Part shown: positions 1-64,000 of the stretch, piece after piece | How positions within the stretch are numbered: the stretch's first letter is position 1 | Layout: each line of letters begins with the position of its first letter | IMG/VR virus record: IMGVR_UViG_3300045974_000132 | Coordinates: 186,001-250,000 of that record | Reading direction: 5' to 3' (one strand) | DNA: 64,000 bases | Made by a program: the position numbers and the translations under genes | The notes under the pieces: model-generated | What the model saw: only the letters and a program-made list of their open reading frames with translations | Databases searched by the model: none | Told to the model about the DNA's origin: nothing

Positions 1-256
1 GTGTAACAAACCCAGGTAGCTTATAATGATCTATGTTAAGCTGCTCAACCCGAGCTTCGTCGATTTCACGCTTCTCATACAAGAAGTCAATTACCTCTTT
101 AGACAAGAAGATATTTGTTTGTGTCCACTTATCAGGGTTTGCACTCACAGCTTCCCGCAAACTGCTAACATCAACGACAAAGGGAATGTCAGAGGATGTG
201 AATGTCTCTCTTGCCAGCCCAGCTTCGATCAAAGCCATTGCTTCACTTTTAGTCAT
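1..256 (-). CDS. hypothetical protein, runs off the window edge (MTKSEAMALIE...)
   Basis: ATG at 256 preceded by AGAGGTGG RBS; frame stays open to the window start. Confidence 0.6.
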   Translation of the reverse strand, partial: MTKSEAMALIEAGLARETFTSSDIPFVVDVSSLREAVSANPDKWTQTNIFLSKEVIDFLYEKREIDEARVEQLNIDHYKLPGFVT

Positions 257-319
257 TATGCCACCTCTTAGAAAGACTTAATCAAGTAGCCTGTTTCCAA
301 GCTACTCTGTTAAATAGTT

Positions 320-802
320 CTACGGCTTTTGGTCAGATCGGAGTACTACCATTTGTTCTGACATACCATAGTTATGAAGAATAACACGGCATTGCGATTG
401 AGCATAGTGAGATTGTAAAAACTCACATGTAACATCCCGCGTATCGAGCCATCTTGGGCCTTCTTTACTAAACCACTTCTTGCGCGAACTGGAATAGATA
501 GCGTAGGTGAAGGGCTGTTCAGCGGCTTCATAAAGATCGTCAGCAGGGCCACCTTCTGCATCAGTTTCATTCAATGCGAGTTCGGCTGCACAGTCTTCAG
601 CAACCTCACGACCGAATTCTTCGCAATACAGAATACCGACGCGCTCATACGAGTCAGGCAGGCCTTCTGCTTCTTTCACAACAAGGCAGCCTTTGTGGTC
701 GGGCGTATCGTAGTGAATCTCGAAAGCGCCGTCTGTTTCAAACAACTCGACGCGCAAAGCTTGCCCAGGCTTCAGAGTAACGACAACAGGTTCAAGTTTC
801 AT
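320..802 (-). CDS. hypothetical protein
   Basis: 160 aa ORF with AAGGGG RBS, co-oriented with neighbours. Confidence 0.65.
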   Translation of the reverse strand: MKLEPVVVTLKPGQALRVELFETDGAFEIHYDTPDHKGCLVVKEAEGLPDSYERVGILYCEEFGREVAEDCAAELALNETDAEGGPADDLYEAAEQPFTYAIYSSSRKKWFSKEGPRWLDTRDVTCEFLQSHYAQSQCRVILHNYGMSEQMVVLRSDQKP

Positions 803-970
803 TTACTTCCCCTTATTAAGTAATGGACTTATGTCCAATGTACCGCCTGCTTCAACTACGGCACGCATTAAAGTCAACCAACTAGGAACTACCCAGCCTT
901 CGGGTGTAAATTTTGCAAACACACATTCGAGTCTGTCTACCTGCTCTATGGTACAGTGCAATGTAATCAT
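803..970 (-). CDS. small hypothetical protein (55 aa)
   Basis: fills the gap between two minus-strand genes; stop abuts the next start. Confidence 0.5.
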   Translation of the reverse strand: MITLHCTIEQVDRLECVFAKFTPEGWVVPSWLTLMRAVVEAGGTLDISPLLNKGK

Positions 971-976
971 AGTATA

Positions 977-1345
977 TCATATTTCGTCAGAAATGTCAAG
1001 CCCTTCAATATCGCACTCATAGACGACGTAATGCCCAGCATTCTTGTAGTCAATAGACATGAAGACCACAACATGGTTGAAGTTGTAGAACAGCATATCG
1101 CAGGGAATCAGGTCTGTAAAGACAACCTGAAAAGGAAGCTTAGGAATTACTTCCTTTATCTTTGCCAGAAATTCTTTACGCCCTTGATGCGGATCACTAT
1201 GAACGAGTTGCTCAACCAACTCCGAAAGTTCGCGTGCTTTTACTTCAATCCAAGAGGCTGCCATGATAAAGTCCTCAGAAAACCAACGTTGCAAGCAAAG
1301 CAATACCGGGCAAAGGTTTGCCGGCAACAATAAGGTATATAGCAA
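977..1345 (-). CDS. hypothetical protein (start may be internal)
   Basis: ORF in the co-oriented early cluster. Confidence 0.55.
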   Translation of the reverse strand: MLYTLLLPANLCPVLLCLQRWFSEDFIMAASWIEVKARELSELVEQLVHSDPHQGRKEFLAKIKEVIPKLPFQVVFTDLIPCDMLFYNFNHVVVFMSIDYKNAGHYVVYECDIEGLDISDEI

Positions 1346-1442
1346 TTATAAGTTGTACTACGACACGAAGTGTCATTTTGTTTCTCCTAGAAAACTTAAT
1401 CAGGTGCTCGATAAAGAACACCCTGTTAAGCCTACTAGAACT

Positions 1443-1847
1443 CTAGTCAAACAGCTTGCCCAAAGAAGGGAAGTCTTCATTGCTGCGAAGCATGCGGTGC
1501 ATCAAACGCTGATGGTGCAGAGCAATACGCAGGCCGTTAAGCATCTTGAGTTCTTCGACAGAGACTTTACCGTCCTTGCCGTCAGCAGAATAACTGTAGA
1601 TGTAGAACGTCCCCTTCGTTTGCCCGATCTTGAGTTTGGCACAAGAAGTCAGGCAGTATTCAAAGAACGATTCTTTACCAGAGCGGTAAGCACGGAACTG
1701 CTGTTCCAGACGTTCTGCTTCCCACTTCGGAAAGCGATGGGTGACGCTCAGAATTTCGGCCATCATCTTGTCAGTGCAGTCGATCTTGATAGCACCAAAC
1801 TGCTCGACACGCTGGCCCTTCTTGTAATGAATTTTCATTTTATCCAA
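1443..1847 (-). CDS. hypothetical protein
   Basis: 134 aa ORF with AAGGA RBS, overlapping the upstream gene. Confidence 0.6.
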   Translation of the reverse strand: MDKMKIHYKKGQRVEQFGAIKIDCTDKMMAEILSVTHRFPKWEAERLEQQFRAYRSGKESFFEYCLTSCAKLKIGQTKGTFYIYSYSADGKDGKVSVEELKMLNGLRIALHHQRLMHRMLRSNEDFPSLGKLFD

Positions 1848-2215
1848 AATCCTTGAGGAGTTAAGTGGTCGTCATTCAGAAAGTGATCGCTACCTGCGAC
1901 TAACGGAAAAGAACCGATCACGTATTGCTTACGGCGAGCAGGCCCATAGCGTGCTTGTTCATGGCAGTTATGAATCGTCACAACATTCGTCCAACGATTG
2001 ATAGACACCCAGACGTTTTTCCAACCACGCTTGCTTGCAGCTTTTGCAACCTCGTTCAGCAGCCAGTAAGTTTCATGCTCAGTTGGACGATACTGCTCAA
2101 TGTCATCATCCAACATTGCTACATGGACTGCGCGTTTACCGATACCTCGTACAAGCCAATCCTTACGCACTGCACGGGGACGACACTTGGTTATCGTAAT
2201 ATTTTTCGTATTCAT
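1835..2215 (-). CDS. hypothetical protein
   Basis: 126 aa ORF with AAGG RBS. Confidence 0.6.
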   Translation of the reverse strand: MNTKNITITKCRPRAVRKDWLVRGIGKRAVHVAMLDDDIEQYRPTEHETYWLLNEVAKAASKRGWKNVWVSINRWTNVVTIHNCHEQARYGPARRKQYVIGSFPLVAGSDHFLNDDHLTPQGFWIK

Positions 2216-2256
2216 TTTGAACCTTTCTTCAGTCTAGTGTGACACTTTCATCTTAT

Positions 2257-2940
2257 CTAGGGCAGCTCACATATATTTGGTTCTTGTTTCTCGTAAGTTG
2301 AAAGATTAGATTTAGTAGGCCAAGGTAAAGAGCCTGCAATACGCCTAGTGCTTTCTGAAATTGATCCGCAGATGAAAAGATTTTCCTTTTCATTATGTGT
2401 CTTATCGTTGTCTAGGTGCAGGACATGTTCATATTTTTCAAGCTCTCGACCTATGCACTGTTCAGCTACTAGCCTGTGAGCAGCAGTATAATCACCGACT
2501 CGATTCTCACGCTTTGTCAGGACTATGTCATAGCCTTCAGTGGTTTTAGACTTTCCACCTTTCCACCTATGATGACGTTCACCCAACATATCCTTACGCT
2601 GGCAAGCATCTGTGCAGTAAGTTTTCTCACCGCCTGACACCGCAGAAGGTTTGCGCGTAAACGATTTTTTGCAGCAATCGCAGACAAGAGATACCTGTTC
2701 ACCAGTCTGTGCAATATCAAAGCAAACCTTTGAACAATACTTTGCACCGCGCGGTCTTAATGACTTAGCTATAGTGATCGTATTTTTACATGTCGGACAC
2801 TCAAACGTTATTTGCCCGTCAAGCGTTTTACACTCACGACAGCAGTATGATTTTCCCTTAGCAACCTGAGAAGGCTTTCTTTTGAATGTCTTAGAGCAGG
2901 GTGCATAAGAACATACAAGAGAAACTACATAGGCTTTCAT
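2257..2940 (-). CDS. HNH endonuclease with N-terminal repeated Cys zinc-ribbon modules (free-standing homing endonuclease-like)
   Basis: three CxxC..K.F.RKPS..YCSxxC-type units, then HRWKGG and AHRLVAE...HVLHLDNDKTHNEKENL HNH motif. Confidence 0.8.
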   Translation of the reverse strand: MKAYVVSLVCSYAPCSKTFKRKPSQVAKGKSYCCRECKTLDGQITFECPTCKNTITIAKSLRPRGAKYCSKVCFDIAQTGEQVSLVCDCCKKSFTRKPSAVSGGEKTYCTDACQRKDMLGERHHRWKGGKSKTTEGYDIVLTKRENRVGDYTAAHRLVAEQCIGRELEKYEHVLHLDNDKTHNEKENLFICGSISESTRRIAGSLPWPTKSNLSTYEKQEPNICELP

Positions 2941-3119
2941 CGTCCGTCCTCAGTTATAAAAGCTTGCGAGTAGCAAATCTTAGCAGCCATGCTACCGTTA
3001 GTACGAATATCGACAGTTGAAACACCACCGACAATCTCTGCACCACAGGCCAACAAGTCATTGCATTTGTTGACAAATTCCTTTTTGGAAGTTTCTTGTA
3101 CTAAAACATACTTTCTCAT
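2937..3119 (-). CDS. small protein, DUF1737-like
   Basis: KYVLVQE..K.EFVNKCN.LL..G.EIVGGVS...YSQA pattern; start moved to the internal ATG with GAGG RBS. Confidence 0.55.
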   Translation of the reverse strand: MRKYVLVQETSKKEFVNKCNDLLACGAEIVGGVSTVDIRTNGSMAAKICYSQAFITEDGR

Positions 3120-3120
3120 T

Positions 3121-3423
3121 TTATTCGTTCCTCTCCATATTAATCTTAGAAGCCATATTAATCTTAGAAGCCATATTATTCCAAAATGCAGCATTGGCGC
3201 TATGACAAGATTCAACATGAGCATCTACGTAAGATAATGCCCATTCTGGATTTGATCTCCACTTACCTAGAGTATCAGGTATTTTCCAAGTGCTAGGAGC
3301 AGGTGCGACGCCAATACCGAATCGAAGTTTTCTAAGAGCCTCCTCCAAAAGACTTTTACTATGTTCGGTCCTTTTTATAGCTGCTATAAAAGCTTCGTAT
3401 TCAGCCCTTGTTAATTGTTGCAT
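3121..3423 (-). CDS. hypothetical protein with a C-terminal tandem duplication (NMASKI)
   Basis: AAGGAG RBS; 100 aa. Confidence 0.55.
   Translation of the reverse strand: MQQLTRAEYEAFIAAIKRTEHSKSLLEEALRKLRFGIGVAPAPSTWKIPDTLGKWRSNPEWALSYVDAHVESCHSANAAFWNNMASKINMASKINMERNE
3135..3178. repeat. 18-bp tandem repeat CCATATTAATCTTAGAAG, about 2.4 copies
   Basis: directly visible. Confidence 0.9.
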
Positions 3424-3503
3424 AATTGCTCCTTGTTCGGTAGTTGCATCAACCTAAGCCACTTTCACAATGACTTAGGGTAAGCATAACTACAGGTTTT
3501 AAT

Positions 3504-3743
3504 TCAGCACTCGAAGAAGCGGTCTTCCTCAGAGTATATGTAGCCGCTACAGTCATCATCGGCTTCCATATCCTCGTCGTCGCGTTCACATTCAATGCTA
3601 TCTTCGTCTTCGAGAGGTTTATTCATAAGAGCCTCGACGGTAGTATTGGTCACGCCACCGTTTGCTTCGTAGATAACTACCTTTTTGCCTTTGACGAAAG
3701 CGCGAGGAAGTTTATTGAATACATGGTCTGCAGGAATAGCCAT
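3504..3743 (-). CDS. small acidic hypothetical protein
   Basis: AAGGAG RBS; D/E-rich C-terminus. Confidence 0.65.
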   Translation of the reverse strand: MAIPADHVFNKLPRAFVKGKKVVIYEANGGVTNTTVEALMNKPLEDEDSIECERDDEDMEADDDCSGYIYSEEDRFFEC

Positions 3744-3775
3744 TTCAGTTCTCCTTGAGAAAAGCTTTTACGAAT

Positions 3776-4261
3776 TTAATCGGGTTCGTGCAACTGGCTA
3801 CCGTGTTCAGGATCCATCCAGCAATACTGATCGTCAGCCTTGATCCTCTTCGTATTCAGAACCCATACGTCATCTTGCCGCTGCATGATCGGCTTACTGC
3901 AATGCTTGCACTTATCGAAGCGCGGCCGCTTATCAGGATAGGCACTAACAATCCAGTGTTTGCCGTTCGCATCACGGAACTCGATTTCACTGAAGTGGTA
4001 GTCACTGACGGTCAGCAGTTCAGTAATTGCTTCGGTCAGATTGGACTTCGGCTCACCGCTGAACTTATAGTTGCGCCCGTCATCGCCCTCTTCTTCAGGC
4101 GACTCATACTTACCTGCGACGACGACAAACTTTTCTTTCAGTAGAGCATCAAGTCGTGCCTTCAAAATCGCAGCACACGAATGGGTGCCACTAAGGCCGC
4201 GCTTCCATTGAAAACCGCAAGTGCTGCATGTACACATTTCAGATTCAACTGCGTTGTTCAT
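3776..4261 (-). CDS. hypothetical protein with CxxC motifs
   Basis: AAGGAG RBS; CSTC and CKHC. Confidence 0.65.
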   Translation of the reverse strand: MNNAVESEMCTCSTCGFQWKRGLSGTHSCAAILKARLDALLKEKFVVVAGKYESPEEEGDDGRNYKFSGEPKSNLTEAITELLTVSDYHFSEIEFRDANGKHWIVSAYPDKRPRFDKCKHCSKPIMQRQDDVWVLNTKRIKADDQYCWMDPEHGSQLHEPD

Positions 4262-4541
4262 TTTGTTTCTCCTTTGTGGCCTGCATCAAGTGCATCAATT
4301 CAGGCTTGCCGTAAAAGATGCGAACGAAGGGGCCTTCAGCATTGATAATCGCAATGCACGTAACACGCGCAAACCACTGCCCAGGTTTCTTGTCACGCTC
4401 TACGTACATACGACTTAGAGGATGCTGTGTCAACAACACCCGATGACAATTCATGAAAGCACGACTGACAGGATGAAGCAGGGCAACTGCAAAGCATGTC
4501 ACCCACACTATTAGCAAACTATAAGGCAGTATGTCAAGCAT
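4245..4541 (-). CDS. hypothetical protein with N-terminal TM helix
   Basis: GAGG RBS; hydrophobic N-terminus. Confidence 0.6.
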   Translation of the reverse strand: MLDILPYSLLIVWVTCFAVALLHPVSRAFMNCHRVLLTQHPLSRMYVERDKKPGQWFARVTCIAIINAEGPFVRIFYGKPELMHLMQATKEKQNEQRS

Positions 4542-4542
4542 G

Positions 4543-4806
4543 TTACACCTCGTTTTTGTTTAAATCAGCGGTATCAAATGTTTTCCGCTTGTCTGAGAGG
4601 TTCTTCAGATGTTCATCCCAATCATCAATAGAAAGCTTAAACATCGCTTTCGCGGGCAGATCATACATTTGAAGTAGAGCTTTCACCTGAAGATCATCAC
4701 ACTGCAAGGCTAGCAGTAGCTCAACATCAGAAACAAGACCTTGCGCGTGTTGTTTGATTACTTCCAGCATTTCTGCGAATGTACGTTGAGCCATGATTAC
4801 TTGCAC
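4543..4806 (-). CDS. hypothetical protein
   Basis: co-oriented, tightly packed ORF. Confidence 0.55.
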   Translation of the reverse strand: MQVIMAQRTFAEMLEVIKQHAQGLVSDVELLLALQCDDLQVKALLQMYDLPAKAMFKLSIDDWDEHLKNLSDKRKTFDTADLNKNEV

Positions 4807-5255
4807 TCCCGGTAATGAGTGATAGTTGAGTCACCTTGCAACAACGTCCAATCCCAATCACTGGGATTCTGATTGTAGCGTATGCAGTCAACACCCGGCC
4901 ACTCTTCTTCGTAACAGTTGAGTTTTATATCAACCCGCTTTGCATCAGGCTTAACGCCCGTGTTTGATACCCAAGCCGACTTGTCGTCGAGAGTAAGGAA
5001 GCGTTGTAGCTCTGCATTCCACTTGTTATTGCACGAACGTCCTTCAGGCAAAGGGAACATCAGAGCGCCTTGAACGATCTGCATCGTGCAGTTGTCGCCC
5101 AAGTCAGTAATACGAAGTTCGTAAAACTTTTCGATGTTCTCAACCATGAAGGCCATCAACGCAGCTTCACTATCAAGACGAACAGGCTTGTCGTAAGTCT
5201 GTTCAAAGGTCGTGCAATAACCCAACATCGGTTCCCACACTTCAGTGTTGCTCAT
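4797..5255 (-). CDS. hypothetical protein
   Basis: probable start at MSNTE with AGGGAG RBS. Confidence 0.6.
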   Translation of the reverse strand: MSNTEVWEPMLGYCTTFEQTYDKPVRLDSEAALMAFMVENIEKFYELRITDLGDNCTMQIVQGALMFPLPEGRSCNNKWNAELQRFLTLDDKSAWVSNTGVKPDAKRVDIKLNCYEEEWPGVDCIRYNQNPSDWDWTLLQGDSTITHYRECK

Positions 5256-5357
5256 TTCGATCTCCCTTTCCAGCAAGTTTTGTGAAAGAAGTTTGTCGGA
5301 GTACCGCGCATATCGACAAACCAAATACCATTGCGCTTGAGCGCAGCCCGAAGAATC

Positions 5358-5798
5358 TCAGGACTTACTTTTGTTATCATTATCTGCTCCGGGGAGGCTG
5401 CCACCCTCATAAAGAACATACCCGTGTGCTTCAAGAACTTCCGTCAACTCTTGAAGATGCCTTCTACCGAAGTGAGGTAACCTCAAAATACGCTTACTAC
5501 CCCACTCCAAAACTTTTACAACAGTGTCAATCTTGTGGTGCAGCAGAAGGTTTGTCGTGCGCACCGACATGTCCAAATCAAGCACTGTTGGAGATTGGCT
5601 TGTCTGCGGTTGAATCTCCAAAACCATTTTGCCCTGATCGAAGAAGTACGACAAAACTTCGTACTTGCCAGAAGGCCCATGAATAACAATATCAGCGTTC
5701 ATGGCTTCAGCAACTTGATAAACAGGTGTGTTGGGAGAGCTATCACCCTTGAACACAACAAAATCAATCGGCTTCATTTTCTTCTCCAAATCAATCAT
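5358..5798 (-). CDS. protein with a C-terminal RNA polymerase alpha-subunit CTD-like domain
   Basis: LDLDMSVRTTNLL...IDTVVKV...ILRLPHFGRRHLQELTEVL matches the alpha-CTD pattern LELTVRSANCL...LLKTPNLGKKSLTEI. Confidence 0.8.
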   Translation of the reverse strand: MIDLEKKMKPIDFVVFKGDSSPNTPVYQVAEAMNADIVIHGPSGKYEVLSYFFDQGKMVLEIQPQTSQSPTVLDLDMSVRTTNLLLHHKIDTVVKVLEWGSKRILRLPHFGRRHLQELTEVLEAHGYVLYEGGSLPGADNDNKSKS

Positions 5799-6018
5799 TT
5801 AGCACAACAAGAGAGATACAGCCAGCAAGTTGTATATACATTGCTTTTTGCTCATTGACAGTAACGCGCACAAAGTTTTTCTTGTTGCCTATATCCGTTT
5901 CAAATTCTTTCGGGAAAAAGCCCGGTGCAAGGCCAAGAGCGCAAGCATGGACAGTGTATTCAAAGCCGCAGTGGCTTACAGGAAACTCAACATCCTCTAA
6001 GCCAATAAACAGTCCCAT
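5791..6018 (-). CDS. hypothetical protein
   Basis: GAGGAG RBS; overlaps the next gene. Confidence 0.6.
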   Translation of the reverse strand: MGLFIGLEDVEFPVSHCGFEYTVHACALGLAPGFFPKEFETDIGNKKNFVRVTVNEQKAMYIQLAGCISLVVLND

Positions 6019-6022
6019 GATG

Positions 6023-6394
6023 TTACTCCTCAGACTCTAACTCAAAACGTTCAATAGCGTACCAGCCAACACCTATCGGCAACCCAAGTTCTTTACGGCG
6101 ACGCGAAAGTTGCCCGAGCGTGTAAAGCCTAATGTGCGGCTTCTTGTCGCAGCAGTACAGGCACACCAAATGTTCTTCTACGCAAACATTCACAAGCTTG
6201 CGAAAGTTGAAAATGTTGCTGACGTACAACCAGTTATTGATACCTTTGGTCTTGAACTCGACAGCGAGAATGACCGCACGTTTACCGTTACGAGTAACCT
6301 GACTTTTAAATAGGCTTGTATAAAACGCATTCAAGGCGCGCTTCAGATTTTTCGAGTTCATGTTCTTCTCCACACGTTGGTTAACTTTAATCAA
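6023..6394 (-). CDS. hypothetical protein (probable start at MNSKN)
   Basis: GGAG upstream of the internal ATG. Confidence 0.55.
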   Translation of the reverse strand: MIKVNQRVEKNMNSKNLKRALNAFYTSLFKSQVTRNGKRAVILAVEFKTKGINNWLYVSNIFNFRKLVNVCVEEHLVCLYCCDKKPHIRLYTLGQLSRRRKELGLPIGVGWYAIERFELESEE

Positions 6395-6431
6395 GCAACC
6401 TGCAAGAAATCACAAGTTGCTTTGTTAAAGG

Positions 6432-6728
6432 TTAGTTAACGGTACTTTGTTCACGCCTCCAACCGGACCCTGGTGCAACTACACCGCAATGCTCAGGCTT
6501 AAACAGCACTTGGAAAACAATACGTCCATTTTCCAAAACCCGATACCCGACAATACAACCGCTGAAGAAAGAGGGTGATGACTTAGTGCGGTGTGCATAA
6601 AGAGTAGCCCCGATCAAACGTTGAGCTTTCTTTTTAGACACCACCCAGGCACCACACTCGCAAAGCAGAGTAGTCCAGTTGATTGTAACAATGCTGCTAC
6701 CCTTGACGACGAAACTGATTGAAGTCAT
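6432..6728 (-). CDS. hypothetical protein
   Basis: AGGAG RBS. Confidence 0.65.
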   Translation of the reverse strand: MTSISFVVKGSSIVTINWTTLLCECGAWVVSKKKAQRLIGATLYAHRTKSSPSFFSGCIVGYRVLENGRIVFQVLFKPEHCGVVAPGSGWRREQSTVN

Positions 6729-6863
6729 TTTGTTTCTCCTAAAAGATTAGACTGCGAAAGGAAGCATAATATTCCTGCTCCCGGTTCTCTATGGTAGAAT
6801 TGAACTACCGTGGCCTAATACCTAGAGAATAACCGTCTTAGGAGTAACAGCATTGTTAGTGGG

Positions 6864-7184
6864 TTACATCAACTTACTGTACTTGAACATCGGCCCCCAG
6901 TCCCACACATACACAGAGTAGGACATCGAGAAGTCGAAGTCAGTCCCGCGAATCCACTCGCGCTTTTCTTTCAACCACTCTACCAACTGGCCGATGTTAT
7001 CGAAATATACAACAGTGACCGGTTGCCAAACTTTCGGGAACTGACGATCTTGCAACTTGTACTCGACGCCGAATCTCGAACTATTCGGCCAGTGCATCGG
7101 GTTTGTTATATCCGATGTGCCTGTATCGTAAGAGGAACACAGCGCAGCATGGACAACTTGGGAAGCGACTGTCTGTACGTTCAT
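6864..7184 (-). CDS. hypothetical protein
   Basis: AGGAG RBS; ATGA overlap with the upstream gene. Confidence 0.65.
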   Translation of the reverse strand: MNVQTVASQVVHAALCSSYDTGTSDITNPMHWPNSSRFGVEYKLQDRQFPKVWQPVTVVYFDNIGQLVEWLKEKREWIRGTDFDFSMSYSVYVWDWGPMFKYSKLM

Positions 7185-7699
7185 TTTGATCTCCTAGACT
7201 TTGTACTACTACCTTCTAGTTCTTGAATACGTGCACCAATAATTGAATGGTACTTTATGTTACTTATTATGTGGCTAACAAAACCTAATTGCTCCTGCGT
7301 CAAACTCTTGATGAATTCATCAACAGGTATATCTTTACAGCTTGCCCGATAACGAGGATGCGAAGAAAACTTCTCAGGATTCGCCTTCGCTTCAGCTAAC
7401 AACCTGATTACGTCTTCCTTAGTTACCTCACAGTAGAAAGAGTCTTTGAAAAAATCAGCAGTAGGTTCTGAACCATTCTGCGCTTTCAAAGTCTTCAGCA
7501 CCTTATTCAAAGGTGTTCCCAGGTCTAGTGCTGGGTGGATCAAACCGACTGGTGAGATTTCACACTTCCAACCTCCGTATCGGGTCTTCCCTCTTTCAAC
7601 CCAAGTTGCAGTAACAAGAAATACACGATGCTCAGGGCAACCGCTACGGACAGCTTTCTTAGTGTGCATGAACATTTTGGGTGCAGTTGTAACTGACAT
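7181..7699 (-). CDS. hypothetical protein, first gene after the early promoter
   Basis: AAGGAG RBS. Confidence 0.7.
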   Translation of the reverse strand: MSVTTAPKMFMHTKKAVRSGCPEHRVFLVTATWVERGKTRYGGWKCEISPVGLIHPALDLGTPLNKVLKTLKAQNGSEPTADFFKDSFYCEVTKEDVIRLLAEAKANPEKFSSHPRYRASCKDIPVDEFIKSLTQEQLGFVSHIISNIKYHSIIGARIQELEGSSTKSRRSK

Positions 7700-7786
7700 T
7701 TTGATCTCCTTGTGATTTTCTCAAAAACGTAACCCTGATTTCTTGCATTTTGCATAGCGATATACGGTCGCGCGTTACGTGCACGT

Positions 7787-7815
7787 ATTATAGCATAAAA
7801 AAGTCGATTTGTCAA
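7787..7815 (-). promoter_or_regulatory. consensus sigma70 (early) promoter TTGACA-N17-TATAAT with extended -10 TG
   Basis: minus strand reads TTGACAaatcgacttttttatgcTATAAT. Confidence 0.9.
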
Positions 7816-7865
7816 ACCGTCGATTTTACGCGCTTTTCGAGAGCTTTTGAGCAAAGCATGGACGT

Positions 7866-7890
7866 AAAAAAAGGGCCCGAAGACCCTTTT
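7866..7890 (-). terminator. intrinsic terminator GGGTC-TTCG-GGCCC-T7
   Basis: cUUCGg hairpin plus U tract directly after the VWA gene. Confidence 0.85.
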
Positions 7891-7897
7891 CTAATTG

Positions 7898-10213
7898 CTA
7901 CATCATACTGTTTCCAACGCGCACTAATTCAAGCTCCATATTCTTCCGAGTAACATTTACGCATTCGTCAACCCACGGAAGATGCTTCTTATTACTGACC
8001 AGAACTGCCGTCGTCTTGACCCCTGGAGGTTTCTTGGCCTTAGTAGCTTCACTGATAGTCCCATATCCATCTGACACAAGTAGGCCTTGAGCATTGAGCC
8101 ACCCATACTTCAAGCAGACATCAAAGAAGGCTTGAAGCGCATCATCGAAGTCAGTGCCACCACCGCTCGGTGTAGATAGAGCTTGAGCCAATTCAGCTAG
8201 AGTTGGAACGCGCTGCCCTTTCTCCCAAACGTGTATGCTATCGACGCCTCCTGAGAACTTGATTAAGGCAATGCCTCGCTTAGACAGGTAGAGCTTATGA
8301 ATCATTGACAGACAGAAGCCTGCGGCCATTTCATAATAAGAGCCACCCATAGAGCCTGAACAATCTAGCATCAGTACAATAGGACCACGACGCGGGTCTA
8401 GGTCTGTGTATTGAAGCAAATTGCCGTTAGCTAAATCGACTAAGAATGACAGTCGCGCAAAGTCACTACCCAATCGGCCTAGTTCGGAAGCAGGAAGTCT
8501 AGTTAGGTCTGTACCGAACGTAAGAGTACGATCAATCATACCTTCATCATTCGGTTTGAACGAAGGCTTGACAATAAGCTTAGCCCCGAAGTCATGGGCT
8601 GACTTCAGAATAGCTTTGAAGATTTTGGGGTTGGAAGCAAGCGTATTAAGAGTTACAAGCTTACCGCCGCTGCCTCTACCTGTCCCTTGAGAAGGGGAAT
8701 CTTCATCAGGCATATCTCCGCCACCTAAAGCATCAACGTCAATATCTTCATCGTCGTTAGGAGCAGCGTCTGATCCAGCAGACTGTTTTCCTTTTGAAGG
8801 TTTTTCAGTATCCTCTGAACCATCCTCTGTTTCGCTATCGGTAGTTTCAGAGTTCGCATCGTCTTCTGAATTTTCAAAGTCTTCCTGATCGTCACTGTCC
8901 TGTTCACCCTTCTGCGATTTAGGTAGCTTTTCTTCGGCATCTGCTTCGTCATTCGCATCATCAGGTGCAAAGTCTTTAGCGAAGGTTTTAACATTGGCAT
9001 ACAGGTCTTCAATGTCAGCTAAGAACTCGCCCGCGTTTTTGAGAATGAAGCGAATCAGCTTTATCAGTTCGTGCCCACGATCATACCTAGGTGTATCAGA
9101 TACTAGGTTTATCGCAGATGATAGACAACCTGCTTTAGGATCAAAGCGTTTAACACGAACAGAGGGAATTGCTTTAAGCAAGTCAGGAAGCTTAGGTAGA
9201 GCTTCCAAAGCAGATTGCTTTTCCCGTAGTCGTTTAATACGGTGAGGAATACGATCAATCGAATCCTGAAGCTCACTCTGGGCAGACAAAGAATACTTAC
9301 GCTTTTTACGAAGCGTCACCAACTTCTGCTTAAGGTCGATTCTGCGCTCTTTGGCTCTAGAGATCAACCTGTCAATGTAGATGATCCTCTTCTCTACAAT
9401 CTTGTTGGCTTCATTCAGGGTGTTGACTAAATGAACAGCCGCAAACATTGCAAACTCAGGGTCGTCAAAAGCATCTATCTTGGTAAGAGTAGGCACTATC
9501 GAAAGTGTTTGGGTGTGCGATAGAACTCGATCAAAGCTTGAGTGAATCCACCTAGGAGACATTTGATAGTGGCGCACCCACAGATTACGCACGACTACAT
9601 CGGGATTGATATTGGGCAGATTCTGAAACTTGAATTCAGGGTAGTGCTTCCGAAGTTCTGAATAGTAAGCATCCTCATACTTGAACTTCAAAATCTCAGG
9701 ATGCAAAGCCTTAATGCCTAACGCATCACGCAACTGTTTAGCGATCTTGATAACGATAGGGTGACGCATGTGACTGTTAAAATGCTGAGGTAGCTTCGAC
9801 GGTAGAAGGGCACAGATTTGCTCAATCGAAAGAGCGTCATACTTAATAGAACGCAAGCCCTTGAACTTCACTGCCTGCACATCATACCCAAAGAACTCTC
9901 CTAGGTATTGATTGATCTTGTAGTCAGCAGCCGTATTCACAGTGTTGGCTCTATACACATGGAGGATTGATTCATCCTCAACTACTTCGTGCATAATCTC
10001 ATGTGCTACATACACTTCCAGATTGAAGGTATCTTCATCAACGCATTTGTCAGTCAGCTTAATCCCTACAGCATCAATACAAGCTACAGGAAAGCCGCAA
10101 GTTTTATGATCGACTATCTCAACAGGTAGGAACAGCACATCAGGCCCGAACTTTTGTGCCAGGCGCTGAAGTGCTGCTTCTACTGAACGCATCCTACGTT
10201 CATACGATTTCAT
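7898..10213 (-). CDS. VWA-domain protein (ViaA/CoxE-like) with an N-terminal HExxH metallopeptidase-like domain and an acidic linker
   Basis: AHEIMHE; MIDAS LDCSGSM, GGGTDF, VSDG; adjacent to a MoxR ATPase. Confidence 0.8.
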   Translation of the reverse strand: MKSYERRMRSVEAALQRLAQKFGPDVLFLPVEIVDHKTCGFPVACIDAVGIKLTDKCVDEDTFNLEVYVAHEIMHEVVEDESILHVYRANTVNTAADYKINQYLGEFFGYDVQAVKFKGLRSIKYDALSIEQICALLPSKLPQHFNSHMRHPIVIKIAKQLRDALGIKALHPEILKFKYEDAYYSELRKHYPEFKFQNLPNINPDVVVRNLWVRHYQMSPRWIHSSFDRVLSHTQTLSIVPTLTKIDAFDDPEFAMFAAVHLVNTLNEANKIVEKRIIYIDRLISRAKERRIDLKQKLVTLRKKRKYSLSAQSELQDSIDRIPHRIKRLREKQSALEALPKLPDLLKAIPSVRVKRFDPKAGCLSSAINLVSDTPRYDRGHELIKLIRFILKNAGEFLADIEDLYANVKTFAKDFAPDDANDEADAEEKLPKSQKGEQDSDDQEDFENSEDDANSETTDSETEDGSEDTEKPSKGKQSAGSDAAPNDDEDIDVDALGGGDMPDEDSPSQGTGRGSGGKLVTLNTLASNPKIFKAILKSAHDFGAKLIVKPSFKPNDEGMIDRTLTFGTDLTRLPASELGRLGSDFARLSFLVDLANGNLLQYTDLDPRRGPIVLMLDCSGSMGGSYYEMAAGFCLSMIHKLYLSKRGIALIKFSGGVDSIHVWEKGQRVPTLAELAQALSTPSGGGTDFDDALQAFFDVCLKYGWLNAQGLLVSDGYGTISEATKAKKPPGVKTTAVLVSNKKHLPWVDECVNVTRKNMELELVRVGNSMM

Positions 10214-10222
10214 TGCAATGCC

Positions 10223-11689
10223 CTATTCTGTTTTGGCAAGGGAAGAAACTTCAAGAGTGATACCTGCTTTGATGAACGTCTGCTTCAGGGTAGTTAGCTT
10301 GTGGTCGCTATACCAATAATTGGCCTTACGCTTGTGACGGAAGCCAAATGCACGAAGCTCCTTGCTAGACCATGACATGGTTGAAGACTGAGAAGCTTTG
10401 ATCTGAATCCCTGCCCCTACATGCACACGGATGATACGGAACACTTTGCGCTCTTTGATGATATGAGCGAAAGACATACCGATAGACTTGATTTCAGCAG
10501 CAGCTTGCCTAGCATACCGACTACTAAGCTTATTGACCTCTGCATACAATTTCTTCAATTCCGAAAGCTTGCTGCGAAGGTCACCGCCTTGTCCAATAGT
10601 CTCACGTAGGGCATGAGCGCGTTCCAAGTAAGTCGAAATCTCAGCGGTGTCGCCCGACGTATTGGAAAACACAATAGACTGAACCTTACTGACTTGCGCA
10701 GGCTCATTCCAGAAGATGTTTGCAAGCACCTCCAAGTCTTTGTTGATAATCTCAGAACGACCGTCGAGAATAGCAGCAGCTTGCATAACACGGAAGGACT
10801 TGATAAATCGACGATCACTGATTTTGATATTCAGAGCATACTCAACCTGACGGCGAATACGCATAGCCATATCACGCAGCTTATCCGGTAGCGTTACAGC
10901 ACGGGTAGTCTTACGAAGTTGCTCTACCTCAGGCGAAGTAAGATAGTGAGTTTCAATCAAGTCTGGGATGTCGAGAGACTTAGCAATCAGCTTGCGGACA
11001 TTCTCTTCGTCCTTCAGGTAGGCTACATTGAAGCGTAACAGAAAGCGATCATACAGTGCTTTCAGAATAGGGTCATTAGGCAGTTCGTTTGATGCTGCGA
11101 AAGTTGCCTTGACCTTACACTTGATAATCCCATTATCCCCGTCACGGAACAGATGCTCATTGATGATCCAGAGCAAAGGATTTAGGACAGTAGCATTTGA
11201 TTTGAAGATTTCGTCGAAGAACAGAATCTCACAATCGGGGGCATACCCAATGTATTTTGTTTGTTGTCTGCCCTGAGCTAGAGCCGGGATGTCCGTCGGC
11301 CCAAAAATCTGATCAGGTTTTACAGTCTCACTCATGAGGATGTCAAAGTTCGACAAGCCTAGTAGGGAAGACGCTGTTTGAATATGGAATGTCTTTGCAG
11401 TACCTACGTCACCGAAGAACAGAGCATTCGAGCCAGATAGAATACACAGTAGGATACCGTCTGTTTCATCGTGCCGTTCATACACGAACTCATTCAAGAC
11501 AGAACGAACCTTCTGCAATTTCTCAAACAAAGGGTTGTCGTACTTGACAGGGACTTCCTGGACAGCTTCTTCAAAAGCAGCAGCTTCCTTAACAGCTTTC
11601 TCAGCACGTTCCGCCTTAGTCGGTAGCGGCTTAGAGGGCCGTAACGATGGACGGTTGGAACTACGCAAAAGAGGTTTAGGTAGAGGCAT
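10223..11689 (-). CDS. MoxR-family (RavA-like) AAA+ ATPase
   Basis: GDVGTAKT Walker A, FFDEIFKS Walker B, ASNELP, ALYDRF. Confidence 0.9.
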   Translation of the reverse strand: MPLPKPLLRSSNRPSLRPSKPLPTKAERAEKAVKEAAAFEEAVQEVPVKYDNPLFEKLQKVRSVLNEFVYERHDETDGILLCILSGSNALFFGDVGTAKTFHIQTASSLLGLSNFDILMSETVKPDQIFGPTDIPALAQGRQQTKYIGYAPDCEILFFDEIFKSNATVLNPLLWIINEHLFRDGDNGIIKCKVKATFAASNELPNDPILKALYDRFLLRFNVAYLKDEENVRKLIAKSLDIPDLIETHYLTSPEVEQLRKTTRAVTLPDKLRDMAMRIRRQVEYALNIKISDRRFIKSFRVMQAAAILDGRSEIINKDLEVLANIFWNEPAQVSKVQSIVFSNTSGDTAEISTYLERAHALRETIGQGGDLRSKLSELKKLYAEVNKLSSRYARQAAAEIKSIGMSFAHIIKERKVFRIIRVHVGAGIQIKASQSSTMSWSSKELRAFGFRHKRKANYWYSDHKLTTLKQTFIKAGITLEVSSLAKTE

Positions 11690-11769
11690 GGGATTTCCGA
11701 TACGTTTTATGTACTATATATTTACACTATGTCGTAGTCATATAGAATACGGCCTTCCGGAAATAGAAA

Positions 11770-11791
11770 TAGGAGCCAAAAGAGGCTCCTA
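11770..11791 (-). terminator. probable intrinsic terminator TAGGAGCC/GGCTCCTA
   Basis: 8-bp stem followed by a T-rich tract on the minus strand. Confidence 0.6.
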
Positions 11792-11800
11792 GTTTCATAG

Positions 11801-12061
11801 TCAAAGAGTGAATTGACCTTCGGGAGGTTTCCACTTTGGGTCTGGCTGAAAGAACTGAGTTGAAGAGTAATTTGTCCAGCCGATCTTTGTTTTAAGGCCG
11901 ACCGGACAGTTCAAAGTCTTTGCTAAGTGGCTACCGCGATCTTTCCCACAAAGCAAACACTTATGGCAAATATTACTCTTCGTCTTCGTCGTCTCCGCTT
12001 TCTTCTTCGTCATCGTTACCCTTGTCACTATCTTTACCACCCTGTAGAGTGTATTCAACAA
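11801..12061 (-). CDS. small Cys/His hypothetical protein (start uncertain, overlaps the recA end)
   Basis: CLLCGK..H......C; ends just before the terminator. Confidence 0.4.
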   Translation of the reverse strand: MLNTLYRVVKIVTRVTMTKKKAETTKTKSNICHKCLLCGKDRGSHLAKTLNCPVGLKTKIGWTNYSSTQFFQPDPKWKPPEGQFTL

Positions 12062-13772
12062 AGAGGTCGATGCCGCGTCCGTTAGCGAGTTGAGCGAAAC
12101 ACTTGTCCCGAATCTTGACAGGCTTCATACCCACAGAGGCACAGATTTCCTTAATCTCAGCAGTCTTACCTAAGATAAGTTTCTTGAAGTCCATCCAAGA
12201 CATAAACTTCGTAGCTTCGTTACCTTCAAACATCAGCTTCATCTTGCGACGAGGGCCAGACACTTGACCGGTGAACTTCAGATACTGGAATACGTCGAAT
12301 ACTGGATCGAAGCCTTGTGCATTGCCCTTAGCATCAGTAATCCATAGACGCAGATACATTTCCAAGTACGGACGGCTGAGCTTGTTCTTGAATGCCCGAA
12401 CATGCAAGTAGCGATAGTTGTCCATACCTTTACCGTAAGTAGCGGAACGCTCAGATTCAATCTGGCCTTCACCCTTGACAGTCTCACCAAGGTGCTTACT
12501 AACAGCAGAGAGGGCGCGAGAGGTATGCTTCAGACGAACATCGCTGTAAAGCTTTAGTGCTTCACCGCAGGGCTCATATTCAGGATTACCCATCATCACC
12601 ATAGGACGCAAACGTAGCTGATTGATACCTAGGACAGCAATACGCTTACCCTTCATCTTACCCTTGACTCGACGAAGTTGCTCGGCAAACATACGAGCTT
12701 GAACACCGATAGAGCTATTCGGGTCATCAACGTCTTGTGTCTCAGGAAGCATAGCAGGATAGCTATCGACCAAAACCATAGCTTGCAGAGTACCGTCTTT
12801 AGCAGGGATGCGCCATAAGCCAGTCTTCTTGAAATAGTTCTTGTCGTACTTATCACCTACGATTGCTTGATTGGCTTTGTGAACCATCGACTTGCCCTTG
12901 ACCATCTTTTTGGACTCGTAGATGTAATACCAGTTTTCACCGATCTTCTTCTTATCAGGCAGCATACGCTGAAGCTGTGCCAGATAGTCGAAGAACTTTT
13001 CAGCGATAGCTTCTGAGTTGTAACGAACGCGAGGCTTGACAACCCAGTTGCCAGTCTTTTCATCCCGAACACCAAAGATGGATTTTACGTCAGCTTTAAC
13101 GCCCATGTTGCGCATGATGTTTTCGATGTAGTCAGGAGTAGCACTACCCTCGAAGTCAAAATACGACAAGATGGGAACATCAGAGTTCAGAGCCGCTGCA
13201 AGCATTGTTACCGCGTCAGTCGTCTTACACGACTGCTCTTGCCCGAAGTTTGTGTACCAGCCAGCAGTGATACCGCCACCTAGCACCAAGTCCATTGCAA
13301 GCGTACCTGTACTTTGGCGAGAATCGCTACCGTCCATTGAAGAAGCAGACAGACCGATGTGACGTTCGATTTCATCCAGCTGATTGTCAAGGTGGGCATA
13401 AGGATCAAAGTATTCAGTAGAAGCAAGAGCTTCAGCTTTGGTTTTCTTACGACCAGATACTACTACCTCTTCACCAGTTTCTGCTTTTGCACCGCGAGTT
13501 CTACGAGTAGGCTTTGTTTCAACAACTTCCTCAGCAGTTTTCCGAGAACGCCTTGTGGGCTTCTTCTCTTCAACCACTTCCTTAGAGGCCCGAGTAGTTC
13601 TACGCGCAGGCTTTGCTTCCTCAACAGGTGCTTTTGCAGTACGAGTTCTACGAGTAGGCTTTTCTTCTACTTCTTTAGCAGCCCGAGTACGACGCGCAGG
13701 TTGAGCTTCTTTTGTAGCAGCAGCAGAAGTACGACGACTACGTGCGGGTGGGGCTTCAGATTTTCTAGCCAT
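11973..13772 (-). CDS. recA: RecA/UvsX-like recombinase with a long Arg/Lys-rich N-terminal extension
   Basis: STGTLAMDLVLGGG, GQEQSCKTT, VLVDSYPAM, QARMF, INQLR, GEALKLYSDVRL, KNKL. Confidence 0.9.
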   Translation of the reverse strand: MARKSEAPPARSRRTSAAATKEAQPARRTRAAKEVEEKPTRRTRTAKAPVEEAKPARRTTRASKEVVEEKKPTRRSRKTAEEVVETKPTRRTRGAKAETGEEVVVSGRKKTKAEALASTEYFDPYAHLDNQLDEIERHIGLSASSMDGSDSRQSTGTLAMDLVLGGGITAGWYTNFGQEQSCKTTDAVTMLAAALNSDVPILSYFDFEGSATPDYIENIMRNMGVKADVKSIFGVRDEKTGNWVVKPRVRYNSEAIAEKFFDYLAQLQRMLPDKKKIGENWYYIYESKKMVKGKSMVHKANQAIVGDKYDKNYFKKTGLWRIPAKDGTLQAMVLVDSYPAMLPETQDVDDPNSSIGVQARMFAEQLRRVKGKMKGKRIAVLGINQLRLRPMVMMGNPEYEPCGEALKLYSDVRLKHTSRALSAVSKHLGETVKGEGQIESERSATYGKGMDNYRYLHVRAFKNKLSRPYLEMYLRLWITDAKGNAQGFDPVFDVFQYLKFTGQVSGPRRKMKLMFEGNEATKFMSWMDFKKLILGKTAEIKEICASVGMKPVKIRDKCFAQLANGRGIDLFVEYTLQGGKDSDKGNDDEEESGDDEDEE

Positions 13773-13835
13773 TATCACTTCCCTTAAATGAGTAAAGGGC
13801 TCGACCTTTTACAGCCAAGCCCCTGTACTTAGAAG

Positions 13836-15173
13836 TTAAAAAGGAATGTCGTCCTCTTCATCCTCGTCATCTTCATCACGCGACTTACGAGCAGGCTTCT
13901 TGGCAGGAGCCTTCTTAGGAGGAGCCTTCTTTGCGGGTGCGGCCTTCTTTACACCACGCTTGGGAGCGGGTTCATCATCCTCGTCGTCTTCGTCATCCAG
14001 ATCGTCGTCTTCATCATCGTCGAGGTCTTCATCATCCTCGTCGTCATCCTCGTCATCTTCATCACGGGAAGAACGCTTCTTGGAAGGAGCCGCTTTCTTT
14101 GCAGTAGCTTTCTTACCACGAGCAGGCGGTTCATCATCCTCGTCATCATCGTCGAGGTCTTCGTCATCCTCGTCGTCATCCTCGTCGTCATCCTCGTCTT
14201 CGTCACGCGAAGGACGCTTCTTGGAAGGAGCCTTCTTAGGAGGAGCCTTCTTTGCGCCGCGCTTAGGGGCCGGCTCGTCATCTTCGTCATCGTCGTCGAG
14301 GTCTTCATCATCCTCGTCGTCTTCGTCTTCATCATCGTCGAAGAATTCTTTACCCTTCTTTGCGGGAGCACCCTTCTTTGCAGGCGCTTTCTTCTTCTTA
14401 CCGCCTAGGTCATCCCCGTCATCATCGTCATCACCTTCGCCGTCAAATTCTTCGGCACCGACGATTTGCATAGAATCAAGTTGCTTCTTAGCAATAGCAG
14501 GGCTTTCAAGACCCATTTCCGTCAACAGCTCCGGATTCAGATCATAGACCAGATACCCGAGTTGTTCTTCAGTCAGCGGAGACTTGTCAGCTAGGTTGAT
14601 CTGATACTTGTCGCCACCCTTTGCTTTTTCATCGTAGCGGATATTAATGTCAATACCGTACTTAGCATCACTGATATGGAACGTCTTCTTAGCGCCCTTG
14701 ATAACACGCTTGTTGAGTTCCTTCAGGTCTTGAATCTTACGCATCAAGGTAGCAGTAATACGCATTACCTTAACAGGAGTCCAAGAGTTGCTAGACAGCT
14801 CCTTGAAGCCTGTCTTCTTTTCTTCCGGAGTAATACGAGCCTTACCCGGCTTTTCTTCTTCAACAGAGCGAACGATAACGTTCGCCAGATAGTTGACAGA
14901 AGTTTGGCTTTCAATAGTGCAGTATGGGCACTTGCAACCCTTCTTGCTCTCTTCCGTGATCGGGTCGAAAGAAACGCACAGCTTAGGAATCTTAACTTCG
15001 CGCTTAGTCTTACCTGCGAGAATATTAATCCAGTGAGTCTTCATTGCCAAAATGTCATTCGGCATAATACGAAGTTGAACCCACTTACCGTTCGGCAGTT
15101 TCAAAACATCGACAAGGTCTTCCAGTCGAGCATGGTCACCGCGTGTTTGAGGCTTGGCATCACCTAATTTCAT
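13836..15173 (-). CDS. probable single-stranded DNA-binding protein (gp32-like N-domain) with a long acidic/basic tail ending DDIPF
   Basis: next to recA; H..C/CPYC Zn-site-like residues; C-terminal DDIPF identical to the bacterial SSB tip. Confidence 0.7.
   Translation of the reverse strand: MKLGDAKPQTRGDHARLEDLVDVLKLPNGKWVQLRIMPNDILAMKTHWINILAGKTKREVKIPKLCVSFDPITEESKKGCKCPYCTIESQTSVNYLANVIVRSVEEEKPGKARITPEEKKTGFKELSSNSWTPVKVMRITATLMRKIQDLKELNKRVIKGAKKTFHISDAKYGIDINIRYDEKAKGGDKYQINLADKSPLTEEQLGYLVYDLNPELLTEMGLESPAIAKKQLDSMQIVGAEEFDGEGDDDDDGDDLGGKKKKAPAKKGAPAKKGKEFFDDDEDEDDEDDEDLDDDDEDDEPAPKRGAKKAPPKKAPSKKRPSRDEDEDDDEDDDEDDEDLDDDDEDDEPPARGKKATAKKAAPSKKRSSRDEDDEDDDEDDEDLDDDEDDDLDDEDDEDDEPAPKRGVKKAAPAKKAPPKKAPAKKPARKSRDEDDEDEEDDIPF
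13850..14450. repeat. imperfect coding repeats (e.g. CATCGTCGAGGTCTTC) encoding alternating D/E blocks and KKAP blocks
   Basis: visible in both DNA and translation. Confidence 0.85.
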
Positions 15174-15207
15174 TACAACTCCTTGTATTAAAATAGTACA
15201 ACATTAA

Positions 15208-16320
15208 TTATTTACAGTTACGTGTAGGTTGCACTGAAGCAGCCGCTACTAAAGCACTTTCAACACCTTTAGTCGGCATGAAGCCTAACTGTTTCTTCAT
15301 AGATCGAAGCATTCTGATCTTTTCCTTTCTAGATATATACTCGTCAAGGTCGAGATACAAACGAGCAATACCTAGATTGTCTGCACTTTTTATAAGATAG
15401 AGAAGAGTGGCAGACTCTTGGTCATCCTCTATCTGTCGATCAACACCCTGACAACCTACTAAGAAGTGCTTTAAGTCTATAGCACCTTCATCTTCGTTGT
15501 CACTCATTACGCTATCCAGGCTTACACTGAAGTTTACCTGAGACGCTTTAGTACCTTGTACATTCCTCTTTTGCAACTGAGGCATTGTATAAGCGATACC
15601 GTACTCATGCCCATAGTTGGCATTTGAATACGTTTGAGCATTTAGAATCCAATAGTTTATGTAACTGGTGAGAGCTCCTTTACTACTATCGTATTTATCA
15701 ATAGCTTTAGTAATTGCCGCCATTAAGCTTTGATAAACGTCTTTGAAGTCAAAGTTTCCAGTCTTTTGTTTGCAGAACGCATGGGCTTGCTTGTAACCAT
15801 GCTTTAGATACTGCTCCACAATGTTATTTCTAAAGGTATACGCGAGTTCAACGTAGTGCCTACATATGTTCAATGTAGAAAACAAGTGGTCGCGTGTAAA
15901 TCCTACGGTACGTTCTATAGCCTGCAACTTAAGGTCTAGGGTGGTTCGCTCCATGTGCTTGGAGCAAGTAAGGTATTTGGTATATAGATCCGTGTAATCT
16001 TCTGTTTCCGAAAGGAAGTTCACAAGGAAACTATATACAAAGCTGCGTTCAATCTTTGCTTTAGATAAAAGGTCTATCTTCCGATCAAGATCAGTAGTGG
16101 TAAGTACATTGCACAGACAGACAATGAATACTTCCCGCTCTAGGGCAGAGATTTTTCTTTTCTTGTTTGTTGCAGCTACACCTAATAGATGGGCTACTTG
16201 TATATCAAATACCTGACTATGGCGAATAATGGGTTCAAGACCCTTATAGATAAGGAAATCAAGAGCTTCCTGTATCTGCCCACCGGTCAGGTTTGAAGTG
16301 TCAATGGGCTTTTTATCCAT
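15208..16320 (-). CDS. phage sigma70-family sigma factor (divergent)
   Basis: region 2 DVYQSLMAAITKAIDKYDSSKGALTSYINYWI; region 3.2-like VSLDSVMSDNEDE. Confidence 0.75.
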   Translation of the reverse strand: MDKKPIDTSNLTGGQIQEALDFLIYKGLEPIIRHSQVFDIQVAHLLGVAATNKKRKISALEREVFIVCLCNVLTTTDLDRKIDLLSKAKIERSFVYSFLVNFLSETEDYTDLYTKYLTCSKHMERTTLDLKLQAIERTVGFTRDHLFSTLNICRHYVELAYTFRNNIVEQYLKHGYKQAHAFCKQKTGNFDFKDVYQSLMAAITKAIDKYDSSKGALTSYINYWILNAQTYSNANYGHEYGIAYTMPQLQKRNVQGTKASQVNFSVSLDSVMSDNEDEGAIDLKHFLVGCQGVDRQIEDDQESATLLYLIKSADNLGIARLYLDLDEYISRKEKIRMLRSMKKQLGFMPTKGVESALVAAASVQPTRNCK

Positions 16321-16377
16321 ACGATACCTTGAGTAAGTGTGTTATACTGATTCTTTTACAGTATCGCTAGTTTTATG

Positions 16378-16917
16378 TTACATGTGTTCTTCAATAACAG
16401 TACCAGCTAGTCTAACTAGGTGCTTGCACAGCATAGGTTGAAGCTGAGGATTGGTAACATTTGGGTGTTCACCGTTGGAATACTTGATCTTAGCACTACC
16501 CCAATGGTTTAGAGCTACCTCACAGTAGTAAAGGAAGTAGTCGCATTGGCAGGATACCAGAACATGCTTCTGCCTAGACAGAGGAATATCCTTTTCCTTA
16601 CCGATAATATCAGTAGCGTACACATTGCGCTGACCTTTATTACCAACAGACAACACCTTTGCACGAATAGCCGGAAAGCCACCCTTGGTGGTAGCCGGCT
16701 TTAGCATCTTGACCAACACTTCATGAGCATTGTTTTTGATGAAAGGCGGGGTAGCACGAATCAAAGCTTTAAGGCTTAAGCCATCTAGCTTATAATCTAT
16801 TGTCTCAGGCTTTGCTTTACCACGAGGTGCAGGGGCTACCTTGTCACGTTTTACCTGAACCGGACTGGGCTTTGTCTGAGCTACGCGTCTTCCTGCTTTA
16901 ATAGTAATCTTTGCCAC
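16378..16917 (-). CDS. SWIM-type zinc finger protein
   Basis: VSCQCDYF...LCKHL. Confidence 0.7.
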   Translation of the reverse strand: MAKITIKAGRRVAQTKPSPVQVKRDKVAPAPRGKAKPETIDYKLDGLSLKALIRATPPFIKNNAHEVLVKMLKPATTKGGFPAIRAKVLSVGNKGQRNVYATDIIGKEKDIPLSRQKHVLVSCQCDYFLYYCEVALNHWGSAKIKYSNGEHPNVTNPQLQPMLCKHLVRLAGTVIEEHM

Positions 16918-16966
16918 GATGTACTCTCCTTATAAATGAGTACAATTAAATTAGCAACGGTGGCAT

Positions 16967-17329
16967 TTAAGAGGATATGCGCTGCGTAACAGTTGCCCCG
17001 TTCTCAAGGTCTTCAGAAACCTCAACAGAACAATTGCGAACACCGTAGCAGGAGTTCAAATACCCGATCACATTATGTGCAATCATTTCACAAGATCGGT
17101 GTTGCAGATCAGTACCTGTTAAGAACTTATCCAGCCCACGTTTGACCAAGATGAACTCAAGTTCACGATCATCATGGAAGACTTCAATAGTTGCCTTCAC
17201 ATGAAAGATGTGTCGGTGAGGGCTACGAAGGAATGCTACTTCATCAGGGGCATCTGGGTAGCAATGAATGCCTTCAAAAGAAGTAGTAACAAAGATCGTA
17301 GTATGGCAGGAAGTAATCACAGGGACCAT
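16967..17329 (-). CDS. QueD/6-pyruvoyltetrahydropterin synthase-like (T-fold) protein
   Basis: FEGIH...HRHIFHV metal-binding His motif; SCEMIA; VSED. Confidence 0.7.
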   Translation of the reverse strand: MVPVITSCHTTIFVTTSFEGIHCYPDAPDEVAFLRSPHRHIFHVKATIEVFHDDRELEFILVKRGLDKFLTGTDLQHRSCEMIAHNVIGYLNSCYGVRNCSVEVSEDLENGATVTQRISS

Positions 17330-18270
17330 TTGTCAGCCTCAATGTGTTTGAAGAACTCAATAGTTTTCAGAACGCCATCTTCTAAGGGCAGATACAGACG
17401 CTTAGAAAAGACACGCTTATACTTAGACAAGTCAGGCTTACGCACTTTGGGATCATCCGCCGGTAGGTCTTTGTGGATGAATTGATCGAACTTAGTTAAG
17501 CGCCCTACAATATCTGCAAGTTGCTCAATTGTAAACTCTTGGTCATTGCCTAAGTTCATCGGCCCATAGTTGTTATCGTTTGTCATGACCTGCCAGAGCA
17601 TATCAATCATATCACTAACGTAACAGAAGCTACGAGTCTGCTCACCTGAACCATAGATTGTAATAGGCTTGCTTTCGAGAGCTTGAGTGATAAAGTTTGA
17701 AACTACCCGTCCGTCGTTGTAGGCCATGTTAGGCCCATAAGTGTTGAACAGTCGAACAACACGGATATCAACGTTGGTAGTACGCTTATAATCTGCACAA
17801 AGCGTTTCAGCAGCCCGCTTACCTTCATCGTAGCAAGCACGTGGGCCAGTGATACTTACGTTGCCGTTGTACGACTCAGGCTGCGGATGTACTTCAGGGT
17901 CACCGTAAACTTCAGAAGTAGAGGTGAACAGCATACGTGCGCCTGTCTTGTTGGCAAGATCAAGCATGTTTTTCGTGCCGATAACAGAAGTCATCAACGT
18001 CTTAATCGGATCACGCGAATACCACTCAGGGCTTGCAGGACAAGCTAAGTGATATATGTAATCCAGATCAGACAGATAGAAACCAGTATCACAAACATCC
18101 AAATTGATGAAGTGAAAGTTCTTATGTTGCAGGAAGGGCTTAATGTTAGCACCCGATGAACAGCTAAGGTTGTCCAAACAGAACACTTCATTGTTGGGAT
18201 TGCAGAGCAGTCGATAGCAAAGATTACTACCTAGAAAACCTGCACCGCCTGTTACTAGAATGCGTGACAT
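17317..18270 (-). CDS. UDP-glucuronate decarboxylase (UDP-xylose synthase-like SDR)
   Basis: GGAGFLG, HLACPASP, STSEVYGDP, PRACYDEGKR, RLFNTYGP, DGRVVSNF, DDPKVRKPD. Confidence 0.9.
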   Translation of the reverse strand: MSRILVTGGAGFLGSNLCYRLLCNPNNEVFCLDNLSCSSGANIKPFLQHKNFHFINLDVCDTGFYLSDLDYIYHLACPASPEWYSRDPIKTLMTSVIGTKNMLDLANKTGARMLFTSTSEVYGDPEVHPQPESYNGNVSITGPRACYDEGKRAAETLCADYKRTTNVDIRVVRLFNTYGPNMAYNDGRVVSNFITQALESKPITIYGSGEQTRSFCYVSDMIDMLWQVMTNDNNYGPMNLGNDQEFTIEQLADIVGRLTKFDQFIHKDLPADDPKVRKPDLSKYKRVFSKRLYLPLEDGVLKTIEFFKHIEADKWSL

Positions 18271-19463
18271 TACAATCTTCCTTGTGTTAGAGCATAACAG
18301 ATTTGAGTATCACCGATGTAGTGTTCCATGAGCATACCGGACTGCTGCAATAGACCATTACTTCCATAAGAAGGATCATCAAACTGCGTAAGCATTTCCT
18401 TGATCTTATTAACCAATTCTTCTTTATGGGCAAGATAACTTTCAAAGCTAAGTGTCCATTCAGAAGGATACAAGAAACGTTTGAAGTACATTTCGGAGTA
18501 CGACAAACGATCAGGGCTTAGAGACATGGCACCTGCAAAGATAGCTTCTGTCTGTGCAATACCGTAAGTCTCCTGCAGTGCTGCGGAGAATACAAGCTTG
18601 CTGCGACCTAGAAGATCATGATACTCGGGTTTAGTCAGTTGCTTTTCCTGACACACAATAAACTTGTAGTCCTCATATCCAGGTTCATTAGCAAACGTGT
18701 TTTCAAGGTCGTAGAAGATTTCAATTTGCTTCTCAGGAGCAATACGATGTGGGAAGAGAATGATGTTCTCTTTAGGCTTTACACTGTAGGGCGCAAGCTT
18801 ATCAAACAGATACGAATTCGGATAGCCTACCCGCAGAATCTTTTCACGAAGACTTGCCTGTGTTTCGTCACCCGCTAGTAGGTAGTCCCTTAGCCTTGAG
18901 AAGAATAGCTTGATATAAGCCTCGGTAGTGAATAGGTTTATATCAATAGCGTGAAACAAAGATGCTTCAAAAGCAGGAGCCCATTCACTCTTGATCTTAC
19001 GCCCTAAGAAGTCATTGGGGTCATGCCAACCCGCGTGCCATTGCCCAACAATAGTAACAGGGATGTCAAGCAAGTCCGACATGTAGCGCACTTGGATGAT
19101 TGCAGGATTCCAAGCATCTGTGAAGTAGAACACATCGCCAGGCTGAACACGATCATTATGGAAGTGATCTGCAATCTTTTGAGCCTGTGAAGACTTCCAA
19201 ACATTCGTAGAAGCAAAGTTAATGAAGGCACCAGTAGAAGCATCTTGCGTAGGCATATCGCCTTCGATGTTAACCAAACGGACCTCGGGTGTATTATACT
19301 CACGGAAGTGGGCATAGTGCCACGCATCATCTTGGCGCAAAAACTTGATGTTGTTTTGAGCGCAATACTTTTCAATCATTGCAGGGATGTGATCTGCCCA
19401 CTCATACGTGTAACGAGTTTCAATCTTTTCCAGTGGCACCAGCCAGATTGTTTTCATAGTCAT
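18270..19463 (-). CDS. GT-B fold glycosyltransferase
   Basis: FPHRIAPEK and QETYGIAQTEA (Ex7E) motifs. Confidence 0.8.
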   Translation of the reverse strand: MTMKTIWLVPLEKIETRYTYEWADHIPAMIEKYCAQNNIKFLRQDDAWHYAHFREYNTPEVRLVNIEGDMPTQDASTGAFINFASTNVWKSSQAQKIADHFHNDRVQPGDVFYFTDAWNPAIIQVRYMSDLLDIPVTIVGQWHAGWHDPNDFLGRKIKSEWAPAFEASLFHAIDINLFTTEAYIKLFFSRLRDYLLAGDETQASLREKILRVGYPNSYLFDKLAPYSVKPKENIILFPHRIAPEKQIEIFYDLENTFANEPGYEDYKFIVCQEKQLTKPEYHDLLGRSKLVFSAALQETYGIAQTEAIFAGAMSLSPDRLSYSEMYFKRFLYPSEWTLSFESYLAHKEELVNKIKEMLTQFDDPSYGSNGLLQQSGMLMEHYIGDTQICYALTQGRL

Positions 19464-19465
19464 GG

Positions 19466-19654
19466 TTATTTAATCTCAGGAATGCACATCATCAAAGCTT
19501 TATGGGCTTCTTCAACGTGACGGACGTAAACTACTACTCCATCATTCATATCATTGATTGCTGCCTTCGTACAAGCCAGTTGAACATCAGTAGGCGTTAT
19601 AGGAAGCAGAGCGTATTTTGTTTCGTCGTAGGTGATTGTTTTCATAAGATGCAA
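19466..19654 (-). CDS. small hypothetical protein
   Basis: inside the tightly coupled operon. Confidence 0.5.
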   Translation of the reverse strand: MHLMKTITYDETKYALLPITPTDVQLACTKAAINDMNDGVVVYVRHVEEAHKALMMCIPEIK

Positions 19655-20055
19655 AGATCGGACAGAGTTAGTACCGCTATGTTAGGGCGCAATTCTGCTA
19701 TGCGTGATGCGATCTTCTCACAGCTTTCTACAAAGATGGTAATATTGTTTTCGTCGATAGCGTTTACTTTGAATAGAGCAGACTCTTCTGTATCCAAAAC
19801 CTTATCTTCAGAATTATGTACGACACGGCACCGCAATTGGAAATAATTCTGTGCCCAAATATAAGTATCGTGATAGTCAGAAGACGGACGACCTGTAACA
19901 ATGTAGAAGTGTTCATGCTGCGGTATGAACAAAGGCTTCAGATGATACCTAGCCTTAACTACCGACATTAATTGTTCTTGTGATAAACCTTCTACGTTAA
20001 TGTCAGGGCATAATATTCCGTCAAGATCATACCCATAAATGTCAGCTAGTCCCAT
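19642..20055 (-). CDS. HAD-superfamily phosphatase-like protein
   Basis: YDLDGIL, VTGR, conserved K, FVES. Confidence 0.7.
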   Translation of the reverse strand: MGLADIYGYDLDGILCPDINVEGLSQEQLMSVVKARYHLKPLFIPQHEHFYIVTGRPSSDYHDTYIWAQNYFQLRCRVVHNSEDKVLDTEESALFKVNAIDENNITIFVESCEKIASRIAELRPNIAVLTLSDLCIL

Positions 20056-20512
20056 ATTTACTACTCCCTTCGCTAAACAAATTCTTATCGCCTACTGTTA
20101 CTTTACAGCTTTCTTCATTTGGCATAATAAGCCATTTGTCTTTAGCAACTTCTCCGACTAAATCTACTTCGTAGTCACCTACCTGGAATACCGCAGAGTA
20201 CATAACTTCTTTGTTAGGGAAGAATTTGTCAAGGTAGTATTTAACTAGATCGAATGTACGTCCTTGATCGACCATGTCATCGACGACCAACAATCGTTGA
20301 AATAGGTCTAGACCTGCCGATTGGGTCATATGACCATATCGAATAATAAAAGCAATAGGTAGGTTCAATGCTTTAGCAATGATATGGGAAGCAGTCATGC
20401 CCCCGCGGGCAATACAAAGTACAGCGTCTGGCCTAAACAGTTGAGCCTGCTCTGACATGCTCAAACAAAGAGCTTTAAACTCAGTGTAAGGAACTTCATA
20501 AGGTTGGATCAT
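20042..20512 (-). CDS. type I purine phosphoribosyltransferase (XGPRT-like)
   Basis: IARGG; LLVVDDMVDQGRT PRPP loop; WLIMP. Confidence 0.85.
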   Translation of the reverse strand: MIQPYEVPYTEFKALCLSMSEQAQLFRPDAVLCIARGGMTASHIIAKALNLPIAFIIRYGHMTQSAGLDLFQRLLVVDDMVDQGRTFDLVKYYLDKFFPNKEVMYSAVFQVGDYEVDLVGEVAKDKWLIMPNEESCKVTVGDKNLFSEGSSKYGTS

Positions 20513-21357
20513 ACATAGTCCACTGCGATAGGAAAGTCAGGTAGTGCTAAACGAGTCTCTACCTGACGTTGATAGAAGTCACTATGATCTTCCAGATTAT
20601 CACTCCAGTCGAACGTCTTCATACCTACATGCTCAATATAAGCACCAAGCATCAAGTAGATAGGGACTTTGTTCTCGACCAGAGCTTCTTGGATCATGCA
20701 GTCATAGCCGCGCATACCTTTCTTCCAATTACTCATTGACTCAAGAACAGACCAAGCACAATTGTTGTAATGGAAGAGGAAGAATCTAACAGGAATTATC
20801 CAGCCGTTGCTGATATAGTCAGTACGAATAACTTCTGTTTTATCCGTAGCCCATTTCTGGTGAGCAACGCTCTTGATACCAAAACGTTCAACGAAAGGAA
20901 CAAGATGGTGCATATAACGAAGCTCATTACTCCAGTCGTCATAGCTATGAACATTCATAACGTCAACCGCCGCGCACGTTATAACTTTGTTCTTACAGAA
21001 GCCTTGACGAATAGCATACTGAAGCAACGCCAACGTCTTGTAAGGAAATATATGGTCATCATCAACATTGAATACCAGATCAGTAGTAAGCAGTTCCCTT
21101 ATAACGCGTGCCTTCGATTGAGCAACAGACAGTTCCGGTGAATGATTATGAATAACAAGAGTATTGTTATTAGCTTGGGCAATTTGCTGAAGCAAATAAA
21201 GATGCTCAAAGGTATCAGAATCATACTGGAAGCAAACATGCCATCTAACGCATTCAACGTTGCTCAGAATGTTTGCCATTGTTGCAAATAACTCTGTCTT
21301 ACGCCCTTGCCCTGTAACAGTCAGCAAGTTAAGAGCCATGCCTCTGAAGTTTATCAT
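20509..21357 (-). CDS. putative GT-A fold glycosyltransferase
   Basis: VFNVDDDH DxD motif; later GYD and EH; operon context. Confidence 0.6.
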   Translation of the reverse strand: MINFRGMALNLLTVTGQGRKTELFATMANILSNVECVRWHVCFQYDSDTFEHLYLLQQIAQANNNTLVIHNHSPELSVAQSKARVIRELLTTDLVFNVDDDHIFPYKTLALLQYAIRQGFCKNKVITCAAVDVMNVHSYDDWSNELRYMHHLVPFVERFGIKSVAHQKWATDKTEVIRTDYISNGWIIPVRFFLFHYNNCAWSVLESMSNWKKGMRGYDCMIQEALVENKVPIYLMLGAYIEHVGMKTFDWSDNLEDHSDFYQRQVETRLALPDFPIAVDYV

Positions 21358-22745
21358 TTCAGTTGATTCTCCAAGCTAGCCAGCAGATTAGAAGTACGCT
21401 CATACAATTCCTTCTGCGAAGACTTTTCAGAAGTAGAGGTTGTATCGAACAAAGACTGCGGTATGTCATCAGACTGACGCCAGTTGTTAATATGGCGCGC
21501 ATACTTCTTCTGAGCTTCCTTAAGACCGTGCTGTGTAACCACATCAATGTAATCGAGAGCCAGCTTAACGTCAGCTTTGTTCTTGATGTTCTTCAGTTGG
21601 AGTATAACGTACTTGTTATACTCATGAGGAGTAAGGTGTCGACAGGCTTCCTGAAGAGACTGGGTATATCGAGCCATCTGAATCGCATTGTGCAGCGCCA
21701 AAAATCCATTGAAGCGATTATGGCCGAATGCAAATATATCCCGATACTTGATTGCTCCGCACACTGGGCAACTGCAATTTAGATGCAAAGCAGGGTTTGA
21801 GATACTACCTGCTTTAGTTCCGTATGCTTGCCTACTCATAATGTGTTGCTCATTCATCTGAATATGGTAGACGTTATTCAGAGAGGCTTGAATGTGACTG
21901 GTACTGTCGCTAGTGATATGAGGAGGATTGTCACCGCTGTTTGCAATCTTAACCAGCAGAGCCAGATAAGACATATCAAACACACCTAGTGCGTGATATT
22001 GCTTATAGCGATACGACCCACCTTCAATGATCTCATATAACGTGTTGACACCTGTGAGGGGCTTTTGTAGAAGAAGACCGCCGATAGCAACCCGCGGAAT
22101 ACGTTCGTCTTCAACAATGTCCCGATACTTTTTGCGATCTTCAACGCTGCCTCCGTGAAATATATTGATTAGCTCTAAGCCCTTACGCCCATTCTTCAGC
22201 ATAACCTCATTGTTCTTACGCTGGAGAAGTGCTGCTCGTTTAGCGATCTTGTCATCCTTAATCCACAACGGAATGTCAAGTACCATACCTGCATCGACGT
22301 TCTTGTTGTAGAACTCAACCAAGTCTTTCGGATGAATCAGTCCAGCTACTTCCCGTGCTAATTGCAGACCGCCGCTGTCAGAAAGAATTTGAACTTTCTT
22401 TGCACTAGCAGGCAGGGAATCACGATTGATAGCTTCACTATTGTTATGCGTGAAGTTGGTCATGAAGTAGTCGATACCAATACCTGCGCCAAGATCATCA
22501 CGGAAGGTATTTAGATCGAGACACAGATCAAAGGATTCATTCGGATAGAACGCATCATCGTTGAATGAGTCCCGGACGAACACGAATTCCCGATCAGGAC
22601 AATCATACCAGATATAGTTCTTATCTACCCGTTTAATGGTGATTTCGTTAGACTTTGTTTTCTTGTATTTGACATAGATAGTCAAGCCGCCATAATTCTG
22701 AAACAAGTTGGCGGCCGCCACAAACCGATAGCCGTTGAAGTCCAT
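21354..22745 (-). CDS. tRNA-guanine transglycosylase / DpdA-like base-exchange enzyme
   Basis: SDSGGLQ, VLDIP, GGL, HALG, SDSTS and Zn site CSCPVC...HN. Confidence 0.85.
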   Translation of the reverse strand: MDFNGYRFVAAANLFQNYGGLTIYVKYKKTKSNEITIKRVDKNYIWYDCPDREFVFVRDSFNDDAFYPNESFDLCLDLNTFRDDLGAGIGIDYFMTNFTHNNSEAINRDSLPASAKKVQILSDSGGLQLAREVAGLIHPKDLVEFYNKNVDAGMVLDIPLWIKDDKIAKRAALLQRKNNEVMLKNGRKGLELINIFHGGSVEDRKKYRDIVEDERIPRVAIGGLLLQKPLTGVNTLYEIIEGGSYRYKQYHALGVFDMSYLALLVKIANSGDNPPHITSDSTSHIQASLNNVYHIQMNEQHIMSRQAYGTKAGSISNPALHLNCSCPVCGAIKYRDIFAFGHNRFNGFLALHNAIQMARYTQSLQEACRHLTPHEYNKYVILQLKNIKNKADVKLALDYIDVVTQHGLKEAQKKYARHINNWRQSDDIPQSLFDTTSTSEKSSQKELYERTSNLLASLENQLK

Positions 22746-22811
22746 ATCAACTCACTTTATGAAAGGGATTATATACATACAGTTTACAGTTTTCTCTTTT
22801 TGCGGACATGG

Positions 22812-22835
22812 AAAAGGGTAGCTCAAAGGCTACCC
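22812..22835 (-). terminator. intrinsic terminator GGGTAGC/GCTACCC-TTTT
   Basis: 7-bp stem plus T tract after the Cas4-like gene. Confidence 0.7.
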
Positions 22836-22856
22836 AATTCTTTAAAGCTTTAAATC

Positions 22857-23798
22857 TTACAATACGACTAACGAATTGTCCTTCTTAGCTTTCTTGTAAT
22901 CCCGGAAAGTGAGTTTAACAAACTTCTCAATCTTAGGAGTGAAGCACAAGGACTCTAATGGGCATCCTGTGAAGCCCTTGAAATGCTCATTGTAGTAGCC
23001 TATAGACTTACAGGGCTTGGTATCAATTAAGAATTCAATGTCTTCCTTAGTCTGTAGATCCTGAATTACTTCATACTGTTCATCATACAATTCGCATTTC
23101 TTGATGATGGCTTTCTTGATAGTCTTTGTCACAGTTCCGGTAGAGACTTCGACCATAAAGGGATCATCACGCGCGACATATAGTAATGCCCAGCCCGCAA
23201 TAACAATCTTGTACTTTTTCTCAATCAGGGCACAGTAGGTGAGAATCTGCGCTTTATTCTTAGCATAGGGAAATAAGCCTCCCTCCCGCTTGTGTCGACG
23301 GATGTTTTTAACGGAAGTTGTCTTGTAGTCGATTACCCAAAACTGACCACGACTATCTTCATACACCCCGTCGATGTGTCCAGACAGATGACGGAAAGCT
23401 TTGACTTCAAACTCTTCGTACTCCATTTCAGTCTTGCACTTAGGGCAATTCTGTTTAACACCGAATTCGATAAAGTGATTACATTGCTTGTTGTAGCACT
23501 TCCAGTTGCCCCAAATCTTACCGTTCTGCCCTAGCCAGCGTTGAAAGACTAAGTGAGCAGCAGTACCGACGGACGTATAGAACTCTCGACCAGCATCTGC
23601 TTTCTCTGGGAGTTTCTTCTTAGGGTCTTGTTCTTTGACCATCTTCTCGTAAGCTTTCTTAAGCCCACAAAAAGGAAAGCCCGATACTCGAAGCTTATCG
23701 TCCCTCTTTATCAGGTCGGCCAGCTCCGTTCGCATCGACTTATCGAAGTAGCTGGATATCTCCCTTGATATAGAGAAGACAGGCGTTAGATTTGACAT
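22857..23798 (-). CDS. Cas4-like PD-(D/E)XK exonuclease
   Basis: N-terminal Cys, GTAAH, GHIDG, IDYKT, QxxxY, C-terminal Cys cluster; extra CxxxxC/CPKC ribbon. Confidence 0.8.
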   Translation of the reverse strand: MSNLTPVFSISREISSYFDKSMRTELADLIKRDDKLRVSGFPFCGLKKAYEKMVKEQDPKKKLPEKADAGREFYTSVGTAAHLVFQRWLGQNGKIWGNWKCYNKQCNHFIEFGVKQNCPKCKTEMEYEEFEVKAFRHLSGHIDGVYEDSRGQFWVIDYKTTSVKNIRRHKREGGLFPYAKNKAQILTYCALIEKKYKIVIAGWALLYVARDDPFMVEVSTGTVTKTIKKAIIKKCELYDEQYEVIQDLQTKEDIEFLIDTKPCKSIGYYNEHFKGFTGCPLESLCFTPKIEKFVKLTFRDYKKAKKDNSLVVL

Positions 23799-23860
23799 AG
23801 TTGTGTTATCCAGATACTGTAAAAGTAATGTACTTGATTCAAATTATGGTCGATGTAAAA

Positions 23861-24904
23861 ATGGCACAAGACATAGACAACTTCGATGTGATTAGGGACG
23901 CTCTTCATCAGTATGGAGGACGGCAGAAGCCTGCAGGCGATTGGAGAATGATTCAATGCCCATTCCCTGACCACAATGACGGTGGACCTTCATGTGGCGT
24001 GTATATGCGGCGTGACGGTAGAGCTAAATTAGGATTCTTCAACTGTTTGGGCTGCGGGAAGAAAGGCGGATGGAATACATTAGCAGGCGTTGCAAATCTC
24101 CCGACAATCCAAGAATGGAATAATGCGGAAAAAAGCGTCGGTGAAGTAATCTCTAAAGCAGATGAAGAAAGTTTGCTGGGTGATCAAAGTTTGACAGTAC
24201 GCCGAGTGCTTAAAATAATGAAGTGTGAAGAAGCGCAGCCCTGGCCTGAGAATATACCTTGGCGTGGATTCAAAGGTAATCTACTTCGCTTGGTAGGCGG
24301 TCTGATTATCAATGACTACTACAATGATTCTATTGCAGCTTTATTCCCTGTACGCATCGCAGGTAAAGTCAGAGGCGCTGTCAAAGCAGTATATGAGAAG
24401 AAGACTAAAGAGCAGTTAGGTTATATCACAATGTCAGGAGAATGGGTAAACAGTTACGGACTGTTCCCATTTGAGTTTACCAAGAAGTTGATTGATAAAT
24501 ATCATTACAACTTTGTGATATTGGTTGAAGGGCCACGTGATGCACTTCGCTTATTGAAGCTCGGAATTCCAGCACTAGCTGTGTTAGGTGCAAATACGAT
24601 CGGTCGTACTAAAGCTCTTTACATTAGCAGCTTAGGCGTAGATACATATTATGTTATGCCTGATAATGATATGGGCGGTACAAAACTGTGGAAGAATCTG
24701 AAGGAAGCTCTAGGTAGAAAGAAATGCAATGTAAAGCAGTTGAAGCTTCCGAAAGAAAAAGGAGAGGACGGTAAAGTAATAAAGATGGATCCGTTCAATG
24801 CCCCACGTGAGGTAATATCTAATTTAAAGACTCTGTTGAGAGAACGTCACGGCTGGGCTAATGAAGACATATATGCAATTCAGACGCGAAAGGTTGGTGT
24901 ATGA
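23861..24904 (+). CDS. DNA primase (Zn finger + TOPRIM)
   Basis: CPFPDH...CLGC; VEGPRDA; PDND. Confidence 0.85.
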   Translation: MAQDIDNFDVIRDALHQYGGRQKPAGDWRMIQCPFPDHNDGGPSCGVYMRRDGRAKLGFFNCLGCGKKGGWNTLAGVANLPTIQEWNNAEKSVGEVISKADEESLLGDQSLTVRRVLKIMKCEEAQPWPENIPWRGFKGNLLRLVGGLIINDYYNDSIAALFPVRIAGKVRGAVKAVYEKKTKEQLGYITMSGEWVNSYGLFPFEFTKKLIDKYHYNFVILVEGPRDALRLLKLGIPALAVLGANTIGRTKALYISSLGVDTYYVMPDNDMGGTKLWKNLKEALGRKKCNVKQLKLPKEKGEDGKVIKMDPFNAPREVISNLKTLLRERHGWANEDIYAIQTRKVGV

Positions 24905-25209
24905 GTTCTTGGATTCTTGAAATAGATACTGATTCAGACTGTTGGTTGAACTTTATAAATCCTGTAAATAATGAAGAGAACAAGTTAAGATCAAGAATAA
25001 GGGCAGAATTTAACGGAGCTACGCATTTAACAAAGCTATTCAGTTTTCTTGATACGCTAGAGGTTGTAGATAGGCCAGATAAAGAAGGTTGTGCAGTAGA
25101 ATTAAAGCGCTACCTAAAACAGTTACGCAGAGTCAAAAGTGAAGACTTCCGCAAGGGTGGAAACATCACAGTCTCTTATAAGAAGTTGGTTGTTGAATTT
25201 TCAATATAA
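24901..25209 (+). CDS. hypothetical protein
   Basis: ATGA overlap with primase. Confidence 0.65.
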   Translation: MSSWILEIDTDSDCWLNFINPVNNEENKLRSRIRAEFNGATHLTKLFSFLDTLEVVDRPDKEGCAVELKRYLKQLRRVKSEDFRKGGNITVSYKKLVVEFSI

Positions 25210-25218
25210 GGATTAATT

Positions 25219-25908
25219 ATGTCAATAAAAAGCGACAAGTGGATTACAAGGATGTGTTCTCCGAACGGGGAAGAAGGAGAGCGCTACGGTAACGACGGTG
25301 AGATACTAGTACCGGGTAGGGAATCACGTTTACCAATGATCTGGCCGTTCGAGCCTAATCAAGTACGTTCGCGGGAAGCACCGGTAGTGTATAGCCCAGG
25401 GTCAAACTTGCATGACGATCTGTACCGAGGACCACGGCCTGTTATAAGCTACGGCTGTTCCTCTTACGGTTACGACATTCGCTGCGGCCGTGAGTTCAAG
25501 ATATTCACCAACATCAATTCATCAATCATTGATCCAAAGAACTTTGACCCAAAGTGTTTTGTAGATCACATTGGTGAATACTGCATAATCCCACCCAATT
25601 CGTTTGCACTAGCACGCACTGTTGAGTATCTTCGTATTCCTCGCGCTGTTCTGACTATTTGCTTAGGTAAGTCAACGTATGCGCGATGCGGTATCATTGT
25701 CAATGTAACGCCGTTTGAACCCGAGTGGGAGGGTTACGCTACACTGGAATTCTCGAATACAACACCCTTGCCTGCAAAGATTTATGCTAACGAAGGTTGT
25801 GCTCAGATCATGTTCTTCGAGAGCGATGAACAATGTGAAACATCTTATAAGGATCGCAATGGAAAGTATCAGTGTCAAGAAGCATTGCCCGTAACACCAA
25901 AGCTGTAA
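25219..25908 (+). CDS. dcd: dCTP deaminase (proteobacterial type, with insertions)
   Basis: [36 protein letters not shown]. Confidence 0.95.
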
Positions 25909-25972
25909 CACCTGAGTTACATAACACAATACAATAGAATCACTATAAACCCAAGCAATAAAGGTATAATCC

Positions 25973-28462
25973 ATGACTTTTATCGAGTCTATCAAAGATG
26001 TATATGAGGTACCAGAAGGCATGCCTCTAGCGGTATTTCAGAATAAGTACAGCCGAGTCAAATACCTCGAAGACAACCCGAACTATGATGCAACTGTAAT
26101 AGGTAGCAACCCGAAACGCCCTGTATATCAAACATGGGAAGAGCGTATCACAGAAGTTGTCGAAGGTAACTTCACTCTCGATCCGCGTTTCGGACCAAAG
26201 ACGCCAGAAAACTGTGCTTCATTCTTTGATGATCTGTATGCACCCTGGGACAATCTAGGTACTAAAGAAGAATTCTCAGCACGTAAAGAATTCCGTGATA
26301 CACTGCGCTTATCTAAGCAAGGTGTAATGCCTTACTCCGGTCGACATTTGCAGCACGGTGATAGAGTTCAGTATGCAAAGACAGGTGAGTTATTTACCAA
26401 CTGTTCTACTGCAATGTTCTCATGGACATTGTTCTATCTTCTACTCAAAGGCAGCGGTGTAGGTCGTGATTACTCTTCAGATATTTGCTGGGTTGACTGG
26501 GAGTACATGCCTGAGTGCCGTTTCGTACTCGACGGGCCAGATCAATGGGGTAACGGCGGTCATCCGGACTATGAGCCGTGGATTGAAAGTCTGCGTTCAG
26601 CAAGACACAAGTACGACAGTGAAGGTGAGAAGGTTCGTTGGTTTGATGTAGAAGACAGCGCAGAAGGCTGGGTCAAGATGATTATGATTCTTGAGACAGC
26701 TGCCTTCCATAAGAACAACAAAGAGCATCTGTTTGTCTTTAACTTTACGCCAGTTCGGAGTAAAGGCACGCCAATAAAAGGTCAGCAAGATAGACCAGCT
26801 TCAGGACCAGTACCGTTGATTGAAGCAATGATTAAGATAATGACCATCAAAGGGGCAGGATTTAAACCTTGGAAGCAAGCATTATTCATTGATGACTATC
26901 TAGCAGCATGCGTTGCAGTAGGTGGAATTCGGCGGGCTGCACGAATGTCTACTAAGTATTGGAAAGACCGTGATGCTCTGGAATTTGCTGACATTAAACG
27001 TGAAGGCTTCTTGAAGAGTGCTAATAATAGCTTGCTGGTAGACGCTGAATTTTGGGAGCTTGTGCGCAACCCAACAAACCGCGAATCATGGGCTGTACAT
27101 GCGCGCCGTGTGTTTGCAGCTGCAACGGAAGCTGCGTATCATGATGGTACAGGGGAACCTGGCTTCATCAACGTCGATCAACTTACGTGGAGCGATGAAG
27201 GTATTGATGAAATCACGGTGGACAACTACATAGATGTTCATTACGATAAGAATGTTCTTCGTGTGCACAAGAAGACGAAGGAAATGATTGGCTACATGCT
27301 GGACAAAGCCAAGCATAAGAAGTACAAGGTGATCGTGAATCCTTGTGCAGAAATCCCAATTGCGGTTTGGGGTGCTTACTGTACGATCGGTGATATCTGC
27401 GGTACTTATGCACGAACGCTTGAAGAATTCAAGTATGCTTGCTGGTTGATGGCTCGTGCCCTGATGCGTGTAAACCTGATGCAGTATATGTACAGTGCGG
27501 AAGTAAAACGCACTATGCGTATCGGCGTAGGTATGATTGGCATCTTCGAGTTTGCTTGGAATCACTTCCAAATCAATCTGCACGAAATCCTGCTGTCTGA
27601 ATTGCCGCCAGATCATCCGAAGGTGCTGGCTGCTATCGAAGCGGAAATAGTCCAGACAATGGGAGAAGATGGCTCTACGTTGGATAGTTACAACGTATAT
27701 GAGCGGAGCTTGCAGTACGCCAAGTTCATCGAAGAGTGTCGTGAAACAGTTGAACAATCGGCTCGTCAATATGCTGCTGAAATCGGTGTCAATGTTCCGC
27801 ACACGTTTATTACATTGAAGCCCTCAGGCACTGCATCTAAAGCACTAAATAGTACCGAAGCTGCAAACCCACCCTCAAACAATTTCTATCTGCGTAATAA
27901 CCAGTATCCGTTTGATGATCCTCAGTATCTTGAACTACGTCGTCGCGGATATCCTTGGCAAGACATAAGTCACTCGTATGCAGGTCATCACATCGTTGGT
28001 TTTCCAACCAAGCAGCAAATATCGGACATCATGGGTGACAAGGTTGTTGTATCAGCAGAACTTACGCCTGAAGATCAGTATGAGTGGTTGCGTTGGCTTG
28101 AACGTCATTGGTTTGGTGGCAAAGGCCGTAATGGTCAAGTATCATTCACAATGAAATACTACCCAGATCAGGTATCATTCAAAGAGTTTCAACAGTTGTT
28201 AATCGAGCACCAAAGCACAGTTAAGTGTTGCTCATGGATGCAGATCATGGATATGAGTAAGTTCCCATATCAGCCTGAGCAGCCAATTACTGAAAAGCAA
28301 TACTATGATTACCTAGAAGGCATTGATCGTGTTCAGATTGAAAGCTATGATGAATCAGAACTACAGTGTCCCGGTGGCTTCTGCCCAATCGAGAAAGATC
28401 AGTTGGTCTTTGCAGACGGTAGTAATGTGACAGATGCTGATCTTCAAGGTGCTTCAAACTAA
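25973..28462 (+). CDS. nrdJ: class II (adenosylcobalamin-dependent) ribonucleotide reductase
   Basis: TNC, GSGVG, ASGP, VGGIRRAA, GEPG, NPCAE, KPSGT, C-terminal CPGGFC; no beta subunit nearby. Confidence 0.85.
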   Translation: MTFIESIKDVYEVPEGMPLAVFQNKYSRVKYLEDNPNYDATVIGSNPKRPVYQTWEERITEVVEGNFTLDPRFGPKTPENCASFFDDLYAPWDNLGTKEEFSARKEFRDTLRLSKQGVMPYSGRHLQHGDRVQYAKTGELFTNCSTAMFSWTLFYLLLKGSGVGRDYSSDICWVDWEYMPECRFVLDGPDQWGNGGHPDYEPWIESLRSARHKYDSEGEKVRWFDVEDSAEGWVKMIMILETAAFHKNNKEHLFVFNFTPVRSKGTPIKGQQDRPASGPVPLIEAMIKIMTIKGAGFKPWKQALFIDDYLAACVAVGGIRRAARMSTKYWKDRDALEFADIKREGFLKSANNSLLVDAEFWELVRNPTNRESWAVHARRVFAAATEAAYHDGTGEPGFINVDQLTWSDEGIDEITVDNYIDVHYDKNVLRVHKKTKEMIGYMLDKAKHKKYKVIVNPCAEIPIAVWGAYCTIGDICGTYARTLEEFKYACWLMARALMRVNLMQYMYSAEVKRTMRIGVGMIGIFEFAWNHFQINLHEILLSELPPDHPKVLAAIEAEIVQTMGEDGSTLDSYNVYERSLQYAKFIEECRETVEQSARQYAAEIGVNVPHTFITLKPSGTASKALNSTEAANPPSNNFYLRNNQYPFDDPQYLELRRRGYPWQDISHSYAGHHIVGFPTKQQISDIMGDKVVVSAELTPEDQYEWLRWLERHWFGGKGRNGQVSFTMKYYPDQVSFKEFQQLLIEHQSTVKCCSWMQIMDMSKFPYQPEQPITEKQYYDYLEGIDRVQIESYDESELQCPGGFCPIEKDQLVFADGSNVTDADLQGASN

Positions 28463-28473
28463 GGAAAACTTAA

Positions 28474-28755
28474 ATGGACGTAGGTACTAGTAGGGAAATG
28501 CCTAAGTATGTGTGCCACAAAGAAGTATGGGCACTAAAGATCAAAGCTATTGAGGTTTTGTTTGTAGATGAAGATGATTCAGTACATGCAATCATCACGC
28601 CTGAAGAAGAAGGCTATGCTCCTTTTAAAGTAGATGAAGCATACCTTAACAAGCACAAACCTTTAGTAGGCGGTTACTATGTCTTATACAAAGGTGGCTA
28701 TCAATCCTTTAGTCCAGCTAAGGAATTTGAGGAAGGCTATACGCAATTAGTGTAA
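28474..28755 (+). CDS. conserved phage hypothetical protein
   Basis: KYVCHKEVWALKI...GYYVLY..GYQSFSPAKEFEEGY pattern. Confidence 0.7.
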   Translation: MDVGTSREMPKYVCHKEVWALKIKAIEVLFVDEDDSVHAIITPEEEGYAPFKVDEAYLNKHKPLVGGYYVLYKGGYQSFSPAKEFEEGYTQLV

Positions 28756-28758
28756 AAA

Positions 28759-28791
28759 GATAGGGAGTGTACAGTCTGCACTCCCTATTTT
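28759..28791 (+). terminator. intrinsic terminator ATAGGGAGTG/CACTCCCTAT-TTT
   Basis: long stem plus T tract. Confidence 0.75.
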
Positions 28792-28809
28792 CATTTGAAG
28801 GAATAATAT

Positions 28810-29097
28810 ATGTTGCTACTTCATGTGCAGTGTGAAAACCCATATGATCTAAATAGTAGTACCAAGAAACAAGATCGTGCCTATGCAACTAACAAAGAAC
28901 TCCATGAAGCTATTGCAGACCTAAAGGAGTATAAAGCTCTTATTGAAAATAGGTCTACTGCATTTAAGCCTAACATGATCTTGCTTTCAGTTAGTGAAAT
29001 TGACAATCTTACAGCCGATGAAATGAAATTCATGGGCATTACTCTTATTGAAGGTATGCTGGAAGCTATAAAGGCACATCCAGCTATATCACAATGA
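28810..29097 (+). CDS. hypothetical protein
   Basis: AAGGA RBS. Confidence 0.6.
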   Translation: MLLLHVQCENPYDLNSSTKKQDRAYATNKELHEAIADLKEYKALIENRSTAFKPNMILLSVSEIDNLTADEMKFMGITLIEGMLEAIKAHPAISQ

Positions 29098-29387
29098 TAA
29101 CAATTGTCCACTGTGAACAAAAGCCCTTTGACATCTATATAGGTAGAGAGAGTCATGGTCGAAAACGATCAAAGTGGGCAAACCCTTTCATAATAGGGCG
29201 TGACGGCACTAGAAAAGAAGTGATTGCAAAGTTTAGGCAATGGATGAAGAACAATCCTCTACTAGCAGACTTGCATGAACTTGACAATAAAGTATTAGGC
29301 TGTTGGTGCGGAAAGAAGTCTTGTCATGGGCAAGTGCTTATAGAATTACGCGAACAACAAAAACGAAAATCATTGTTTCCTATATAG
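29094..29387 (+). CDS. DUF4326-like protein
   Basis: DIYIGR...SKWANPF...LGCWC...CHG. Confidence 0.8.
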   Translation: MITIVHCEQKPFDIYIGRESHGRKRSKWANPFIIGRDGTRKEVIAKFRQWMKNNPLLADLHELDNKVLGCWCGKKSCHGQVLIELREQQKRKSLFPI

Positions 29388-29396
29388 GTAGGCATT

Positions 29397-30464
29397 ATGC
29401 TACGCGGTGTATCAACATCTGACTGGCACCTTGACGGTGGCCTTAGTAATGTATTCAAAGAAAAAGCTTTACCAAAGATGCTCCATGAACTTGATAAGAT
29501 TTTCAAGTATTGTGTCGAGAACGATATTCACCATCTATTTATGTCCGGTGATATTTCTGATAAAGCTAGGCTGGATGAAGAAACATTTATTGCTTTAGTT
29601 ACCTTGCTGTTGAAATACGATCAGTATGTAAACTTCTACTACCTATTAGGCAATCATGATGTGGCGCATGTTGGTCGTACATCAATTGACGTTCTTCGTA
29701 TTTTTGCAGAGAACGGTGGTCTAAAGAATGTTCGTATATTCAGCAAGCCTGAAGTTATCACTATCGACGGTATTGAAGTAGGATTTGTACCATTCCCTTA
29801 TACGCAACTTGAGACTAAAGATAAAACACCTAAGCTAATCTTTGCACACATTGAAGAAGCTGGAGCAATAGGTGACAATGGACATCCTCTGAAGTCACAG
29901 CACCTTAAGTTGCTACGTAGCAAGGATGATTTTGTATTCAGTGGACACCTGCATACTTATCAAGTAATGAAAGATAGACGTATTGTGTTCCAAGGTGCTC
30001 CGTATCAGAAGAACTTCGGTGAGCAAGGTAAGAAGGGCTTTGTTGAATTCAAAGCTCGTTATAGTCGTGACGGTGATCTTCAGGTCAAACCAACGTTCGT
30101 AGATAATCGTCCTGAGTTTACTCTTATCAATCTTGCGATCAATGAGGATGCAGACTTTGATAAGATTGAGCGCAATGAAAACATGCTTTACAAGATCACA
30201 TTAGGTGAAGGAGTTATTGCACCTAAGGGTATTACGCGAGACTTTCCAAACATCATTATGTTGAACGGCGTGTCTTATAAAGGGCGCTCAAACATTGATA
30301 CCTCTGAGAAAATGTCAGCGGAAGATATTCCAAAGATCACTCCTCTTACAGGCCTTGTTAAGTATCTGCACAAGTATGAGCTTGAAAAAGCAGAAGTAAA
30401 ACGAGCAGTAAGTATGGTCAAGGAAGCTATTGCGTTCATCCAAAATAACGGAGTACCGAAATGA
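29397..30464 (+). CDS. SbcD/Mre11 (gp47-like) nuclease
   Basis: SDWH, GDISD, GNHD, SGHLH, GAPYQKNFGE. Confidence 0.9.
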   Translation: MLRGVSTSDWHLDGGLSNVFKEKALPKMLHELDKIFKYCVENDIHHLFMSGDISDKARLDEETFIALVTLLLKYDQYVNFYYLLGNHDVAHVGRTSIDVLRIFAENGGLKNVRIFSKPEVITIDGIEVGFVPFPYTQLETKDKTPKLIFAHIEEAGAIGDNGHPLKSQHLKLLRSKDDFVFSGHLHTYQVMKDRRIVFQGAPYQKNFGEQGKKGFVEFKARYSRDGDLQVKPTFVDNRPEFTLINLAINEDADFDKIERNENMLYKITLGEGVIAPKGITRDFPNIIMLNGVSYKGRSNIDTSEKMSAEDIPKITPLTGLVKYLHKYELEKAEVKRAVSMVKEAIAFIQNNGVPK

Positions 30465-30625
30465 AATTTTTAAACTGGCTACGCAAAGTCAAATGTAAGC
30501 ATGACTGGAAGTTGAAGTTTGTGCATGTAGTTACAGGTGCTCCTCTTGAACGCCATTGTACTAAGTGTTCTGCAATACAACGTGCTGAAACAGTTTGGTG
30601 CACAGTCAATAGAGGTACTATATGA
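30461..30625 (+). CDS. small Zn-ribbon-like protein (54 aa)
   Basis: CKHDW...CTKC; ATGA overlaps at both ends. Confidence 0.6.
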   Translation: MKFLNWLRKVKCKHDWKLKFVHVVTGAPLERHCTKCSAIQRAETVWCTVNRGTI

Positions 30626-30834
30626 GCGTAGAAGATACTGAAAGATTAGATTGGGCAGAACAGCATCCTTTGGAGTTTATTGAGCAAGTATTAGGAAAGT
30701 GCCCCGACGGCTCAGACGGACTTAGAGTAACTGCCCCTTTAACAGGAAGGACTCTTGAAAGCGGAGCATTGGAGATCGGTAAGCCTCACTGGAACATGCG
30801 TTTAGCTATTGATGAAGCTAGGAGTAAAACATGA
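30622..30834 (+). CDS. hypothetical protein
   Basis: DTERLDW...RLAID phage-type motif; coupled start. Confidence 0.6.
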   Translation: MSVEDTERLDWAEQHPLEFIEQVLGKCPDGSDGLRVTAPLTGRTLESGALEIGKPHWNMRLAIDEARSKT

Positions 30835-31127
30835 GCATGATACGAATTGATAAGTCTGCCTTGATTAGAACAATCGTAGGCAACACTGATGCGAATGAAC
30901 AAGACGCCCGCGCTATAATCAATACAGTGATGTTCAAGCAAGAAAAAGAACACGGAAGCAAGTGTCAAGAAGACAGATCGTGGATGGATGTATGTGAAGG
31001 CACTTACGCAGACAAAGTTGATGAATGCTTACGCCTTGTCGAAACAATCCGTGCTATATATGCCTTAGCAGGAGAGAATCCGCAAATTAAAAATCTAGTT
31101 GACGAGGCTTTGATTGATTATGACTGA
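30831..31127 (+). CDS. hypothetical protein
   Basis: AGGAG RBS; coupled. Confidence 0.6.
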   Translation: MSMIRIDKSALIRTIVGNTDANEQDARAIINTVMFKQEKEHGSKCQEDRSWMDVCEGTYADKVDECLRLVETIRAIYALAGENPQIKNLVDEALIDYD

Positions 31128-31413
31128 GTTCGATACTCAAGTAGCTAGGTTGAGACTAGGTGCGACACCTAAGCTTCATCTTCTATACACAGGTGGTGGT
31201 CGTGGCCTACCCATATACATTCTGCATCGGCAGGAACTTACGAAAGACAGCCTTGAAAAAGGGTACATTAAACCTTATTTAGCAAGGTGGTCAGAAGGTT
31301 GCGCAGTATTAGATGACAAATCTTACGAGGTTTGGTTGAAGGACTATAAACGTGCAGGTAGTCCTGTAGTTACTCGACACAATAAAAGTTACATGCAACT
31401 GGCTGAGAGGTAG
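31114..31413 (+). CDS. hypothetical protein
   Basis: GAGG RBS; packed. Confidence 0.55.
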   Translation: MIMTEFDTQVARLRLGATPKLHLLYTGGGRGLPIYILHRQELTKDSLEKGYIKPYLARWSEGCAVLDDKSYEVWLKDYKRAGSPVVTRHNKSYMQLAER

Positions 31414-31419
31414 GATCAA

Positions 31420-31659
31420 ATGCCTAATCGAATGAATTGTGATACGTGCGATCATAAAAAGATCAATCGCGATCCTGAACTGCATTGCTACATGTTCAAA
31501 GTAGAACCTGTCTGTACGTGTATGCAGCATACCTGTTTCAAGGAAGAAGTAAAAGCCTTCGCAGCTATCATCAAAGGTAATGTTAAAGACCACCTTGAGC
31601 TTATGAAGAAGCGCCGAGAGTATGCTAGGAGCTGTTTAAATCCTGACAAGAATACCTGA
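31420..31659 (+). CDS. small Cys-rich hypothetical protein
   Basis: CDTC..HCYMF...C; ends before the terminator. Confidence 0.55.
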   Translation: MPNRMNCDTCDHKKINRDPELHCYMFKVEPVCTCMQHTCFKEEVKAFAAIIKGNVKDHLELMKKRREYARSCLNPDKNT

Positions 31660-31671
31660 AATTCAGCCAAC

Positions 31672-31709
31672 AAAAAGCCCCGGCTCTTAATTGAGTACGG
31701 GGCTTTTTT
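31672..31709. terminator. bidirectional terminator AAAAAGCCCCG...CGGGGCTTTTTT
   Basis: inverted repeat between convergent genes. Confidence 0.85.
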
Positions 31710-31715
31710 ACGTCC

Positions 31716-32264
31716 TTATTTTCTATCAGTTTCTAAGTAGGTTACCTTCCGATGCTTATCTATTACGCACCTTTCATATACAAACCCTAGAGTATGAATA
31801 AACCTAATAATATGATTGGTGAAGTATCCGCTGTATGTTCCGACTTCCTCAAAAGTAGGAAAGCAATCTATAAAGCTATTGTTTAACGGATCATAGAACA
31901 AAGGAATTCTAGTCTGACCTCTATATACGATCTTAGGTATTGGGAACTCTAGGTTTGTATATACATGTCTACCTAGGTTTGTTAAACTCCGTAGACAATG
32001 CTTTTCCCAAGGATCTTTATGGACGGTATACTTTCGATCTATACCTCGAAAAGTAGATATTAACTCTACCTTTGACGGTAGAACTCCTCGTGACTTACAT
32101 AAGGGACATATACCTACTAGATGGTTTACATTGTTTATCTCAGGGCAGGCAAATACAGACTTAGAAGCCTTTCTATACATTCGTGTAATTCGCTTCCTAT
32201 AAAGGTCGGGAAAATCCTTGAAGGTCGGGAATTTTTTATGTTTTTTAGCGTACTCGGTTGTCAT
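31716..32264 (-). CDS. AT-rich basic hypothetical protein
   Basis: only minus-strand gene in the block; ends at the bidirectional terminator; CTGTAAATA upstream. Confidence 0.6.
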   Translation of the reverse strand: MTTEYAKKHKKFPTFKDFPDLYRKRITRMYRKASKSVFACPEINNVNHLVGICPLCKSRGVLPSKVELISTFRGIDRKYTVHKDPWEKHCLRSLTNLGRHVYTNLEFPIPKIVYRGQTRIPLFYDPLNNSFIDCFPTFEEVGTYSGYFTNHIIRFIHTLGFVYERCVIDKHRKVTYLETDRK

Positions 32265-32344
32265 AAAAATACCGTGTGTAAAATAAATATGAGAAAACTA
32301 CACTTGCATGTATTATTTACAGTTTTTGATATAAATCAATAGTT

Positions 32345-33195
32345 TAGCGTGCCTTACTAGAAAGCACTTTAAATAGACGGTATATGCTATTGGGAAACAC
32401 CTGGCAGAATCTACGGGAAAACAGAGCCTAGAAAAGATAGCGTATGTAGGTTTCTGACTAGGGCTTAAACCATACTGTAAACTACGGTTATAACATGAGT
32501 GTTGTGTGAGTTGGATCGCAGAGCCAATGAGTGTAGCTTGTTATACAGAGTAGCTAGCCGTCGGCGATTGAGACATGTGGGAGTATCATGTGCACTGGAT
32601 CTTTAAGGTTTAGCTAATCGGGCAATTGAACTTTCCAGCAGTCTCTAGTGTGGGCTGACCAGTTCGCTACTGTGCTACCATATAGGCGTCACCGCTGAAG
32701 GCGGGGCGGGAGAGGGTTTAGAAGCCGGAGGCTGATGATTCCCTGACTTGAATTTCGCGGAGCGTAAGTGGCCGTAGTGAGCGGAGCGAGCGAAGGGAAG
32801 TAACGTAGCGTAGCAGGAAATTTAAGGCCTTGAGTGAGCGCAGCGAACGAAGGATATAAGGCAACACAAATGACAACGGAAAAGCAGCTACCATATAGGC
32901 GATTGACAGGCTCCGGGTGTTTGTCAGCTACCTATAAGGCGAACAGATGCCGTGAGGCAAGGTTGCTCATATCCGCGGTCTTACAGACCTTACTTATTAT
33001 GAGTAATCAGTAAAATCTTAAGGAATAATCTAATTTGAACTAAGTTAGAAGGATGTTAACTTATAGATCCTTAATAGAAGTTTTTCCAAAGGAAAAACTT
33101 TGTTTTCTTTAAACACGCGACGCTTCGGCGCCTGCGCTCACCCTGATGATTGCTCTCGGGATGACCGCGCTGGCCACCGCCTGTGCGTAGCTAAA
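32345..33195. other. structured non-coding island (candidate replication origin and/or long ncRNA)
   Basis: no ORF of 60 aa or more; 15-bp and 21-bp direct repeats; many hairpins; AT-rich segment. Confidence 0.6.
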
Positions 33196-33199
33196 TAGT

Positions 33200-33697
33200 T
33201 TGTTAAAGGTTATGCAAAAAAGACTATTAGCGCACCAGTTAGTAGAAGCCTCTAAAGTATTTGCTTACAAAGGTGAGCTATACTTTAAAAGGATTGCTCC
33301 TACTACAGCCGTTGCTCCTCTGTACAACACGGGTCATTACTTCGACCTATCATGTAACGGACTGAGCTTAAAATTCCACCCTATAAGCTTTACACTCCGC
33401 TCTGTACAGCCTATAATCTCTATCAGGGACTTACTTGATCGTGAGTGCTTGCTTGAACGTGCTTTCTTCACCTGCTATTACGATCCTTATTTGTTGATCG
33501 AGGACGTCAAGATCGTTACTAAGATTACCTTAGAAAGTGCAGGTATATCTTACTTATTAAACTGTAAAGTATATACACCGAAGTACGAAATGTTCTATGA
33601 CTACCTTTTGCCAGGTGCTCAAAGACGACATGTTACCGTAAGGGTGGAAAATGTTACAGTCGCACCTTCAATTATCATCAAAAATAAAGCTCCTTAG
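33200..33697 (+). CDS. hypothetical protein
   Basis: 165 aa ORF. Confidence 0.55.
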   Translation: MLKVMQKRLLAHQLVEASKVFAYKGELYFKRIAPTTAVAPLYNTGHYFDLSCNGLSLKFHPISFTLRSVQPIISIRDLLDRECLLERAFFTCYYDPYLLIEDVKIVTKITLESAGISYLLNCKVYTPKYEMFYDYLLPGAQRRHVTVRVENVTVAPSIIIKNKAP

Positions 33698-34061
33698 TCC
33701 TACGTTTGTGCAAGCGGCCATCCAGTTTAATAGGGATGCAATAGCGAAGCCAAACTACTTGGGTAGCAATGAATGGTTGTATAGTCCCACTGTAGACCTA
33801 TACATCAAAAGTTATTTTCGACACATTAAAGGTGAGTATGTCCGAACGCTTGTTGTATCCAACGTTCGGGTATATACTCAGCACAAAGGACTGTATGATG
33901 CAGTCCTCAGTTTAATGTACAGCCTTCTTTCAGTCGGTGAAGCTGTCTTCATCGAGAACGTATTAGACCCTGAGCAAATTCCTATTTATACGCGCAGAGG
34001 TTTTCAGCAATACAATGTTGGGCAAGAAGGACCTCCGTCTTTCTTTTTCATCAAAGTATAA
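33651..34061 (+). CDS. putative GNAT-like acetyltransferase
   Basis: VRVYTQHKGL and YTRRGF resemble GNAT motifs A and B. Confidence 0.45.
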   Translation: MLQSHLQLSSKIKLLSPTFVQAAIQFNRDAIAKPNYLGSNEWLYSPTVDLYIKSYFRHIKGEYVRTLVVSNVRVYTQHKGLYDAVLSLMYSLLSVGEAVFIENVLDPEQIPIYTRRGFQQYNVGQEGPPSFFFIKV

Positions 34062-34206
34062 ACATCTTTAACTCAAACCGTAGGAGGTAGCACACGAAAC
34101 ATACCCGCCCTTTAAGGGTGGAACAACGCGATATGGAAACTTTAAATAACGTCGGTATCACAAACATCCATATTACGCTCAACCACATCTTCTAAGGAGG
34201 TGCCGA

Positions 34207-34869
34207 ATGTATATTCCGCATATATCCTGCCTTTTCAAGGCTGCAACAAAATCACTTTCATCAACCCTTTGCCTGCTTGCTCTAGTTTTGATTCCGTTGC
34301 AAGCTTGTAGTAATATCGAATCATTATCTTCTGTTTCTCCTGAGCTACCTATCGTTTTGAACAACGAAACTTTCAAGCAGGAAGAAGCAGCGCAAAAGCC
34401 GCTAGTGACCGATGATACTGATTCCGTCTTTGCGGCTAAGGCCTCTTCATACATGAAGAGGGTAAATAAAAACCTTTCAGACAATGATGCTCGTGCTTTT
34501 GCCGTGTACATCAATCGTGCGTCTGAGGAGTACGGTGTTGATAAACACTTGCTCTTAGCGTTGATTCGGATAGAAAGCCGATTCAATCGCACTGCCAAGT
34601 CACCAGATGGCGCTAAAGGTTTAACTCAGGTGATTCCCAGGTATCATAGGAGTAAGATCGCAGAAGCACAACGCTTCTATAAAGGCGACTTATTTCATCC
34701 GGGGGTAAGTATATTCGTAGGGGCTTCTGCATTCCGTGAATGTATTCAGAACACTAGGGATATATCGTCAGCTTTGTTGTGCTACAACGGAAGCCAATGG
34801 GACAGGTCTAAGCATTATGCTAAACTTGTACTCGGGGAATACCGGGTAGTTAAAGCACAAGTTCTATAA
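34207..34869 (+). CDS. soluble lytic transglycosylase (SLT) with N-terminal signal or lipobox-like segment
   Basis: LIRIESRFN..AKS..GAKGLTQV; ALLCYNG. Confidence 0.9.
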   Translation: MYIPHISCLFKAATKSLSSTLCLLALVLIPLQACSNIESLSSVSPELPIVLNNETFKQEEAAQKPLVTDDTDSVFAAKASSYMKRVNKNLSDNDARAFAVYINRASEEYGVDKHLLLALIRIESRFNRTAKSPDGAKGLTQVIPRYHRSKIAEAQRFYKGDLFHPGVSIFVGASAFRECIQNTRDISSALLCYNGSQWDRSKHYAKLVLGEYRVVKAQVL

Positions 34870-34872
34870 GCA

Positions 34873-34909
34873 AAAGGGCAGTTGTCTAATCGGGCAGCTG
34901 CCCTTTTTT
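34873..34909 (+). terminator. intrinsic terminator AAAAGGGCAG.../CTGCCCTTTTTT
   Basis: stem plus T6 directly after SLT. Confidence 0.8.
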
Positions 34910-34977
34910 GCCTTCTGGATTACGCATTCAATACTGTAAAAACTGTATATGATTACTCTAACTTCGACCCTACGTCC

Positions 34978-35580
34978 ATGCCCTTTGATCCCTACACATG
35001 CCTTAATTGGTATGAAATAAGTCCTGAGTACAAGCCAGATAAGCACAAAGGCTATTCCTTCCTTATGCTTGCGTATTGCGTTGACGACCTTGTTATCGAA
35101 ATGGGTCAGGTTGCTGTAACAAGTACGAATGAATATTGGTGGTTTACTACCAATCCGAATATACACTGTAAGCATACTGCTTCCTCTCATTATAAGTATC
35201 CTGAAGATGCAAGGGAAGCACTTGGTGACTATGTAGCGTCGGAGATTATAAGAATGCGAAACTTAGATACACCTGTATTCAATCACGATCTACCTAAAGT
35301 AGTTTGGTGTAAGTCAGATGAAAAAGCAAGAGCCGATAGTGATTATGATATAGGTGGTTTTCAAGCAGGGATGGATTGGGCTTTACGAACAAGCGGGGTT
35401 CCTCGTAAGCCTACTTGGGCAACTTACATTGTTCAAAACCGCGACAGATCATTAACTTGGTTTGAATGTAAACCTACTTATCATCACAATGACGGAAAAT
35501 GGATTTGTGATGAAGGTAGATCAGAGGTAGTAATTCTTTACGATAGTCAATGGAGCAAAGCGATTAAAAGGATTAAATAA
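34978..35580 (+). CDS. hypothetical protein (probable start at MPFDPY)
   Basis: the longer ORF start lies inside the terminator; PTWATYIVQ..D...WFECKP phage-type motif. Confidence 0.6.
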   Translation: MPFDPYTCLNWYEISPEYKPDKHKGYSFLMLAYCVDDLVIEMGQVAVTSTNEYWWFTTNPNIHCKHTASSHYKYPEDAREALGDYVASEIIRMRNLDTPVFNHDLPKVVWCKSDEKARADSDYDIGGFQAGMDWALRTSGVPRKPTWATYIVQNRDRSLTWFECKPTYHHNDGKWICDEGRSEVVILYDSQWSKAIKRIK

Positions 35581-35581
35581 C

Positions 35582-35812
35582 ATGAAAGCAGCCTCGCTTA
35601 AACGTCTAGCTTACAGGTTCTTCACTTTCAGGTGGGCTTGGACTTGGATGCTAATGGATTCAGATGATCCGACTTGTCACTGTGCTTTGTACAGAGACCG
35701 GGGCTGCTCGTATGTAGATAGCTGTTTATGCAAGTACCCTTACTGCTCAATACTAAAAGAGTATAAACGAACTAAACCTAGAGGACATCATGGGCCTTTA
35801 TCGAATATATGA
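35582..35812 (+). CDS. small Cys-rich hypothetical protein
   Basis: packed ORF. Confidence 0.5.
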   Translation: MKAASLKRLAYRFFTFRWAWTWMLMDSDDPTCHCALYRDRGCSYVDSCLCKYPYCSILKEYKRTKPRGHHGPLSNI

Positions 35813-36017
35813 AACGGGTGTAGCTACACCTGTCGGAGTTATTGTTGCAAAGAATAAAGCGGTAGCGGAAGCTTATGCTCAAGGCAAATACGGAGCAAGC
35901 TCTTCTGTACAACTTGTTAATTGGAAGCAAGTTCTTGAGCAGGGTCAAGTTTGCGTAGTAATTGAAACTCATGAGAAGAGTACAGGACTTCACGGAACTA
36001 TTCGGGTAATAACATGA
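35790..36017 (+). CDS. hypothetical protein
   Basis: GAGGA RBS. Confidence 0.6.
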   Translation: MGLYRIYETGVATPVGVIVAKNKAVAEAYAQGKYGASSSVQLVNWKQVLEQGQVCVVIETHEKSTGLHGTIRVIT

Positions 36018-36469
36018 TGGAAATAACAGAGCATATAAAACATCAGTCTTGGAAGCTCCTTGTAGATCAACATATAGGCGGTGGGAGTGCACGCGCTGTT
36101 TGGTCTTCATTGTTATTCCCAGACGCTGTTATAAAAGTCGAAGATGATGCACGATCATTCCAAAATGTTATGGAATGGGAGACTTGGCATCGAGTAAAAG
36201 GTAGTGCTTACGAAAAATGGTTTGCACCTTGCTTGCACATAAGCCCAGATGGTACTCTCTTGCTTATGGCTAAGACTACATTGCCCGGCATGAGTGATCT
36301 TCCTCCGAAGATGCCTATTTTTCTATGTGACTTCAAACGAACAAACTATGGGCTGCTAGATGGAAGAATTGTATGCCATGATTATGGCCTACCTCATTCT
36401 ATTAAAACAGGTATGTCTAAGCGTATGCAAGATGTAACTTGGACAGACAACGTTAAGGTTGCATATTAA
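36014..36469 (+). CDS. minimal protein-kinase-like fold protein
   Basis: IGGGSARAV Gly loop, VIKV, helix-C Glu, DFKRTN catalytic loop, DYG. Confidence 0.75.
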   Translation: MMEITEHIKHQSWKLLVDQHIGGGSARAVWSSLLFPDAVIKVEDDARSFQNVMEWETWHRVKGSAYEKWFAPCLHISPDGTLLLMAKTTLPGMSDLPPKMPIFLCDFKRTNYGLLDGRIVCHDYGLPHSIKTGMSKRMQDVTWTDNVKVAY

Positions 36470-36481
36470 ATAGGCCATATA

Positions 36482-37387
36482 ATGAAACTTACACGACGCG
36501 GTTTTCTAAAGCTTTCTGGCAGCATGTTCTTGGCAGCAGTTCCTATACCTGCTTTCTGTGAGGTATCTTCTTCTGAGAATGTTATAACTCAGGCTTTGCT
36601 AAATCCTAGCATCCCTCTACCTATTACAGCACTGACTGACATAAACAATATCATCTGCTCCGTGCATGAAGCTTATGAATTCATTATCAATAAGTTTGAA
36701 GTTAATGATGCAAGAACGCAGTCTTACATGCGCGAGGGTGTATATCAAACTATGCAGGAGTTTCAGTCCCGGCGTCAGATATATGATTTCGCTGTTGTCT
36801 GTGATGATTCAAACAACCCTGTGTCTGTCATTGATTCTAATGATCTGATACTAGACGTTGCTATTAAGGTATTTCCTTTTGCAGATGCTCATTTGCGATT
36901 TTCAATGCAGGAAGACTTACGGGATGTGATTGATAAGTCTTTGCATATTTCAGATGTGATACTTGTCACCAATGATCTGAATCTGGATGTGCAAACGCTT
37001 GCTAAGAGTAAGCCTGCCTTATGCGTATATGCAGTAGCCCAATCTGCAACACCTTCAGACTTAGAGAATTTACACTCGGCTATATGCTCCACCTTTTTTG
37101 ACAATTATCGTTCACATAAAGAATACGGTGAAGATAATACATTGATGGGGCCGCGCAGAGGACTCCTTAGGTCTGAGCATATGTCTAAGGTGAATTGGAA
37201 TAGTACCTACTTGTCACACGCTCAACGCGATGCCGCTTATGCGCGAGGTATAAACTCTTTTACTAACTATCCGGGTATGGGTGTATGTGCCTGGAGTTCA
37301 TTTGCTTGGTTTAACGGTGTTCTGTATGATCGAACTACCATAACATCTTTTACTTCACGCGATATTTCTTTTGAGGAAGTTGTATGA
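36482..37387 (+). CDS. Tat-signal protein built from tail-sheath-like domains in permuted order
   Basis: TRRGFLK Tat motif; FEVND...IYDFAVVCDDSNN..VID; RRG...QRDAAY.RGIN...PGMG. Confidence 0.7.
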   Translation: MKLTRRGFLKLSGSMFLAAVPIPAFCEVSSSENVITQALLNPSIPLPITALTDINNIICSVHEAYEFIINKFEVNDARTQSYMREGVYQTMQEFQSRRQIYDFAVVCDDSNNPVSVIDSNDLILDVAIKVFPFADAHLRFSMQEDLRDVIDKSLHISDVILVTNDLNLDVQTLAKSKPALCVYAVAQSATPSDLENLHSAICSTFFDNYRSHKEYGEDNTLMGPRRGLLRSEHMSKVNWNSTYLSHAQRDAAYARGINSFTNYPGMGVCAWSSFAWFNGVLYDRTTITSFTSRDISFEEVV

Positions 37388-37611
37388 CTACGCCTACGCC
37401 TACACAACATGATCTGACACGCGAAGAAGCAATTGCATGGGCTATTGCAAACAACTGTAATTTCCAAGCACCTGTGTTTCCTCCGCCTCAGGGTTGGATG
37501 TGGGCTGATCGAGCAGTTGGTGGGGTGTATAGTATTATTCTTACTCCAGTGTTCACAAATACTGAAGACGCTGAAATAACTATCTCTGATTTAATTAAGG
37601 ATATAACATAA
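37384..37611 (+). CDS. hypothetical protein
   Basis: translationally coupled at both ends. Confidence 0.6.
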   Translation: MTTPTPTQHDLTREEAIAWAIANNCNFQAPVFPPPQGWMWADRAVGGVYSIILTPVFTNTEDAEITISDLIKDIT

Positions 37612-38606
37612 TGAAACAATACTTAGACCTTCTTCGTCGAATTCGTGATACAGGTACGCGTCAAGCTAATCGCACAGGCATTGATTCAATCTTTGTACCT
37701 GGCGCCATGATGCAGTTTGACCTACGCGAAGGCTTCCCAGCTGTCACAACAAAGAAGTTGTTCTTCAAGAAGACTATTGGTGAGAACATCGGCTTCTTGC
37801 AAGGTAAGGACAACGCTGCTGACTTTCGTGCATTAGGTTGTGACATTTGGGATGGCAATGCTAATCGTGACGGCGTTGATCTTGCAGGTAATGTAGTACC
37901 TAATCTGTGGCTGACAAACAAGAATCGCAAAGGTGAAGATGATCTTGGTCGCATCTATGGTGTGCAATGGCGTCACTGGCGTGGCAAGCCTATTCTGAAA
38001 GAATCTACTCCTGTATTTTCTGATGCAAAGAATATGCACTTCCTAGCTGAAATGGACTTCATTGAAGTCGATCAAGTTCAAAACATCCTGGCAAAACTCA
38101 AGACCAATCCTACAGATCGTCGCATGATTATCAATGCTTGGCGTCCTGATGAATTCGATCAGATGGCTTTGCCTCCGTGTCACATCATGTACCAGTTCAT
38201 TGCCAACGTTGAAAAGAATGAACTGCACCTGTGTATGTACCAGCGTAGCTGTGATATGTTCCTCGGTGTTCCGTTTAATATCGCAGGCTCTTCGATCTTG
38301 CTTACTGTGATTGCTGCTTTGACAGGCTTCCAACCTGCTACCTTCACTCACTTCTTAGCTGATGCTCATATCTATGTGAATCACCTTGAGCAGATTGAAC
38401 TGCAACTCAGTCGTGAACCTAAGCAAGCACCTGTTCTTGCTTACACAGGTCCAGGTAGCGAAGAGTGGAACTCTGAAAATGAAATTCCACTATATTCAAG
38501 TGACGGCATTATCTGTGCCTCAGTGTTTGATGAATTGAAGCCTGAACACTTCAACCTTCTTGACTACGATCCGCATCCTGCAATCAAAGCTGACATGGCT
38601 GTATAA
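37611..38606 (+). CDS. thyA: thymidylate synthase
   Basis: RTG, GFPAVTTKK, YGVQWR, ALPPCH, YQRSCD..LGVPFN, DAHIY. Confidence 0.97.
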   Translation: MKQYLDLLRRIRDTGTRQANRTGIDSIFVPGAMMQFDLREGFPAVTTKKLFFKKTIGENIGFLQGKDNAADFRALGCDIWDGNANRDGVDLAGNVVPNLWLTNKNRKGEDDLGRIYGVQWRHWRGKPILKESTPVFSDAKNMHFLAEMDFIEVDQVQNILAKLKTNPTDRRMIINAWRPDEFDQMALPPCHIMYQFIANVEKNELHLCMYQRSCDMFLGVPFNIAGSSILLTVIAALTGFQPATFTHFLADAHIYVNHLEQIELQLSREPKQAPVLAYTGPGSEEWNSENEIPLYSSDGIICASVFDELKPEHFNLLDYDPHPAIKADMAV

Positions 38607-38621
38607 CTAAGGAGAATCAAA

Positions 38622-39041
38622 ATGAATGAAACGAGACCTAAATCTAAAAAAGCTATGGCCCGTGCAGCAAGCGGTAGCACTATATCTGCTCCTAGCTTTG
38701 GTATGAAATCCCCAGGTACGTCTATTGGCGATAGCACACCTTCTATCTCTCAAGTTACCGGTGTATTTAGTACAGCAAATCCTGCTGAAGAATTAGCTAC
38801 ACCTACTTCTCAAGCCTTTGATGATCTTCGTACTATGCTTGATGCAACTGCTATGTATGTAAGTCAGCTTGAGCGTCGGTTGAAACCCGTATCTTCCCAA
38901 CGTGACTGCGGGGAAGGTAAGATGGAATCATATCCTTCTCGCGGGTCAAGTCCTATTGTTACACACATTGAATCTTTGGCCAACTATGTTCAAAATCTAA
39001 ACTGTCAACTTTCTTCCATCATTACTGATCTTGAAATCTAA
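38622..39041 (+). CDS. hypothetical protein
   Basis: AAGGAG RBS. Confidence 0.65.
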   Translation: MNETRPKSKKAMARAASGSTISAPSFGMKSPGTSIGDSTPSISQVTGVFSTANPAEELATPTSQAFDDLRTMLDATAMYVSQLERRLKPVSSQRDCGEGKMESYPSRGSSPIVTHIESLANYVQNLNCQLSSIITDLEI

Positions 39042-39046
39042 TCACC

Positions 39047-40012
39047 ATGACTAAATCTACACAAGCTTCATCCAATAAAATCACCATCAATCACATGTAC
39101 GACCTCTATGAGTTGTACGCGGTTATGTACTCACGCGACTATGCTTGGAAGGCAGCAGAAGCTCGGGGCCTAAGTTATGTTATGACCCAGGCTGCAATCC
39201 GTTCTAAGAAGCTCCTTGCTCAAGGCAAGAAAGCTTATGACTATGCTAAGAACGGTTTCAACGTGCTTGAAGTATTCAGCGGCAAGGGTGAGCATCTTCC
39301 TCACGTTAAGCTGCCTAAAGACCTTACACTGAAGTCTTACACCCATAATGATCTTCGTAATCATACAGGTGTTGCTACAAACTTTGTTCAAGGTGACGCA
39401 CTGACCACTAAGTTTGATGGTCACAACTTTGCTTGTGCTTTGTTCTATAGCATGAGCAGCCTTCATGATGAACACGGGTCCCACAATCGGAAGTATCTGA
39501 TCCAGCTGTTCAAGAACATGTATGACAGTCTGCCTGAAGGCGGCTGCTTCTTCGTAGACTTCTGCCCAGATGGTTATCGTCTAAGCTTGTCTGTTGAATC
39601 TACTGACAACGAAGACATGGCTGAAATCACCGTTGATCCTAATGCTGATCTTCGTGAACGTTTCAACATTCCTTTTGATGTTGAGTGTAAGCTCCGGTAC
39701 AAGAAGCATGTGTATTATGATCGTTCATTGGCTCAGTGCTTCGATCAATTCACTACACCCGTTTCAATCATGGTCGGTAACAAGACTGTTGCCAGTATTA
39801 CAATCGAAGAACCGATGACTCAGCGGTATTTCTCTGAAGCAGAGTTGGCCGATATTGCTCGGGAAGCTGGCTTCAAAGACTTCATGTTCTTCGACCTCAA
39901 CTACTCCAATAGTGATTTCAGTGTTGCTGAAAACATTGTTGAAAGCGATGAAGGTATTGAAACTGAAGAAGCGGACGGCTATATGGTTAACGGCATGATG
40001 GTGATAAAATAA
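39047..40012 (+). CDS. putative class I SAM-dependent methyltransferase
   Basis: VLEVFSGKG motif I, VQGD, LPEGGCFFVD. Confidence 0.65.
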   Translation: MTKSTQASSNKITINHMYDLYELYAVMYSRDYAWKAAEARGLSYVMTQAAIRSKKLLAQGKKAYDYAKNGFNVLEVFSGKGEHLPHVKLPKDLTLKSYTHNDLRNHTGVATNFVQGDALTTKFDGHNFACALFYSMSSLHDEHGSHNRKYLIQLFKNMYDSLPEGGCFFVDFCPDGYRLSLSVESTDNEDMAEITVDPNADLRERFNIPFDVECKLRYKKHVYYDRSLAQCFDQFTTPVSIMVGNKTVASITIEEPMTQRYFSEAELADIAREAGFKDFMFFDLNYSNSDFSVAENIVESDEGIETEEADGYMVNGMMVIK

Positions 40013-40638
40013 TGCTTACACCTGATCAAATTGAACATAACTGGAATGAGCTTCAACGTTACATTCCTGAGCATCTAAAACCTATCTTCTCTCGTTACAA
40101 TCACGATGTGCAAGTAGAGGATGTTCAAATACTAGGACTCATGTGTGCACCTGCTGGTAAGGGTGTGCATCATGCTTATCAAGGAGGCTTAGTTGAGCAT
40201 ATCCTTGAAATGGTCTACTATCTCAATTCTTTTGATAGTCTTCTTGACGAGAGTGATAATCGTGCTTCCTTGGATCACGCAGCTATGATTGAAGGCGCTC
40301 TGTTGCATGATATTCATAAAGGCTTCATGCACTTCTATGTACAGAAGGACGGTAGCTTTGATTACTACAAGGGTGCTTGGAACGCTTTCAACACACCTAA
40401 TCAAAAAACTATTGCTATGCTGATGGAGTGCGATGTTATTATCAGTCCGAAAGTATTGCACATCCTCAATTGTAGTGAAGGCGGCTGGGCTGAGAATGCT
40501 CCTCGCGAAGCAACGGTAGAAGCAAAGCTCGTTTATGTTGCAGATGAATTGAGCGTTGTCAATAGCCGTCTCAAGCAAGGTAACACTAAATCTATTCGTG
40601 ACCAAAAGCCTTCTTGGTTTGATCTATCCGCTTTTTAA
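40012..40638 (+). CDS. HD-domain phosphohydrolase (YhaM-like)
   Basis: APAG..HHAYQGGLVEH; LLHD; EA.LV..AD. Confidence 0.85.
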   Translation: MLTPDQIEHNWNELQRYIPEHLKPIFSRYNHDVQVEDVQILGLMCAPAGKGVHHAYQGGLVEHILEMVYYLNSFDSLLDESDNRASLDHAAMIEGALLHDIHKGFMHFYVQKDGSFDYYKGAWNAFNTPNQKTIAMLMECDVIISPKVLHILNCSEGGWAENAPREATVEAKLVYVADELSVVNSRLKQGNTKSIRDQKPSWFDLSAF

Positions 40639-40647
40639 AAGGTACTT

Positions 40648-41094
40648 ATGTCACAACATCCTCTTCCCATTACATCTAAAAAAGGTGTATCTACTCGCTG
40701 CTTTGTTGAATATGAAATCGACCTAGGTGGTAGTGAGCTTAAACTTCAAACACCTGTGCTGTTCAAGCGTATCCTGCGCGTGGGTACTAAGTTTATTGTC
40801 GTCGCTGAGATTCTCGGTAATCCTGTGGCGGAGTATTCTTTGCAAATTCTCCAAGTAGCTTCAATGAACTACATCCCACTAAGTGCGAAGTACATTGATT
40901 CTATAGTGCTTGCAGATAGTACCTTGGTGCATTTCTTTGCTCAACCTAAGGGCGCAAGTACCGATACTTCTGCACCAGTATCTGAACTAGCGGCTGCTCA
41001 AGTACGTCGTCCTACTAGCCCTCCTCGCGAAGAAGACCTAGTACGTCAAAGTAAGAGCAATCTTCGTGAACAAGTAAAGAACGACAAGGAATAA
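40648..41094 (+). CDS. hypothetical protein
   Basis: AAGG RBS. Confidence 0.6.
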   Translation: MSQHPLPITSKKGVSTRCFVEYEIDLGGSELKLQTPVLFKRILRVGTKFIVVAEILGNPVAEYSLQILQVASMNYIPLSAKYIDSIVLADSTLVHFFAQPKGASTDTSAPVSELAAAQVRRPTSPPREEDLVRQSKSNLREQVKNDKE

Positions 41095-41098
41095 TATC

Positions 41099-41800
41099 AT
41101 GCACGTAATCCCACTCGGTACCGGCGGCGCTTTTGATGAATACGAAACCTGTTACCTAGTTAATGATTCTGTTTTGATTGACTGCGGTCCGTCTTCAATC
41201 AAACGAGCATTCCGGTATGGGTGGGCTGAAGATATTACTCACGTGTTCCTTAGTCACATACATGCAGACCACATTGGTGGTTTTGAAGCCTTGTACTACT
41301 ATCGCAAGTATGTGACTAAGACACCTATCAAGGAAGTATATTGTCCGGGTGAATTCTATAAGCTTGCAAAGCAAATGCCTTTCTTACGTAACAATAAGGT
41401 CAACTTCCAGTTCAACTTCCTAGCAAGCTATTCCAGCAACTTCGTATTTATTGATACTGAGTTTGGTACTATAGGTGTACAACCGTTTCATGTGCTGCAC
41501 GGTGAACTAGAAGCTTACGGCTTTACTATCATTGACCAAGCAACTGGTAAAGTATTAATCATATCAGGTGATACAGACGGCCCTGTTAATGCTCGCCGCA
41601 GTAAATTTGATCTTATGTTTCATGACATAGGATGGGAAGGTCTACCCACTGAGTCTGATGACCATAAAGTTCATCCTCGTGAGTCCGAACTCGTAGAAGC
41701 TTTTGGGGAAGGGGCACCGATTGTTACAATTCACACCGCTGATCGTACTCCCCTTGGTGTATATCCCCGCGCTAAAATTGATAAGGTGTACAATGTCTGA
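41099..41800 (+). CDS. metallo-beta-lactamase fold hydrolase (RNase Z-like)
   Basis: LGTGGA, LIDCG, SHIHADH, SGDT. Confidence 0.85.
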   Translation: MHVIPLGTGGAFDEYETCYLVNDSVLIDCGPSSIKRAFRYGWAEDITHVFLSHIHADHIGGFEALYYYRKYVTKTPIKEVYCPGEFYKLAKQMPFLRNNKVNFQFNFLASYSSNFVFIDTEFGTIGVQPFHVLHGELEAYGFTIIDQATGKVLIISGDTDGPVNARRSKFDLMFHDIGWEGLPTESDDHKVHPRESELVEAFGEGAPIVTIHTADRTPLGVYPRAKIDKVYNV

Positions 41801-43175
41801 TAACAAACCGTTAGTTGTGTATCACAAAATCTCAGAGGCTCTCGATTGCTCTGATGGTTTTGCGTCTGCTTTTGTATTCTGGTTGCGCCACGGTGATAGC
41901 TATGACTACGTACCGGGTATGTACCATAAGAGGCTACCTCTTGAACTCTTTAAAGATCGTGAAGTTTATTTCGTAGACTTTGCCTATGATGATACCGAGT
42001 ACATGGATCAGATAAATTCAGTTTCTGAATCGTTATTAGTGCTAGACCACCATAGAACTTCGATGATCTCTTTAGGCACTAAGCCTTATGCTAGATTGGA
42101 CACTAAAAGTTGCGGCTGCAAGATGGCTTGGGATCTTTTATTTCCAACTCTTCCTTTTCCTTTGATGCTCGATCAGGTGTTTGATAAAGATGTCCAGTCT
42201 AAAAGACTTGCAGATAATGAGCCTTTTATGCAACGCTTACGTAGTATGCCCAATGACTTTAAAGTATGGCATAAGCTCCAGCTTACGTTAGATACTCGTG
42301 GCCCTGCATATGATAAGTTTGTTAAAGAAGGCGACCTCCTTCTCGCTGGGCATAATCAACATTGTGATATTATTGCAGCCAGTGCTTTTCCTATTGTCTT
42401 AGGTGGCATTGAAGGGCTTGCAGTAAATGCTAATAAGTTTTATGCCCATGACGTAGGTGAACTTCTTGCACTAAAGTCTAATACTTTTGGAGCCTCTTTC
42501 CATTTTCGTGAAGATAACTGTGTAGAATTCAGCCTTACAAGTGTAAATGACTTTGATGTAGAAAAGCTTGCCTTTAAGTATAAAGGAGGAGGCCATATTA
42601 ACGCATCCGGCTTCTATATTCCTATTACAAGCTTCTCCAGCATAGTCGACCTTTCAAGTAAGAATGTTTCCTTCTATCTTACTCTTCAAACGCACATTGA
42701 TGAATTCTGCACATCGTATTCTGCACCTTTATTCAGTGAGCAAGCTTCTCATAGGATTGTGCATGATCTAGCAGAATACCTATCTACTAAGTTGGGTAGT
42801 GTGGTAGATGAACTTCAGATTAAAGTCACTACAGTTCGTTCTGAGAATATTGCCCTTAATACTCGAATCCTTCTGTTCATTGCTAATACACTGAATCTAC
42901 CTATGAAGGACTCTAAGAAACGATGGTATCATCATATACTTCCTTACAAGATAAAATCAGTTCCTGTATATGACGACAGCCAGATTTCAGAACTGCTGGA
43001 GTTAGCCCGTTCTGATAATCAAGCGGATACTAACGATTTCATCGTTAACAACCTTCTTCAAACTGTAAAATATAGGTATGAAGCAACACTTATAGACCCT
43101 ACTGCTTATGAAGCATCTGTCAACGTTAGCTTCCCTAATAGCAATTTCTTCATCCAACATAAATTCTCTGTCTAA
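41793..43175 (+). CDS. DHH/DHHA1 phosphoesterase with an extra C-terminal domain
   Basis: DG, FVDF, LDHH, GGGH; about 170 aa C-terminal extension. Confidence 0.85.
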   Translation: MSDNKPLVVYHKISEALDCSDGFASAFVFWLRHGDSYDYVPGMYHKRLPLELFKDREVYFVDFAYDDTEYMDQINSVSESLLVLDHHRTSMISLGTKPYARLDTKSCGCKMAWDLLFPTLPFPLMLDQVFDKDVQSKRLADNEPFMQRLRSMPNDFKVWHKLQLTLDTRGPAYDKFVKEGDLLLAGHNQHCDIIAASAFPIVLGGIEGLAVNANKFYAHDVGELLALKSNTFGASFHFREDNCVEFSLTSVNDFDVEKLAFKYKGGGHINASGFYIPITSFSSIVDLSSKNVSFYLTLQTHIDEFCTSYSAPLFSEQASHRIVHDLAEYLSTKLGSVVDELQIKVTTVRSENIALNTRILLFIANTLNLPMKDSKKRWYHHILPYKIKSVPVYDDSQISELLELARSDNQADTNDFIVNNLLQTVKYRYEATLIDPTAYEASVNVSFPNSNFFIQHKFSV

Positions 43176-43187
43176 GGAATACACACC

Positions 43188-43886
43188 ATGATTTTCAATA
43201 CTCCCGCTCACCCTCTTAAACTTACCGGAACGGTATTCAAAGCTATTGATCCTTTAACCGGTGAGCGCGACTCTTATATCAGTTTGGCCATTCGTACTGC
43301 CTCTCCTTTGAATGATCGCCAGAATCTGCTTCATGCGGTACTGGGTATTGCTGATGAACTGGTTGAACTCGGTAGCTTAATCCGCTATGAGCAACCTGTT
43401 GAAGGTGCTGTATCGGCTTTTGAAAAGTTTAATCTAGCCCTGATTAAAGAGCTAGGCGACATTACTTGGTTTACGGCTCTGTTCGCTGATTGGGTTCAAA
43501 AGGTAAGCTTGGATGTTGATGCCAACACTCTATTTACTCAAATGGTTGAGACATCTACCAATAACTTCTTGGCTACTAAAGAAGTTAGTCAAGGTGATAC
43601 CTCTGATGATCTTATCAGCGACATCTATCAAGAAGGTGTGTACGGTACTGTTGGTCGGTGTATTTCTTTGACTAAGAAGGAATACGCTTACGGTAAGCCG
43701 ATGTCCTTAGATGCTGCTCAACGCTTGTTTGAGGAAGCTCTTACTATCGTTATGACCGTTACTGGTGAAAAGAATATTCCTTTTCTTGATGTGCTGGATC
43801 GCAACATTGAAAAGCTTTCTGCTCGTTACAAGAAAGCAACCTTCACGCAAGAAGAAGCTATCAATCGTGATGAAACGAAGGAGTAA
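43188..43886 (+). CDS. MazG-like nucleotide pyrophosphohydrolase
   Basis: GIADELVE, ELGDITWF, NIEKLSARY. Confidence 0.8.
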   Translation: MIFNTPAHPLKLTGTVFKAIDPLTGERDSYISLAIRTASPLNDRQNLLHAVLGIADELVELGSLIRYEQPVEGAVSAFEKFNLALIKELGDITWFTALFADWVQKVSLDVDANTLFTQMVETSTNNFLATKEVSQGDTSDDLISDIYQEGVYGTVGRCISLTKKEYAYGKPMSLDAAQRLFEEALTIVMTVTGEKNIPFLDVLDRNIEKLSARYKKATFTQEEAINRDETKE

Positions 43887-43888
43887 TC

Positions 43889-44290
43889 ATGGCACCTGAT
43901 ACTCCACCCTCTGCACAAGCTGTCCTAAACGGCTTTGAAGAACTGTATGTAGCCAGTACCTATTATGCAAATCTGCGTAAAGCTTTGTATGAAATAGAAG
44001 CTACCACTTTTACAATGATGGATATTTCTGTACAGGATAACATCATTGCTTCGATCCAAACAAGCTTGCTTCATTTCTTTCTGGAAGTTGGTGGGTTGTT
44101 AGAAGATAATTATTCTTTTGATCCCTTTATCAACATCAACTTCCACAGTGACTTGTGTACGGCTCACTACATACCTTTTGCTATCACTATGCTGTTTGAC
44201 AAGAAGGGTGACGAAAAAGACTTAGGGCTTCTTTCAGTTCTATTCAGTCTCACAATCCTTGAAGGTCGTATTGTTCTGCGATGCGAATAA
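43889..44290 (+). CDS. hypothetical protein
   Basis: AAGGAG RBS. Confidence 0.6.
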   Translation: MAPDTPPSAQAVLNGFEELYVASTYYANLRKALYEIEATTFTMMDISVQDNIIASIQTSLLHFFLEVGGLLEDNYSFDPFININFHSDLCTAHYIPFAITMLFDKKGDEKDLGLLSVLFSLTILEGRIVLRCE

Positions 44291-44622
44291 CCACTTTCCA
44301 GTGGCAACAACGAGTCTTCACCGCTAAGTCATACAAGATCAAGAAGGAAATGGTCGAGTGTGTAGCTTCAGATGGTGAAGCTCGTTCTTTCCCACTTAAA
44401 GACCTTATCTGGGTGAATGAACTAAAACGTGGTAAGCATATTCGTTTTCGAGTCTGCTATCGTGTTAAGCAGGAAGTTAGTGGTGTTCAGATAAAGAGCA
44501 TTAAAAACTCTCCAGCTGTTCCCGGATTCTCAACTGCTATTCTTCCTGACGGTAGTACTCTACTTGTTAATAGGAAGTTGAATACTTTATATCGTAAGGA
44601 CCCTCCTGATGCAAGTCGGTGA
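44281..44622 (+). CDS. hypothetical protein
   Basis: overlapping, packed ORF. Confidence 0.55.
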   Translation: MRITTFQWQQRVFTAKSYKIKKEMVECVASDGEARSFPLKDLIWVNELKRGKHIRFRVCYRVKQEVSGVQIKSIKNSPAVPGFSTAILPDGSTLLVNRKLNTLYRKDPPDASR

Positions 44623-45562
44623 ATACATAATCCTAGCAATCACGCCTATCAAGAATGTTTTAGGGCGCGTAGTCAAGATGGATAAAGAACGAAAGAAGTA
44701 TCAAGCTGTTCTTGAAAAAGATAGCGTCGATGGTCAAAATGTTCCGTTTGACTTTAAGCTTGCTGAGGTAGTTGCTTACTTAGGTAGATCACCTAAAGCA
44801 GGTAGTGCGTACGGTGTTCAAGTAGAGCCTCTTCGTGAGCGTATCGACCATTCGTATTGGGGCGAGATTCGTATCTTTGCTGAGATTGATGACAACCAGC
44901 GTAAAGCAATACGCCTTGCTCTGAAACTCACCAAAGAGAAGCTTGCAAAGATGCGTATGCCTCAGCTTCCTTTGACTGTTGAGATTCGTGAGCAAAAAGG
45001 TAAGCTGCGCGGTTTTTACAAGCACAAGCCTAAAGCAGAGTTTGATACCCTGTGCGCAAAAATCGACGAAGGTGTTTCAGAAATGGACTATATCGTGTCG
45101 CACGAATACGCGCATGGTATTTGGTTCCGTCACATGACACCTAAGCAGCGCATGTCATGGGTACGTCTATACCATGATGCGATCACGTTGAATGATGTTG
45201 CACCGAAAGAACTCAAAGCAATTCTTGAAGACCTCAAGAGTAACGGTGATCTTCGTTCGTATGCTAAGGAAGTTGAGGAAGAAACATTGTTAATCCTCAA
45301 AGCTGTCTTCCGTCATATCAGTCAGGTTCACTCTATTACTCGCCAGCACTTTGAAATGGCTTTGATGCTAGGTGACGATGTATCTGTCTACTGGCCGAAG
45401 AGTGTAGAGCTTAGTGAGAAGAATGTACTCCTAACGGAATACTCAAAACGCTCGCCTGAGGAATTATGGGCAGAAGCCTTTGCTTTGCATTTTACAGGCA
45501 AAAAATTACCTAGTAAGATACATGATCTTCTTGATCGGCACATGCGTACCTTAGTTAAGTGA
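44609..45562 (+). CDS. putative zincin metallopeptidase
   Basis: HEYAH plus downstream EY...PEELWAEAF. Confidence 0.65.
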   Translation: MQVGEYIILAITPIKNVLGRVVKMDKERKKYQAVLEKDSVDGQNVPFDFKLAEVVAYLGRSPKAGSAYGVQVEPLRERIDHSYWGEIRIFAEIDDNQRKAIRLALKLTKEKLAKMRMPQLPLTVEIREQKGKLRGFYKHKPKAEFDTLCAKIDEGVSEMDYIVSHEYAHGIWFRHMTPKQRMSWVRLYHDAITLNDVAPKELKAILEDLKSNGDLRSYAKEVEEETLLILKAVFRHISQVHSITRQHFEMALMLGDDVSVYWPKSVELSEKNVLLTEYSKRSPEELWAEAFALHFTGKKLPSKIHDLLDRHMRTLVK

Positions 45563-45569
45563 GGCTTAT

Positions 45570-45887
45570 ATGGGTGCAGTTACTGGTTTAGATTATACAC
45601 CTGTTACACGATATGAAAATACTCATACGAATGATGAACTTATAAGCCTAGCCCTTAACTCTCCTAGCGATCTTGTTAAAGAGCTTGGGCTACGTTTGCA
45701 TCTTGCACTATTAGGTGAGTACGATGATGAAGGCAATCCTAAGTCTGACGGAGAGGAAAAAGAATTCTCCGTTACTAAGGTTAAGGGTAATGTGATTACA
45801 TGTCAAGACGCAGCAACATTTCAAGTTACCTGCCCGGGTTGCTATCATCCTTTTAAACTTATTCAATCGTTAAATGAAAGAACATAA
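45570..45887 (+). CDS. hypothetical protein
   Basis: GAGG RBS; CPGC. Confidence 0.6.
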   Translation: MGAVTGLDYTPVTRYENTHTNDELISLALNSPSDLVKELGLRLHLALLGEYDDEGNPKSDGEEKEFSVTKVKGNVITCQDAATFQVTCPGCYHPFKLIQSLNERT

Positions 45888-46354
45888 TGAGTTTAGACTT
45901 TAAGGAAGTTCTTGATCTTCGCATAGCTGTGCAAGAAAAGATTAAGAATGATCCAGAGGTATCTTCGGAAGCTTTAATTCGGGACGCTATTATCTGTAGT
46001 AATACGGCTCTTGCAGGCAGTACGCCTAGATCCTGTTTGATTGAAGCGATTGCTTTACTAACAGTGGCTGTAGACCTTAATGATTATGAAAGGCATACTC
46101 CTCACCATAAGATTAAAGCTTTACTAGTCAATGGTACTAAGCACGGTGAGATTGTTGAAGTCTCCCCTGAAATAAGTATGCACCTTGCTGATGATAGTAA
46201 AGAAATCTATACTCGACATAGCCATACTGAAAAGGATGGTCACTACTATCTAGTACTGGTGTTGGAACTGTCTTTAGTCTCTGTGCATCTGATAAGTATA
46301 GAAGAAAACATTGCACATGCTAAATCTAAAATGAAGTTAGGAGTATCTGCATGA
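45887..46354 (+). CDS. hypothetical protein
   Basis: coupled. Confidence 0.6.
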   Translation: MSLDFKEVLDLRIAVQEKIKNDPEVSSEALIRDAIICSNTALAGSTPRSCLIEAIALLTVAVDLNDYERHTPHHKIKALLVNGTKHGEIVEVSPEISMHLADDSKEIYTRHSHTEKDGHYYLVLVLELSLVSVHLISIEENIAHAKSKMKLGVSA

Positions 46355-47106
46355 AACTACTATTAGTCGGTGGGTCTTGTCATGGCTCCACCCATGATGT
46401 TGCATCCCCTTATTCTGCTTTTTATGCACTTAAGGGCTGTGCTTACAAAGTTACTCCTGAAACGATCACTGTAGAAGAACGTAAGCAGAAAGTAACCGTT
46501 GCTATCTATGAAGGTTGCAGCGACCTTGAAACTTGGGAATTATCTGAGCGCATACTAAATGCTATTCACCTGTATGCTGCTAAGGCTGTAGAACAGATAG
46601 GTGAGGAAGGCGTACAAAGTGTTAAGTGTGTACCCGGTCTTTCTGGACCCAATATTCCAAATATCGTCGGTGAAGCTGCTGACAAGGTACCCGGTGCAGA
46701 CAAACGTACTGTTGCTGGCGTAGTAGGCCGCTTGCTAGAAGAAGCTGTTGAACTAGCTCTTGAAGCAGGACTTCCTACAGGTGAGATATATGCACATGTT
46801 ACAGACAGTATCTATAATCAGTATGTCAAAGCTTCAAAAGTAACAGGTAGTATCATCTACCCTTCTACTAAGCTTGACGATGATCCTTGGGCGTTCCGAG
46901 CAGAAGTCGCGGGTGAAATAGGTGACGTTGCTGTGATGCTTATGGATGTAGCACACCGTGCCGGAATTGACTATGAAGCAGCACGCCAAGCAAAGATACA
47001 GTCCTTCATTACTAAGGTAGACGAGGGCAAGTTCTATGCCAATGATAAAGGCTTGCTGTACGTTCGTAAACCGCACATGGATTTTAAGAACAATGGAACT
47101 GAATAG
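46351..47106 (+). CDS. protein with a C-terminal MazG-like (all-alpha NTP-PPase) domain
   Basis: RLLEEAVELA...GEIGDV. Confidence 0.6.
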   Translation: MKLLLVGGSCHGSTHDVASPYSAFYALKGCAYKVTPETITVEERKQKVTVAIYEGCSDLETWELSERILNAIHLYAAKAVEQIGEEGVQSVKCVPGLSGPNIPNIVGEAADKVPGADKRTVAGVVGRLLEEAVELALEAGLPTGEIYAHVTDSIYNQYVKASKVTGSIIYPSTKLDDDPWAFRAEVAGEIGDVAVMLMDVAHRAGIDYEAARQAKIQSFITKVDEGKFYANDKGLLYVRKPHMDFKNNGTE

Positions 47107-47302
47107 CAACCTACAAGAAATTGTTGAACACCATGTTCACGTAGATAGAGAAGGTGTCATTCATAAGTGCTACCACCAATGTCGCAGACTAATGACTGAC
47201 CCTTCTTTTTGGGTAGGCTTAACTATAGGTTTTCCTTTTGAACATCTGCTTTGGGAAAAGGTATGGCCCTTTAAACTGCTTACTGCTTTAATGGGCCTAT
47301 AA
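47093..47302 (+). CDS. small membrane-type hypothetical protein (probable start MELN)
   Basis: hydrophobic C-terminal half. Confidence 0.5.
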   Translation: MELNSNLQEIVEHHVHVDREGVIHKCYHQCRRLMTDPSFWVGLTIGFPFEHLLWEKVWPFKLLTALMGL

Positions 47303-47313
47303 GTGTAAAAGAC

Positions 47314-47814
47314 ATGAATAAAGAATCTCAGAAGGTGAATGTGCAAGAGTTAATGAAGCAGGTAGATGCTTCTATTGCAGCCTCTAAAGTATTTGACTAT
47401 AAAGGCTTAGCTGATGGTGTTACAAAGGCTACTTTCAATTTTTTTGCCGACTTAAGGGATCGAGGTGTTATCACCTCTTTTGCCGTTTCTGATGCAAAAG
47501 TAGTACGTCACACTTGGACAACATTGTATCCTAATTTGCTAAAGCGCCTTCTAGCTTGGATTGCTTATGACTTAGGCTTAGGCGATGAAACAACACCTAG
47601 GTGGTATCATCGTGTTCTACCTTACACTGTTATTAAAGCTATCGTAGTAAATCAAGAATACTTCGATACTGATACACCTAAAGAAGAAGTGTATTGGTAT
47701 ATTAATGAAATATATGAGGCTACGATTAAGTATCCTCATGAAACAATCTGTCAAGACATAGCGGTAGCTCCTGTAACTCCTATAGAGCGTATCTGCATAA
47801 CACTTAAAGCTTAG
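47314..47814 (+). CDS. protein resembling the tail-sheath C-terminal domain with an RWYHxxLPY insertion
   Basis: FFADLRDRGVITSFAV and DIAVAPVTPIERICITL ends. Confidence 0.55.
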   Translation: MNKESQKVNVQELMKQVDASIAASKVFDYKGLADGVTKATFNFFADLRDRGVITSFAVSDAKVVRHTWTTLYPNLLKRLLAWIAYDLGLGDETTPRWYHRVLPYTVIKAIVVNQEYFDTDTPKEEVYWYINEIYEATIKYPHETICQDIAVAPVTPIERICITLKA

Positions 47815-47825
47815 GGCATAACATA

Positions 47826-48941
47826 ATGGAATCCACTTCACTAGCAGTCAAGTATCGTCCTAAGACTCTAAATGGGCTGATAGGACAAGACCATATTATC
47901 TCTGCTGTTACAGGCATGCTGAAGACTAAGAAAATGCCTTCTGCTATCATGTTGTATGGTCCAACAGGTTTGGGTAAGACAACTACTGCCCGCATCATTG
48001 TTCGCTACTTGAACTGTGCAAACCCAAATCCTGAAACATATGCTCCTTGCGGCGAATGTCAAAGCTGCAAGATGAAAGAACACCCAGACGTTATGGAACT
48101 CAACGCTGCTGACTCTCGCGGTATTGATGACGTTCGTAATCTTATCAACTTGGCTAAGAACATGCCTACGTTTGGTAAGAAACGTTTTATGATTATCGAC
48201 GAAGCACAGCAGCTTCCTACTTTGTCACAACAAGCTTTGCTGAAACCTATCGAGGAGCCACCTAAAGATACAATCTGGATCATTTGTACGATGACTCCAG
48301 AGAAGATGCTTCCTGCTATTGCAAAGCGTTGTACTAGATTGCAAGTTAAGCCTGTTGAGGCGCAAGTATTGGTGAAGCGCCTTTGGCAAATCGGCAAGCG
48401 TGAAGGTGTAGATTTTAAAACAATTGAAAACGGTACTAAGGTACTTAAAACAATTGCTGATTTCTCTAACGGTGGGGTACGTGATGCTATCTCTGCTTTA
48501 GAACCTATTATCTATGCTGTACAGAGCGGAGAAAATGTAGATCCTAATACCGTATTATCTAACTTCCTCGCAAGCCCTGAAGCGGAACTAGATAAGCAAG
48601 CTGTGAATGTCCTTATCGCTGTATTCAAGAATGATCTGAAACTTTTGTTAGAACAAACGCAGGTGTCAGATAATATTCGAGGCATTCTTAATAAGCTTCG
48701 CTGGTTGATCGACTACCTTCTGTCTAACAGTATAGGTAAAGCAAAGTTCATTCCTTATAGCGGGCGTCTATTTGCTAAAGAGTCTAAAGCTTACAGTATA
48801 AAGGTAACACTTGCTACCCTTATCAGCCTTCAGAGTCTTCTGGTAGATATTGAAGTTCGCTTAAATAGCTTCAGCCTTGAGGAGCGCGTTGTCTTTACTG
48901 CGATGGTAGGAGAACTCATTAATAACAGGGCTTCAAAATGA
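47826..48941 (+). CDS. dnaX: clamp loader subunit, DNA Pol III gamma/tau-like
   Basis: LAVKYRP, GPTGLGKTT, CGECQSC, IIDEA, LLKPIEEPP, RC. Confidence 0.9.
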   Translation: MESTSLAVKYRPKTLNGLIGQDHIISAVTGMLKTKKMPSAIMLYGPTGLGKTTTARIIVRYLNCANPNPETYAPCGECQSCKMKEHPDVMELNAADSRGIDDVRNLINLAKNMPTFGKKRFMIIDEAQQLPTLSQQALLKPIEEPPKDTIWIICTMTPEKMLPAIAKRCTRLQVKPVEAQVLVKRLWQIGKREGVDFKTIENGTKVLKTIADFSNGGVRDAISALEPIIYAVQSGENVDPNTVLSNFLASPEAELDKQAVNVLIAVFKNDLKLLLEQTQVSDNIRGILNKLRWLIDYLLSNSIGKAKFIPYSGRLFAKESKAYSIKVTLATLISLQSLLVDIEVRLNSFSLEERVVFTAMVGELINNRASK

Positions 48942-49156
48942 AGTATGTCTTAATCCTATTTATCTTTCTGGCCGGATGCGCTAATGAAGACTGGCAAGAA
49001 ACACGTAAAAATAATCTTGATAAGGTGAAAGCGTCGTGTGCTAGTTCTGGTGGACAACTAACTATCACTTATGAAGTATCGACCTTTACTTCATCTATTC
49101 GTGTTACCTGTTCCTATCCTTCACAGCTTGACCCTAACTTGGACTTACAACAATGA
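48938..49156 (+). CDS. small lipoprotein
   Basis: lipobox LAGC. Confidence 0.7.
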   Translation: MKYVLILFIFLAGCANEDWQETRKNNLDKVKASCASSGGQLTITYEVSTFTSSIRVTCSYPSQLDPNLDLQQ

Positions 49157-49635
49157 AACATCTTACACAAACTCAACTGGTCAATCGAATCTCTGCTCTA
49201 ATCAAAGGTCAGCTTGCTTCAGATTGTGTTAATGCACTACTGATGAATGCTACCAGTATCTTTGAGAACTGTGGTCACAACCTGCTCAAGATTTCTATTG
49301 CTGGCACTATGACGACCCTAACAGGCCGTTTGACTCAGCACCTTGTAACTGAAAAAGCTTTTTCTCTCAATGCTGAACTGCAACAATTGCTGGAAGACAT
49401 TGTAGAGAATGGGCCGATCAATACTGTTGGCCATCCTGTCGATTCTGACAACTTGGTGAAAGCAGGTTTGCTTGTGCGTATCGTTAATCAAGGTATGCCG
49501 ACATTCATTGCTGCTACGCCTAATGGTCTTGCTCTATACCTTAGTTGGTATAGTGTATCTACTATTGAAGAAGCTAAGGCTAAGAAAGCAGCGCCTACAG
49601 AAAATCCGCTTCAGCCTAGCTTGGTTGAGAGTTAA
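49153..49635 (+). CDS. hypothetical protein
   Basis: coupled. Confidence 0.6.
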   Translation: MKHLTQTQLVNRISALIKGQLASDCVNALLMNATSIFENCGHNLLKISIAGTMTTLTGRLTQHLVTEKAFSLNAELQQLLEDIVENGPINTVGHPVDSDNLVKAGLLVRIVNQGMPTFIAATPNGLALYLSWYSVSTIEEAKAKKAAPTENPLQPSLVES

Positions 49636-49637
49636 AC

Positions 49638-50060
49638 ATGTTTTCAGAACAGTTCCTTAAAGAACTTAGGCATGCTATAGCCAGTGTAAGAACTTCTAGG
49701 TTTTCTGTTCCTATTAGTGTCCAACTACTCGCAAACATGCGAAGGTCTATCACTGATAAAAATATACCTGTTACGCATATCGTATGCGGTTCAGATGTAT
49801 GGCCTATACTGTCTTCAGATGACACACTGCGTGCCCTGATTATACCTACTGAAAACATAGAGCAGGTTAATATAGGCTTCGTTGCAACAGTCTTTGCGCT
49901 ACCCATAATCTGCGAAGGTGCGCTACCTAAGCTTAAACGATTTTTAAAGCCGAATACTCTTGCTGTTGCAGCCCTGGATACTACACATAAGAATACTTGG
50001 CATACTAAATTTCCAGAGCTTAGTGTCTTAGATGCAGTAGCCTCTTCTATCAGCCGTTAA
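49638..50060 (+). CDS. hypothetical protein, paralogue of 50112-50705; possible major-capsid A-domain-like fragment
   Basis: shared PIS..L..NMR.SI...THI..G.D...G...T..L.......KR.L pattern. Confidence 0.6.
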   Translation: MFSEQFLKELRHAIASVRTSRFSVPISVQLLANMRRSITDKNIPVTHIVCGSDVWPILSSDDTLRALIIPTENIEQVNIGFVATVFALPIICEGALPKLKRFLKPNTLAVAALDTTHKNTWHTKFPELSVLDAVASSISR

Positions 50061-50111
50061 TTAAAAACTTCTGTTTAATGTTCTTCAATCAACTGAGTTT
50101 AAGGATGTATA

Positions 50112-50705
50112 ATGAATAAACAAGCATTGGAAACCTTAGAAGCACTGCATAAAGATATGGGTAAACAGATAGAAACTTTGCTGCAGGATATTAAGCGTTC
50201 TGTTCCTCTTTCACCCGAACTAAAAGAGTTCCTTACTGAGTGGGCCGCTGGTCGTACACCTGTAGCCCCGATTGATGACCAGCCCCCTACTTACTCAAAA
50301 GAATTTCTTTTGCAAGTTCGTGAGTTGGCTTTGCATGAGTCTTCAGAGGTGCGCTTTATTACACCTATTAGTGCGGGTCTTATTTCCAACATGCGTAGCT
50401 CCATCAGCAAGGGTTGCTCTTTCACACCTACGCACATACTAGCAGGCAATGACTTTTTTAAGTTGATGTTTTCAGAATACACTTTAAGCAAACTGTTCGA
50501 TCCGATTACTCGTTATACCGATGTTATATCTGGTTACTTGGGTACTCTGATTGGTCTAGATGTTCTCATTGACTCTTACGACTCTCCGGAGAAACGAATT
50601 CTTCCCAATGGGTTTTTAGCAGTTGTTTCTATAGAAACTTATAAGAACGATGACGGTTCTATCTACCTTAAAATGCACCGCTGCGTTAATGCGTTAATCT
50701 CATAA
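50112..50705 (+). CDS. hypothetical protein, paralogue of 49638-50060; possible major-capsid A-domain-like fragment
   Basis: LFDPITR..VISGYLGTLIGLDVLIDSY...KRIL. Confidence 0.6.
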   Translation: MNKQALETLEALHKDMGKQIETLLQDIKRSVPLSPELKEFLTEWAAGRTPVAPIDDQPPTYSKEFLLQVRELALHESSEVRFITPISAGLISNMRSSISKGCSFTPTHILAGNDFFKLMFSEYTLSKLFDPITRYTDVISGYLGTLIGLDVLIDSYDSPEKRILPNGFLAVVSIETYKNDDGSIYLKMHRCVNALIS

Positions 50706-50727
50706 TTAAAAGCTACAAGGTTGGAAT

Positions 50728-53106
50728 ATGCTTACCATCAGCGGATTAGACTTGAACGACGTTATCTCCTTCAAGAAAGTATCTGTAGACTTTAAAGAAG
50801 GCCTTACATATGTTCGAGGTATTAACAAAGACTCTGATCTAGCTCGCCCTACAGGTAACGGTACAGGTAAGTCATTGTTCTTCTCTGCAATACCTAATGT
50901 TGTCTATGCTGCACCTCCTCTTGCTTTACGTAAGAAGTCGCGTAAAGACTTGCTTGGGCGTAAGGGTAGTAACATCGGATTTATTCTTAGACCTAGTGCA
51001 GATAGTCCTGAGTATGAGATTATTCAGACAGGCAGCAAATACACAATCTTTGAAGATGGAAAAGACTTAGAGGTAAATACAATTCCTCGATCTGAAGCTT
51101 TCATCAAGAAGCTATTCCCTATTTCTGAGATTGACTTCTACAGTAGGTGCTATGTATCAACACAGAAGCCCTACGCTTTACTGCGTGATTCTGATTCCGA
51201 TCGGCTTCAGCATATAATTGATATTGCTCTCCTAGATCAGTATAGCGACCTGCAAAAGTTCTTCTCCTTGAAAGCAAGTGCAATTAAGGATAATGAAATT
51301 AGGCTGTCAGTGCTGGAGCAGCAACTAGCAGGTGTTAAGAAGAAACTTCGTGAGTCTAAGTCTGACATTACGAAGGTAGAGTATCGCAAGTTGAAGACCC
51401 AGTATGATGGGTATGCTGAGAAAATTGAAAAGCTCCAATCTAATAAGTTTAAGCTACTCACCCAACAACAAGCTCTCCAGTCATTGCTTACTGTCGAGAA
51501 AGAGTTGGACGAACTTCGTAGCAAATACACCTTTAAAGCACCGCCTTCTAAACAGTTGAAAGCTTTACGTGCAGATAAAGATGCAGCTAGTGAATGGGAA
51601 ACTTATGTTGCAGAAGTAGCTAAGGCTTCTAAGTCCCAGCAACGCTTACGCCTTGCAATAAAGAAGATTGAAAAATCTCTGCCGGAAGAGGCTACCGAGG
51701 GCTTGAGCAAACGTGCTAAGACCTTGAACAAAGAATTGAATACCGTGACTTCCGAAATTGCTAAAATGGAAGGCATTGAAACGCAAGTTGAAGAACTGCG
51801 TGAGGAACAAACAAGCTTACAAGAAGAGTTCGATGGGCTTGAAGTAGATGAAAGTAAAGTAGTCCTTGAGAAGGACTACGGTGAGTTTATTGCTGAGGCA
51901 AAGATTCGTCTAAAGTTGGAGGCTTTGTTAGAGCATGAAGATAGCCATGCTTCATCCGGGACTTGCCCTACTTGCCAAGCTGAGATTGACTATGACGCCA
52001 TTCGGAGTATTGTTAGAGGTGAACGTAAGGCTTTAAACATTGCTGTAAAGAACAAGAAGGCTCAGCAATGTTTAATCGCTCTTAAGGATGTTAAACGGAA
52101 ACTTGCAAAGCTTTCCTTTGATGCCCCTGAACTTAAAGCACTCCGCACTAAAAAGAAGCAACTCGCAAAGGATGTTGAGACCGTTGAAGAGAACTTGGAT
52201 AAGTTTGAGGAGTTGTCTTCCCTTCGCAATCAACTACGCGCAATTGAAATACCGGTTGAACCCGAGTGCGAGAAGCCTGCCCTAGATTTATCCGATATTG
52301 AAGAGGGCATTGATCTTTGCCATGAGATTGAAAAACATCTAAAGGCTAAGGCTGCAATCATTGAAAATCATTCCGACTTTGAATCCTTTCGTAGTGCCAA
52401 GGCTGTTTCTACGGAGAATACAAAGGTAGGAGAACAGATAGCAAAGATTTCCAAGGAGATACGTACCCTAGAATCTGCTCAGGCTGACTGTGCCGGTAAG
52501 GTTTCTTCCTATGAGCAATATGCCAATACTGTAAAAATATATCAAGGGGAGCAAGAAACTACCCAAGCTGAGATTGATAAGCTCCGTCCTTCCGTGGATG
52601 ATAAGAAGCTAGTTACAATCCTTAGCAAAGCTTACGGCACTAAAGGCTTGCGGGCTTATGCTGCAAATGCCTTTTGCAACCTCTTGCAAACCAACTTAAA
52701 TCACTATCGGGATTTGATCTTTGCAGAGCCCTTTGAATTTAGTGTAGAGGCATCGGATTCGGGCGTTTCTATAATGGTTGATCGTAATAACGGTAAGCCG
52801 GATGCTGTATCAGATGTACGCCATTTATCGGGTGCAGAGTCTGAGTGTTTTGCTCTGCTTTGCGCTGCCTCACTGATAACACTGACGCCTGATAGTCGCA
52901 AGTTAAATATGATCGTGCTGGATGAGCCTACCTCACACATGCACCAAGTTACACGGGAACTTTTTAATCAGAAGTTCGTACCGTTTCTACGTGAGCTAGT
53001 TCCTTCTATCTTTATTATTACACCGCACGACGATGACTGTAGCCCCAATAGTGCTGAATGGGTCGTCGAAAAGAGCAAAGGTGTATCACGACTAATTCAA
53101 ATGTGA
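50728..53106 (+). CDS. SbcC/Rad50 (gp46-like) SMC ATPase
   Basis: NGTGKS, coiled coils with CPTC hook, LSGAE signature, VLDEP. Confidence 0.92.
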   Translation: MLTISGLDLNDVISFKKVSVDFKEGLTYVRGINKDSDLARPTGNGTGKSLFFSAIPNVVYAAPPLALRKKSRKDLLGRKGSNIGFILRPSADSPEYEIIQTGSKYTIFEDGKDLEVNTIPRSEAFIKKLFPISEIDFYSRCYVSTQKPYALLRDSDSDRLQHIIDIALLDQYSDLQKFFSLKASAIKDNEIRLSVLEQQLAGVKKKLRESKSDITKVEYRKLKTQYDGYAEKIEKLQSNKFKLLTQQQALQSLLTVEKELDELRSKYTFKAPPSKQLKALRADKDAASEWETYVAEVAKASKSQQRLRLAIKKIEKSLPEEATEGLSKRAKTLNKELNTVTSEIAKMEGIETQVEELREEQTSLQEEFDGLEVDESKVVLEKDYGEFIAEAKIRLKLEALLEHEDSHASSGTCPTCQAEIDYDAIRSIVRGERKALNIAVKNKKAQQCLIALKDVKRKLAKLSFDAPELKALRTKKKQLAKDVETVEENLDKFEELSSLRNQLRAIEIPVEPECEKPALDLSDIEEGIDLCHEIEKHLKAKAAIIENHSDFESFRSAKAVSTENTKVGEQIAKISKEIRTLESAQADCAGKVSSYEQYANTVKIYQGEQETTQAEIDKLRPSVDDKKLVTILSKAYGTKGLRAYAANAFCNLLQTNLNHYRDLIFAEPFEFSVEASDSGVSIMVDRNNGKPDAVSDVRHLSGAESECFALLCAASLITLTPDSRKLNMIVLDEPTSHMHQVTRELFNQKFVPFLRELVPSIFIITPHDDDCSPNSAEWVVEKSKGVSRLIQM

Positions 53107-53113
53107 GAATCAA

Positions 53114-53938
53114 ATGGTCAGAGTATTCGGTGTTGCAAATCATTCGCCTGAAGCAGTAATCCGCGCCTTAATTAAATTCAAACGTGCGGGAACTCCTGAT
53201 ATAGGTATTCTACCTGTTCAGAATATTCTGTCAATTAAGAAGCCCGTTAAGCACACCTTTCTTTTGTTCTTGACGGTAGCTGACTTGATGCGTAATTTGG
53301 AGGTATTAAATTCTCCTAAGTACGAAGGCTGTAGTGCTATTGTATTTGCCAATCCTATGAAGCTACATGAATTGGTAGGATTGCAACCCTTAGACTTTGC
53401 ACCTAATCCTGAGTTTAAAGGCTTCGGCTTTACTCTAAGAACTCTCGATATGAATAAGATTCGCACCTTCAAAGGTAGTGAGACTATTGAACGGCGTTCT
53501 GGTAAGTATCTTGCGAAGCTTGTTGAACATGTTCAGCAGGGTAGCTTACTAAATCCGTTTATGACTTTCATCTATACTCTACCTTCAGTAATGCAAGGGC
53601 CAACTAAGACAGCCGTACTTCGCTGGCTGTTTACTGGAAAGTCGGATACATATCTTACTAAAGCTCTTGACGGTATTGAGCAAGGGACAGTTACTGCGCG
53701 TGTTCGGACTAAGTTGAAAGACATACTTCTAACGGAAGTTGGTCGTTCTTTCCAAGTGGCTTTTAAAGCCTACAGGGAATCCAAGAAAGCAGGGAGCGTT
53801 AATATAACAAAACTGGCTAAAGCCCATAGCGTGTCTGACTACGAAATGCGTTACATCCTTTCTGTTATTGAGAATGTTAAACGCTCTGATCTGTATGTGG
53901 ACAGCTTCGATAAAGCCAAGAACAGAAAGCGAGCCTAA
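53114..53938 (+). CDS. hypothetical protein
   Basis: 274 aa ORF directly after SbcC. Confidence 0.7.
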   Translation: MVRVFGVANHSPEAVIRALIKFKRAGTPDIGILPVQNILSIKKPVKHTFLLFLTVADLMRNLEVLNSPKYEGCSAIVFANPMKLHELVGLQPLDFAPNPEFKGFGFTLRTLDMNKIRTFKGSETIERRSGKYLAKLVEHVQQGSLLNPFMTFIYTLPSVMQGPTKTAVLRWLFTGKSDTYLTKALDGIEQGTVTARVRTKLKDILLTEVGRSFQVAFKAYRESKKAGSVNITKLAKAHSVSDYEMRYILSVIENVKRSDLYVDSFDKAKNRKRA

Positions 53939-53940
53939 TC

Positions 53941-54384
53941 ATGTCCTCAGATGACACTGAGGTTTCCAGAATTCTGATAAATCTAGGTGGTGAATTTTCG
54001 CTAGGTGACGGACGGGTTGGTACAGTGGTAAGTTCCCCCGAATTGTCTGAGCTTAATTCATTCCTGGGTGTCCTTAAGGAATCACTGGAACCGACAAACG
54101 GTTTTGAAACGTTATTTGCAAAACTCGGTAAGAAGTTTCGTAAGCAAAAAGGAAGTATTCTTGAGATTCGGACTACTTCGGATGGGAAAGAACTCACCCA
54201 TTCATTCAGTCTGTCTAATCAGGAAAATTTGACTTATGAAGAAACGGATGAATTGCTGACAAAAGCAGGGTGGTCTTTAGACTGCTGGCATCCGTTGGAA
54301 ATCAGTTGTGCTGAAGGGACGGGATCAGTAGCTACAGGGCACGCAGCTAAACTCCTAATTAAACACCTTCAGCAAACCCTATGA
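53941..54384 (+). CDS. hypothetical protein
   Basis: packed ORF. Confidence 0.55.
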   Translation: MSSDDTEVSRILINLGGEFSLGDGRVGTVVSSPELSELNSFLGVLKESLEPTNGFETLFAKLGKKFRKQKGSILEIRTTSDGKELTHSFSLSNQENLTYEETDELLTKAGWSLDCWHPLEISCAEGTGSVATGHAAKLLIKHLQQTL

Positions 54385-54429
54385 CAATCGTATTGCTAGA
54401 GGGTCTGAAAACTACGCAAAATCGAGGGC

Positions 54430-54458
54430 TTGACAAAGTTCTTGATTTATGCTATAAT
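54430..54458 (+). promoter_or_regulatory. consensus sigma70 (early) promoter TTGACA-N17-TATAAT with extended -10 TG
   Basis: TTGACAaagttcttgatttatgcTATAAT. Confidence 0.9.
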
Positions 54459-54554
54459 ACGTATACGCGCGAAGCTGTGCGCGAAGAATGATTATTGAAT
54501 ACTGCTCGAATGAGTATGAGCGTGTTTTGTCGAACCTGTACGACGGAGCCAAAA

Positions 54555-54932
54555 ATGCAAGCCCAAGTCCAAAGCCTGATTAGTACCGTGAACCTTTCCT
54601 CAATCGTTCCCGAAGAAGATTGCACCCTCTGCACTCTTGTAAGCCTGCTCAAGCAGGTTGAACTGTCTGACGAAGTAGATCAAGCCGAAATCTTTGAAGA
54701 GGACGGCTGCCGCTACCTTACGAACGGCCAGTTCGATGAAATCCCTCCTTTGATTCAACGCATTCTTTCTCTTGCAGATGACCTCCTCATTACGAGTGAC
54801 GGTGGTTGCAACTATGCTTCCCATAGCTACCTTCGTGGCTTTGGCTTTAACGTCACGCCTGGTGAGAAAGATTCGTTCGGGTGGCTCACAGGTTGTATTC
54901 ATACAAAGAAGGGTATCATCGTTTACGGCTAA
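54555..54932 (+). CDS. hypothetical protein (probable start MQAQV)
   Basis: GGAG RBS; GEKDSFGWLTG C-terminal motif. Confidence 0.65.
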   Translation: MQAQVQSLISTVNLSSIVPEEDCTLCTLVSLLKQVELSDEVDQAEIFEEDGCRYLTNGQFDEIPPLIQRILSLADDLLITSDGGCNYASHSYLRGFGFNVTPGEKDSFGWLTGCIHTKKGIIVYG

Positions 54933-54977
54933 GCATAAACCTGTTTAGCCCATTTTATTTATACGTCGAGGTCAATC

Positions 54978-55280
54978 ATGGCTACCTTAAAGCAATTGCG
55001 TGAGTTATCCGCAAAAGCTCTTGCAAAGCATCACAGTTATGAGCGCCGTATTAAAGCGCTCCTTGAAAAACGAAAAGAAACATGCCCTCACATCAAGACG
55101 CGCGTTGTTCGCCAAGACTATATGGAAGAAGGGCGTATGCGATCTCCTATAGAATGGGAAGAGCTTTTATGTTGTCGGTGTAAGAAGGTCCTTGCTACGC
55201 GCGGTGACAATGTAGTAAAAAGCGAATGGCAAGCTAAAGAAGGTATCAATCTTGAAGCCGTTCTAGTAAAGGGGACTTAG
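54978..55280 (+). CDS. hypothetical protein with CPH/CxxC
   Basis: GAGG RBS. Confidence 0.65.
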   Translation: MATLKQLRELSAKALAKHHSYERRIKALLEKRKETCPHIKTRVVRQDYMEEGRMRSPIEWEELLCCRCKKVLATRGDNVVKSEWQAKEGINLEAVLVKGT

Positions 55281-55286
55281 CAAATT

Positions 55287-55433
55287 ATGAATAGTTTTTT
55301 GCGGTATCTTGTGTTGTACATCCTGTTAGCTGTGTATGGTGTTTACATAGGGGCTGAGATTTCTACTCTGATCCTCTCTTCCGTTGCACTAACAATTTTA
55401 ATGGGTATGGCTCCTTCGAGCTTATCTATCTAG
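55287..55433 (+). CDS. small membrane protein (48 aa)
   Basis: hydrophobic; fills the gap. Confidence 0.45.
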   Translation: MNSFLRYLVLYILLAVYGVYIGAEISTLILSSVALTILMGMAPSSLSI

Positions 55434-55442
55434 GGAGCAGTA

Positions 55443-55922
55443 ATGATTTCGTTTTTCTTCTTTACTAAGAAAGCTGTTTACAAGCGGCAGCTTCTTCGCA
55501 TTGATGTTGAAACCTCTTATCACAGTTTGAAAGATGCAAGCAAGCGCGTGTGCCCTGAAGTTCTTTTGTTTGCAGCAGCTGGCATATATGACCACGATGA
55601 AAAGCGGTGGCCTAAGTTCAACTACGATGCGTTGCCTAATCCCAGACTTACTGAATCTGAAACACAAACGATTCTACCGGATGAAGTAAAGGTTGAAGTC
55701 GATCATACCTTCTTCAACATGATGGGTTTATGTTGGCACATCATTTCAGATGATCGCTTTCATCTTGACTTCCGAAACTGCTGCTCTAGGTTTTGTGAGT
55801 TCAATGCTTCATTGAAGATGGGCCAGTCTGCGGAGTGTGAGGCCCTGAAAGAGTTTTTGAAGAGCAGGTGTCATGGACAACTCCATGAAGAGTCTCTTGC
55901 TTATACGTATTTTCCGTTGTAG
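55443..55922 (+). CDS. hypothetical protein
   Basis: GGGAG RBS. Confidence 0.6.
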   Translation: MISFFFFTKKAVYKRQLLRIDVETSYHSLKDASKRVCPEVLLFAAAGIYDHDEKRWPKFNYDALPNPRLTESETQTILPDEVKVEVDHTFFNMMGLCWHIISDDRFHLDFRNCCSRFCEFNASLKMGQSAECEALKEFLKSRCHGQLHEESLAYTYFPL

Positions 55923-55943
55923 TTCAAAACCTGTAGTCAAATC

Positions 55944-56762
55944 GTGAGGGTAGCTAAAATGAGTTCAGTAGTTAATATAAATAGCGTCGCTGCTAAAGAT
56001 GATCGGGTTCATATTGTCTGGAACCATCCCGAGAAGCTTAGTATCACTAGGACATTCATGCGACTGTACGGAAAGACGCTCAAGGGTATTGTTGTTTCCC
56101 AAGCACTGCGCGTTGTTCAGGATACGTGTGTTGCTGAAAATACGCTGGCAGCACATCGTGTTCGTACAAGTATCCCAGGTGCAGCATCCTTTCCGTGGTT
56201 TGATAAATACGTCAAACTGGTTGAAGCTGAACAGCGGTCTGCTATCAAGCATCAAAATGCTGAAGAAGAAGACGCTCCGATGGAAGACATTGCAGAAGAA
56301 GAGGATGAGACGGGCGCTCCTCCTTATCAGCGAACTCTTGAAATCTTTCCTCGTCCCAAGATTCGCAACTTTGAACCTGCTTCTTATTCCAGCGTGAATG
56401 AATTCTATGAACGGAACGTTGAGTTCATTCAAGATAACGCAGGCCGTTTTACTATCGAACAAGCTTCCAGCATCGTTAAGCTACTGACGGGCAGCTTCGG
56501 TGCTTCGATACTTGGTAAGAAGTCTGGCCCTATAGTCGCACTGGTTAGCAATAACAGTTACTTCCAATTCCTGGCAGACAGTAGCGAACAGTCTTGCAAA
56601 CACATCGTTGTTGTTTCGGTTGAAGACATTAAGCACAACAAGGATGTACTCAGCGAAGCTTCTGAAATCTTTTCTATCGAAAATGAAGGCCGTCAATTTG
56701 ACTTTGACGTTACCCGTATTACTTTCGGTGGCTTCGTTAAGTTTCTAAAAGAAGGATGCTAA
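55944..56762 (+). CDS. hypothetical protein
   Basis: about 270 aa, two domains with an acidic linker. Confidence 0.65.
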   Translation: MRVAKMSSVVNINSVAAKDDRVHIVWNHPEKLSITRTFMRLYGKTLKGIVVSQALRVVQDTCVAENTLAAHRVRTSIPGAASFPWFDKYVKLVEAEQRSAIKHQNAEEEDAPMEDIAEEEDETGAPPYQRTLEIFPRPKIRNFEPASYSSVNEFYERNVEFIQDNAGRFTIEQASSIVKLLTGSFGASILGKKSGPIVALVSNNSYFQFLADSSEQSCKHIVVVSVEDIKHNKDVLSEASEIFSIENEGRQFDFDVTRITFGGFVKFLKEGC

Positions 56763-57145
56763 CACGAAACCTATACAACGCCGTTATCAATATTAAGATA
56801 ACGGCGTTGTCAAAGAACTACGATGCAGCCCGTAGTCTAGTTCGTAAGGTTGCAAGCAAAATTCGTGAGCAGAGTAGGAAGACAAAAAGAGGATTTGGAA
56901 TTCCAAACTTCAGCCTCTCTTGTGCAATCTCTTCACTTCGTAAAGCAGAAAACTACGAAGGCCAGTATGATGCAAACTTGGTAGTAACTATATTGGTTGA
57001 AGAGGCGACTATTCACAAAGCAGAACTCTTTACAGGCTCTTCTTCAAAGCGTATTAAAGAGGAAGCAAGGAAGCACAAAAAAGAACTTGGGTTTACTCTG
57101 GTTTGTAAAGTCGCCAGCGTAAGTCATATAAAACGTTTGATCTAA
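56756..57145 (+). CDS. hypothetical protein
   Basis: packed. Confidence 0.55.
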   Translation: MLTRNLYNAVINIKITALSKNYDAARSLVRKVASKIREQSRKTKRGFGIPNFSLSCAISSLRKAENYEGQYDANLVVTILVEEATIHKAELFTGSSSKRIKEEARKHKKELGFTLVCKVASVSHIKRLI

Positions 57146-57148
57146 AGG

Positions 57149-58051
57149 GTGGGTGAAATGTCTTCAATAGATGGTTCAAAAGTTTTTGAAACACGTTGGA
57201 ACTGCAATGCGCTGTACGGAAAGTTTACTGGGCGCTTCTTGCTCCCTTTGCTTGATAGCACCCTTCTTGGCAACCTTCTGTGCGTCAAGGAAGACGTTTA
57301 TGACTTTTACAATTTCTTTCCGCAAATTGCTAATCGTTTTCCTGAACCGTATCGGGATAAGATGGTCGCTGTGAAATATGGTTATGCTCCTGCTACTAAA
57401 GCAAACCTATTTACACTGCTGAAGCAATCAATCGAACTGGCCGCACTTTTTGATCTGCCCTTGTCTGTTGATGCTTTGAAGCAAGAAATACGAACTGCGA
57501 TCTTGGGTAAGAATGTGTATGTTCGGTATATCAATGTGTATAAGACTTCAGGAAGATGTGAAGCAACCCTTGTTCATCCGAAGCAGCTTGCCCGAGAGGC
57601 GCGTGAAGAAGCCGAGACTCTACGTCGGAATAAAAGCATAACTGTTCATCTGTGCGATGACACTGTTCCTATTAAAGCACCTGTTGTGAAGCCTGATCCC
57701 GTTGTTGCTGCGGTAGTACCACCGAAAGTTGTTGAAGCTAAGCCTGAACCCAAAGCTGAGCCTGCTATTGCTGCTGAACCAGAAGATGAAGAGTACGCTC
57801 ATATAAATACGAACTTGCCTTCGGTGTGCGGCTTCCCAGAAGCGGGTATGTCTGAAACGTTTTGCTTCTGCGGTGTTCCTGAATACGAGTATCAAGATCC
57901 GTATGACACGTTTGATACTGAGTTGCACAGCATACTTAGGCATATGCCTAAAGCAGGTTTGTTCTCGCGTACTTACTTATTAGGTGACGGTAAAGATTAC
58001 ATTCAACTGCCTGTTGTGTCTACCGTTGATCGTGATTGGTTGAAACATTGA
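57149..58051 (+). CDS. hypothetical protein with a Pro/Ala/Glu linker
   Basis: 300 aa ORF. Confidence 0.65.
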   Translation: MGEMSSIDGSKVFETRWNCNALYGKFTGRFLLPLLDSTLLGNLLCVKEDVYDFYNFFPQIANRFPEPYRDKMVAVKYGYAPATKANLFTLLKQSIELAALFDLPLSVDALKQEIRTAILGKNVYVRYINVYKTSGRCEATLVHPKQLAREAREEAETLRRNKSITVHLCDDTVPIKAPVVKPDPVVAAVVPPKVVEAKPEPKAEPAIAAEPEDEEYAHINTNLPSVCGFPEAGMSETFCFCGVPEYEYQDPYDTFDTELHSILRHMPKAGLFSRTYLLGDGKDYIQLPVVSTVDRDWLKH

Positions 58052-58067
58052 TAACGCGGGGAATGAA

Positions 58068-58382
58068 ATGCCTATCAATAAACTCAAAGGTGCTTCACAG
58101 ATGGTTGCGAACATGCTCAAGCGTGACAACACGCCTGTTCGTACAGAAGCTGTTGAGGAACTCCTGAATGTTGTCGCTGATGTTGAGTCGGGTTATGCTA
58201 AAAGCCGTGAACGTGCTTTGACTCAAGCGCGTAAGGCCGATGAACTTTCTGACATGCTTGAGAAGGTAACTAAGCTGTGGGAAGATCGCTTTCAAGCAGC
58301 TGGGTTGGAAGGCGTTACTTTTCATCCTGACATTGTTGCATGTGTCAAGGACTCACGCTCTCTTTTGAATCGAAAGGGTTGA
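58068..58382 (+). CDS. hypothetical protein
   Basis: GGGG RBS. Confidence 0.6.
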   Translation: MPINKLKGASQMVANMLKRDNTPVRTEAVEELLNVVADVESGYAKSRERALTQARKADELSDMLEKVTKLWEDRFQAAGLEGVTFHPDIVACVKDSRSLLNRKG

Positions 58383-58384
58383 AA

Positions 58385-58798
58385 ATGGATTTGTTTCTTT
58401 TAGTAAATGACCATGAGAAGAAGTATGCTTTTGCTCCTGCTCATTCTCAATTCAATCTGGGTGATACGTGGGTACCTACTTGGATTTCTGATTGCGCTGA
58501 CTACGCAGGTACTTACTTACTTCCTTGTAAGGATATGCGCGATGAAGTACAACATTATGTAGCACCTGACTACGCAGAAGTACCGTTTCAAGAATTGGTT
58601 CCTACAATCGGTTGGGTGCTTCGTTCTGACTATCGTGTGTTCCTCAAGTTGTACAAAGAAACGTATGCTGCTACCCAACGTCGCGGTCAAGCTTTTCTGA
58701 ATCACTTCAATGATCGCTTCCCTGATCCTTGGCCTGAACTCTTCTACTGCGAAGATGACAACAAGGTGATGGCAATGCTTAACGATAAGGTGTTCTAA
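58385..58798 (+). CDS. hypothetical protein (probable start MDLF)
   Basis: QRRGQAF...PELFY phage-type motif. Confidence 0.6.
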   Translation: MDLFLLVNDHEKKYAFAPAHSQFNLGDTWVPTWISDCADYAGTYLLPCKDMRDEVQHYVAPDYAEVPFQELVPTIGWVLRSDYRVFLKLYKETYAATQRRGQAFLNHFNDRFPDPWPELFYCEDDNKVMAMLNDKVF

Positions 58799-58799
58799 C

Positions 58800-59027
58800 A
58801 TGGCACGCATTAAACTTGTGAAACTCGACATCCCTTACACTGTGCGCGAGACTACCGAAAAGAATTATACGGTGCAGCAAGCTCTTGAAGCTGCCAGTGT
58901 TCGTGTTAATGGCCGGCCGATTTGCCTTGATGCAATTAGACGCCGTAGTCGTGATGAAAAGATCACGCTGGTCGAGTTGAACGAAATCGCTGATTCTGTT
59001 GTTGACGATACTCATTACTACGGGTGA
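58800..59027 (+). CDS. hypothetical protein
   Basis: AAGG RBS. Confidence 0.55.
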   Translation: MARIKLVKLDIPYTVRETTEKNYTVQQALEAASVRVNGRPICLDAIRRRSRDEKITLVELNEIADSVVDDTHYYG

Positions 59028-59031
59028 CACT

Positions 59032-59379
59032 ATGTTTGCAAACCAGTTTGTTTCACTTACGAATGGGTTTACTGATCGACAACGAATTGCCGCCGAGCTA
59101 CTAATTATCGGTGTAGCTTTTCAAAGAACCAATACAACTTGGCAAGTTATTTCAATCGAAGGTGACGATCTAGGTGTTATAAGCACCTTCGTTGTTTCTG
59201 AAACAGCTTGTATGTTAAAGAAATGCGGTTTGAAGTCTAATGCCGCTAAGAAATTTTATATGGGCATGGACAAGCCTTATATAACTTTTGCTCACGATGA
59301 CAAGCTTTCTAGTATTCCTGATGAAGTAGTTCGTGAAATGCTTGATCGTCGCTTTCGCAACCCTGTTACCTTAATGTGA
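59032..59379 (+). CDS. hypothetical protein (probable start MFAN)
   Basis: packed. Confidence 0.55.
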   Translation: MFANQFVSLTNGFTDRQRIAAELLIIGVAFQRTNTTWQVISIEGDDLGVISTFVVSETACMLKKCGLKSNAAKKFYMGMDKPYITFAHDDKLSSIPDEVVREMLDRRFRNPVTLM

Positions 59380-59963
59380 GGTTGGTCATGTACTCCTTCT
59401 CTAAGTTGTTAAATACGTTCCGTGTAGGTACTGCTGTGTGGTGCAGCAACAATGCAACGGTGTCTCGTTTGCTAGCCTGTGTAGCATTCAATCTTGCAAC
59501 TGGCCGCTCTAACGAAAATCAAAATGTGGCTTACACCTACTCGATGTTTAGCCGTAACACTGATTGTATGAAGTACATATTGGAAGGCTTGCAGTATCCG
59601 GAGTTCTACGAAGACGCAATGCGTATCTTGATTGAAGATTCTGAAAAAGGGATTATCTGGAAACGTGAACTCCATCATGCTTTCAATTACTTTTCGATCT
59701 ACTATGATCGACAGAGTAAATACACATGCCAGTCCATCAGTATTGACTTCAATCAGTCTGGCCCTCGGGTGTTTCTCCGTGAGAAAAAGATGCTTCGCTA
59801 TTTCGAGGAATGTTGTCGTCTCCATGCTCAAGGTATGATTGAAAACATCATTTACTTTGACACTGAAATGGATGAACTTGATTCAGCCCTAGACAGTATC
59901 TGCCTTGATGATCGTGAGTCAGACTATGATGAAGACCCTCACTACAACGGCTACCAAGATTAA
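59376..59963 (+). CDS. hypothetical protein
   Basis: packed; acidic tail. Confidence 0.6.
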   Translation: MRLVMYSFSKLLNTFRVGTAVWCSNNATVSRLLACVAFNLATGRSNENQNVAYTYSMFSRNTDCMKYILEGLQYPEFYEDAMRILIEDSEKGIIWKRELHHAFNYFSIYYDRQSKYTCQSISIDFNQSGPRVFLREKKMLRYFEECCRLHAQGMIENIIYFDTEMDELDSALDSICLDDRESDYDEDPHYNGYQD

Positions 59964-59971
59964 GGACTAGC

Positions 59972-60181
59972 ATGTTCGATCTATTAATGTATGCGCTCAT
60001 AGTATTTGCTATGTCCTTCATAAGTGACCAGATAATTGAAGCTCCTCACTTTGAAATAGCTGTCCTAAATTGCAAAGATCATGGCAGCTTAAAGTCACTT
60101 GAAGCTAGTTCCTACTTCGGCAAGAAAGCTTTTACTGCTCATTGTACTGACGGTACTAGCATTACGGAGAAAACAAAATGA
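59972..60181 (+). CDS. small membrane-anchored protein
   Basis: N-terminal TM; AAGGA RBS. Confidence 0.6.
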   Translation: MFDLLMYALIVFAMSFISDQIIEAPHFEIAVLNCKDHGSLKSLEASSYFGKKAFTAHCTDGTSITEKTK

Positions 60182-60399
60182 AAGTAGGCGTCGTTACACG
60201 TAGGCTGGTTCTAAGTCCAAATCTTCACTACGATCCGGTTGTCAGTGCTGTGTTCGAGGATCCAAATGATCCCGAGATTGATGACTTGGAACATTACTTC
60301 AAGTCTCGCATGGACGATCATGCTAAGGAATTCGCAGCAAAGTTTGTTGAGTTCAAGGATGCTGAATGGCATCTTACTGTGATGGACACTTTGAAATGA
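60178..60399 (+). CDS. hypothetical protein
   Basis: ATGA overlap. Confidence 0.6.
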   Translation: MKVGVVTRRLVLSPNLHYDPVVSAVFEDPNDPEIDDLEHYFKSRMDDHAKEFAAKFVEFKDAEWHLTVMDTLK

Positions 60400-60456
60400 A
60401 AGTAAATGTGTATGAGGCTATTCGGCCTCTACTAGATTAACTAAGTAGCAAAACGT

Positions 60457-61044
60457 TTGGAGACTGCAATGCTCAAATTGCCAGATTTTATTCCCTTCCC
60501 CAAAGATGCAAAGGTGCGATTTCTTGATGTACCCGAGATACCACAATTCAATATCCGTCCAGACCCAGAAGTTGCATCGCGCTTGGGCCTAGGTACCGAC
60601 GCCCATTTTGATTACATCAAGCGTAATGCTTGCGAAGCGTGGGAGTCTTTAGCGGACTTGCACGTAAAAGTCTTGAACTGTGAGACTGTACCTGTTAGAG
60701 GGCGCCACTCGCATTCTGAAAACGAAACGGACGCAGAACAACGGGCTCACTGTATGGGTTGTATCATTGAAAAGAAGCAAGCTGAAGGGCGTCCCGTTGT
60801 TCGCGTCCAGGTTATGGCACTTCGTGATGTGCAACCTGTCGAGCTTGTTGAAACACCTGTTGTTCCTCAGCAGCACAAAAAGAAACGCTGGATGTCCGAA
60901 ACGTATCACAGACGAACGCAAAAGAAATGGAACAAGAAGGTTGCGGGTTTGACTGAGCTTCGGCCTAAGCAGGAGACAGTTATGATTTCAATGTCTCAGG
61001 CAGCGTTCAAAGCAATCTCCAATAAATTTGCAGGACAATACTAA
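60457..61044 (+). CDS. hypothetical protein
   Basis: 195 aa ORF. Confidence 0.6.
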   Translation: METAMLKLPDFIPFPKDAKVRFLDVPEIPQFNIRPDPEVASRLGLGTDAHFDYIKRNACEAWESLADLHVKVLNCETVPVRGRHSHSENETDAEQRAHCMGCIIEKKQAEGRPVVRVQVMALRDVQPVELVETPVVPQQHKKKRWMSETYHRRTQKKWNKKVAGLTELRPKQETVMISMSQAAFKAISNKFAGQY

Positions 61045-61045
61045 A

Positions 61046-61276
61046 ATGGCAACAATCGAAATCAACGACATGTCTGCTATGTCAATGGCCGCTCAGGTGT
61101 TTACTGAACTCAGCGATGAACAGTATGCAAAGCTGTACAACCGAATTGTTCGTGAAGGCAAGTATCGTCGCAATCTCGATTTTGAAGCGTTGGTTAAAAA
61201 GACTCAACGCTCTTGGGGAGCAGAACCTGTGAAGCATTCAAAATCAGTGGATGCAGACGAAACTATGGGGCTTTAA
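61046..61276 (+). CDS. hypothetical protein (probable start MATIE)
   Basis: AGGA RBS. Confidence 0.55.
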   Translation: MATIEINDMSAMSMAAQVFTELSDEQYAKLYNRIVREGKYRRNLDFEALVKKTQRSWGAEPVKHSKSVDADETMGL

Positions 61277-61277
61277 C

Positions 61278-61508
61278 ATGGCTGATTCAAAATGTATTCT
61301 GCCCCACAAGGATGTTCATATAACGACATTCATTGCCAACAACTTTTCTAACAGCGGTCTTATGCACAAGCCTGTTGTCGAGCTAGGCTTCACAAAGATG
61401 ACAGATGGTACTTTCTGGTCAAGCTTGCAGTTAAATTCCAGGAAGGATGCTTTGACTCTTGCTAATGCAATCCTCGAAGCTGCTGAATTTTTACCGGAGA
61501 ATTCATAA
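61278..61508 (+). CDS. hypothetical protein (probable start MADSK)
   Basis: GGGG RBS. Confidence 0.55.
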   Translation: MADSKCILPHKDVHITTFIANNFSNSGLMHKPVVELGFTKMTDGTFWSSLQLNSRKDALTLANAILEAAEFLPENS

Positions 61509-62059
61509 TGACGAAATTCAAACGAATCAAAGCAGGTGAACTTGCGGCCATCTTGTTGCAGAACCCTGAGCAGTATGTAGTGGTCGAAGATCAAGAGTGC
61601 TGCCTTGTAGCTCATGATAGTATTGCTGTTACACAAGTAAACCATGAGCACCTAGGCCCTTGCGTGAATCTTATTGTTCTTCCACCGGCCGAACGCAAAC
61701 CAAACTTTCAGTACCGTGCAGAAGAAGCTACACCTAAAGCTCAGTGCCTCAGTTTCACCGCCGGCGATGACAGTGAAAAGATTTTGACGCCGTACAAGTA
61801 TCGCAGCCTACCTTGCACTAACTCAACGCATTCAGTTTGCGGTACTGACAAGCTAAGCGGCCAAGGGGTTCTTGAATGGTGCAGCACTCTTTTAGATGCT
61901 CAGATAATGTTTGACAGAATGTCTGAGTATGCTCAGTTTGAAAATCTTACAATTCGCTGTAATCTGGATACCAACATGGACGAAGAAGTCAAACAACAAC
62001 CCGTACCTCCAGGCCATCATGTACGCTTAAGGTGGTCATCACTGGGTGCAGGAAGTTGA
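61508..62059 (+). CDS. hypothetical protein
   Basis: TAATG coupling. Confidence 0.6.
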   Translation: MTKFKRIKAGELAAILLQNPEQYVVVEDQECCLVAHDSIAVTQVNHEHLGPCVNLIVLPPAERKPNFQYRAEEATPKAQCLSFTAGDDSEKILTPYKYRSLPCTNSTHSVCGTDKLSGQGVLEWCSTLLDAQIMFDRMSEYAQFENLTIRCNLDTNMDEEVKQQPVPPGHHVRLRWSSLGAGS

Positions 62060-62351
62060 TTTCGATGGGCGTCTCGGTGAGACAATCGTTCTTCAGTGGG
62101 CTCCCGGTGTAAAGCGTTGGGTGCATTCTGGTAATCTTGCTACAGGCACTTACGTGAATATCGAAGGCTGGAAGTATGTTGCTGCGTGTCCTATGCCTCC
62201 CTTCGAGAAAGCAGAAGACCTGACTATCGAGGAGCTTTCAAGCATTGCTTTTACGGTGGGTGTTGAAGAACATGGCCCACTGACAAGGAACTGGAGCTTT
62301 GAACAAAAGCAGCTTCTTGCATTCGTCAAAGCTTTGACCAATCATGCCTAA
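62046..62351 (+). CDS. hypothetical protein
   Basis: packed. Confidence 0.5.
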   Translation: MQEVDFDGRLGETIVLQWAPGVKRWVHSGNLATGTYVNIEGWKYVAACPMPPFEKAEDLTIEELSSIAFTVGVEEHGPLTRNWSFEQKQLLAFVKALTNHA

Positions 62352-62556
62352 CTGCGACAACTGCGGGAGACCACATACGCGGAAACGGTTTTGCAGCAAC
62401 AAGTGTAAAGATATTTATCACAATCGAAACAATCCTCGCGGTCTTGCTTTACAAAGAAACGATGAAGGTGAGAGTATCGAGCATGATGAACACACTGCTG
62501 CAATGGACGGGGCAACGACTGGTTGGGATGAAGGTGGCTGGTTGGGGGACGATTAA
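62344..62556 (+). CDS. small Zn-finger protein
   Basis: CDNC...FCSNKC. Confidence 0.6.
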   Translation: MPNCDNCGRPHTRKRFCSNKCKDIYHNRNNPRGLALQRNDEGESIEHDEHTAAMDGATTGWDEGGWLGDD

Positions 62557-62748
62557 GTCTGAGGAGTAACTGTGTTTAAAGTACATATAAAATATACGGA
62601 CGCTAAAGGTAACATTCATTACTGCCCGTATGAAATTAGCGCAAAAACTCGGGAAGAAGCTGGAACAAAAGCTTTGGCAGCAGCTTCAAGAAATCGTCAG
62701 ACCAATGCTTCTGTCCATTCGACTCGACAATTGTAGTAGGAGAAAATC

Positions 62749-62958
62749 GTGAACATGATTACGAAAGAAGAGGTAGAAGTGAAACGCTACAAGAACTCTG
62801 AAAAGGTTCCTGAGGTCGATGACGTAGTTGATACGGGCTATGAAAAGCAAGTAGTTGGACAACTCGGTGGCTGCATGACGATGTTTCAGAATTGCACGTT
62901 CGGTAGCACGTTCGTTCTGACGCATCCCGAAGAATGTACTTTGGTCAAAGGAGCCTAA
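62749..62958 (+). CDS. hypothetical protein
   Basis: AGGAG RBS. Confidence 0.55.
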   Translation: MNMITKEEVEVKRYKNSEKVPEVDDVVDTGYEKQVVGQLGGCMTMFQNCTFGSTFVLTHPEECTLVKGA

Positions 62959-62959
62959 C

Positions 62960-63391
62960 ATGGCTACGGTTAAGAAACCAATTAAAGAGCCTAGCATTCG
63001 CAATGCTGGCTACACGCTTACTTACAAGCAAATCGCTTTTGAAGATACGCGCTGCCACTTTCTAACTTCCAACTCTACAGAGGTTGCGCGTTTCAAGAAG
63101 GGTCAGTTCAGTATTGAATTCCTGACCGCTTTTACGTCTGCTCAATTGAAAGACTATGCAAAGCTTGTTGAGGCTTACGACAAGTGGCTTGATACTCAAC
63201 CGAAGTATTCTCTTTCAAAGAAAGCTGCTACGATGGTCGATAATGTCATCAAGGCGGCACGGGATCAGGCGTGGGCTGAAGAATCAAGCGGCGCTTCTGC
63301 TGTAGATAAAGCTGACAAGAAGTTGCAGTTTGTTTCTGTCTTACTTCATACCTATATCGCCGAACTGGAGCAGCGTCCATCATGTACGTAA
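62960..63391 (+). CDS. hypothetical protein
   Basis: AAGGAG RBS. Confidence 0.6.
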   Translation: MATVKKPIKEPSIRNAGYTLTYKQIAFEDTRCHFLTSNSTEVARFKKGQFSIEFLTAFTSAQLKDYAKLVEAYDKWLDTQPKYSLSKKAATMVDNVIKAARDQAWAEESSGASAVDKADKKLQFVSVLLHTYIAELEQRPSCT

Positions 63392-63717
63392 CTATTAATC
63401 AAGCTGTAAATTTCTGGCATGAACTTGTCGGGTGTTATTATTCAGACAACGGATTCGGCGGTGACACTGCTGAAATCTATATCCATACGATGATGGAGCA
63501 CAGTAATAGCTACGCTCAAAAGATGGAAGGTAACTCTTCAGAAGAAGCTCGACGTAATGCTTGCCAAGCGATGTACAATCTGTGCAAGAAGTTTGAAGCA
63601 CTGTACAACTGCAAGGTAGAGTTTGCAGACGGGGCTTCTATTGAAGTTTTGAATCAGCAGCCCTTGTCGTGGCGCATACACCTTAAAGTAGTTCGTGGAG
63701 ACCAAAATGGCTCATGA
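63382..63717 (+). CDS. hypothetical protein
   Basis: GGAG RBS. Confidence 0.6.
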   Translation: MYVTINQAVNFWHELVGCYYSDNGFGGDTAEIYIHTMMEHSNSYAQKMEGNSSEEARRNACQAMYNLCKKFEALYNCKVEFADGASIEVLNQQPLSWRIHLKVVRGDQNGS

Positions 63718-63910
63718 GAAACTTAAAGAGATTTACAAACAAGCTCGGTGCTTACGAATGTCGACCAATGACTTCGCATTGGAAGACTGGGAAATAAAAT
63801 TCGCAGAAGCGATTGTACGTGATTGTGCTACCCTCGTAAATAAAAATGACTTTGAAGGTAGCAAGCTCGGTGACTCACTTCTTTTTGAACACTTTGGACT
63901 CGGGAAATAA
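63707..63910 (+). CDS. hypothetical protein (probable start MAHEK)
   Basis: IKFAEAIVRDC phage-type motif. Confidence 0.55.
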   Translation: MAHEKLKEIYKQARCLRMSTNDFALEDWEIKFAEAIVRDCATLVNKNDFEGSKLGDSLLFEHFGLGK

Positions 63911-64000
63911 AATGCCGCTGGCTAAGAAAGAAGTCTATATTGGGTATTGGAATAACAGCCATAATCAATACCCTCAGTTCGGGATGCCTGTCGATGTGGG

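What the first reader, a model, noticed from the sequence alone, without database searches (positions are those of the whole stretch)
32345..33195. About 850 bp structured non-coding island: iteron-like repeats, GNA mini-hairpins, tetraloop stems and an AT-rich hairpin run
Seen: the only large gap in a densely coding window. It contains GCTACCATATAGGCG at 32674 and 32887 with a variant at 32927; a 21-bp repeat AGTGAGCG(G/C)AGCGA(G/A)CGAAGG at 32776 and 32833; GC-GNA-GC heptamers at 32757, 32781, 32808, 32838 and 33185, all on the + strand; TGCC-GTGA-GGCA (32948) and CGC-TTCG-GCG (33121) stems; and an AT-rich stretch with the perfect inverted repeat AAGTTTTTCC-AAA-GGAAAAACTT (33078-33100). A CTGTAAAC motif at 32475 points into it. 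Known: d(GCGNAGC) forms very stable ssDNA mini-hairpins; GNRA and UUCG are RNA tetraloops. Inference: a replication origin with a primer transcript, or an undescribed ncRNA of roughly 700 nt.
Basis: partly seen in the sequence, partly recalled or inferred. Interest (0 to 1): 0.65.

Follow-up and report, generated by a model that had tools for sequence, protein, structure and literature searches.

The report
New phage non-coding RNA gene
The largest gene-free stretch of a 286-kb pond phage genome most likely holds a roughly 500-base non-coding RNA gene of an undescribed family with its own promoter-like signal, kept more strictly than the protein genes beside it and followed by a long GC-rich leader of the next gene; no transcript has been seen and its function is unknown.

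Summary
The gap (window 32265-33199, 935 bp) is the largest non-coding stretch in the whole 286-kb phage genome.

It is a composite of three parts:
- Two back-to-back copies of a phage promoter-like motif, ACTGTAAA. One serves the leftward 182-aa gene. The other (32474, + strand) has no ORF behind it.
- Behind that orphan promoter, about 500-550 nt of non-coding sequence (about 32488-33010).
- A second promoter-like motif (CTAATTT, 33030) with an unusually long leader of about 175 nt. The leader holds the AT hairpin and a GC-rich block and runs up to a conserved 161-aa gene.

The same order and spacing recur in four further lineages from other metagenomes. The non-coding unit is 97.8% identical between two relatives whose flanking genes are 59-88% identical. 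A 9-15-bp helix enclosing the GAGCG-rich cluster is kept in every lineage with a different sequence. Motifs are strongly strand-biased.

Rfam has no match, and no long ORF exists. The iteron-like repeats are specific to this lineage, and the genome's GC-skew switch lies 8.5 kb away, so an origin is not supported. It is not excluded either.

Best reading: a new phage-encoded ncRNA family. No transcript data exist and the function is unknown.

The parts
31716..32264 (-). Divergent 182-aa gene, the left border of the gap. It is conserved in this position in relatives (L017, L046, L049, L050).
   Evidence: The ORF is listed. It is 35% identical to the L017 protein. C40, H48, C53 and C56 are invariant. 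Foldseek gives only weak hits (E 0.02-0.6), all to EndA or PD-(D/E)xK-type nucleases, on a model of pLDDT 64. No Pfam or PHROG hit.
32316..32323 (-). Leftward promoter-like motif ACTGTAAA, read on the - strand, 52-59 nt upstream of the ATG of the 182-aa gene.
   Evidence: Across the genome, 18 of 33 copies are intergenic (P = 2.5e-13). They are sense-oriented at a median of 63 nt before a start codon. The motif is present in all relatives.
32324..32473 (.). Spacer between the two divergent promoter-like motifs. It is not conserved.
   Evidence: The contig of run X4 replaces 32354-32463 with 132 unrelated letters. L017 and L050 are 58% identical here. Relatives carry lineage-specific palindromes and repeats in this spacer.
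32474..32481 (+). Rightward 'orphan' promoter-like motif ACTGTAAA.
   Evidence: It belongs to the same motif class but has no ORF within 200 nt downstream. In W, L017, L046 and L049 it is followed after exactly 12 nt by CA(T/G)GAGT.
32488..33010 (+). Proposed non-coding RNA of about 500-550 nt. The ends are inferred, not mapped.
   Evidence: The distance from the rightward motif to the CTAATTT motif is 495-581 nt in five lineages. L017 and L050 are 97.8% identical here, against 59-88% for the flanking genes. The X4 contig is about 90% identical here, while the adjacent 182-aa gene falls below 80%. No ORF. No Rfam hit.
32494..32580 (+). Conserved G/U/A-rich 5' domain: CATGAGT..TGTGTGAGT, a hairpin at 32510-32528, then ATGAGTGTAG..ATACAG..AGTAG..TCGGCG..TTGAGA.
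   Evidence: This is the best-conserved block between deep lineages, 62-68% against 14-50% for the rest. X4 shows no difference at 32464-32553. Indels of 1, 2 and 4 nt show it is non-coding. The closing pair of the hairpin is G-C in L017 and G.U in L050, W and L046.
32692..32733 (+). Two short hairpins with GNA loops: CCGCT-GAA-GGCGG (32692-32704) and AGCC-GGA-GGCT (32723-32733).
   Evidence: Both appear in the folds. The X4 changes fit them: 32700 G>A turns U.G into U-A, and 32728 G>A lies in the loop.
32747..32826 (+). Domain M3: a 10-bp A/U-rich helix (32747-32756 with 32817-32826, one G.U pair). It encloses a 60-nt purine-rich loop with the GAGCG and GCGNAGC cluster and the first 21-nt repeat.
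   Evidence: In each lineage this is the only helix of at least 9 bp with a span of 60-140 nt, and it always encloses the GAGCG cluster. W has 10 bp, L017 15 bp, L049 13 bp, L047 11 bp and L046 9 bp, all with different sequences. Shuffled sequences give any such helix in 6-32% of trials. On the L017, L049 and L047 alignment, 93% of cells are paired against 35-58% for slid controls, with compensatory changes on both sides in 3 pairs of this helix and 1 of the hairpin beside it.
32827..32862 (+). Second, smaller module: GCCTT/AAGGC stem enclosing the second 21-nt repeat. It is a duplication specific to the window's lineage.
   Evidence: Read directly from the sequence. No counterpart exists in L017, L046 or L049.
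32887..32941 (+). Hairpin formed by copies 2 and 3 of the 15-mer: TATAGG pairs with CCTATA around an inner 9-bp stem. The AGCTACCA start is shared with the hairpin GCTACCAC-GCCA-GTGGTAG of L017.
   Evidence: The hairpin appears in the folds. The relatives' hairpin shows an A-U to G-C compensatory change between L017 and L047.
32948..32959 (+). TGCC-GTGA-GGCA hairpin with a GNRA-type loop.
   Evidence: It appears. CGTGAG is shared with L017, where the stem is GGC/GCC.
32961..33008 (+). 3' helix (32961-32971 with 32998-33008) enclosing a terminator-like hairpin (32977-32989) followed by a T-rich run. This is the proposed 3' end region.
   Evidence: Found by the terminator scan and the helix list. 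Relatives have a hairpin before their CTAATTT motif, but a U-run follows it only in some.
33030..33037 (+). Second promoter-like motif, CTAATTTG.
   Evidence: 22 of 42 CTAATTT copies are intergenic (P = 1.7e-15). They are sense-oriented at a median of 38 nt before a start codon. This copy, at 170 nt by that script and about 180 nt before the 33212 ATG, lies furthest from its gene. It is present 154-225 nt before the gene in all ten relatives that have DNA there.
33038..33211 (+). Long leader of the 161-aa gene. It holds the AT-rich perfect hairpin (33077-33101) and then a GC-rich block (about 33113-33190, 60-70% G+C) that includes the CGC-TTCG-GCG stem and the last GCGTAGC.
   Evidence: Eight lineages show the same layout: an AT-rich part, a conserved CTTAAA..G junction, then a 40-100-nt block of 70-80% G+C. 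The block is hypervariable, about 46% identical between L017 and L050 inside flanks that are 94-100% identical. X4 and X5 show six 1-nt deletions at 33140-33176.
33212..33697 (+). Conserved 161-aa gene, the right border of the gap. The same family follows the gap in all relatives.
   Evidence: Relatives were found. The AF2 model has pLDDT 84 with no significant structural match.

Best explanation
The gap is a composite of three units.

(1) Two back-to-back phage promoters. One drives the leftward 182-aa gene.

(2) The other promoter (32474-32481, + strand) drives a non-coding RNA gene of about 0.5 kb (about 32488-33010), which belongs to an undescribed family.

(3) A second promoter (33030) starts the mRNA of the 161-aa gene with an unusually long, structured leader that contains a GC-rich block.

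Shown:
- the motif classes and their orientation;
- the absence of coding capacity;
- the conserved order and spacing in five lineages;
- nucleotide conservation above that of the flanking genes;
- strand-biased motifs;
- a fully covarying helix (M3) that displays a purine-rich GAGCG/GCGNAGC loop.

Inferred:
- the + strand is transcribed, presumably by host RNA polymerase directed by the phage's own sigma factor;
- the transcript ends at the hairpins before 33030;
- the RNA acts in trans as a protein-binding RNA. The single-stranded GAGU-rich 5' end and the GAGCG loop on its A/U stem would be the binding platforms. The divergently encoded zinc-motif, nuclease-like protein is a candidate partner or processing enzyme.
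For: Promoter motif. ACTGTAAA is intergenic in 18 of 33 copies (P = 2.5e-13) and sense-oriented at a median of 63 nt before start codons. The copy at 32474 is the one with no ORF behind it.

Conserved architecture. The order rc-ACTGTAAA, ACTGTAAA, 495-581 nt, CTAATTT, 154-225 nt, ATG recurs in W, L017/L018, L050-L055, L046 and L049. These come from independent metagenomes.

Conservation.
- L017 against L050: 97.8% in the RNA unit, 58.7% in the left gene, 82.8%, 73.8% and 87.8% in the three genes to the right, and 58% in the spacer.
- The X4 contig is about 90% identical over 32464-33046, but the 182-aa gene next to it falls below the 80% threshold.

Non-coding.
- Indels of 1, 2 and 4 nt occur in the best-conserved block, and 1-nt deletions occur in X4.
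- The longest open frame is 80 codons.

Structure.
- The M3 helix is the only long helix of span 60-140 nt in each lineage. It always encloses the GAGCG cluster and has a different sequence each time.
- On the alignment of L017, L049 and L047, 93% of cells are paired against 35-58% in slid controls, with 4 pairs changed on both sides.
- G-C to G.U changes are tolerable only on the + strand. They occur in the 5' hairpin and in the L047/L049 hairpin.

Strand bias. GAGCG 14:1, CGAAG 17:2, TGAGT 13:2, CGAAGG 8:0. All five GCGNAGC copies are on the + strand.

Transcription machinery. A phage sigma-70-type gene is present.

No known family. No Rfam match in the window or in relatives.
Against: - There is no transcript evidence. 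No RNA run holds the sequence.
- The promoter assignment rests on motif statistics only.
- The window's own sequence folds no better than shuffles (z -0.4). In relatives both strands score alike.
- Covariation rests on four or five lineages and on partly hand-matched helices. MAFFT and RNAalifold did not recover them across deep lineages. A covariance model built from three lineages did not find the window or L046.
- The 5' hairpin is degenerate in L049.
- The hairpin at the proposed 3' end lacks a U-run in several lineages, so read-through into the next gene is possible.
- High identity between L017 and L050 could partly reflect recent recombination rather than constraint.
- The protein-binding mode of action is untested.
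Confidence: 0.55

Rival explanations
1. Replication origin fired by a primer transcript, of the T4 oriF/oriG, T7 or ColE1 type. The rightward promoter would make a G-rich RNA that stays hybridised as an R-loop. The + strand GNA mini-hairpins would form on displaced single-stranded DNA. The AT-rich tract at 32990-33110 would be the unwinding element.
For: - A promoter-like motif points into a G-rich (28% G, 18% C), purine-skewed stretch.
- An AT-rich tract sits beside a GC-rich block in all lineages.
- Divergent promoters flank the site.
- Strong nucleotide conservation would fit a cis-acting DNA element as well.
- From general knowledge, not tested here: d(GCGNAGC) hairpins are very stable in single-stranded DNA.
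Against: - The cumulative GC-skew minimum and the main strand switch are at genome position 209,744, which is 8.5 kb to the left.
- The 15-mer and 21-mer repeats are not kept as repeats in L017, L046 or L049.
- No initiator, helicase loader or primase was recognised beside the gap.
- The AT-rich tract lies behind a second promoter motif and is part of a leader whose layout tracks the downstream gene.
- G.U-type changes in helices argue for selection on a folded + strand, not on duplex DNA.
Confidence: 0.15
2. Cis-acting leader. The whole 32488-33211 stretch would be one long 5' untranslated region of the operon that starts with the 161-aa gene. It would carry a promoter-proximal element that modifies RNA polymerase (processive antitermination, as with HK022 put RNA) or controls mRNA stability and translation.
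For: - The best-conserved block starts right behind the promoter motif.
- Terminator-like hairpins follow, and several lack a U-run.
- Helices that bracket the GC-rich block reach the ribosome-binding region in L046, L048 and L017.
- The RNA unit and the 161-aa gene family always occur together.
Against: - A separate promoter-like motif of the commoner class sits between the RNA unit and the gene in every lineage. The gene therefore does not need the upstream promoter.
- The RNA unit is far more conserved than the gene it would regulate, 97.8% against 82.8%.
- A leader of 700 nt would be about 10 to 20 times the typical promoter-to-gene distance in this genome.
Confidence: 0.15
3. DNA-level regulatory region. 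The conserved blocks would be arrays of binding sites for a phage transcription factor or a nucleoid-organising protein, for example the ATGAGTG-type direct repeats about 31 bp apart and the GAGCG cluster. No functional RNA would be involved.
For: - RNGAGTR repeats recur at a spacing of about 31 nt in W, L017 and L050.
- Binding-site arrays can also be strand-biased.
- The region lies between divergent genes.
Against: - About 500 bp of near-invariant sequence is far more than known operator arrays need.
- The M3 arms covary as a helix rather than being conserved as sites.
- The block begins 12 nt after a promoter-like motif, not before it.
Confidence: 0.08
4. Decayed gene or mobile-element remnant without function.
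For: - The GC-rich tail differs in composition from the genome.
- One frame of the tail reads like a signal peptide (direct reading).
- The neighbouring 182-aa gene has a weak nuclease-like fold, as free-standing homing endonucleases do.
Against: - Conservation exceeds that of the neighbouring genes in two independent comparisons.
- Length and order are kept in five lineages.
- No protein similarity and no frame is preserved.
Confidence: 0.03

Closest known systems
GOLLD, ROOL and OLE large ornate ncRNAs. GOLLD and ROOL are often phage-borne (Rfam; PMC12286853).
   Same: They are non-coding RNAs of 0.5 kb or more. They are carried by phages or prophages of environmental bacteria, were found by comparative genomics, and their function is unknown.
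   Different: There is no sequence or structure match to any Rfam model, even at E <= 10. Far fewer homologues are known. The overall fold is much less evidently ornate (z-scores). No tRNA genes lie nearby.
Primer-transcript origins: T4 oriF/oriG, the T7 primary origin and ColE1 RNA II (textbook knowledge).
   Same: A promoter fires into a non-coding, G-rich stretch that is followed by AT-rich DNA.
   Different: No replication evidence exists. The skew switch lies elsewhere. A second promoter and a gene leader occupy the AT-rich part. Helices show RNA-type covariation.
HK022 put and lambda nut promoter-proximal antitermination RNAs (textbook knowledge).
   Same: A conserved RNA element lies directly behind a phage promoter and upstream of terminator-like hairpins.
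   Different: put is about 70 nt with two stem-loops, whereas this unit is about 500 nt. The downstream gene has its own promoter motif. No boxA or boxB-like consensus was found.
CsrB/RsmZ-type protein-sponge RNAs (textbook knowledge).
   Same: A short purine motif is repeated many times and displayed in loops of an otherwise A/U-rich scaffold. This is the working model for domain M3.
   Different: The repeated unit is GAGCG or GCGNAGC, not ANGGA. GGA is not enriched beyond base composition, 14 observed against 13.9 expected.
T4 stable RNAs C and D (species 1 and 2), which are phage ncRNAs of unknown function (textbook knowledge).
   Same: They are stand-alone phage ncRNA genes without an assigned function.
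   Different: The T4 RNAs are 120-140 nt and sit in the tRNA cluster. Here the unit is 0.5 kb and no tRNA genes are present.

Membership tests
Any Rfam 15 family (including GOLLD, ROOL, OLE, HEARO, 6S, tmRNA and riboswitches) | Covariance-model score at or above the family's gathering threshold | tested here: not met
   The whole window gave 0 matches. The region at E <= 10 gave only chance-level hits of 20 bits or less against thresholds of 35-80. Five relatives at E <= 1 gave 0 matches.
tRNA / tmRNA | ARAGORN detection | tested here: not met
   0 genes in the window.
Iteron-type replication origin | Three or more direct repeats of about 17-22 bp, kept as repeats in relatives | tested here: not met
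   The window has three copies of a 15-mer and two of a 21-mer. L017, L046 and L049 have no corresponding repeat families in the homologous part.
Iteron-type replication origin | AT-rich unwinding element beside the repeats | tested here: inconclusive
   An AT-rich tract exists at about 32990-33110 (GC about 0.3). However, it lies behind a promoter motif and within a gene leader.
Iteron-type replication origin | Adjacent initiator gene, and the site coinciding with the GC-skew switch | tested here: not met
   The flanking ORFs have no Pfam or PHROG match. The skew minimum is at genome position 209,744, 8.5 kb away.
Primer-transcript origin (T4 ori, ColE1) | A persistent R-loop whose RNA primes DNA synthesis | not testable with these tools
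   Only the promoter motif and the G-rich non-template strand can be seen.
Independent ncRNA gene | Own promoter | tested here: met
   The ACTGTAAA class is enriched, oriented and conserved, and this copy has no ORF behind it. This is motif evidence only.
Independent ncRNA gene | Own terminator or defined 3' end | tested here: inconclusive
   W and L017 have a hairpin plus a T-run. L046, L049 and L047 have a hairpin without a clear U-run.
Independent ncRNA gene | Conserved secondary structure with compensatory changes | tested here: met
   The M3 helix is present in 5 lineages with different sequences. Four pairs changed on both sides, and 93% of cells are paired against 35-58% in slid controls. 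The sample is small.
Independent ncRNA gene | A detectable transcript | not testable with these tools
   No RNA run holds the sequence.
CsrA/RsmA sponge RNA | GGA motifs enriched in loops | tested here: not met
   GGA is 14 observed against 13.9 expected in W, and 17 against 17.4 in L046.
Type III toxin-antitoxin RNA (ToxI-like) | Tandem repeats of 34-36 nt next to a toxin endoribonuclease gene | tested here: not met
   Only two 21-nt copies exist, 57 nt apart, and only in the window's lineage.
Hidden protein-coding gene (standard code or a reassigned stop codon) | A long open frame, and indels in multiples of three | tested here: not met
   The longest run is 80 codons under the standard code and 105-118 with one stop codon read through. 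Indels of 1, 2 and 4 nt occur. The genome gives no sign of another code, and none is proposed.

The most novel reading that the evidence does not exclude
The conserved three-part module would be a phage ribonucleoprotein system of a new kind. The module consists of the zinc-motif, EndA/PD-(D/E)xK-like 182-aa protein, the 0.5-kb RNA, and the 161-aa beta-barrel protein behind a hypervariable GC-rich leader. The nuclease-like protein would process or be guided by the RNA. The fast-changing GC-rich block would be under diversifying selection in a conflict with the host, for example as a decoy or target of a host defence.
Probability: 0.08. Interest if true: 0.85.

Novelty: new variant of a known kind. 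Interest (0 to 1): 0.55.

Why it matters
Large non-coding RNAs of phages are few, and none has an assigned function. This locus is a compact, testable candidate.
- It has predicted start and end regions.
- It has a conserved 5' sequence.
- Its helix-framed purine loop suggests a protein partner.
- Two conserved neighbouring genes could be tested for binding or processing.

The analysis also yields two promoter-like motif classes for an uncultured jumbo-phage clade, which helps annotate its transcription programme.

It also exposes a hypervariable GC-rich cassette inside an otherwise near-invariant leader. That pattern usually signals conflict or recombination.

If the rival reading (an origin with a primer RNA) were right, this would be the first origin defined for the clade.

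Tried and rejected
- Rfam at gathering and at permissive thresholds, on the window and on relatives: nothing.
- tRNA/tmRNA scan: nothing.
- blastn against 50,697 phage records: no match.
- Flanking proteins in IMG/VR: no relatives. RNR-based distant relatives (L002-L008) hold no similar DNA, no GAGCG cluster and no comparable gap. The 1.1-kb gap in L007 is a tRNA cluster.
- DNA-pattern scans:
  - 22 metagenome hits and 3 viral hits of the first two patterns were chance matches, with no extended similarity.
  - The promoter-plus-5'-motif pattern gave 0 viral hits, and 9 hits in prokaryote genomes that were all chance.
- CsrA-sponge idea: GGA is not enriched.
- Antisense-regulator idea: 11-mers complementary to the 5' domain occur 9 times elsewhere in the genome against about 10 expected.
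- Hidden coding under a reassigned stop codon: no long frame. This was only a check; no other code is proposed.
- Covariance model of M3 plus the adjacent hairpin, built from three lineages: it did not retrieve the window or L046.
- RNAalifold on MAFFT alignments of deep lineages: no usable consensus.
- Global thermodynamic stability: not significant for the window.
- Structure searches:
  - The 161-aa protein gave no significant match. Foldseek E >= 0.036, and VIA Z <= 6 on split-barrel folds, below the noise level stated by the tool.
  - The 182-aa protein gave only weak nuclease-fold hints from a low-confidence model.
- The long-range 10-bp pairing 32834-32843 with 33132-33141 was not found in relatives and spans the second promoter motif. 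It is treated as chance or lineage-specific.
Full report
CONTEXT

The window is positions 186,001-250,000 of a 286,393-bp virus record. The record comes from a pond metagenome.

Its 127-bp terminal repeat has the length of an assembler word. It therefore says nothing about real genome ends.

The genome is densely coded: 93% lies in ORFs under a simple greedy call. It is organised in two transcription arms that diverge at position 209,744, where the cumulative GC skew also has its minimum.

It encodes a sigma-70 region-2 protein at window 15208-16320.

OBSERVATION

The gap between the 182-aa ORF on the - strand (31716-32264) and the 161-aa ORF on the + strand (33212-33697) is 935 bp. It is the largest in the whole genome; the next is 457 bp.

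Five of the genome's 36 + strand GCGNAGC heptamers fall within 430 nt here. The only GAGCG cluster of the genome is here too.

There is no long frame. The longest run is 80 codons, or 105-118 if one stop codon is read through.

Nothing in Rfam matches, there are no tRNA genes, and no sequenced phage is similar.

TWO PROMOTER-LIKE MOTIF CLASSES

Of its 33 copies in the genome, 18 lie in the 6.65% of DNA that is intergenic (P = 2.5e-13). Fifteen of those sit in sense orientation 31-124 nt before a start codon.

A second motif, CTAATTT(A), behaves the same way. It has 22 intergenic copies of 42 (P = 1.7e-15), at a median of 38 nt before a start codon.

The gap holds three such sites:
- ACTGTAAA on the - strand (32323 to 32316), 52-59 nt before the ATG of the 182-aa gene.
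- ACTGTAAA on the + strand (32474-32481), with no ORF behind it.
- CTAATTTG (33030-33037), about 180 nt before the 33212 ATG of the 161-aa gene (170 nt to the ORF start used). This is the longest such distance in the genome.

The 850-bp 'island' therefore splits into four pieces: a promoter spacer, a unit behind an orphan promoter, a second promoter, and a long gene leader.

RELATIVES

The flanking proteins have no relatives in IMG/VR. A word search, a full profile search and a second word search with the alignment found the 161-aa family in eleven further proteins.

Their contigs, from Logan, ENA and JGI assemblies, all show a large gene-free stretch upstream wherever enough DNA is present:
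- L017/L018: 966-973 bp.
- L050-L055: 990 bp.
- L046: 1,097 bp.
- L049: 960 bp.
- One contig without DNA on hand: 905 bp.

In every full-length case the order is rc-ACTGTAAA, ACTGTAAA, 495-581 nt, CTAATTT, 154-225 nt, ATG.

The leftward gene is homologous as well, at 34-35% amino-acid identity.

CONSERVATION

L017 and L050 are two lineages whose flanking genes have diverged. Their nucleotide identity is 58.7% in the left gene and 82.8%, 73.8% and 87.8% in the three genes to the right. From the rightward promoter motif to the CTAATTT motif they are 97.8% identical, while the spacer between the two promoters is 58% identical.

A second comparison points the same way. A contig from another study (run X4) aligns to the window at about 90% over 32464-33046 and without any difference over 32464-33553's first part, 32464-32553. 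The 182-aa gene next to it aligns only in two 18-nt scraps at the 80% threshold. X4 replaces 32354-32463 with 132 unrelated letters.

Between deep lineages the best-kept block is the first ~100 nt behind the promoter motif, at 62-68% identity. It contains indels of 1, 2 and 4 nt, so it is not coding.

STRUCTURE

In each of W, L017, L049, L047 and L046, the only helix of at least 9 bp with a span of 60-140 nt encloses the GAGCG-rich stretch. It starts 201-260 nt into the unit in the four full-length lineages.

The arms differ in every lineage:
- W: 10 bp with one internal G.U pair.
- L017: 15 bp.
- L049: 13 bp.
- L047: 11 bp.
- L046: 9 bp.

Dinucleotide shuffles give any helix of that kind, anywhere, in 6-32% of trials.

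On the alignable trio of L017, L049 and L047, the helix plus the neighbouring GCTRCCAC-GCCA-GTGGYAG hairpin are 93% paired, against 35-58% for slid controls. Four pairs are changed on both sides.

Wobble changes that work only on the + strand are seen in two places:
- the closing pair of the 5' hairpin, G-C in L017 and G.U in L050, W and L046;
- a hairpin shared by L047 and L049.

Motifs are strongly strand-biased: GAGCG 14:1, CGAAG 17:2, TGAGT 13:2.

The limits of this evidence are as follows:
- The window's own sequence folds no better than shuffles (z -0.4). Relatives reach z -2.3 to -5.4, but on both strands.
- Automatic alignment-based folding failed across deep lineages.
- A covariance model built from three lineages did not find W or L046.

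- The 21-nt repeat is a lineage-specific duplication of the purine loop, each copy framed by its own stem.
- Copies 2 and 3 of the 15-mer pair with each other.
- None of these is kept as a repeat in relatives.

THE LEADER

Behind CTAATTT, eight lineages share the same layout. A moderately AT-rich part comes first; in W it contains the perfect hairpin at 33077-33101. A conserved CTTAAA..G junction follows, and then a block of 40-100 nt at 70-80% G+C directly before the ribosome-binding site.

The sequence of the block is hypervariable. It is about 46% identical between L017 and L050, inside flanks that are 94-100% identical. X4 and X5 differ from W there by six single-base deletions.

Helices that bracket the block reach the ribosome-binding region in L046, L048 and L017.

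The UUCG stem and the last heptamer of the finding belong to this block. I have no tested explanation for its variability.

WHAT IT MOST LIKELY IS

The most likely reading is an independent gene for a non-coding RNA of about 0.5 kb. It would be read from the + strand, and it belongs to a family not described in Rfam or in the papers I could search.

The proposed mode of action is a trans-acting protein-binding RNA. The GAGU-rich 5' end and the GAGCG loop displayed on an A/U helix would serve as binding platforms. This is inferred from anatomy only.

Two specific ideas were tested and dropped:
- A CsrA-type sponge: GGA is not enriched.
- An antisense regulator of phage genes: complementary 11-mers occur at chance level.

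The neighbouring 182-aa protein has an invariant C-H-C-C motif. Its only structural hints, weak ones, are to EndA and PD-(D/E)xK nucleases (model pLDDT 64). That makes it a candidate partner, no more.

RIVALS

An origin with a primer RNA remains possible, since a promoter, a G-rich transcript and AT-rich DNA are all present. It lacks conserved iterons, the skew switch and an initiator gene.

A single long cis-acting leader is possible because terminator U-runs are missing in some lineages. However, every lineage has a separate promoter motif before the gene, and the unit is better conserved than the gene itself.

A pure DNA-level site array does not explain the covarying helix arms. A decayed remnant does not explain the level of conservation.

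VERDICT

- This is a new RNA family candidate, of a known general kind.
- It is rare. It was found only in this record and in a handful of freshwater, pond and wastewater assemblies. None turned up in IMG/VR contigs or in prokaryote species genomes by motif scan.

Noticed in passing
window 33113-33190; L017:1466-1505; L046:1557-1660; L047:399-465; L048:250-330: A hypervariable GC-rich block (70-80% G+C in genomes of about 42% G+C) sits at a fixed place in the leader of the 161-aa gene family. It is about 46% identical between two phages that are 94-100% identical on both sides of it. This is unexplained.
   Followed up: partly
whole genome; examples at window 22783-22790 (-) and 33030-33037 (+): Two intergenic, sense-oriented promoter-like motif classes exist: ACTGTAAA (median 63 nt before the ATG) and CTAATTT(A) (median 38 nt). 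CTAATTT is also frequent in distant relatives L004, L006 and L008.
   Followed up: partly
window 15208-16320 (-): The phage encodes a sigma-70 region-2 protein (PF04542, 30 bits). Pfam found no Rpb2-type or T7-type RNA polymerase in the genome.
   Followed up: partly
window 31716-32264 (-): The 182-aa protein family has invariant C40, H48, C53 and C56. Its only fold hints are weak (E 0.02-0.6) and point to tRNA-splicing endonuclease and PD-(D/E)xK nucleases. It is a lone - strand gene in a + strand arm, and it diverges faster than its neighbours.
   Followed up: partly
L049:1337-1411; L017:~790-815; L046:686-745: The spacer between the divergent promoters carries lineage-specific palindromes or direct repeats, possibly operator sites. 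Examples are three copies of GAAAAACACGCCTTTTTGGA in L049 and AAAAGGCGCCTTTT in L017.
   Followed up: no
genome position 209,744 (window ~23,744): The main strand switch of the genome coincides with the cumulative GC-skew minimum. It lies between a 313-aa gene on the - strand and a 367-aa gene on the + strand. On skew alone this is a better origin candidate than the finding.
   Followed up: no
genome ends (G000 1-127 and 286267-286393): The 'direct terminal repeat' of the record is exactly 127 bp. That is the size of an assembler word, so the true termini are unknown.
   Followed up: partly
L017:6745-7602: The relative carries a GIY-YIG / I-TevI-like homing endonuclease gene next to thymidylate synthase, downstream of the conserved module.
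   Followed up: no
L007:4221-5359: A 1.1-kb gene-free stretch in a distant RNR-relative reads as a tRNA gene cluster. It is unrelated to the finding.
   Followed up: partly

What the first reader, a model, noticed from the sequence alone, without database searches (positions are those of the whole stretch)
36482..50705. Possible system of virion-protein decoys in the replication/metabolism region
Four or five ORFs (36482, the 41793 C-terminus, 47314, 49638, 50112) appear to be truncated or rearranged sheath and capsid domains located away from morphogenesis genes. Known: several bacterial defences are triggered by virion proteins (CapRel and Lit by capsid, DSR2 by tail tube, Avs by portal or terminase). 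Inference: non-polymerising fragments made before late genes could occupy such sensors, or poison assembly of competing phages.
Basis: inference. Interest (0 to 1): 0.7.

Follow-up and report, generated by a model that had tools for sequence, protein, structure and literature searches.

The report
Capsid- and sheath-derived mini-proteins among replication genes
A 286-kb pond phage carries, among its DNA-replication genes, small well-conserved proteins cut out of its own capsid and tail-sheath proteins. The capsid-derived ones belong to a widespread, undescribed family, but nothing yet shows that they are immune decoys.

Summary
The observation largely holds. The window is part of a 286,393-bp jumbo phage from a pond metagenome, related to Lu11 and PaBG. 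ORFs 49638 and 50112, plus a third copy outside the window, match residues 226-313 of the phage's own major capsid protein. ORF 36482 carries tail-sheath C-terminal segments in permuted order behind a Tat-type export signal. ORF 47314 and the C-terminal extension of the DHH enzyme 41793 are related to each other. Their sheath origin is only weakly hinted.

The capsid-derived proteins are not debris. An exhaustive search found 78 family members of 200 aa or less, and 77 start with M. They score above full-length capsid proteins and fit a single clade. AlphaFold gives pLDDT 97.6 and the C-terminal half of the HK97 fold. Close relatives keep the gene between clamp loader and SbcC, with dN/dS of 0.05-0.09.

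The decoy idea is untested: no RNA run was found and the complex prediction gave no answer. A periplasmic 36482 fits a cytoplasmic decoy poorly. The closest known kind is the "A-domain encapsulins", which suggests an enzyme-partner role as an alternative. I rate this a new variant of a known kind, of moderate to high interest.

The parts
36482..37387 (+). 301-aa protein. Residues 1-26 form a Tat-type signal (TRRGFLK, hydrophobic stretch, AFC). Residues ~40-150 resemble the sheath C-terminal domain (Phage_sheath_1C). Residues ~154-290 resemble the sheath segment that normally precedes it.
   Evidence: (T4 gp18 571-626 aligns to residues 70-125). The ESM model of residues 29-148 matches a sheath C-terminal cluster at TM 0.78. 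Residues 154-273 are homologous to a 166-aa protein of a distant phage contig, L008 (E 2e-10). No orthologue sits in the same slot of relative L013.
41793..43175 (+). DHH/DHHA1 phosphoesterase (residues 1-286) with a ~170-aa C-terminal extension (about 42660-43175) of the 47314 family.
   Evidence: phrog_4771 at 7e-50. The long form (458-460 aa) is kept in relatives at 54-56% identity, whereas the PaBG DHH is only 283 aa. The extension aligns with 47314 over its whole length. A sheath or capsid origin is not shown.
47314..47814 (+). 166-aa stand-alone homologue of the DHH C-terminal extension. A sheath-like N-terminus is suspected only.
   Evidence: No PHROG or Pfam hit. hhalign to the sheath profile gives E 0.1. 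AF2 pLDDT is 41.5. Its L012 homologue gives weak sheath PHROG hits.
48938..49156 (+). 72-aa lipoprotein (lipobox LAGC), first gene of the conserved cassette between clamp loader and SbcC.
   Evidence: The lipobox is kept in the orthologues of L006, L010, L012 and L026.
49153..49635 (+). 160-aa protein of unknown function. It is conserved directly upstream of the mini-capsid gene, 2 nt upstream here and overlapping it in relatives.
   Evidence: 44-50% identity to orthologues. No family hit.
49638..50060 (+). 140-aa mini-capsid protein, equivalent to the C-terminal half of the HK97 fold. It is the syntenic orthologue group kept in relatives.
   Evidence: AF2 pLDDT 97.6 and pTM 0.90. The top 50 PDB matches are all HK97-fold shell proteins. 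VIA Z reaches 8.9, and HK97 gp5 aligns at 215-383. dN/dS of its orthologues is 0.05-0.09.
50112..50705 (+). 197-aa second mini-capsid paralogue with an extra ~60-aa N-terminal extension that looks helical by eye. This copy is absent from the same slot in relatives.
   Evidence: matches MCP 226-313 at E 9e-13. Relatives L010, L012, L026 and L028 have a single copy between clamp loader and SbcC.

Best explanation
**What it is (well supported).** The region holds members of small accessory-protein families that arose by cutting and rearranging the phage's own virion genes.
- The best defined is a 'mini-capsid' family of about 116-197 aa, with three copies in this genome. It keeps only the C-terminal half of the HK97 fold: the A domain plus flanking strands. 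It lacks the N-arm, E-loop and spine helix that knit capsomers into a shell.
- Its orthologues are under purifying selection and keep a fixed place between clamp loader and SbcC in related phages.
- Sheath-derived pieces (36482, a 76-aa ORF, and small proteins in Lu11, HRDY3 and PaBG) keep the conserved 'VVCDxSNN' part of the sheath C-terminal domain.

**How it most likely works (inferred).** They act as non-polymerising mimics that bind whatever the parent domain binds. The mini-capsid proteins would bind other HK97 A domains or proteins that dock on them. They are made from replication-gene operons rather than with the virion genes.

The Tat-exported 36482 would act in the periplasm. One possibility is that it acts on incoming tails of related phages, like a superinfection-exclusion factor.

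Whether the target is the phage's own assembly, a competitor or a host sensor is not resolved.
For: **Homology**
-.

**A real family**
- The exhaustive profile search gave 187 hits.
- Among the 150 best, 78 are 200 aa or less. Of these, 77 start with M, and the median length is 139 aa.
- The top 15 hits are all short proteins (116-197 aa); the first full-length capsid protein ranks 16th.

**Single origin not rejected**
- The labels need 2 changes on the tree, against 28 when shuffled. The tree with the family held together has the higher likelihood (p-AU 0.80).

**Independent fold**
- AF2 pLDDT 97.6.
- HK97-fold matches only.

**Constraint**
- dN/dS is 0.05-0.09 at dS 0.25-0.29. The same pairs give 0.01-0.05 for clamp loader and SbcC.
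- Codon adaptation of the fragment ORFs is 0.66-0.76. Genes average 0.70±0.04 and off-frame sequence 0.59±0.04.

**Synteny**
- The order clamp loader, lipoprotein, ~150-aa protein, mini-capsid, SbcC is found in L006, L010-L013 and L026-L029.

**Recurrence of both kinds together**
- L008 has a 111-aa VVCD-motif ORF, a 166-aa sheath-like ORF and a 168-aa mini-capsid within 5.3 kb.
- Lu11 has gp106 (capsid-like, 287 aa) and gp115 (sheath motif) in its replication region.

**Export signal**
-.
Against: - No binding partner has been shown, and the capsid plus mini-capsid co-fold gave no verdict.
- No expression data exist.
- Mini-capsid orthologues diverge faster than their neighbours over long distances (30-46% identity against 69-76%). 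At short range they show no positive selection. Neither an arms race nor a housekeeping role is singled out.
- PaBG, HRDY3, JA11 and NCTB lack a mini-capsid gene, so it is dispensable for this phage group.
- The sheath origin of 47314 and the DHH extension is unproven.
- 36482 has no orthologue in the nearest relative.
Confidence: 0.45

Rival explanations
1. Enzyme-partner or scaffold role, as proposed for Family 4 'A-domain encapsulins'. The mini-capsid protein would oligomerise through its A domain and stabilise or organise a replication or nucleotide-metabolism enzyme encoded beside it. The 47314-type domain fused to the DHH phosphoesterase would be a similar accessory module.
For: - A-domain-only HK97 proteins exist in cells. 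They sit downstream of enzymes in two-gene operons, and one forms a stable complex with GAPDH (PMC8346489, read).
- PDB 2PK8 matches the model at Z 6.4 over 84 of its 94 residues.
- The mini-capsid genes always sit inside enzyme operons: clamp loader and SbcC here, dCTP deaminase in L008, and near an exonuclease for copy 3.
- The 47314-type domain is physically fused to an enzyme, and the fusion is conserved.
- Low dN/dS fits a housekeeping partner.
Against: - None of 36 members hits PF08967, so the resemblance is at fold level only.
- The neighbouring genes differ between the three paralogues and between phages, so no single partner enzyme is evident.
- Related isolates replicate without the gene.
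Confidence: 0.25
2. Early-made, non-polymerising fragments would occupy host defence sensors that recognise capsid or tail proteins (CapRel, Lit, DSR2 or Avs-like), or would poison the assembly of competing phages.
For: - The fragments are true structural homologues encoded in replication operons.
- The neighbourhood has an anti-defence flavour: an MBL hydrolase with a sub-threshold Apyc1 hit, plus HD, DHH and MazG.
- Three diverged paralogues (31-36% identity) and fast long-range divergence would suit varied targets.
- Satellites do use capsid-protein homologues (Ccm) to redirect capsid assembly (PMC8569155, abstract listed).
Against: - No sensor, timing or binding data exist.
- 36482 is probably exported.
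- A faithful mimic should trigger rather than block sensors that fire on binding (my own reasoning).
- No positive selection is seen at short range.
- To my knowledge, the regions of capsid proteins reported to be sensed by Lit and CapRel are not the A domain. I did not check this here.
Confidence: 0.15
3. They are minor virion or assembly components, such as capsomer plugs, vertex or decoration proteins, or sheath initiators or terminators. They would merely be encoded outside the main morphogenesis block, as is common in jumbo phages.
For: - In PaBG, the relative studied, virion proteins are encoded at scattered loci and some virion proteins have no known function (PMC7412058).
- The A domain and the sheath C-terminal domain are exactly the parts that contact like subunits.
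Against: - The genes sit in tight operons with clamp loader, SbcC, ThyA and DHH.
- The Lu11-type promoter core is absent from the + strand of window 33-62 kb. This is weak evidence, because in Lu11 that same promoter type sits upstream of the clamp loader.
- Four related isolates lack the mini-capsid gene.
- A Tat signal on 36482 is incompatible with incorporation into virions assembled in the cytoplasm.
Confidence: 0.1
4. Non-functional debris of duplications or recombination that merely remains open by chance.
For: - Jumbo phages accumulate paralogues.
- 36482 and the extra copy 50112 have no orthologue in the nearest relatives.
- JA11 carries a sheath-motif remnant with two stops.
Against: - dN/dS is 0.05-0.09.
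- There are 78 family members of 200 aa or less, and 77 start with M.
- The AF2 fold has pLDDT 97.6, driven by covariation in 36 sequences.
- Synteny is conserved.
- Codon usage is gene-like.
Confidence: 0.05

Closest known systems
Family 4 'A-domain encapsulins' (Pfam PF08967/DUF1884; PDB 2PK8, Pyrococcus furiosus PF0899; Andreas & Giessen 2021, PMC8346489)
   Same: Both are stand-alone, heavily truncated HK97-fold proteins that keep the A domain. Both are encoded inside operons with enzymes rather than with virion genes, and neither has a known function. 2PK8 aligns to the model at Z 6.4 over 84 of 94 residues.
   Different: - No sequence-family match: 0 of 36 members hit PF08967.
- The phage proteins are longer (116-197 aa against about 100) and align to HK97 gp5 215-383, so they probably include strands beyond the A domain.
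- They are clearly derived from a phage capsid lineage (phrog_2522; 18 of 36 members hit it).
- They come from phage or metagenome contigs, not from hyperthermophilic archaea or Bacteroidetes.
- They occur as up to three diverged copies per genome.
Satellite capsid-protein homologue Ccm of SaPIbov5 (PMC8569155)
   Same: It is a homologue of a phage major capsid protein encoded outside the phage's morphogenesis module, and it acts by mixing with the real capsid protein. This is the nearest precedent for 'poisoning or redirecting assembly'.
   Different: Ccm is described there as a homologue of the helper capsid protein that redirects capsid shape; to my knowledge it is near full length and built into the shell (not checked here). 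The mini-capsid proteins lack half the fold, and they are encoded by the phage itself.
Two-component tail sheath of the Lu11/PaBG ('Lupandier') jumbo phages (PMC7412058; Kurochkina et al. 2018 as cited there)
   Same: This genome also has two full-length sheath paralogues, of 529 and 564 aa. Sheath gene duplication is therefore a hallmark of the group and the likely raw material for the fragments.
   Different: Those paralogues are full length and are virion components. 36482, the 76-aa ORF, Lu11 gp115, HRDY3 XDJ15183 and PaBG gp195 keep only pieces of the C-terminal domain, and they lie in replication regions.
Lu11 gp106 (RefSeq 'major head protein', 287 aa, NC_017972.1 77477-78340)
   Same: It is a truncated capsid paralogue in the replication region of a cultured relative. 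Its C-terminal part matches the mini-capsid profile (hhalign probability 97%).
   Different: It is about twice as long, with two matches to the same part of the profile. It belongs to the class of about 21 hits of 201-320 aa, not to the ~140-aa class.

Membership tests
HK97-fold major capsid protein (phrog_2522 lineage) | Sequence homology to the family | tested here: met
   49638 and 50112 match the phage's own MCP at E 4e-8 and 9e-13. 18 of 36 family members hit phrog_2522, the best at 4e-7.
HK97-fold major capsid protein (phrog_2522 lineage) | Complete fold: N-arm, E-loop, P domain with spine helix, and A domain | tested here: not met
   Only MCP residues ~200-330 are represented. The model aligns to HK97 gp5 215-383. 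These proteins are derived from a capsid protein but are not capsid proteins.
Family 4 A-domain encapsulins (PF08967) | Match to Pfam PF08967/DUF1884 | tested here: not met
   No PF08967 hit at E <= 0.1 in any of 36 members.
Family 4 A-domain encapsulins (PF08967) | Truncated HK97 fold that retains the A domain | tested here: met
   AF2 pLDDT 97.6. 2pk8 matches at Z 6.4 with 84 aligned residues, and all other top matches are HK97-fold shells.
Family 4 A-domain encapsulins (PF08967) | Two-gene operon directly downstream of a partner enzyme | tested here: inconclusive
   The gene always lies inside enzyme operons. The gene immediately upstream is an unknown protein of ~150-204 aa (49153 here, 204 aa before copy 3) or an 80-aa ORF in L008, and it differs between copies.
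Contractile tail sheath (PF04984 + PF17482) | Phage_sheath_1C domain above the gathering score | tested here: met
   36482 scores 27.5 bits against a cut-off of 26.9. It hits phrog_23 at 7e-13 and T4 gp18 at 1e-5.
Contractile tail sheath (PF04984 + PF17482) | Full-length collinear architecture (N-terminal domain, PF04984, then PF17482) | tested here: not met
   36482 is 301 aa, has no PF04984 hit, and carries its segments in reversed order. The true sheaths are at genome 90771-92360 and 24580-26274.
Contractile tail sheath (PF04984 + PF17482) | Sheath homology of 47314 and the 41793 C-terminus | tested here: inconclusive
   hhalign is non-significant. Weak PHROG hits occur for one homologue only. 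The AF2 model is unusable.
Tat-exported protein | N-terminal [ST]RRxFLK, a hydrophobic stretch, and small residues before the cleavage site | tested here: met
   36482 has TRRGFLK at residues 4-10, a hydrophobic window up to residue ~26, then AFC. The only other RRxFLK in 1701 ORFs is also N-terminal, at genome 21088. Export itself is not testable here.
Anti-defence decoy of a structural-protein sensor | Made before late genes, and binds or blocks a defence sensor | not testable with these tools
   Only DNA metagenome runs hold the sequence, and no host or sensor is known. The co-fold with the capsid protein gave no answer.

The most novel reading that the evidence does not exclude
Jumbo phages of this lineage maintain a toolkit of 'self-mimic' proteins: A-domain-only capsid copies and sheath C-terminal pieces, one of them exported by Tat. 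These would be made from replication operons. They would act in conflicts, either by blocking capsid- or tail-sensing host immunity or by excluding or sabotaging related superinfecting phages. That would make structural-protein mimicry a general counter-defence or inter-phage weapon class.
Probability: 0.2. Interest if true: 0.85.

Novelty: new variant of a known kind. Interest (0 to 1): 0.62.

Why it matters
If the mini-capsid family acts on capsid assembly or on sensors of capsid proteins, it would be a phage-encoded class of structural mimics. That class would bear directly on how defences triggered by virion proteins are evaded, and on how phages compete.

Even if the role is mundane, the finding still has value.
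- It defines an undescribed protein family: no Pfam or PHROG model of its own, 78 representatives of 200 aa or less, and a confident fold.
- It shows a second, independent case of the HK97 A domain surviving as a stand-alone protein.
- It gives cultured entry points for experiments: Lu11 gp106 and gp115, and HRDY3 XDJ15183.

Tried and rejected
- **Close relatives in public collections.** Megablast of the region against phage records found nothing. Word-based searches with 50112, 36482 and the 47314-family alignment found only the query itself. IMG/VR scans with the mini-capsid alignment and the clamp loader found nothing, and broader alignments were too diverse for that tool.
- **Population variation.** Laying contigs of three pond-metagenome runs gave identical sequence, so no variation in this phage itself. 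I used relatives' contigs for dN/dS instead.
- **PaBG proteins in the same slots.** These are unrelated to 47314 or the DHH extension.
- **Structure of 47314.** The ESM Atlas gave nothing convincing and the AF2 model was poor. A PDB sequence search with its homologue found nothing.
- **Timing from promoters.** The σ70 and terminator scans were not above the shuffled expectation. The Lu11 'middle/late' promoter core is conserved in this genome but absent from the + strand of window 33-62 kb. In Lu11 it precedes the clamp loader, so it does not settle timing.
- **L008 contig.** I could not search the rest of it for its capsid gene, because the record is not held.
- **Debris hypothesis.** Considered and rejected for the syntenic mini-capsid lineage.
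- **Literature.** A search for capsid-derived decoys found no precedent.

Full report
**Context**

The window is bases 186001-250000 of a single 286,393-bp contig. Only pond-metagenome DNA runs hold it, one of them probably its source. Its major capsid protein (MCP; genome 95806-96903, 365 aa, phrog_2522) is 54-58% identical to those of Pseudomonas jumbo phages HRDY3, Lu11 and PaBG. The clamp loader is only 37-40% identical. This is therefore a distant member or sister of the 'Lupandier' group. Like that group (PMC7412058), it has two full-length tail sheaths, of 529 aa at genome 90771-92360 and 564 aa at 24580-26274.

- An intragenomic phmmer search and an all-against-all comparison show only 18 paralogue families among 444 genes.
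- Capsid family: the MCP, window 49638 (140 aa), window 50112 (197 aa) and genome 265549-266007 (152 aa). The three short proteins align to MCP residues ~200-330. They keep its most invariant residues, P270 and G280, and two of the three also keep D293.
- Sheath family: the two sheaths, window 36482 (301 aa) and a 76-aa ORF at genome 18789-19019.
- 36482 passes the Pfam gathering score for Phage_sheath_1C. Its segments are in reversed order relative to three different sheaths.
- Its C-terminal half matches a 166-aa protein in a distant phage contig, L008. A separate 111-aa L008 ORF carries the 'VVCD' motif. 36482 therefore looks like a fusion of two fragment genes. This last step is my inference.
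- 47314 and the C-terminal ~170 aa of the DHH phosphoesterase 41793 are homologous to each other. The extended DHH is conserved in relatives, whereas the PaBG DHH is short. A virion-protein origin for this third family is only hinted at and fails profile and structure tests.
- All fragments, including the two outside the window, lie among DNA-metabolism genes.

**The mini-capsid proteins are a real family**

- An exhaustive profile search of 1.8 billion representatives gave 187 hits.
- Among the best 150, 78 are 200 aa or less. Of these, 77 start with M, and the median length is 139 aa. About 21 are 201-320 aa and 51 are full-length MCPs.
- The top 15 hits are all short proteins; the first full-length MCP ranks 16th.
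- No Pfam or PHROG family covers them, apart from weak hits to the MCP PHROG.
- On a tree of the shared region, the short proteins and the MCPs separate almost cleanly: 2 label changes against 28 when shuffled. The constrained one-clade tree has the higher likelihood, with p-AU 0.80. This is consistent with one old truncation followed by diversification.
- With 36 sequences, AlphaFold gives pLDDT 97.6 and pTM 0.90.
- All 50 best Foldseek PDB matches are HK97-fold capsid or encapsulin proteins. The re-alignment gives Z up to 8.9 and maps the model onto HK97 gp5 215-383.
- The protein is thus the C-terminal half of the fold. It lacks the N-arm, E-loop and spine helix.

**Conservation and selection**

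- Contigs from other metagenomes (L006, L010-L013, L026-L029) keep one gene order. It runs clamp loader, 68-75-aa lipoprotein, ~150-aa protein, mini-capsid, SbcC.
- PaBG has clamp loader directly followed by SbcC.
- Across these relatives the mini-capsid orthologue is 30-46% identical, where clamp loader and SbcC are 69-76%.
- Among close relatives, dN/dS is 0.05-0.09 at dS 0.25-0.29. The clamp loader gives 0.01-0.03 in the same pairs.
- Codon adaptation of all the fragment ORFs is gene-like.
- The 50112 copy and 36482 have no counterpart in the same slots of the nearest relatives.

**Recurrence elsewhere**

- L008, a distant phage contig, has both sheath-derived ORFs and a mini-capsid gene within 5.3 kb, among PNK, dCTP deaminase and topoisomerase genes.
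- Profile searches of five cultured relatives show no mini-capsid gene in PaBG, HRDY3, JA11 or NCTB.
- Lu11 has gp106, a 287-aa capsid paralogue in its replication region.
- Small proteins carrying the sheath motif occur in Lu11 (gp115), HRDY3 (XDJ15183) and PaBG (gp195). A remnant with stops occurs in JA11.

**Mechanism**

Nothing here measures function. The co-fold of MCP with the mini-capsid protein gave 'no answer', and I do not count it either way. Timing cannot be read: there are no RNA runs, and the promoter scans were uninformative.

Two observations constrain the options.
- 36482 starts with TRRGFLK followed by a hydrophobic stretch. The only other RRxFLK in the genome is also at an N-terminus. 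36482 is therefore probably exported folded to the periplasm, which does not suit a decoy for cytoplasmic sensors. After sheath contraction, the tube of an incoming phage is exposed there. An exclusion role is conceivable, but that is inference.
- A-domain-only HK97 proteins are already known in archaea and Bacteroidetes ('Family 4 A-domain encapsulins'). They sit in enzyme operons, and one is reported in complex with GAPDH (PMC8346489). PDB 2PK8 matches our model at Z 6.4. An enzyme-partner role is therefore a serious rival.

I commit, with modest confidence, to non-polymerising mimicry of the parent domain's contacts as the common logic. I put the specific immune-decoy version at about 0.15.

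**Verdict**

The mini-capsid family is new as a family, and a new variant of the known 'truncated HK97' kind.

Noticed in passing
genome 21088-21633 (outside the window; L002:6088-6633, + strand): A second ORF (181 aa) begins with a Tat-type signal, SRRGFLKL...PAFA. It has no PHROG hit and lies between the 76-aa sheath-motif ORF and the second sheath gene.
   Followed up: partly
window 48938-49156 (+): A 72-aa lipoprotein whose lipobox (LAGC) and two further cysteines are conserved in all orthologues. It is the first gene of the conserved cassette between clamp loader and SbcC. By analogy with other small phage lipoproteins, it might be a superinfection-exclusion or spanin-like protein.
   Followed up: partly
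window 40012-43886 (+): A run of nucleotide-acting hydrolases: HD (40012), an MBL hydrolase (41099) with a sub-threshold Apyc1 hit (22.9 against a cut-off of 50, although its orthologues are flagged PF23023), the extended DHH (41793) and MazG (43188). They may degrade signalling nucleotides.
   Followed up: partly
window 15209 (-), 32314 (-); genome 89302, 172163, 184841, 252248, 279428, 283644: The core of the promoter annotated as 'middle/late' in Lu11, ACTGTAAATA, occurs 10 times in this genome. Eight of these are intergenic and 22-80 nt upstream of a gene on the same strand.
   Followed up: partly
window 33389-33417 (+): A near-consensus σ70-type promoter (TTTACA, 17 nt, TATAAT; 11 of 12) near the start of the long + strand gene block that contains all the fragment genes. 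It lies inside the longest reading of ORF 33200-33697.
   Followed up: no
L025:7478-8341 (Lu11 NC_017972.1 77477-78340): Lu11 gp106 is labelled 'major head protein' in RefSeq. It is a 287-aa truncated paralogue in the replication region, next to a gene labelled 'head-tail connector'. The true MCP is gp065.
   Followed up: partly
L002:4481-6075 (genome 19481-21075): GTP cyclohydrolase and QueD-like genes, which suggest 7-deazaguanine DNA modification, lie just downstream of the 76-aa sheath-motif ORF.
   Followed up: no
JA11 NC_048077.1 12332-12469: A sheath C-terminal motif match interrupted by one TGA and one TAG. It is apparently a decayed copy of the small sheath-motif gene.
   Followed up: no

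Follow-up and report, generated by a model that had tools for sequence, protein, structure and literature searches.

Why would a large phage from a pond metagenome encode, among metabolic genes and away from any tail module, a protein that appears to be assembled from pieces of a contractile tail sheath behind an export signal? This question was raised by a first-pass annotation of a 64,000-nt stretch of DNA (positions 186,001 to 250,000 of record IMGVR_UViG_3300045974_000132, hereafter the window). It proposed that the open reading frame (ORF) at 36482-37387 carries a perfect twin-arginine (Tat) motif followed by two blocks resembling conserved segments of T4-type sheaths in swapped order, and inferred a repurposed sheath fold exported folded to the periplasm, perhaps for superinfection exclusion, jamming of incoming contractile tails or T6SS, or as an immune decoy. 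Our analysis confirms what was observed in the sequence, while the interpretation is only partly supported, since the permuted protein turned out not to be the core unit of its family, and since export and function remain inferences from sequence and gene context.

We first asked whether the gene is real. The ORF lies on the + strand, starts with ATG, encodes 301 aa and is identical to the called gene on the 286,393-bp contig; it is tightly packed, with a 12-nt gap to the upstream gene and an ATGA overlap with the downstream ORF. Four long-form sequences were found in different samples, namely the target and three relatives, and an intact frame of 301-319 aa is kept in four lineages at 32-39% identity to the target. 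The close relatives P0002 and P0152 displayed a dN/dS of 0.14 at a dS of ~1, with values of 0.11-0.14 in the signal, N-half, linker and C-half alike, and the gene is under purifying selection. A decaying, functionless relic of a duplicated or captured sheath gene scrambled by recombination is therefore close to refuted: although the second sheath block is fading in relatives P0152 and P0194, the syntenic P0012 has lost the N-half, and the linker and tail have no detectable sheath similarity, the conserved signal peptide and the size of the family described below also argue against decay. A promoter and terminator scan gave nothing above chance, no RNA run was listed, and the DNA contigs of two pond samples showed no variants. 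The parts of the locus are as follows.

36482..37387 (+), whole gene, 301 aa plus stop, the long-form export-tagged sheath-derived protein (P0001).
36482..36562 (+), predicted Tat signal peptide, residues 1-~27, with RR at residues 5-6, a hydrophobic region at ~11-24 and a possible signal-peptidase site around A-F-C / E (residues 24-27), read by eye.
36623..36916 (+), block A or N-half, residues ~48-145, homolog of the C-terminal, innermost domain of T4-type tail sheaths (two helices plus a beta-sheet, with the ..VVCDxSNN..VID.. motif).
36929..37141 (+), first part of the C-half, residues ~150-220 (beta-alpha-beta-alpha), without sequence similarity to sheaths but, in the predicted model, part of the region that superposes on the sheath core upstream of the C-domain.
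37142..37300 (+), block B, residues 221-273, homolog of the sheath segment (..PAG.NRG...AQRD.LY..GINP...PG.G..) lying immediately upstream of block A in real sheaths.
37301..37384 (+), C-terminal tail, residues 274-301, of unresolved origin.
37384..37611 (+), downstream 75-aa ORF overlapping the stop of the target by ATGA (probable translational coupling); in the gene tables of two related loci (L007 and L020), a homolog follows P0152 and precedes ThyA in relatives.

We next examined whether both blocks derive from a sheath. For block A, Pfam PF17482 (Phage_sheath_1C) scored 27.5 bits on residues 72-131 against a gathering score of 26.9, phrog_23 'tail sheath' gave an E of 7e-13, residues 571-626 of T4 gp18 matched, and profile-profile comparison with hhalign gave 99% probability (E 8e-19) for residues 56-143 against sheath 556-647; identity to cyanophage and Aeromonas gp18 was 41-48% over 60-70 residues. 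Conversely, block B was not found by Pfam or PHROGs even at E 10, no Pfam hit (including the sheath core domain PF04984, Phage_sheath_1) was obtained for residues 136-301 at that threshold, and profile-profile comparison together with a custom sheath HMM were needed. BLASTP against S-CRM01 gp18 aligned residues 223-292 with sheath 630-683 (E 0.002), phmmer matched T4 gp18 residues 510-536, hhalign gave 97% probability (E 1e-10) for residues 221-273 against sheath 492-539, and a plain HMM of 30 sheaths gave an i-E of 4.7e-6 among the 644 six-frame segments of the window. By hhalign, neither the linker (140-222) nor the tail (268-301) gave any signal against the sheath profile. The last 8 residues resemble the extreme sheath C-terminus (6.9 bits; 19 of 5000 shuffles reach that score, p~0.004), but this resemblance is weak and absent in relatives, and it is not claimed here.

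The order of the blocks is swapped in every comparison: sheath profile positions 503-560 map to residues 72-129 and positions 423-466 to residues 223-271, so that the detectable piece of the core lies after the C-domain and not before it. A canonical order on alignment, or the lack of any profile or structure match to sheath domains, had been named beforehand as grounds to reject the proposal, and neither was found. A single-sequence AlphaFold run gave a pLDDT of 35 and was unusable, whereas a model based on a multiple sequence alignment reached a pLDDT of 78.9 and a pTM of 0.63. The alignment used (A10) was accepted after checking the placement of the sheath pieces; two composite alignments (A5 and A9) misplaced the block B pieces and were discarded, and another (A8) scattered the C-terminal tails. 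The same split was obtained in four structure searches (Foldseek, VIA-align, a Foldseek-independent wide search and the Atlas), with residues 39-145 matching sheath C-termini and 145-294 matching the preceding sheath core, and ranges agreeing across more than 15 sheath structures of phages, tailocins, eCIS and T6SS. For the N-half, VIA-align gave Z 9.3-10.7 to sheath C-termini and the 133-aa sheath-C cluster of the Atlas gave TM 0.72-0.78; for the C-half, essentially only sheaths matched, with model 145/155-294 aligned to Mu sheath 250-389 (Z 9.7), pyocin R2 124-289, KP1 367-558 and others. However, the alignment contained sheath pieces over residues 221-275, which biases that part of the model towards the sheath fold, and only five long-family sequences supported residues ~150-220; the pTM is likewise only weak support for the two halves re-forming one sheath-like unit. 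With these limits, the rearranged unit is not a single compact domain, but the contiguous ~280-residue conserved sheath core (T4-like ~367-647), split near residue 545 and present in circularly permuted order.

Is the protein then a sheath subunit or another component of the tail? It lacks the N-terminal ~60% of the sheath, is 301 aa long compared with at least ~350 and usually 500-1100 aa for sheaths, and sits outside any tail module, so it cannot be a working sheath; its N-terminus is a predicted signal peptide, and the N- and C-terminal arms for inter-subunit strand exchange, required for incorporation into a sheath, were not detectable by profile comparison. Its neighbours encode an SLT transglycosylase, a small kinase-like protein, ThyA, an HD protein, an Apyc1-like protein, DHH and MazG, with neither tail genes nor any other sheath-like ORF in the window, and the order SLT ... 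this gene ... ThyA ... Apyc1-like is shared by three related phages. A non-exported cytoplasmic or virion-associated accessory of the phage's own tail, such as a sheath initiator, terminator or decoration, with the N-terminus acting as a membrane anchor or being an unrelated motif, would be compatible with the predicted similarity to gp25/TssE initiators, which are small stand-alone proteins with the sheath 'handshake' fold (residues 41-145 of the model match T4 gp25 at Z 8.5-8.8 and TssE at Z 7.4), with the use of two sheath proteins by PaBG-group phages (PMC7412058), and with the score of the curated Tat profile TIGR01409 below its cutoff on the full-length protein. Nevertheless, the sequence places the family with gp18 and not with gp25, the EPR motif that is a hallmark of gp25/TssE is absent, and gp25 and TssE are baseplate components encoded in tail or T6SS clusters without a signal peptide; together with the conservation of the RR motif and the gene context across the family, this makes the reading unlikely. 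The phage's own sheath was not retrieved: the RefSeq 'tail sheath' of PaBG (O152_gp093) has no similarity to the target and, as a query, recovered only PaBG-like proteins and none from the 286,393-bp contig.

The evidence for an export signal was then considered. The N-terminus reads MKLTRRGFLK followed by a 14-residue hydrophobic stretch, and the strict pattern [ST]RR.F[LIVM]K occurs once in all six frames of the window, at this position. The curated model TIGR01409 scored 15.3 bits on the whole protein and 18.2 bits on residues 1-60, against a cutoff of 16.7, a borderline match; it was the only NCBIfam model hit by several family members (5 of 18, at E<=1). In bacterial Tat substrates with short signals, for example E. 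coli SufI, the S/T-R-R-x-F-L-K consensus is likewise followed by a moderately hydrophobic, Gly/Ser/Ala-rich region of ~15 residues, for a total of ~27 residues; here the protein is phage-encoded, the cargo is a virion-protein fragment rather than a cofactor enzyme, and the c-region lacks a clean AxA site (A-F-C), although relatives have A-N-A.

Is this gene an isolated oddity? At least 29 diverse metagenomic clusters encode short proteins (117-182 aa) with an RR signal followed by the sheath C-domain; 28 cluster representatives, plus P0219, carry the RR motif, a hydrophobic region and the sheath-C motif. Across 18 aligned members RR is invariant or nearly so while the rest of the signal varies, many have AxA-type sites, and the most conserved sheath motif (..C-D-x-x-N-N..) stays invariant. 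These genes belong to large myovirus-like phages and always lie in early, replication, nucleotide-metabolism or anti-defence neighbourhoods, never in tail modules. The widespread short form is thus the core unit, and the upstream sheath piece is a lineage-specific addition seen in four sequences, the target and three relatives, which constitute a monophyletic long form. The tree of block A, with 100 columns, is too short to decide between one and several origins of the Tat forms. No cultured-phage member was found: DNA megablast gave no match, tblastn hits are true sheath genes, and two 'hypothetical protein' hits proved to be unannotated full-length sheaths. No paper or PHROG family describes these proteins, no small-protein PHROG exists for them, and full-text searches for twin-arginine together with tail sheath and phage found nothing relevant.

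What, then, could such a protein do? We regard as established by the analysis that the gene is real and under selection, that it encodes the twin-arginine motif and the sheath-derived parts in the order described, that it cannot be a working sheath, and that it is the long form of a larger family of short phage proteins. By inference only, the protein would fold in the cytoplasm and be exported by the Tat system of the host, whose presence is assumed, to the periplasm, where it would be either released or left tethered to the inner membrane. In a further and least certain step, the retained sheath surfaces, which in a real tail contact the tube and accept the strands of neighbouring subunits, would bind the part of a contracted tail that enters the periplasm, from a superinfecting T4-type myophage or a tailocin, and stop genome delivery or membrane damage. 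Jamming of a sheath, as first suggested, is implausible because sheaths never enter the periplasm, and the exposed tube or tip is the more sensible target. Functionally this would parallel the T4 superinfection-exclusion proteins Spackle (gp61.3), which binds gp5 lysozyme (PMC7677548), and Imm, which binds the tape measure protein (bioRxiv 10.64898/2026.03.06.709160), both early products placed in the envelope and encoded in a similar setting, among small early accessory genes. There is, however, no sequence or fold relationship, Spackle being a 75-aa helical bundle with a classical localisation signal, and the parallel is an analogy only.

A periplasmic binder of incoming contractile tails is our best guess, at low confidence; we assign the explanation as a whole a probability of roughly 0.4. 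In R-pyocin the sheath-tube contact is made by an attachment helix in sheath domain I (PMC6088184), but in the long form the first helix has lost the basic residues that sheaths and short forms carry (N-V-R-R-L becomes N-N-I-I-C), which does not favour tube binding by the same surface, and sheath-tube contacts in real tails are weak and depend on avidity. Furthermore, P0012 has only the C-half and no signal, and that half may therefore act in the cytoplasm in at least one phage. The loss of basic residues would also fit a different role, in which the exported or tethered fold is reused as a generic beta-strand-accepting module on a host envelope component, for example in peptidoglycan or outer-membrane biogenesis, lysis timing, or cooperation with the lipoprotein-like SLT transglycosylase, whose gene, with a lipobox-like signal, lies 1.6 kb upstream and is syntenic in all three related phages. 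The very long branches of the short forms compared with sheaths would be expected after such a change of partner. Conversely, the invariant sheath motif suggests that an ancestral contact is kept, and short-family members in other phages are not next to SLT genes, so that we consider this role doubtful. Less likely still, the Tat signal may serve as a vehicle or a plug: the folded domain would capture by strand exchange a cytoplasmic partner, such as sheath subunits of a co-infecting phage or of a host tailocin or T6SS, and carry it to or through the translocon as a 'hitch-hiker', or would occupy the translocon and shut down host Tat export. Tat does export folded proteins and complexes, the retained domain is the one that accepts neighbouring strands in sheath polymers and resembles gp25/TssE, and the genes lie beside counter-defence genes such as Apyc1-like, Acb5 and an Acb2/Tad1-like hairpin gene; nevertheless, nothing points to a cytoplasmic partner, and the sequence similarity is to T4-type gp18, not to TssC or tailocin sheaths.

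Structural virion proteins are rarely seen re-used as exported accessory proteins, and phage-encoded Tat substrates are hardly documented; annotation pipelines currently label these genes 'tail sheath protein FI' or 'hypothetical', which can mislead prophage and tail-module calls. The long form is also a natural example of circular permutation in a family studied mainly as a mechanical polymer. The recurrence of the domain-plus-signal combination in at least 29 divergent clusters under selection suggests an undescribed function that large phages carry out in the host envelope. In the boldest version, which is possible but unlikely, large phages of several lineages would export through the host Tat pathway mimics of the inner, tube-facing and strand-accepting module of a T4-type sheath, which in the periplasm would recognise the surface of the tube or tip exposed by contraction and neutralise rival myophages, and possibly tailocins or T6SS attacks, the permuted long form being a derived version with an added sheath subdomain; this would be a new and widespread principle of superinfection exclusion, or of immunity to contractile injection systems, built from a virion protein. 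If the function is indeed the binding of incoming contractile tails, it would add a new exclusion mechanism and would also offer a natural reagent that recognises contracted tails.

The open reading frame at 36482..37387 (+) exists as described, encoding 301 aa from an ATG start, and lies in a tight run of +-strand genes, in which a 12-nt gap separates it from the upstream gene and an ATGA overlap joins it to a downstream 75-aa ORF. The window is the replication and nucleotide-metabolism part of a jumbo phage, encoding a UvsX-like recombinase, an SSB, a sigma factor, a class II RNR, gp46/47-like nucleases, a clamp loader, ThyA, and MazG, DHH and HD proteins. According to SSB similarity, the nearest relatives are phage NCTB, PaBG, Lu11 and related Erwinia and Dickeya jumbo phages, at about 35-44% identity. 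The contig is a 286,393-bp UViG from a pond metagenome, and the same phage is present at low depth in a second pond sample; no DNA-level relative exists among the 50,697 deposited phage records. The genes and ORFs of the window relevant to the following analyses, together with several large ORFs with weak or no family matches, are:
7898-10213 (-), a 771-aa protein with an HNH domain fused to phrog_24053
18270-19463 (-), a 397-aa ORF with no PHROG or Pfam hit
21354-22745 (-), a 463-aa ORF with no PHROG or Pfam hit
34207-34869 (+), an SLT-type lytic transglycosylase with a lipoprotein-like N-terminus (..L-I-P-L-Q-A-C-S..)
36014-36469 (+), a small 151-aa protein (phrog_4301) immediately upstream of the studied gene
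36482..37387 (+), the studied gene
37611-38606 (+), ThyA
39047-40012 (+), a 321-aa ORF with no PHROG or Pfam hit
41099-41800 (+), a metallo-beta-lactamase-fold protein with a precomputed hit to PF23023 (anti-Pycsar Apyc1)

The first-pass annotation had proposed that this gene, located among metabolic genes, encodes a twin-arginine (Tat) motif followed by two conserved blocks of contractile tail-sheath proteins in swapped order. The N-terminus reads M-K-L-T-R-R-G-F-L-K followed by about 14 hydrophobic or small residues, and the strict Tat consensus occurs only once in all six frames of the 64 kb, at this position. The curated TIGR01409 model scored 15.3 bits on the whole protein and 18.2 bits on residues 1-60, against a cutoff of 16.7, which we consider borderline. 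Regarding the first sheath block (block A), residues 72-131 passed the Pfam gathering score for the sheath C-terminal domain, and matched sheath PHROGs at 1e-12 to 1e-13, T4 gp18 571-626 among solved structures, and T4-like sheaths at 41-48% identity. For the second (block B), Pfam and PHROGs detected nothing in residues 136-301; however, pairwise BLAST aligned residues 223-292 with S-CRM01 gp18 630-683 (E 0.002), a segment lying directly upstream of 708-767, which matches residues 70-129, and Aeh1 gp18 and T4 gp18 gave the same picture. Further, a profile of the C-half family compared with 30 T4-like sheaths gave 97% probability (E 1e-10), and a plain HMM of those sheaths, run against all 644 six-frame segments of the window, hit only this ORF, finding two domains in swapped order: profile 503-560 on residues 72-129 (i-E 2e-19), and profile 423-466 on residues 223-271 (i-E 5e-6). 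Therefore, the original observation was confirmed, as all four of its elements are real and well above chance.

In order to identify relatives, a word-indexed search of 5.8 billion proteins was carried out, which found only the protein itself, whereas an exhaustive phmmer search of 1.84 billion cluster representatives found 588 hits. Most of these are sheaths matched at their C-termini, usually in two stretches, and the remaining hits fall into three groups. The first is constituted by long-form homologs, namely P0002 (301 aa, 39% identity), P0152 and P0194, which have the same RR N-terminus. The second is a C-half-only relative, P0012 (247 aa), which matches only residues 152-279 and carries a much more sheath-like L-T-P-A-Q-R-D-D-L-Y-E-R-G-L-N-P motif. 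The third comprises many short proteins of 117-182 aa consisting of an RR motif, a hydrophobic region, a short linker and then the sheath C-domain; 28 cluster representatives with both a Tat-like N-terminus and the sheath core motif were counted by pattern matching, and P0219 is one more, missed by the pattern. In an 18-sequence alignment the second Arg is invariant and the first nearly so (one K-R), while the rest of the signal varies freely and many members end it with AxA-type sites, a pattern expected of working Tat signals. TIGR01409 was the only NCBIfam model matched by several members (5 of 18). Source databases name these proteins 'phage tail sheath protein FI' or 'hypothetical', no separate PHROG exists for them, and full-text literature searches found no paper linking twin-arginine signals with sheath domains in phages. 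Other stand-alone sheath-C-domain proteins lack an RR signal (P0125 and P0131, of 303-313 aa, and P0026, P0029, P0031, P0041, P0110, P0215, P0218, P0261 and P0264); some may be gene fragments. P0125 and P0131 have a conserved N-terminal region and a different ~170-aa C-terminal extension. Re-use of the sheath C-domain seems to take several forms.

P0002 and P0012 occupy the same position as the studied gene in related phages, with the order SLT ... X ... ThyA ... Apyc1-like. The SLT-type transglycosylase, a second predicted envelope-directed product 1.6 kb upstream of the studied gene, is syntenic in the related phages L007 and L011 (handles for their contigs). In L011 the syntenic gene encoding P0012 (10001-10744), directly upstream of ThyA, keeps only the C-half and has the best-preserved sheath block B, with an unrelated 82-aa N-terminus and no RR signal; no upstream ORF in this phage supplies the missing signal and block A, and thus the two halves can exist apart. 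The ThyA of the window is 331 aa against a 266-position Pfam profile and therefore carries insertions, and in L007 (6415-8531) the thyA reading frame is split in two by a GIY-YIG/NUMOD3 homing-endonuclease gene, which suggests an intron or mobile insertion. The Apyc1-like gene is conserved downstream of ThyA in all three related phages, and relatives' neighbourhoods also hold Acb5 and Acb2/Tad1-hairpin genes, so this region looks like a counter-defence island. Homologs of the phrog_4301 protein at 40-50% identity occur in ~60-kb Pseudomonas siphophages, one record annotating it as a serine-threonine kinase, and it appears to be a mobile accessory gene shared across very different phages. Short-family genes sit in comparable places: between RNase H and ThyX, near RNR; near a T4-type spanin, ThyX, RNR, Acb5, DnaJ and methyltransferases; between helicase genes; and next to thioredoxin. 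None of them is in a tail module.

P0002 and P0152 are 77% identical and gave a dN/dS of 0.137 at a dS of about 1, with the signal, N-half, linker and C-half each giving 0.11-0.14. Together with four intact long forms from different samples, this excludes an assembly artefact or a dead relic.

Structure prediction from the single sequence gave a pLDDT of only 35. A composite alignment was then built and its placement checked, including the long family, 22 short-family members on residues 1-150 and 21 sheath pieces on residues 221-275, and with it the best AlphaFold model reached pLDDT 78.9 and pTM 0.63, the other four models being weaker (57-70). Four structure searches divided the model in the same way. 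Foldseek against the PDB found T4-like sheaths, gp25 and pyocin sheath over about 80-97 columns. VIA-align on the Foldseek candidates matched model residues 39-145 to the end of sheaths (KP1 538-632, Z 9.3; pyocin R2 284-364, Z 7.9), and residues 148/155-294 to the region before that end (KP1 367-558, pyocin R2 124-289 and H. borinquense 319-478; Z 7.8-9.1, about 120 residues aligned). A Foldseek-independent scan of 48,161 chains gave the same result, and for the C-half essentially all matches in the top 50 were sheaths, with Mu 250-389 at Z 9.7, followed by PhiTE, E217, XM1, Pam3, Milano, A-1(L), P1, eCIS, diffocin and T6SS VipB. The ESM Atlas shape search and BFVD both agreed. The sheath pieces in the alignment bias residues 221-275 towards the sheath fold, and Z values of 8-10 are only moderately above background; the argument rests on their consistency and specificity, and these matches concern each half separately rather than their packing against each other. 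The linker 150-220 showed no sequence similarity to sheaths and was covered by only five sequences in the alignment; even so, in the model it is part of the region that superposes on sheaths. With respect to PaBG, the 541-aa protein that RefSeq calls 'tail sheath' (O152_gp093; 13241-14866 of the PaBG sequence L018) and its >160 metagenomic relatives carry no Pfam sheath domain and show no similarity to the studied protein, whereas BFVD lists a different 528-aa PaBG 'tail sheath protein' that does match the model; the RefSeq name may be wrong.

In T4-type numbering, the protein contains approximately sheath 546-647 followed by approximately 367-545, that is, the contiguous conserved core cut near residue 545 and rotated, with the N-terminal ~360 residues absent and a predicted signal peptide standing in front. 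On a tree of block A the long form is monophyletic (99/86), and with moderate support (91/78) it groups with the short Tat forms P0055 and P0065, while the rest of the tree is unresolved, and a single origin of all Tat forms is neither shown nor excluded. The simplest history is a short Tat-plus-C-domain gene to which a second partial sheath copy was fused, which is the classical duplication route to a permutation. Among the long forms, block B is best preserved in the studied protein, is fading in P0002, and is undetectable by the plain HMM in P0152 and P0194. The last 8 residues of the protein (window 37361-37384), D-I-S-F-E-E-V-V, resemble the extreme C-terminus of T4-like sheaths (..G-V-S-F-E-E-V..), scoring 6.9 bits, a value reached by 19 of 5000 shuffles; this is not shared by P0002 or P0194, and could be chance or a trace of a second partial sheath copy.

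The architecture, the existence and size of the family, purifying selection and the non-structural genomic context are established by these analyses, whereas Tat-dependent export of the folded protein, and its action in the periplasm on something that a sheath C-domain recognises, are inferences. The sheath itself never enters the periplasm, but the distal tube and tip of a contracted tail do, and the tube surface exposed there is the surface that sheath C-domains covered before contraction; in R-pyocin that contact runs through an attachment helix of sheath domain I (PMC6088184). Phage T4 sets the precedent for early envelope proteins that bind incoming tail parts, as Spackle binds gp5 (PMC7677548) and Imm binds the tape measure protein (bioRxiv 10.64898/2026.03.06.709160). 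We therefore favor superinfection exclusion, or protection from tailocins, but only with low confidence. Three points count against this reading: the long form has lost the basic residues of the first helix, P0012 lacks the signal altogether, and real sheath-tube contacts are weak. Besides a relic, the alternatives weighed were another envelope target, a Tat hitch-hiker or plug, and a non-exported tail accessory.

Taken together, the structural reading of the first-pass annotation, a sheath-derived protein with rearranged blocks behind a Tat signal, was largely right, while its functional inference, that the fold is exported to the periplasm, perhaps for superinfection exclusion, jamming of incoming contractile tails or T6SS, or as an immune decoy, remains a hypothesis. 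The finding is broader than first reported, as it concerns an undescribed, widespread family of sheath-domain proteins bearing a predicted export tag, of which this gene is a permuted long form.
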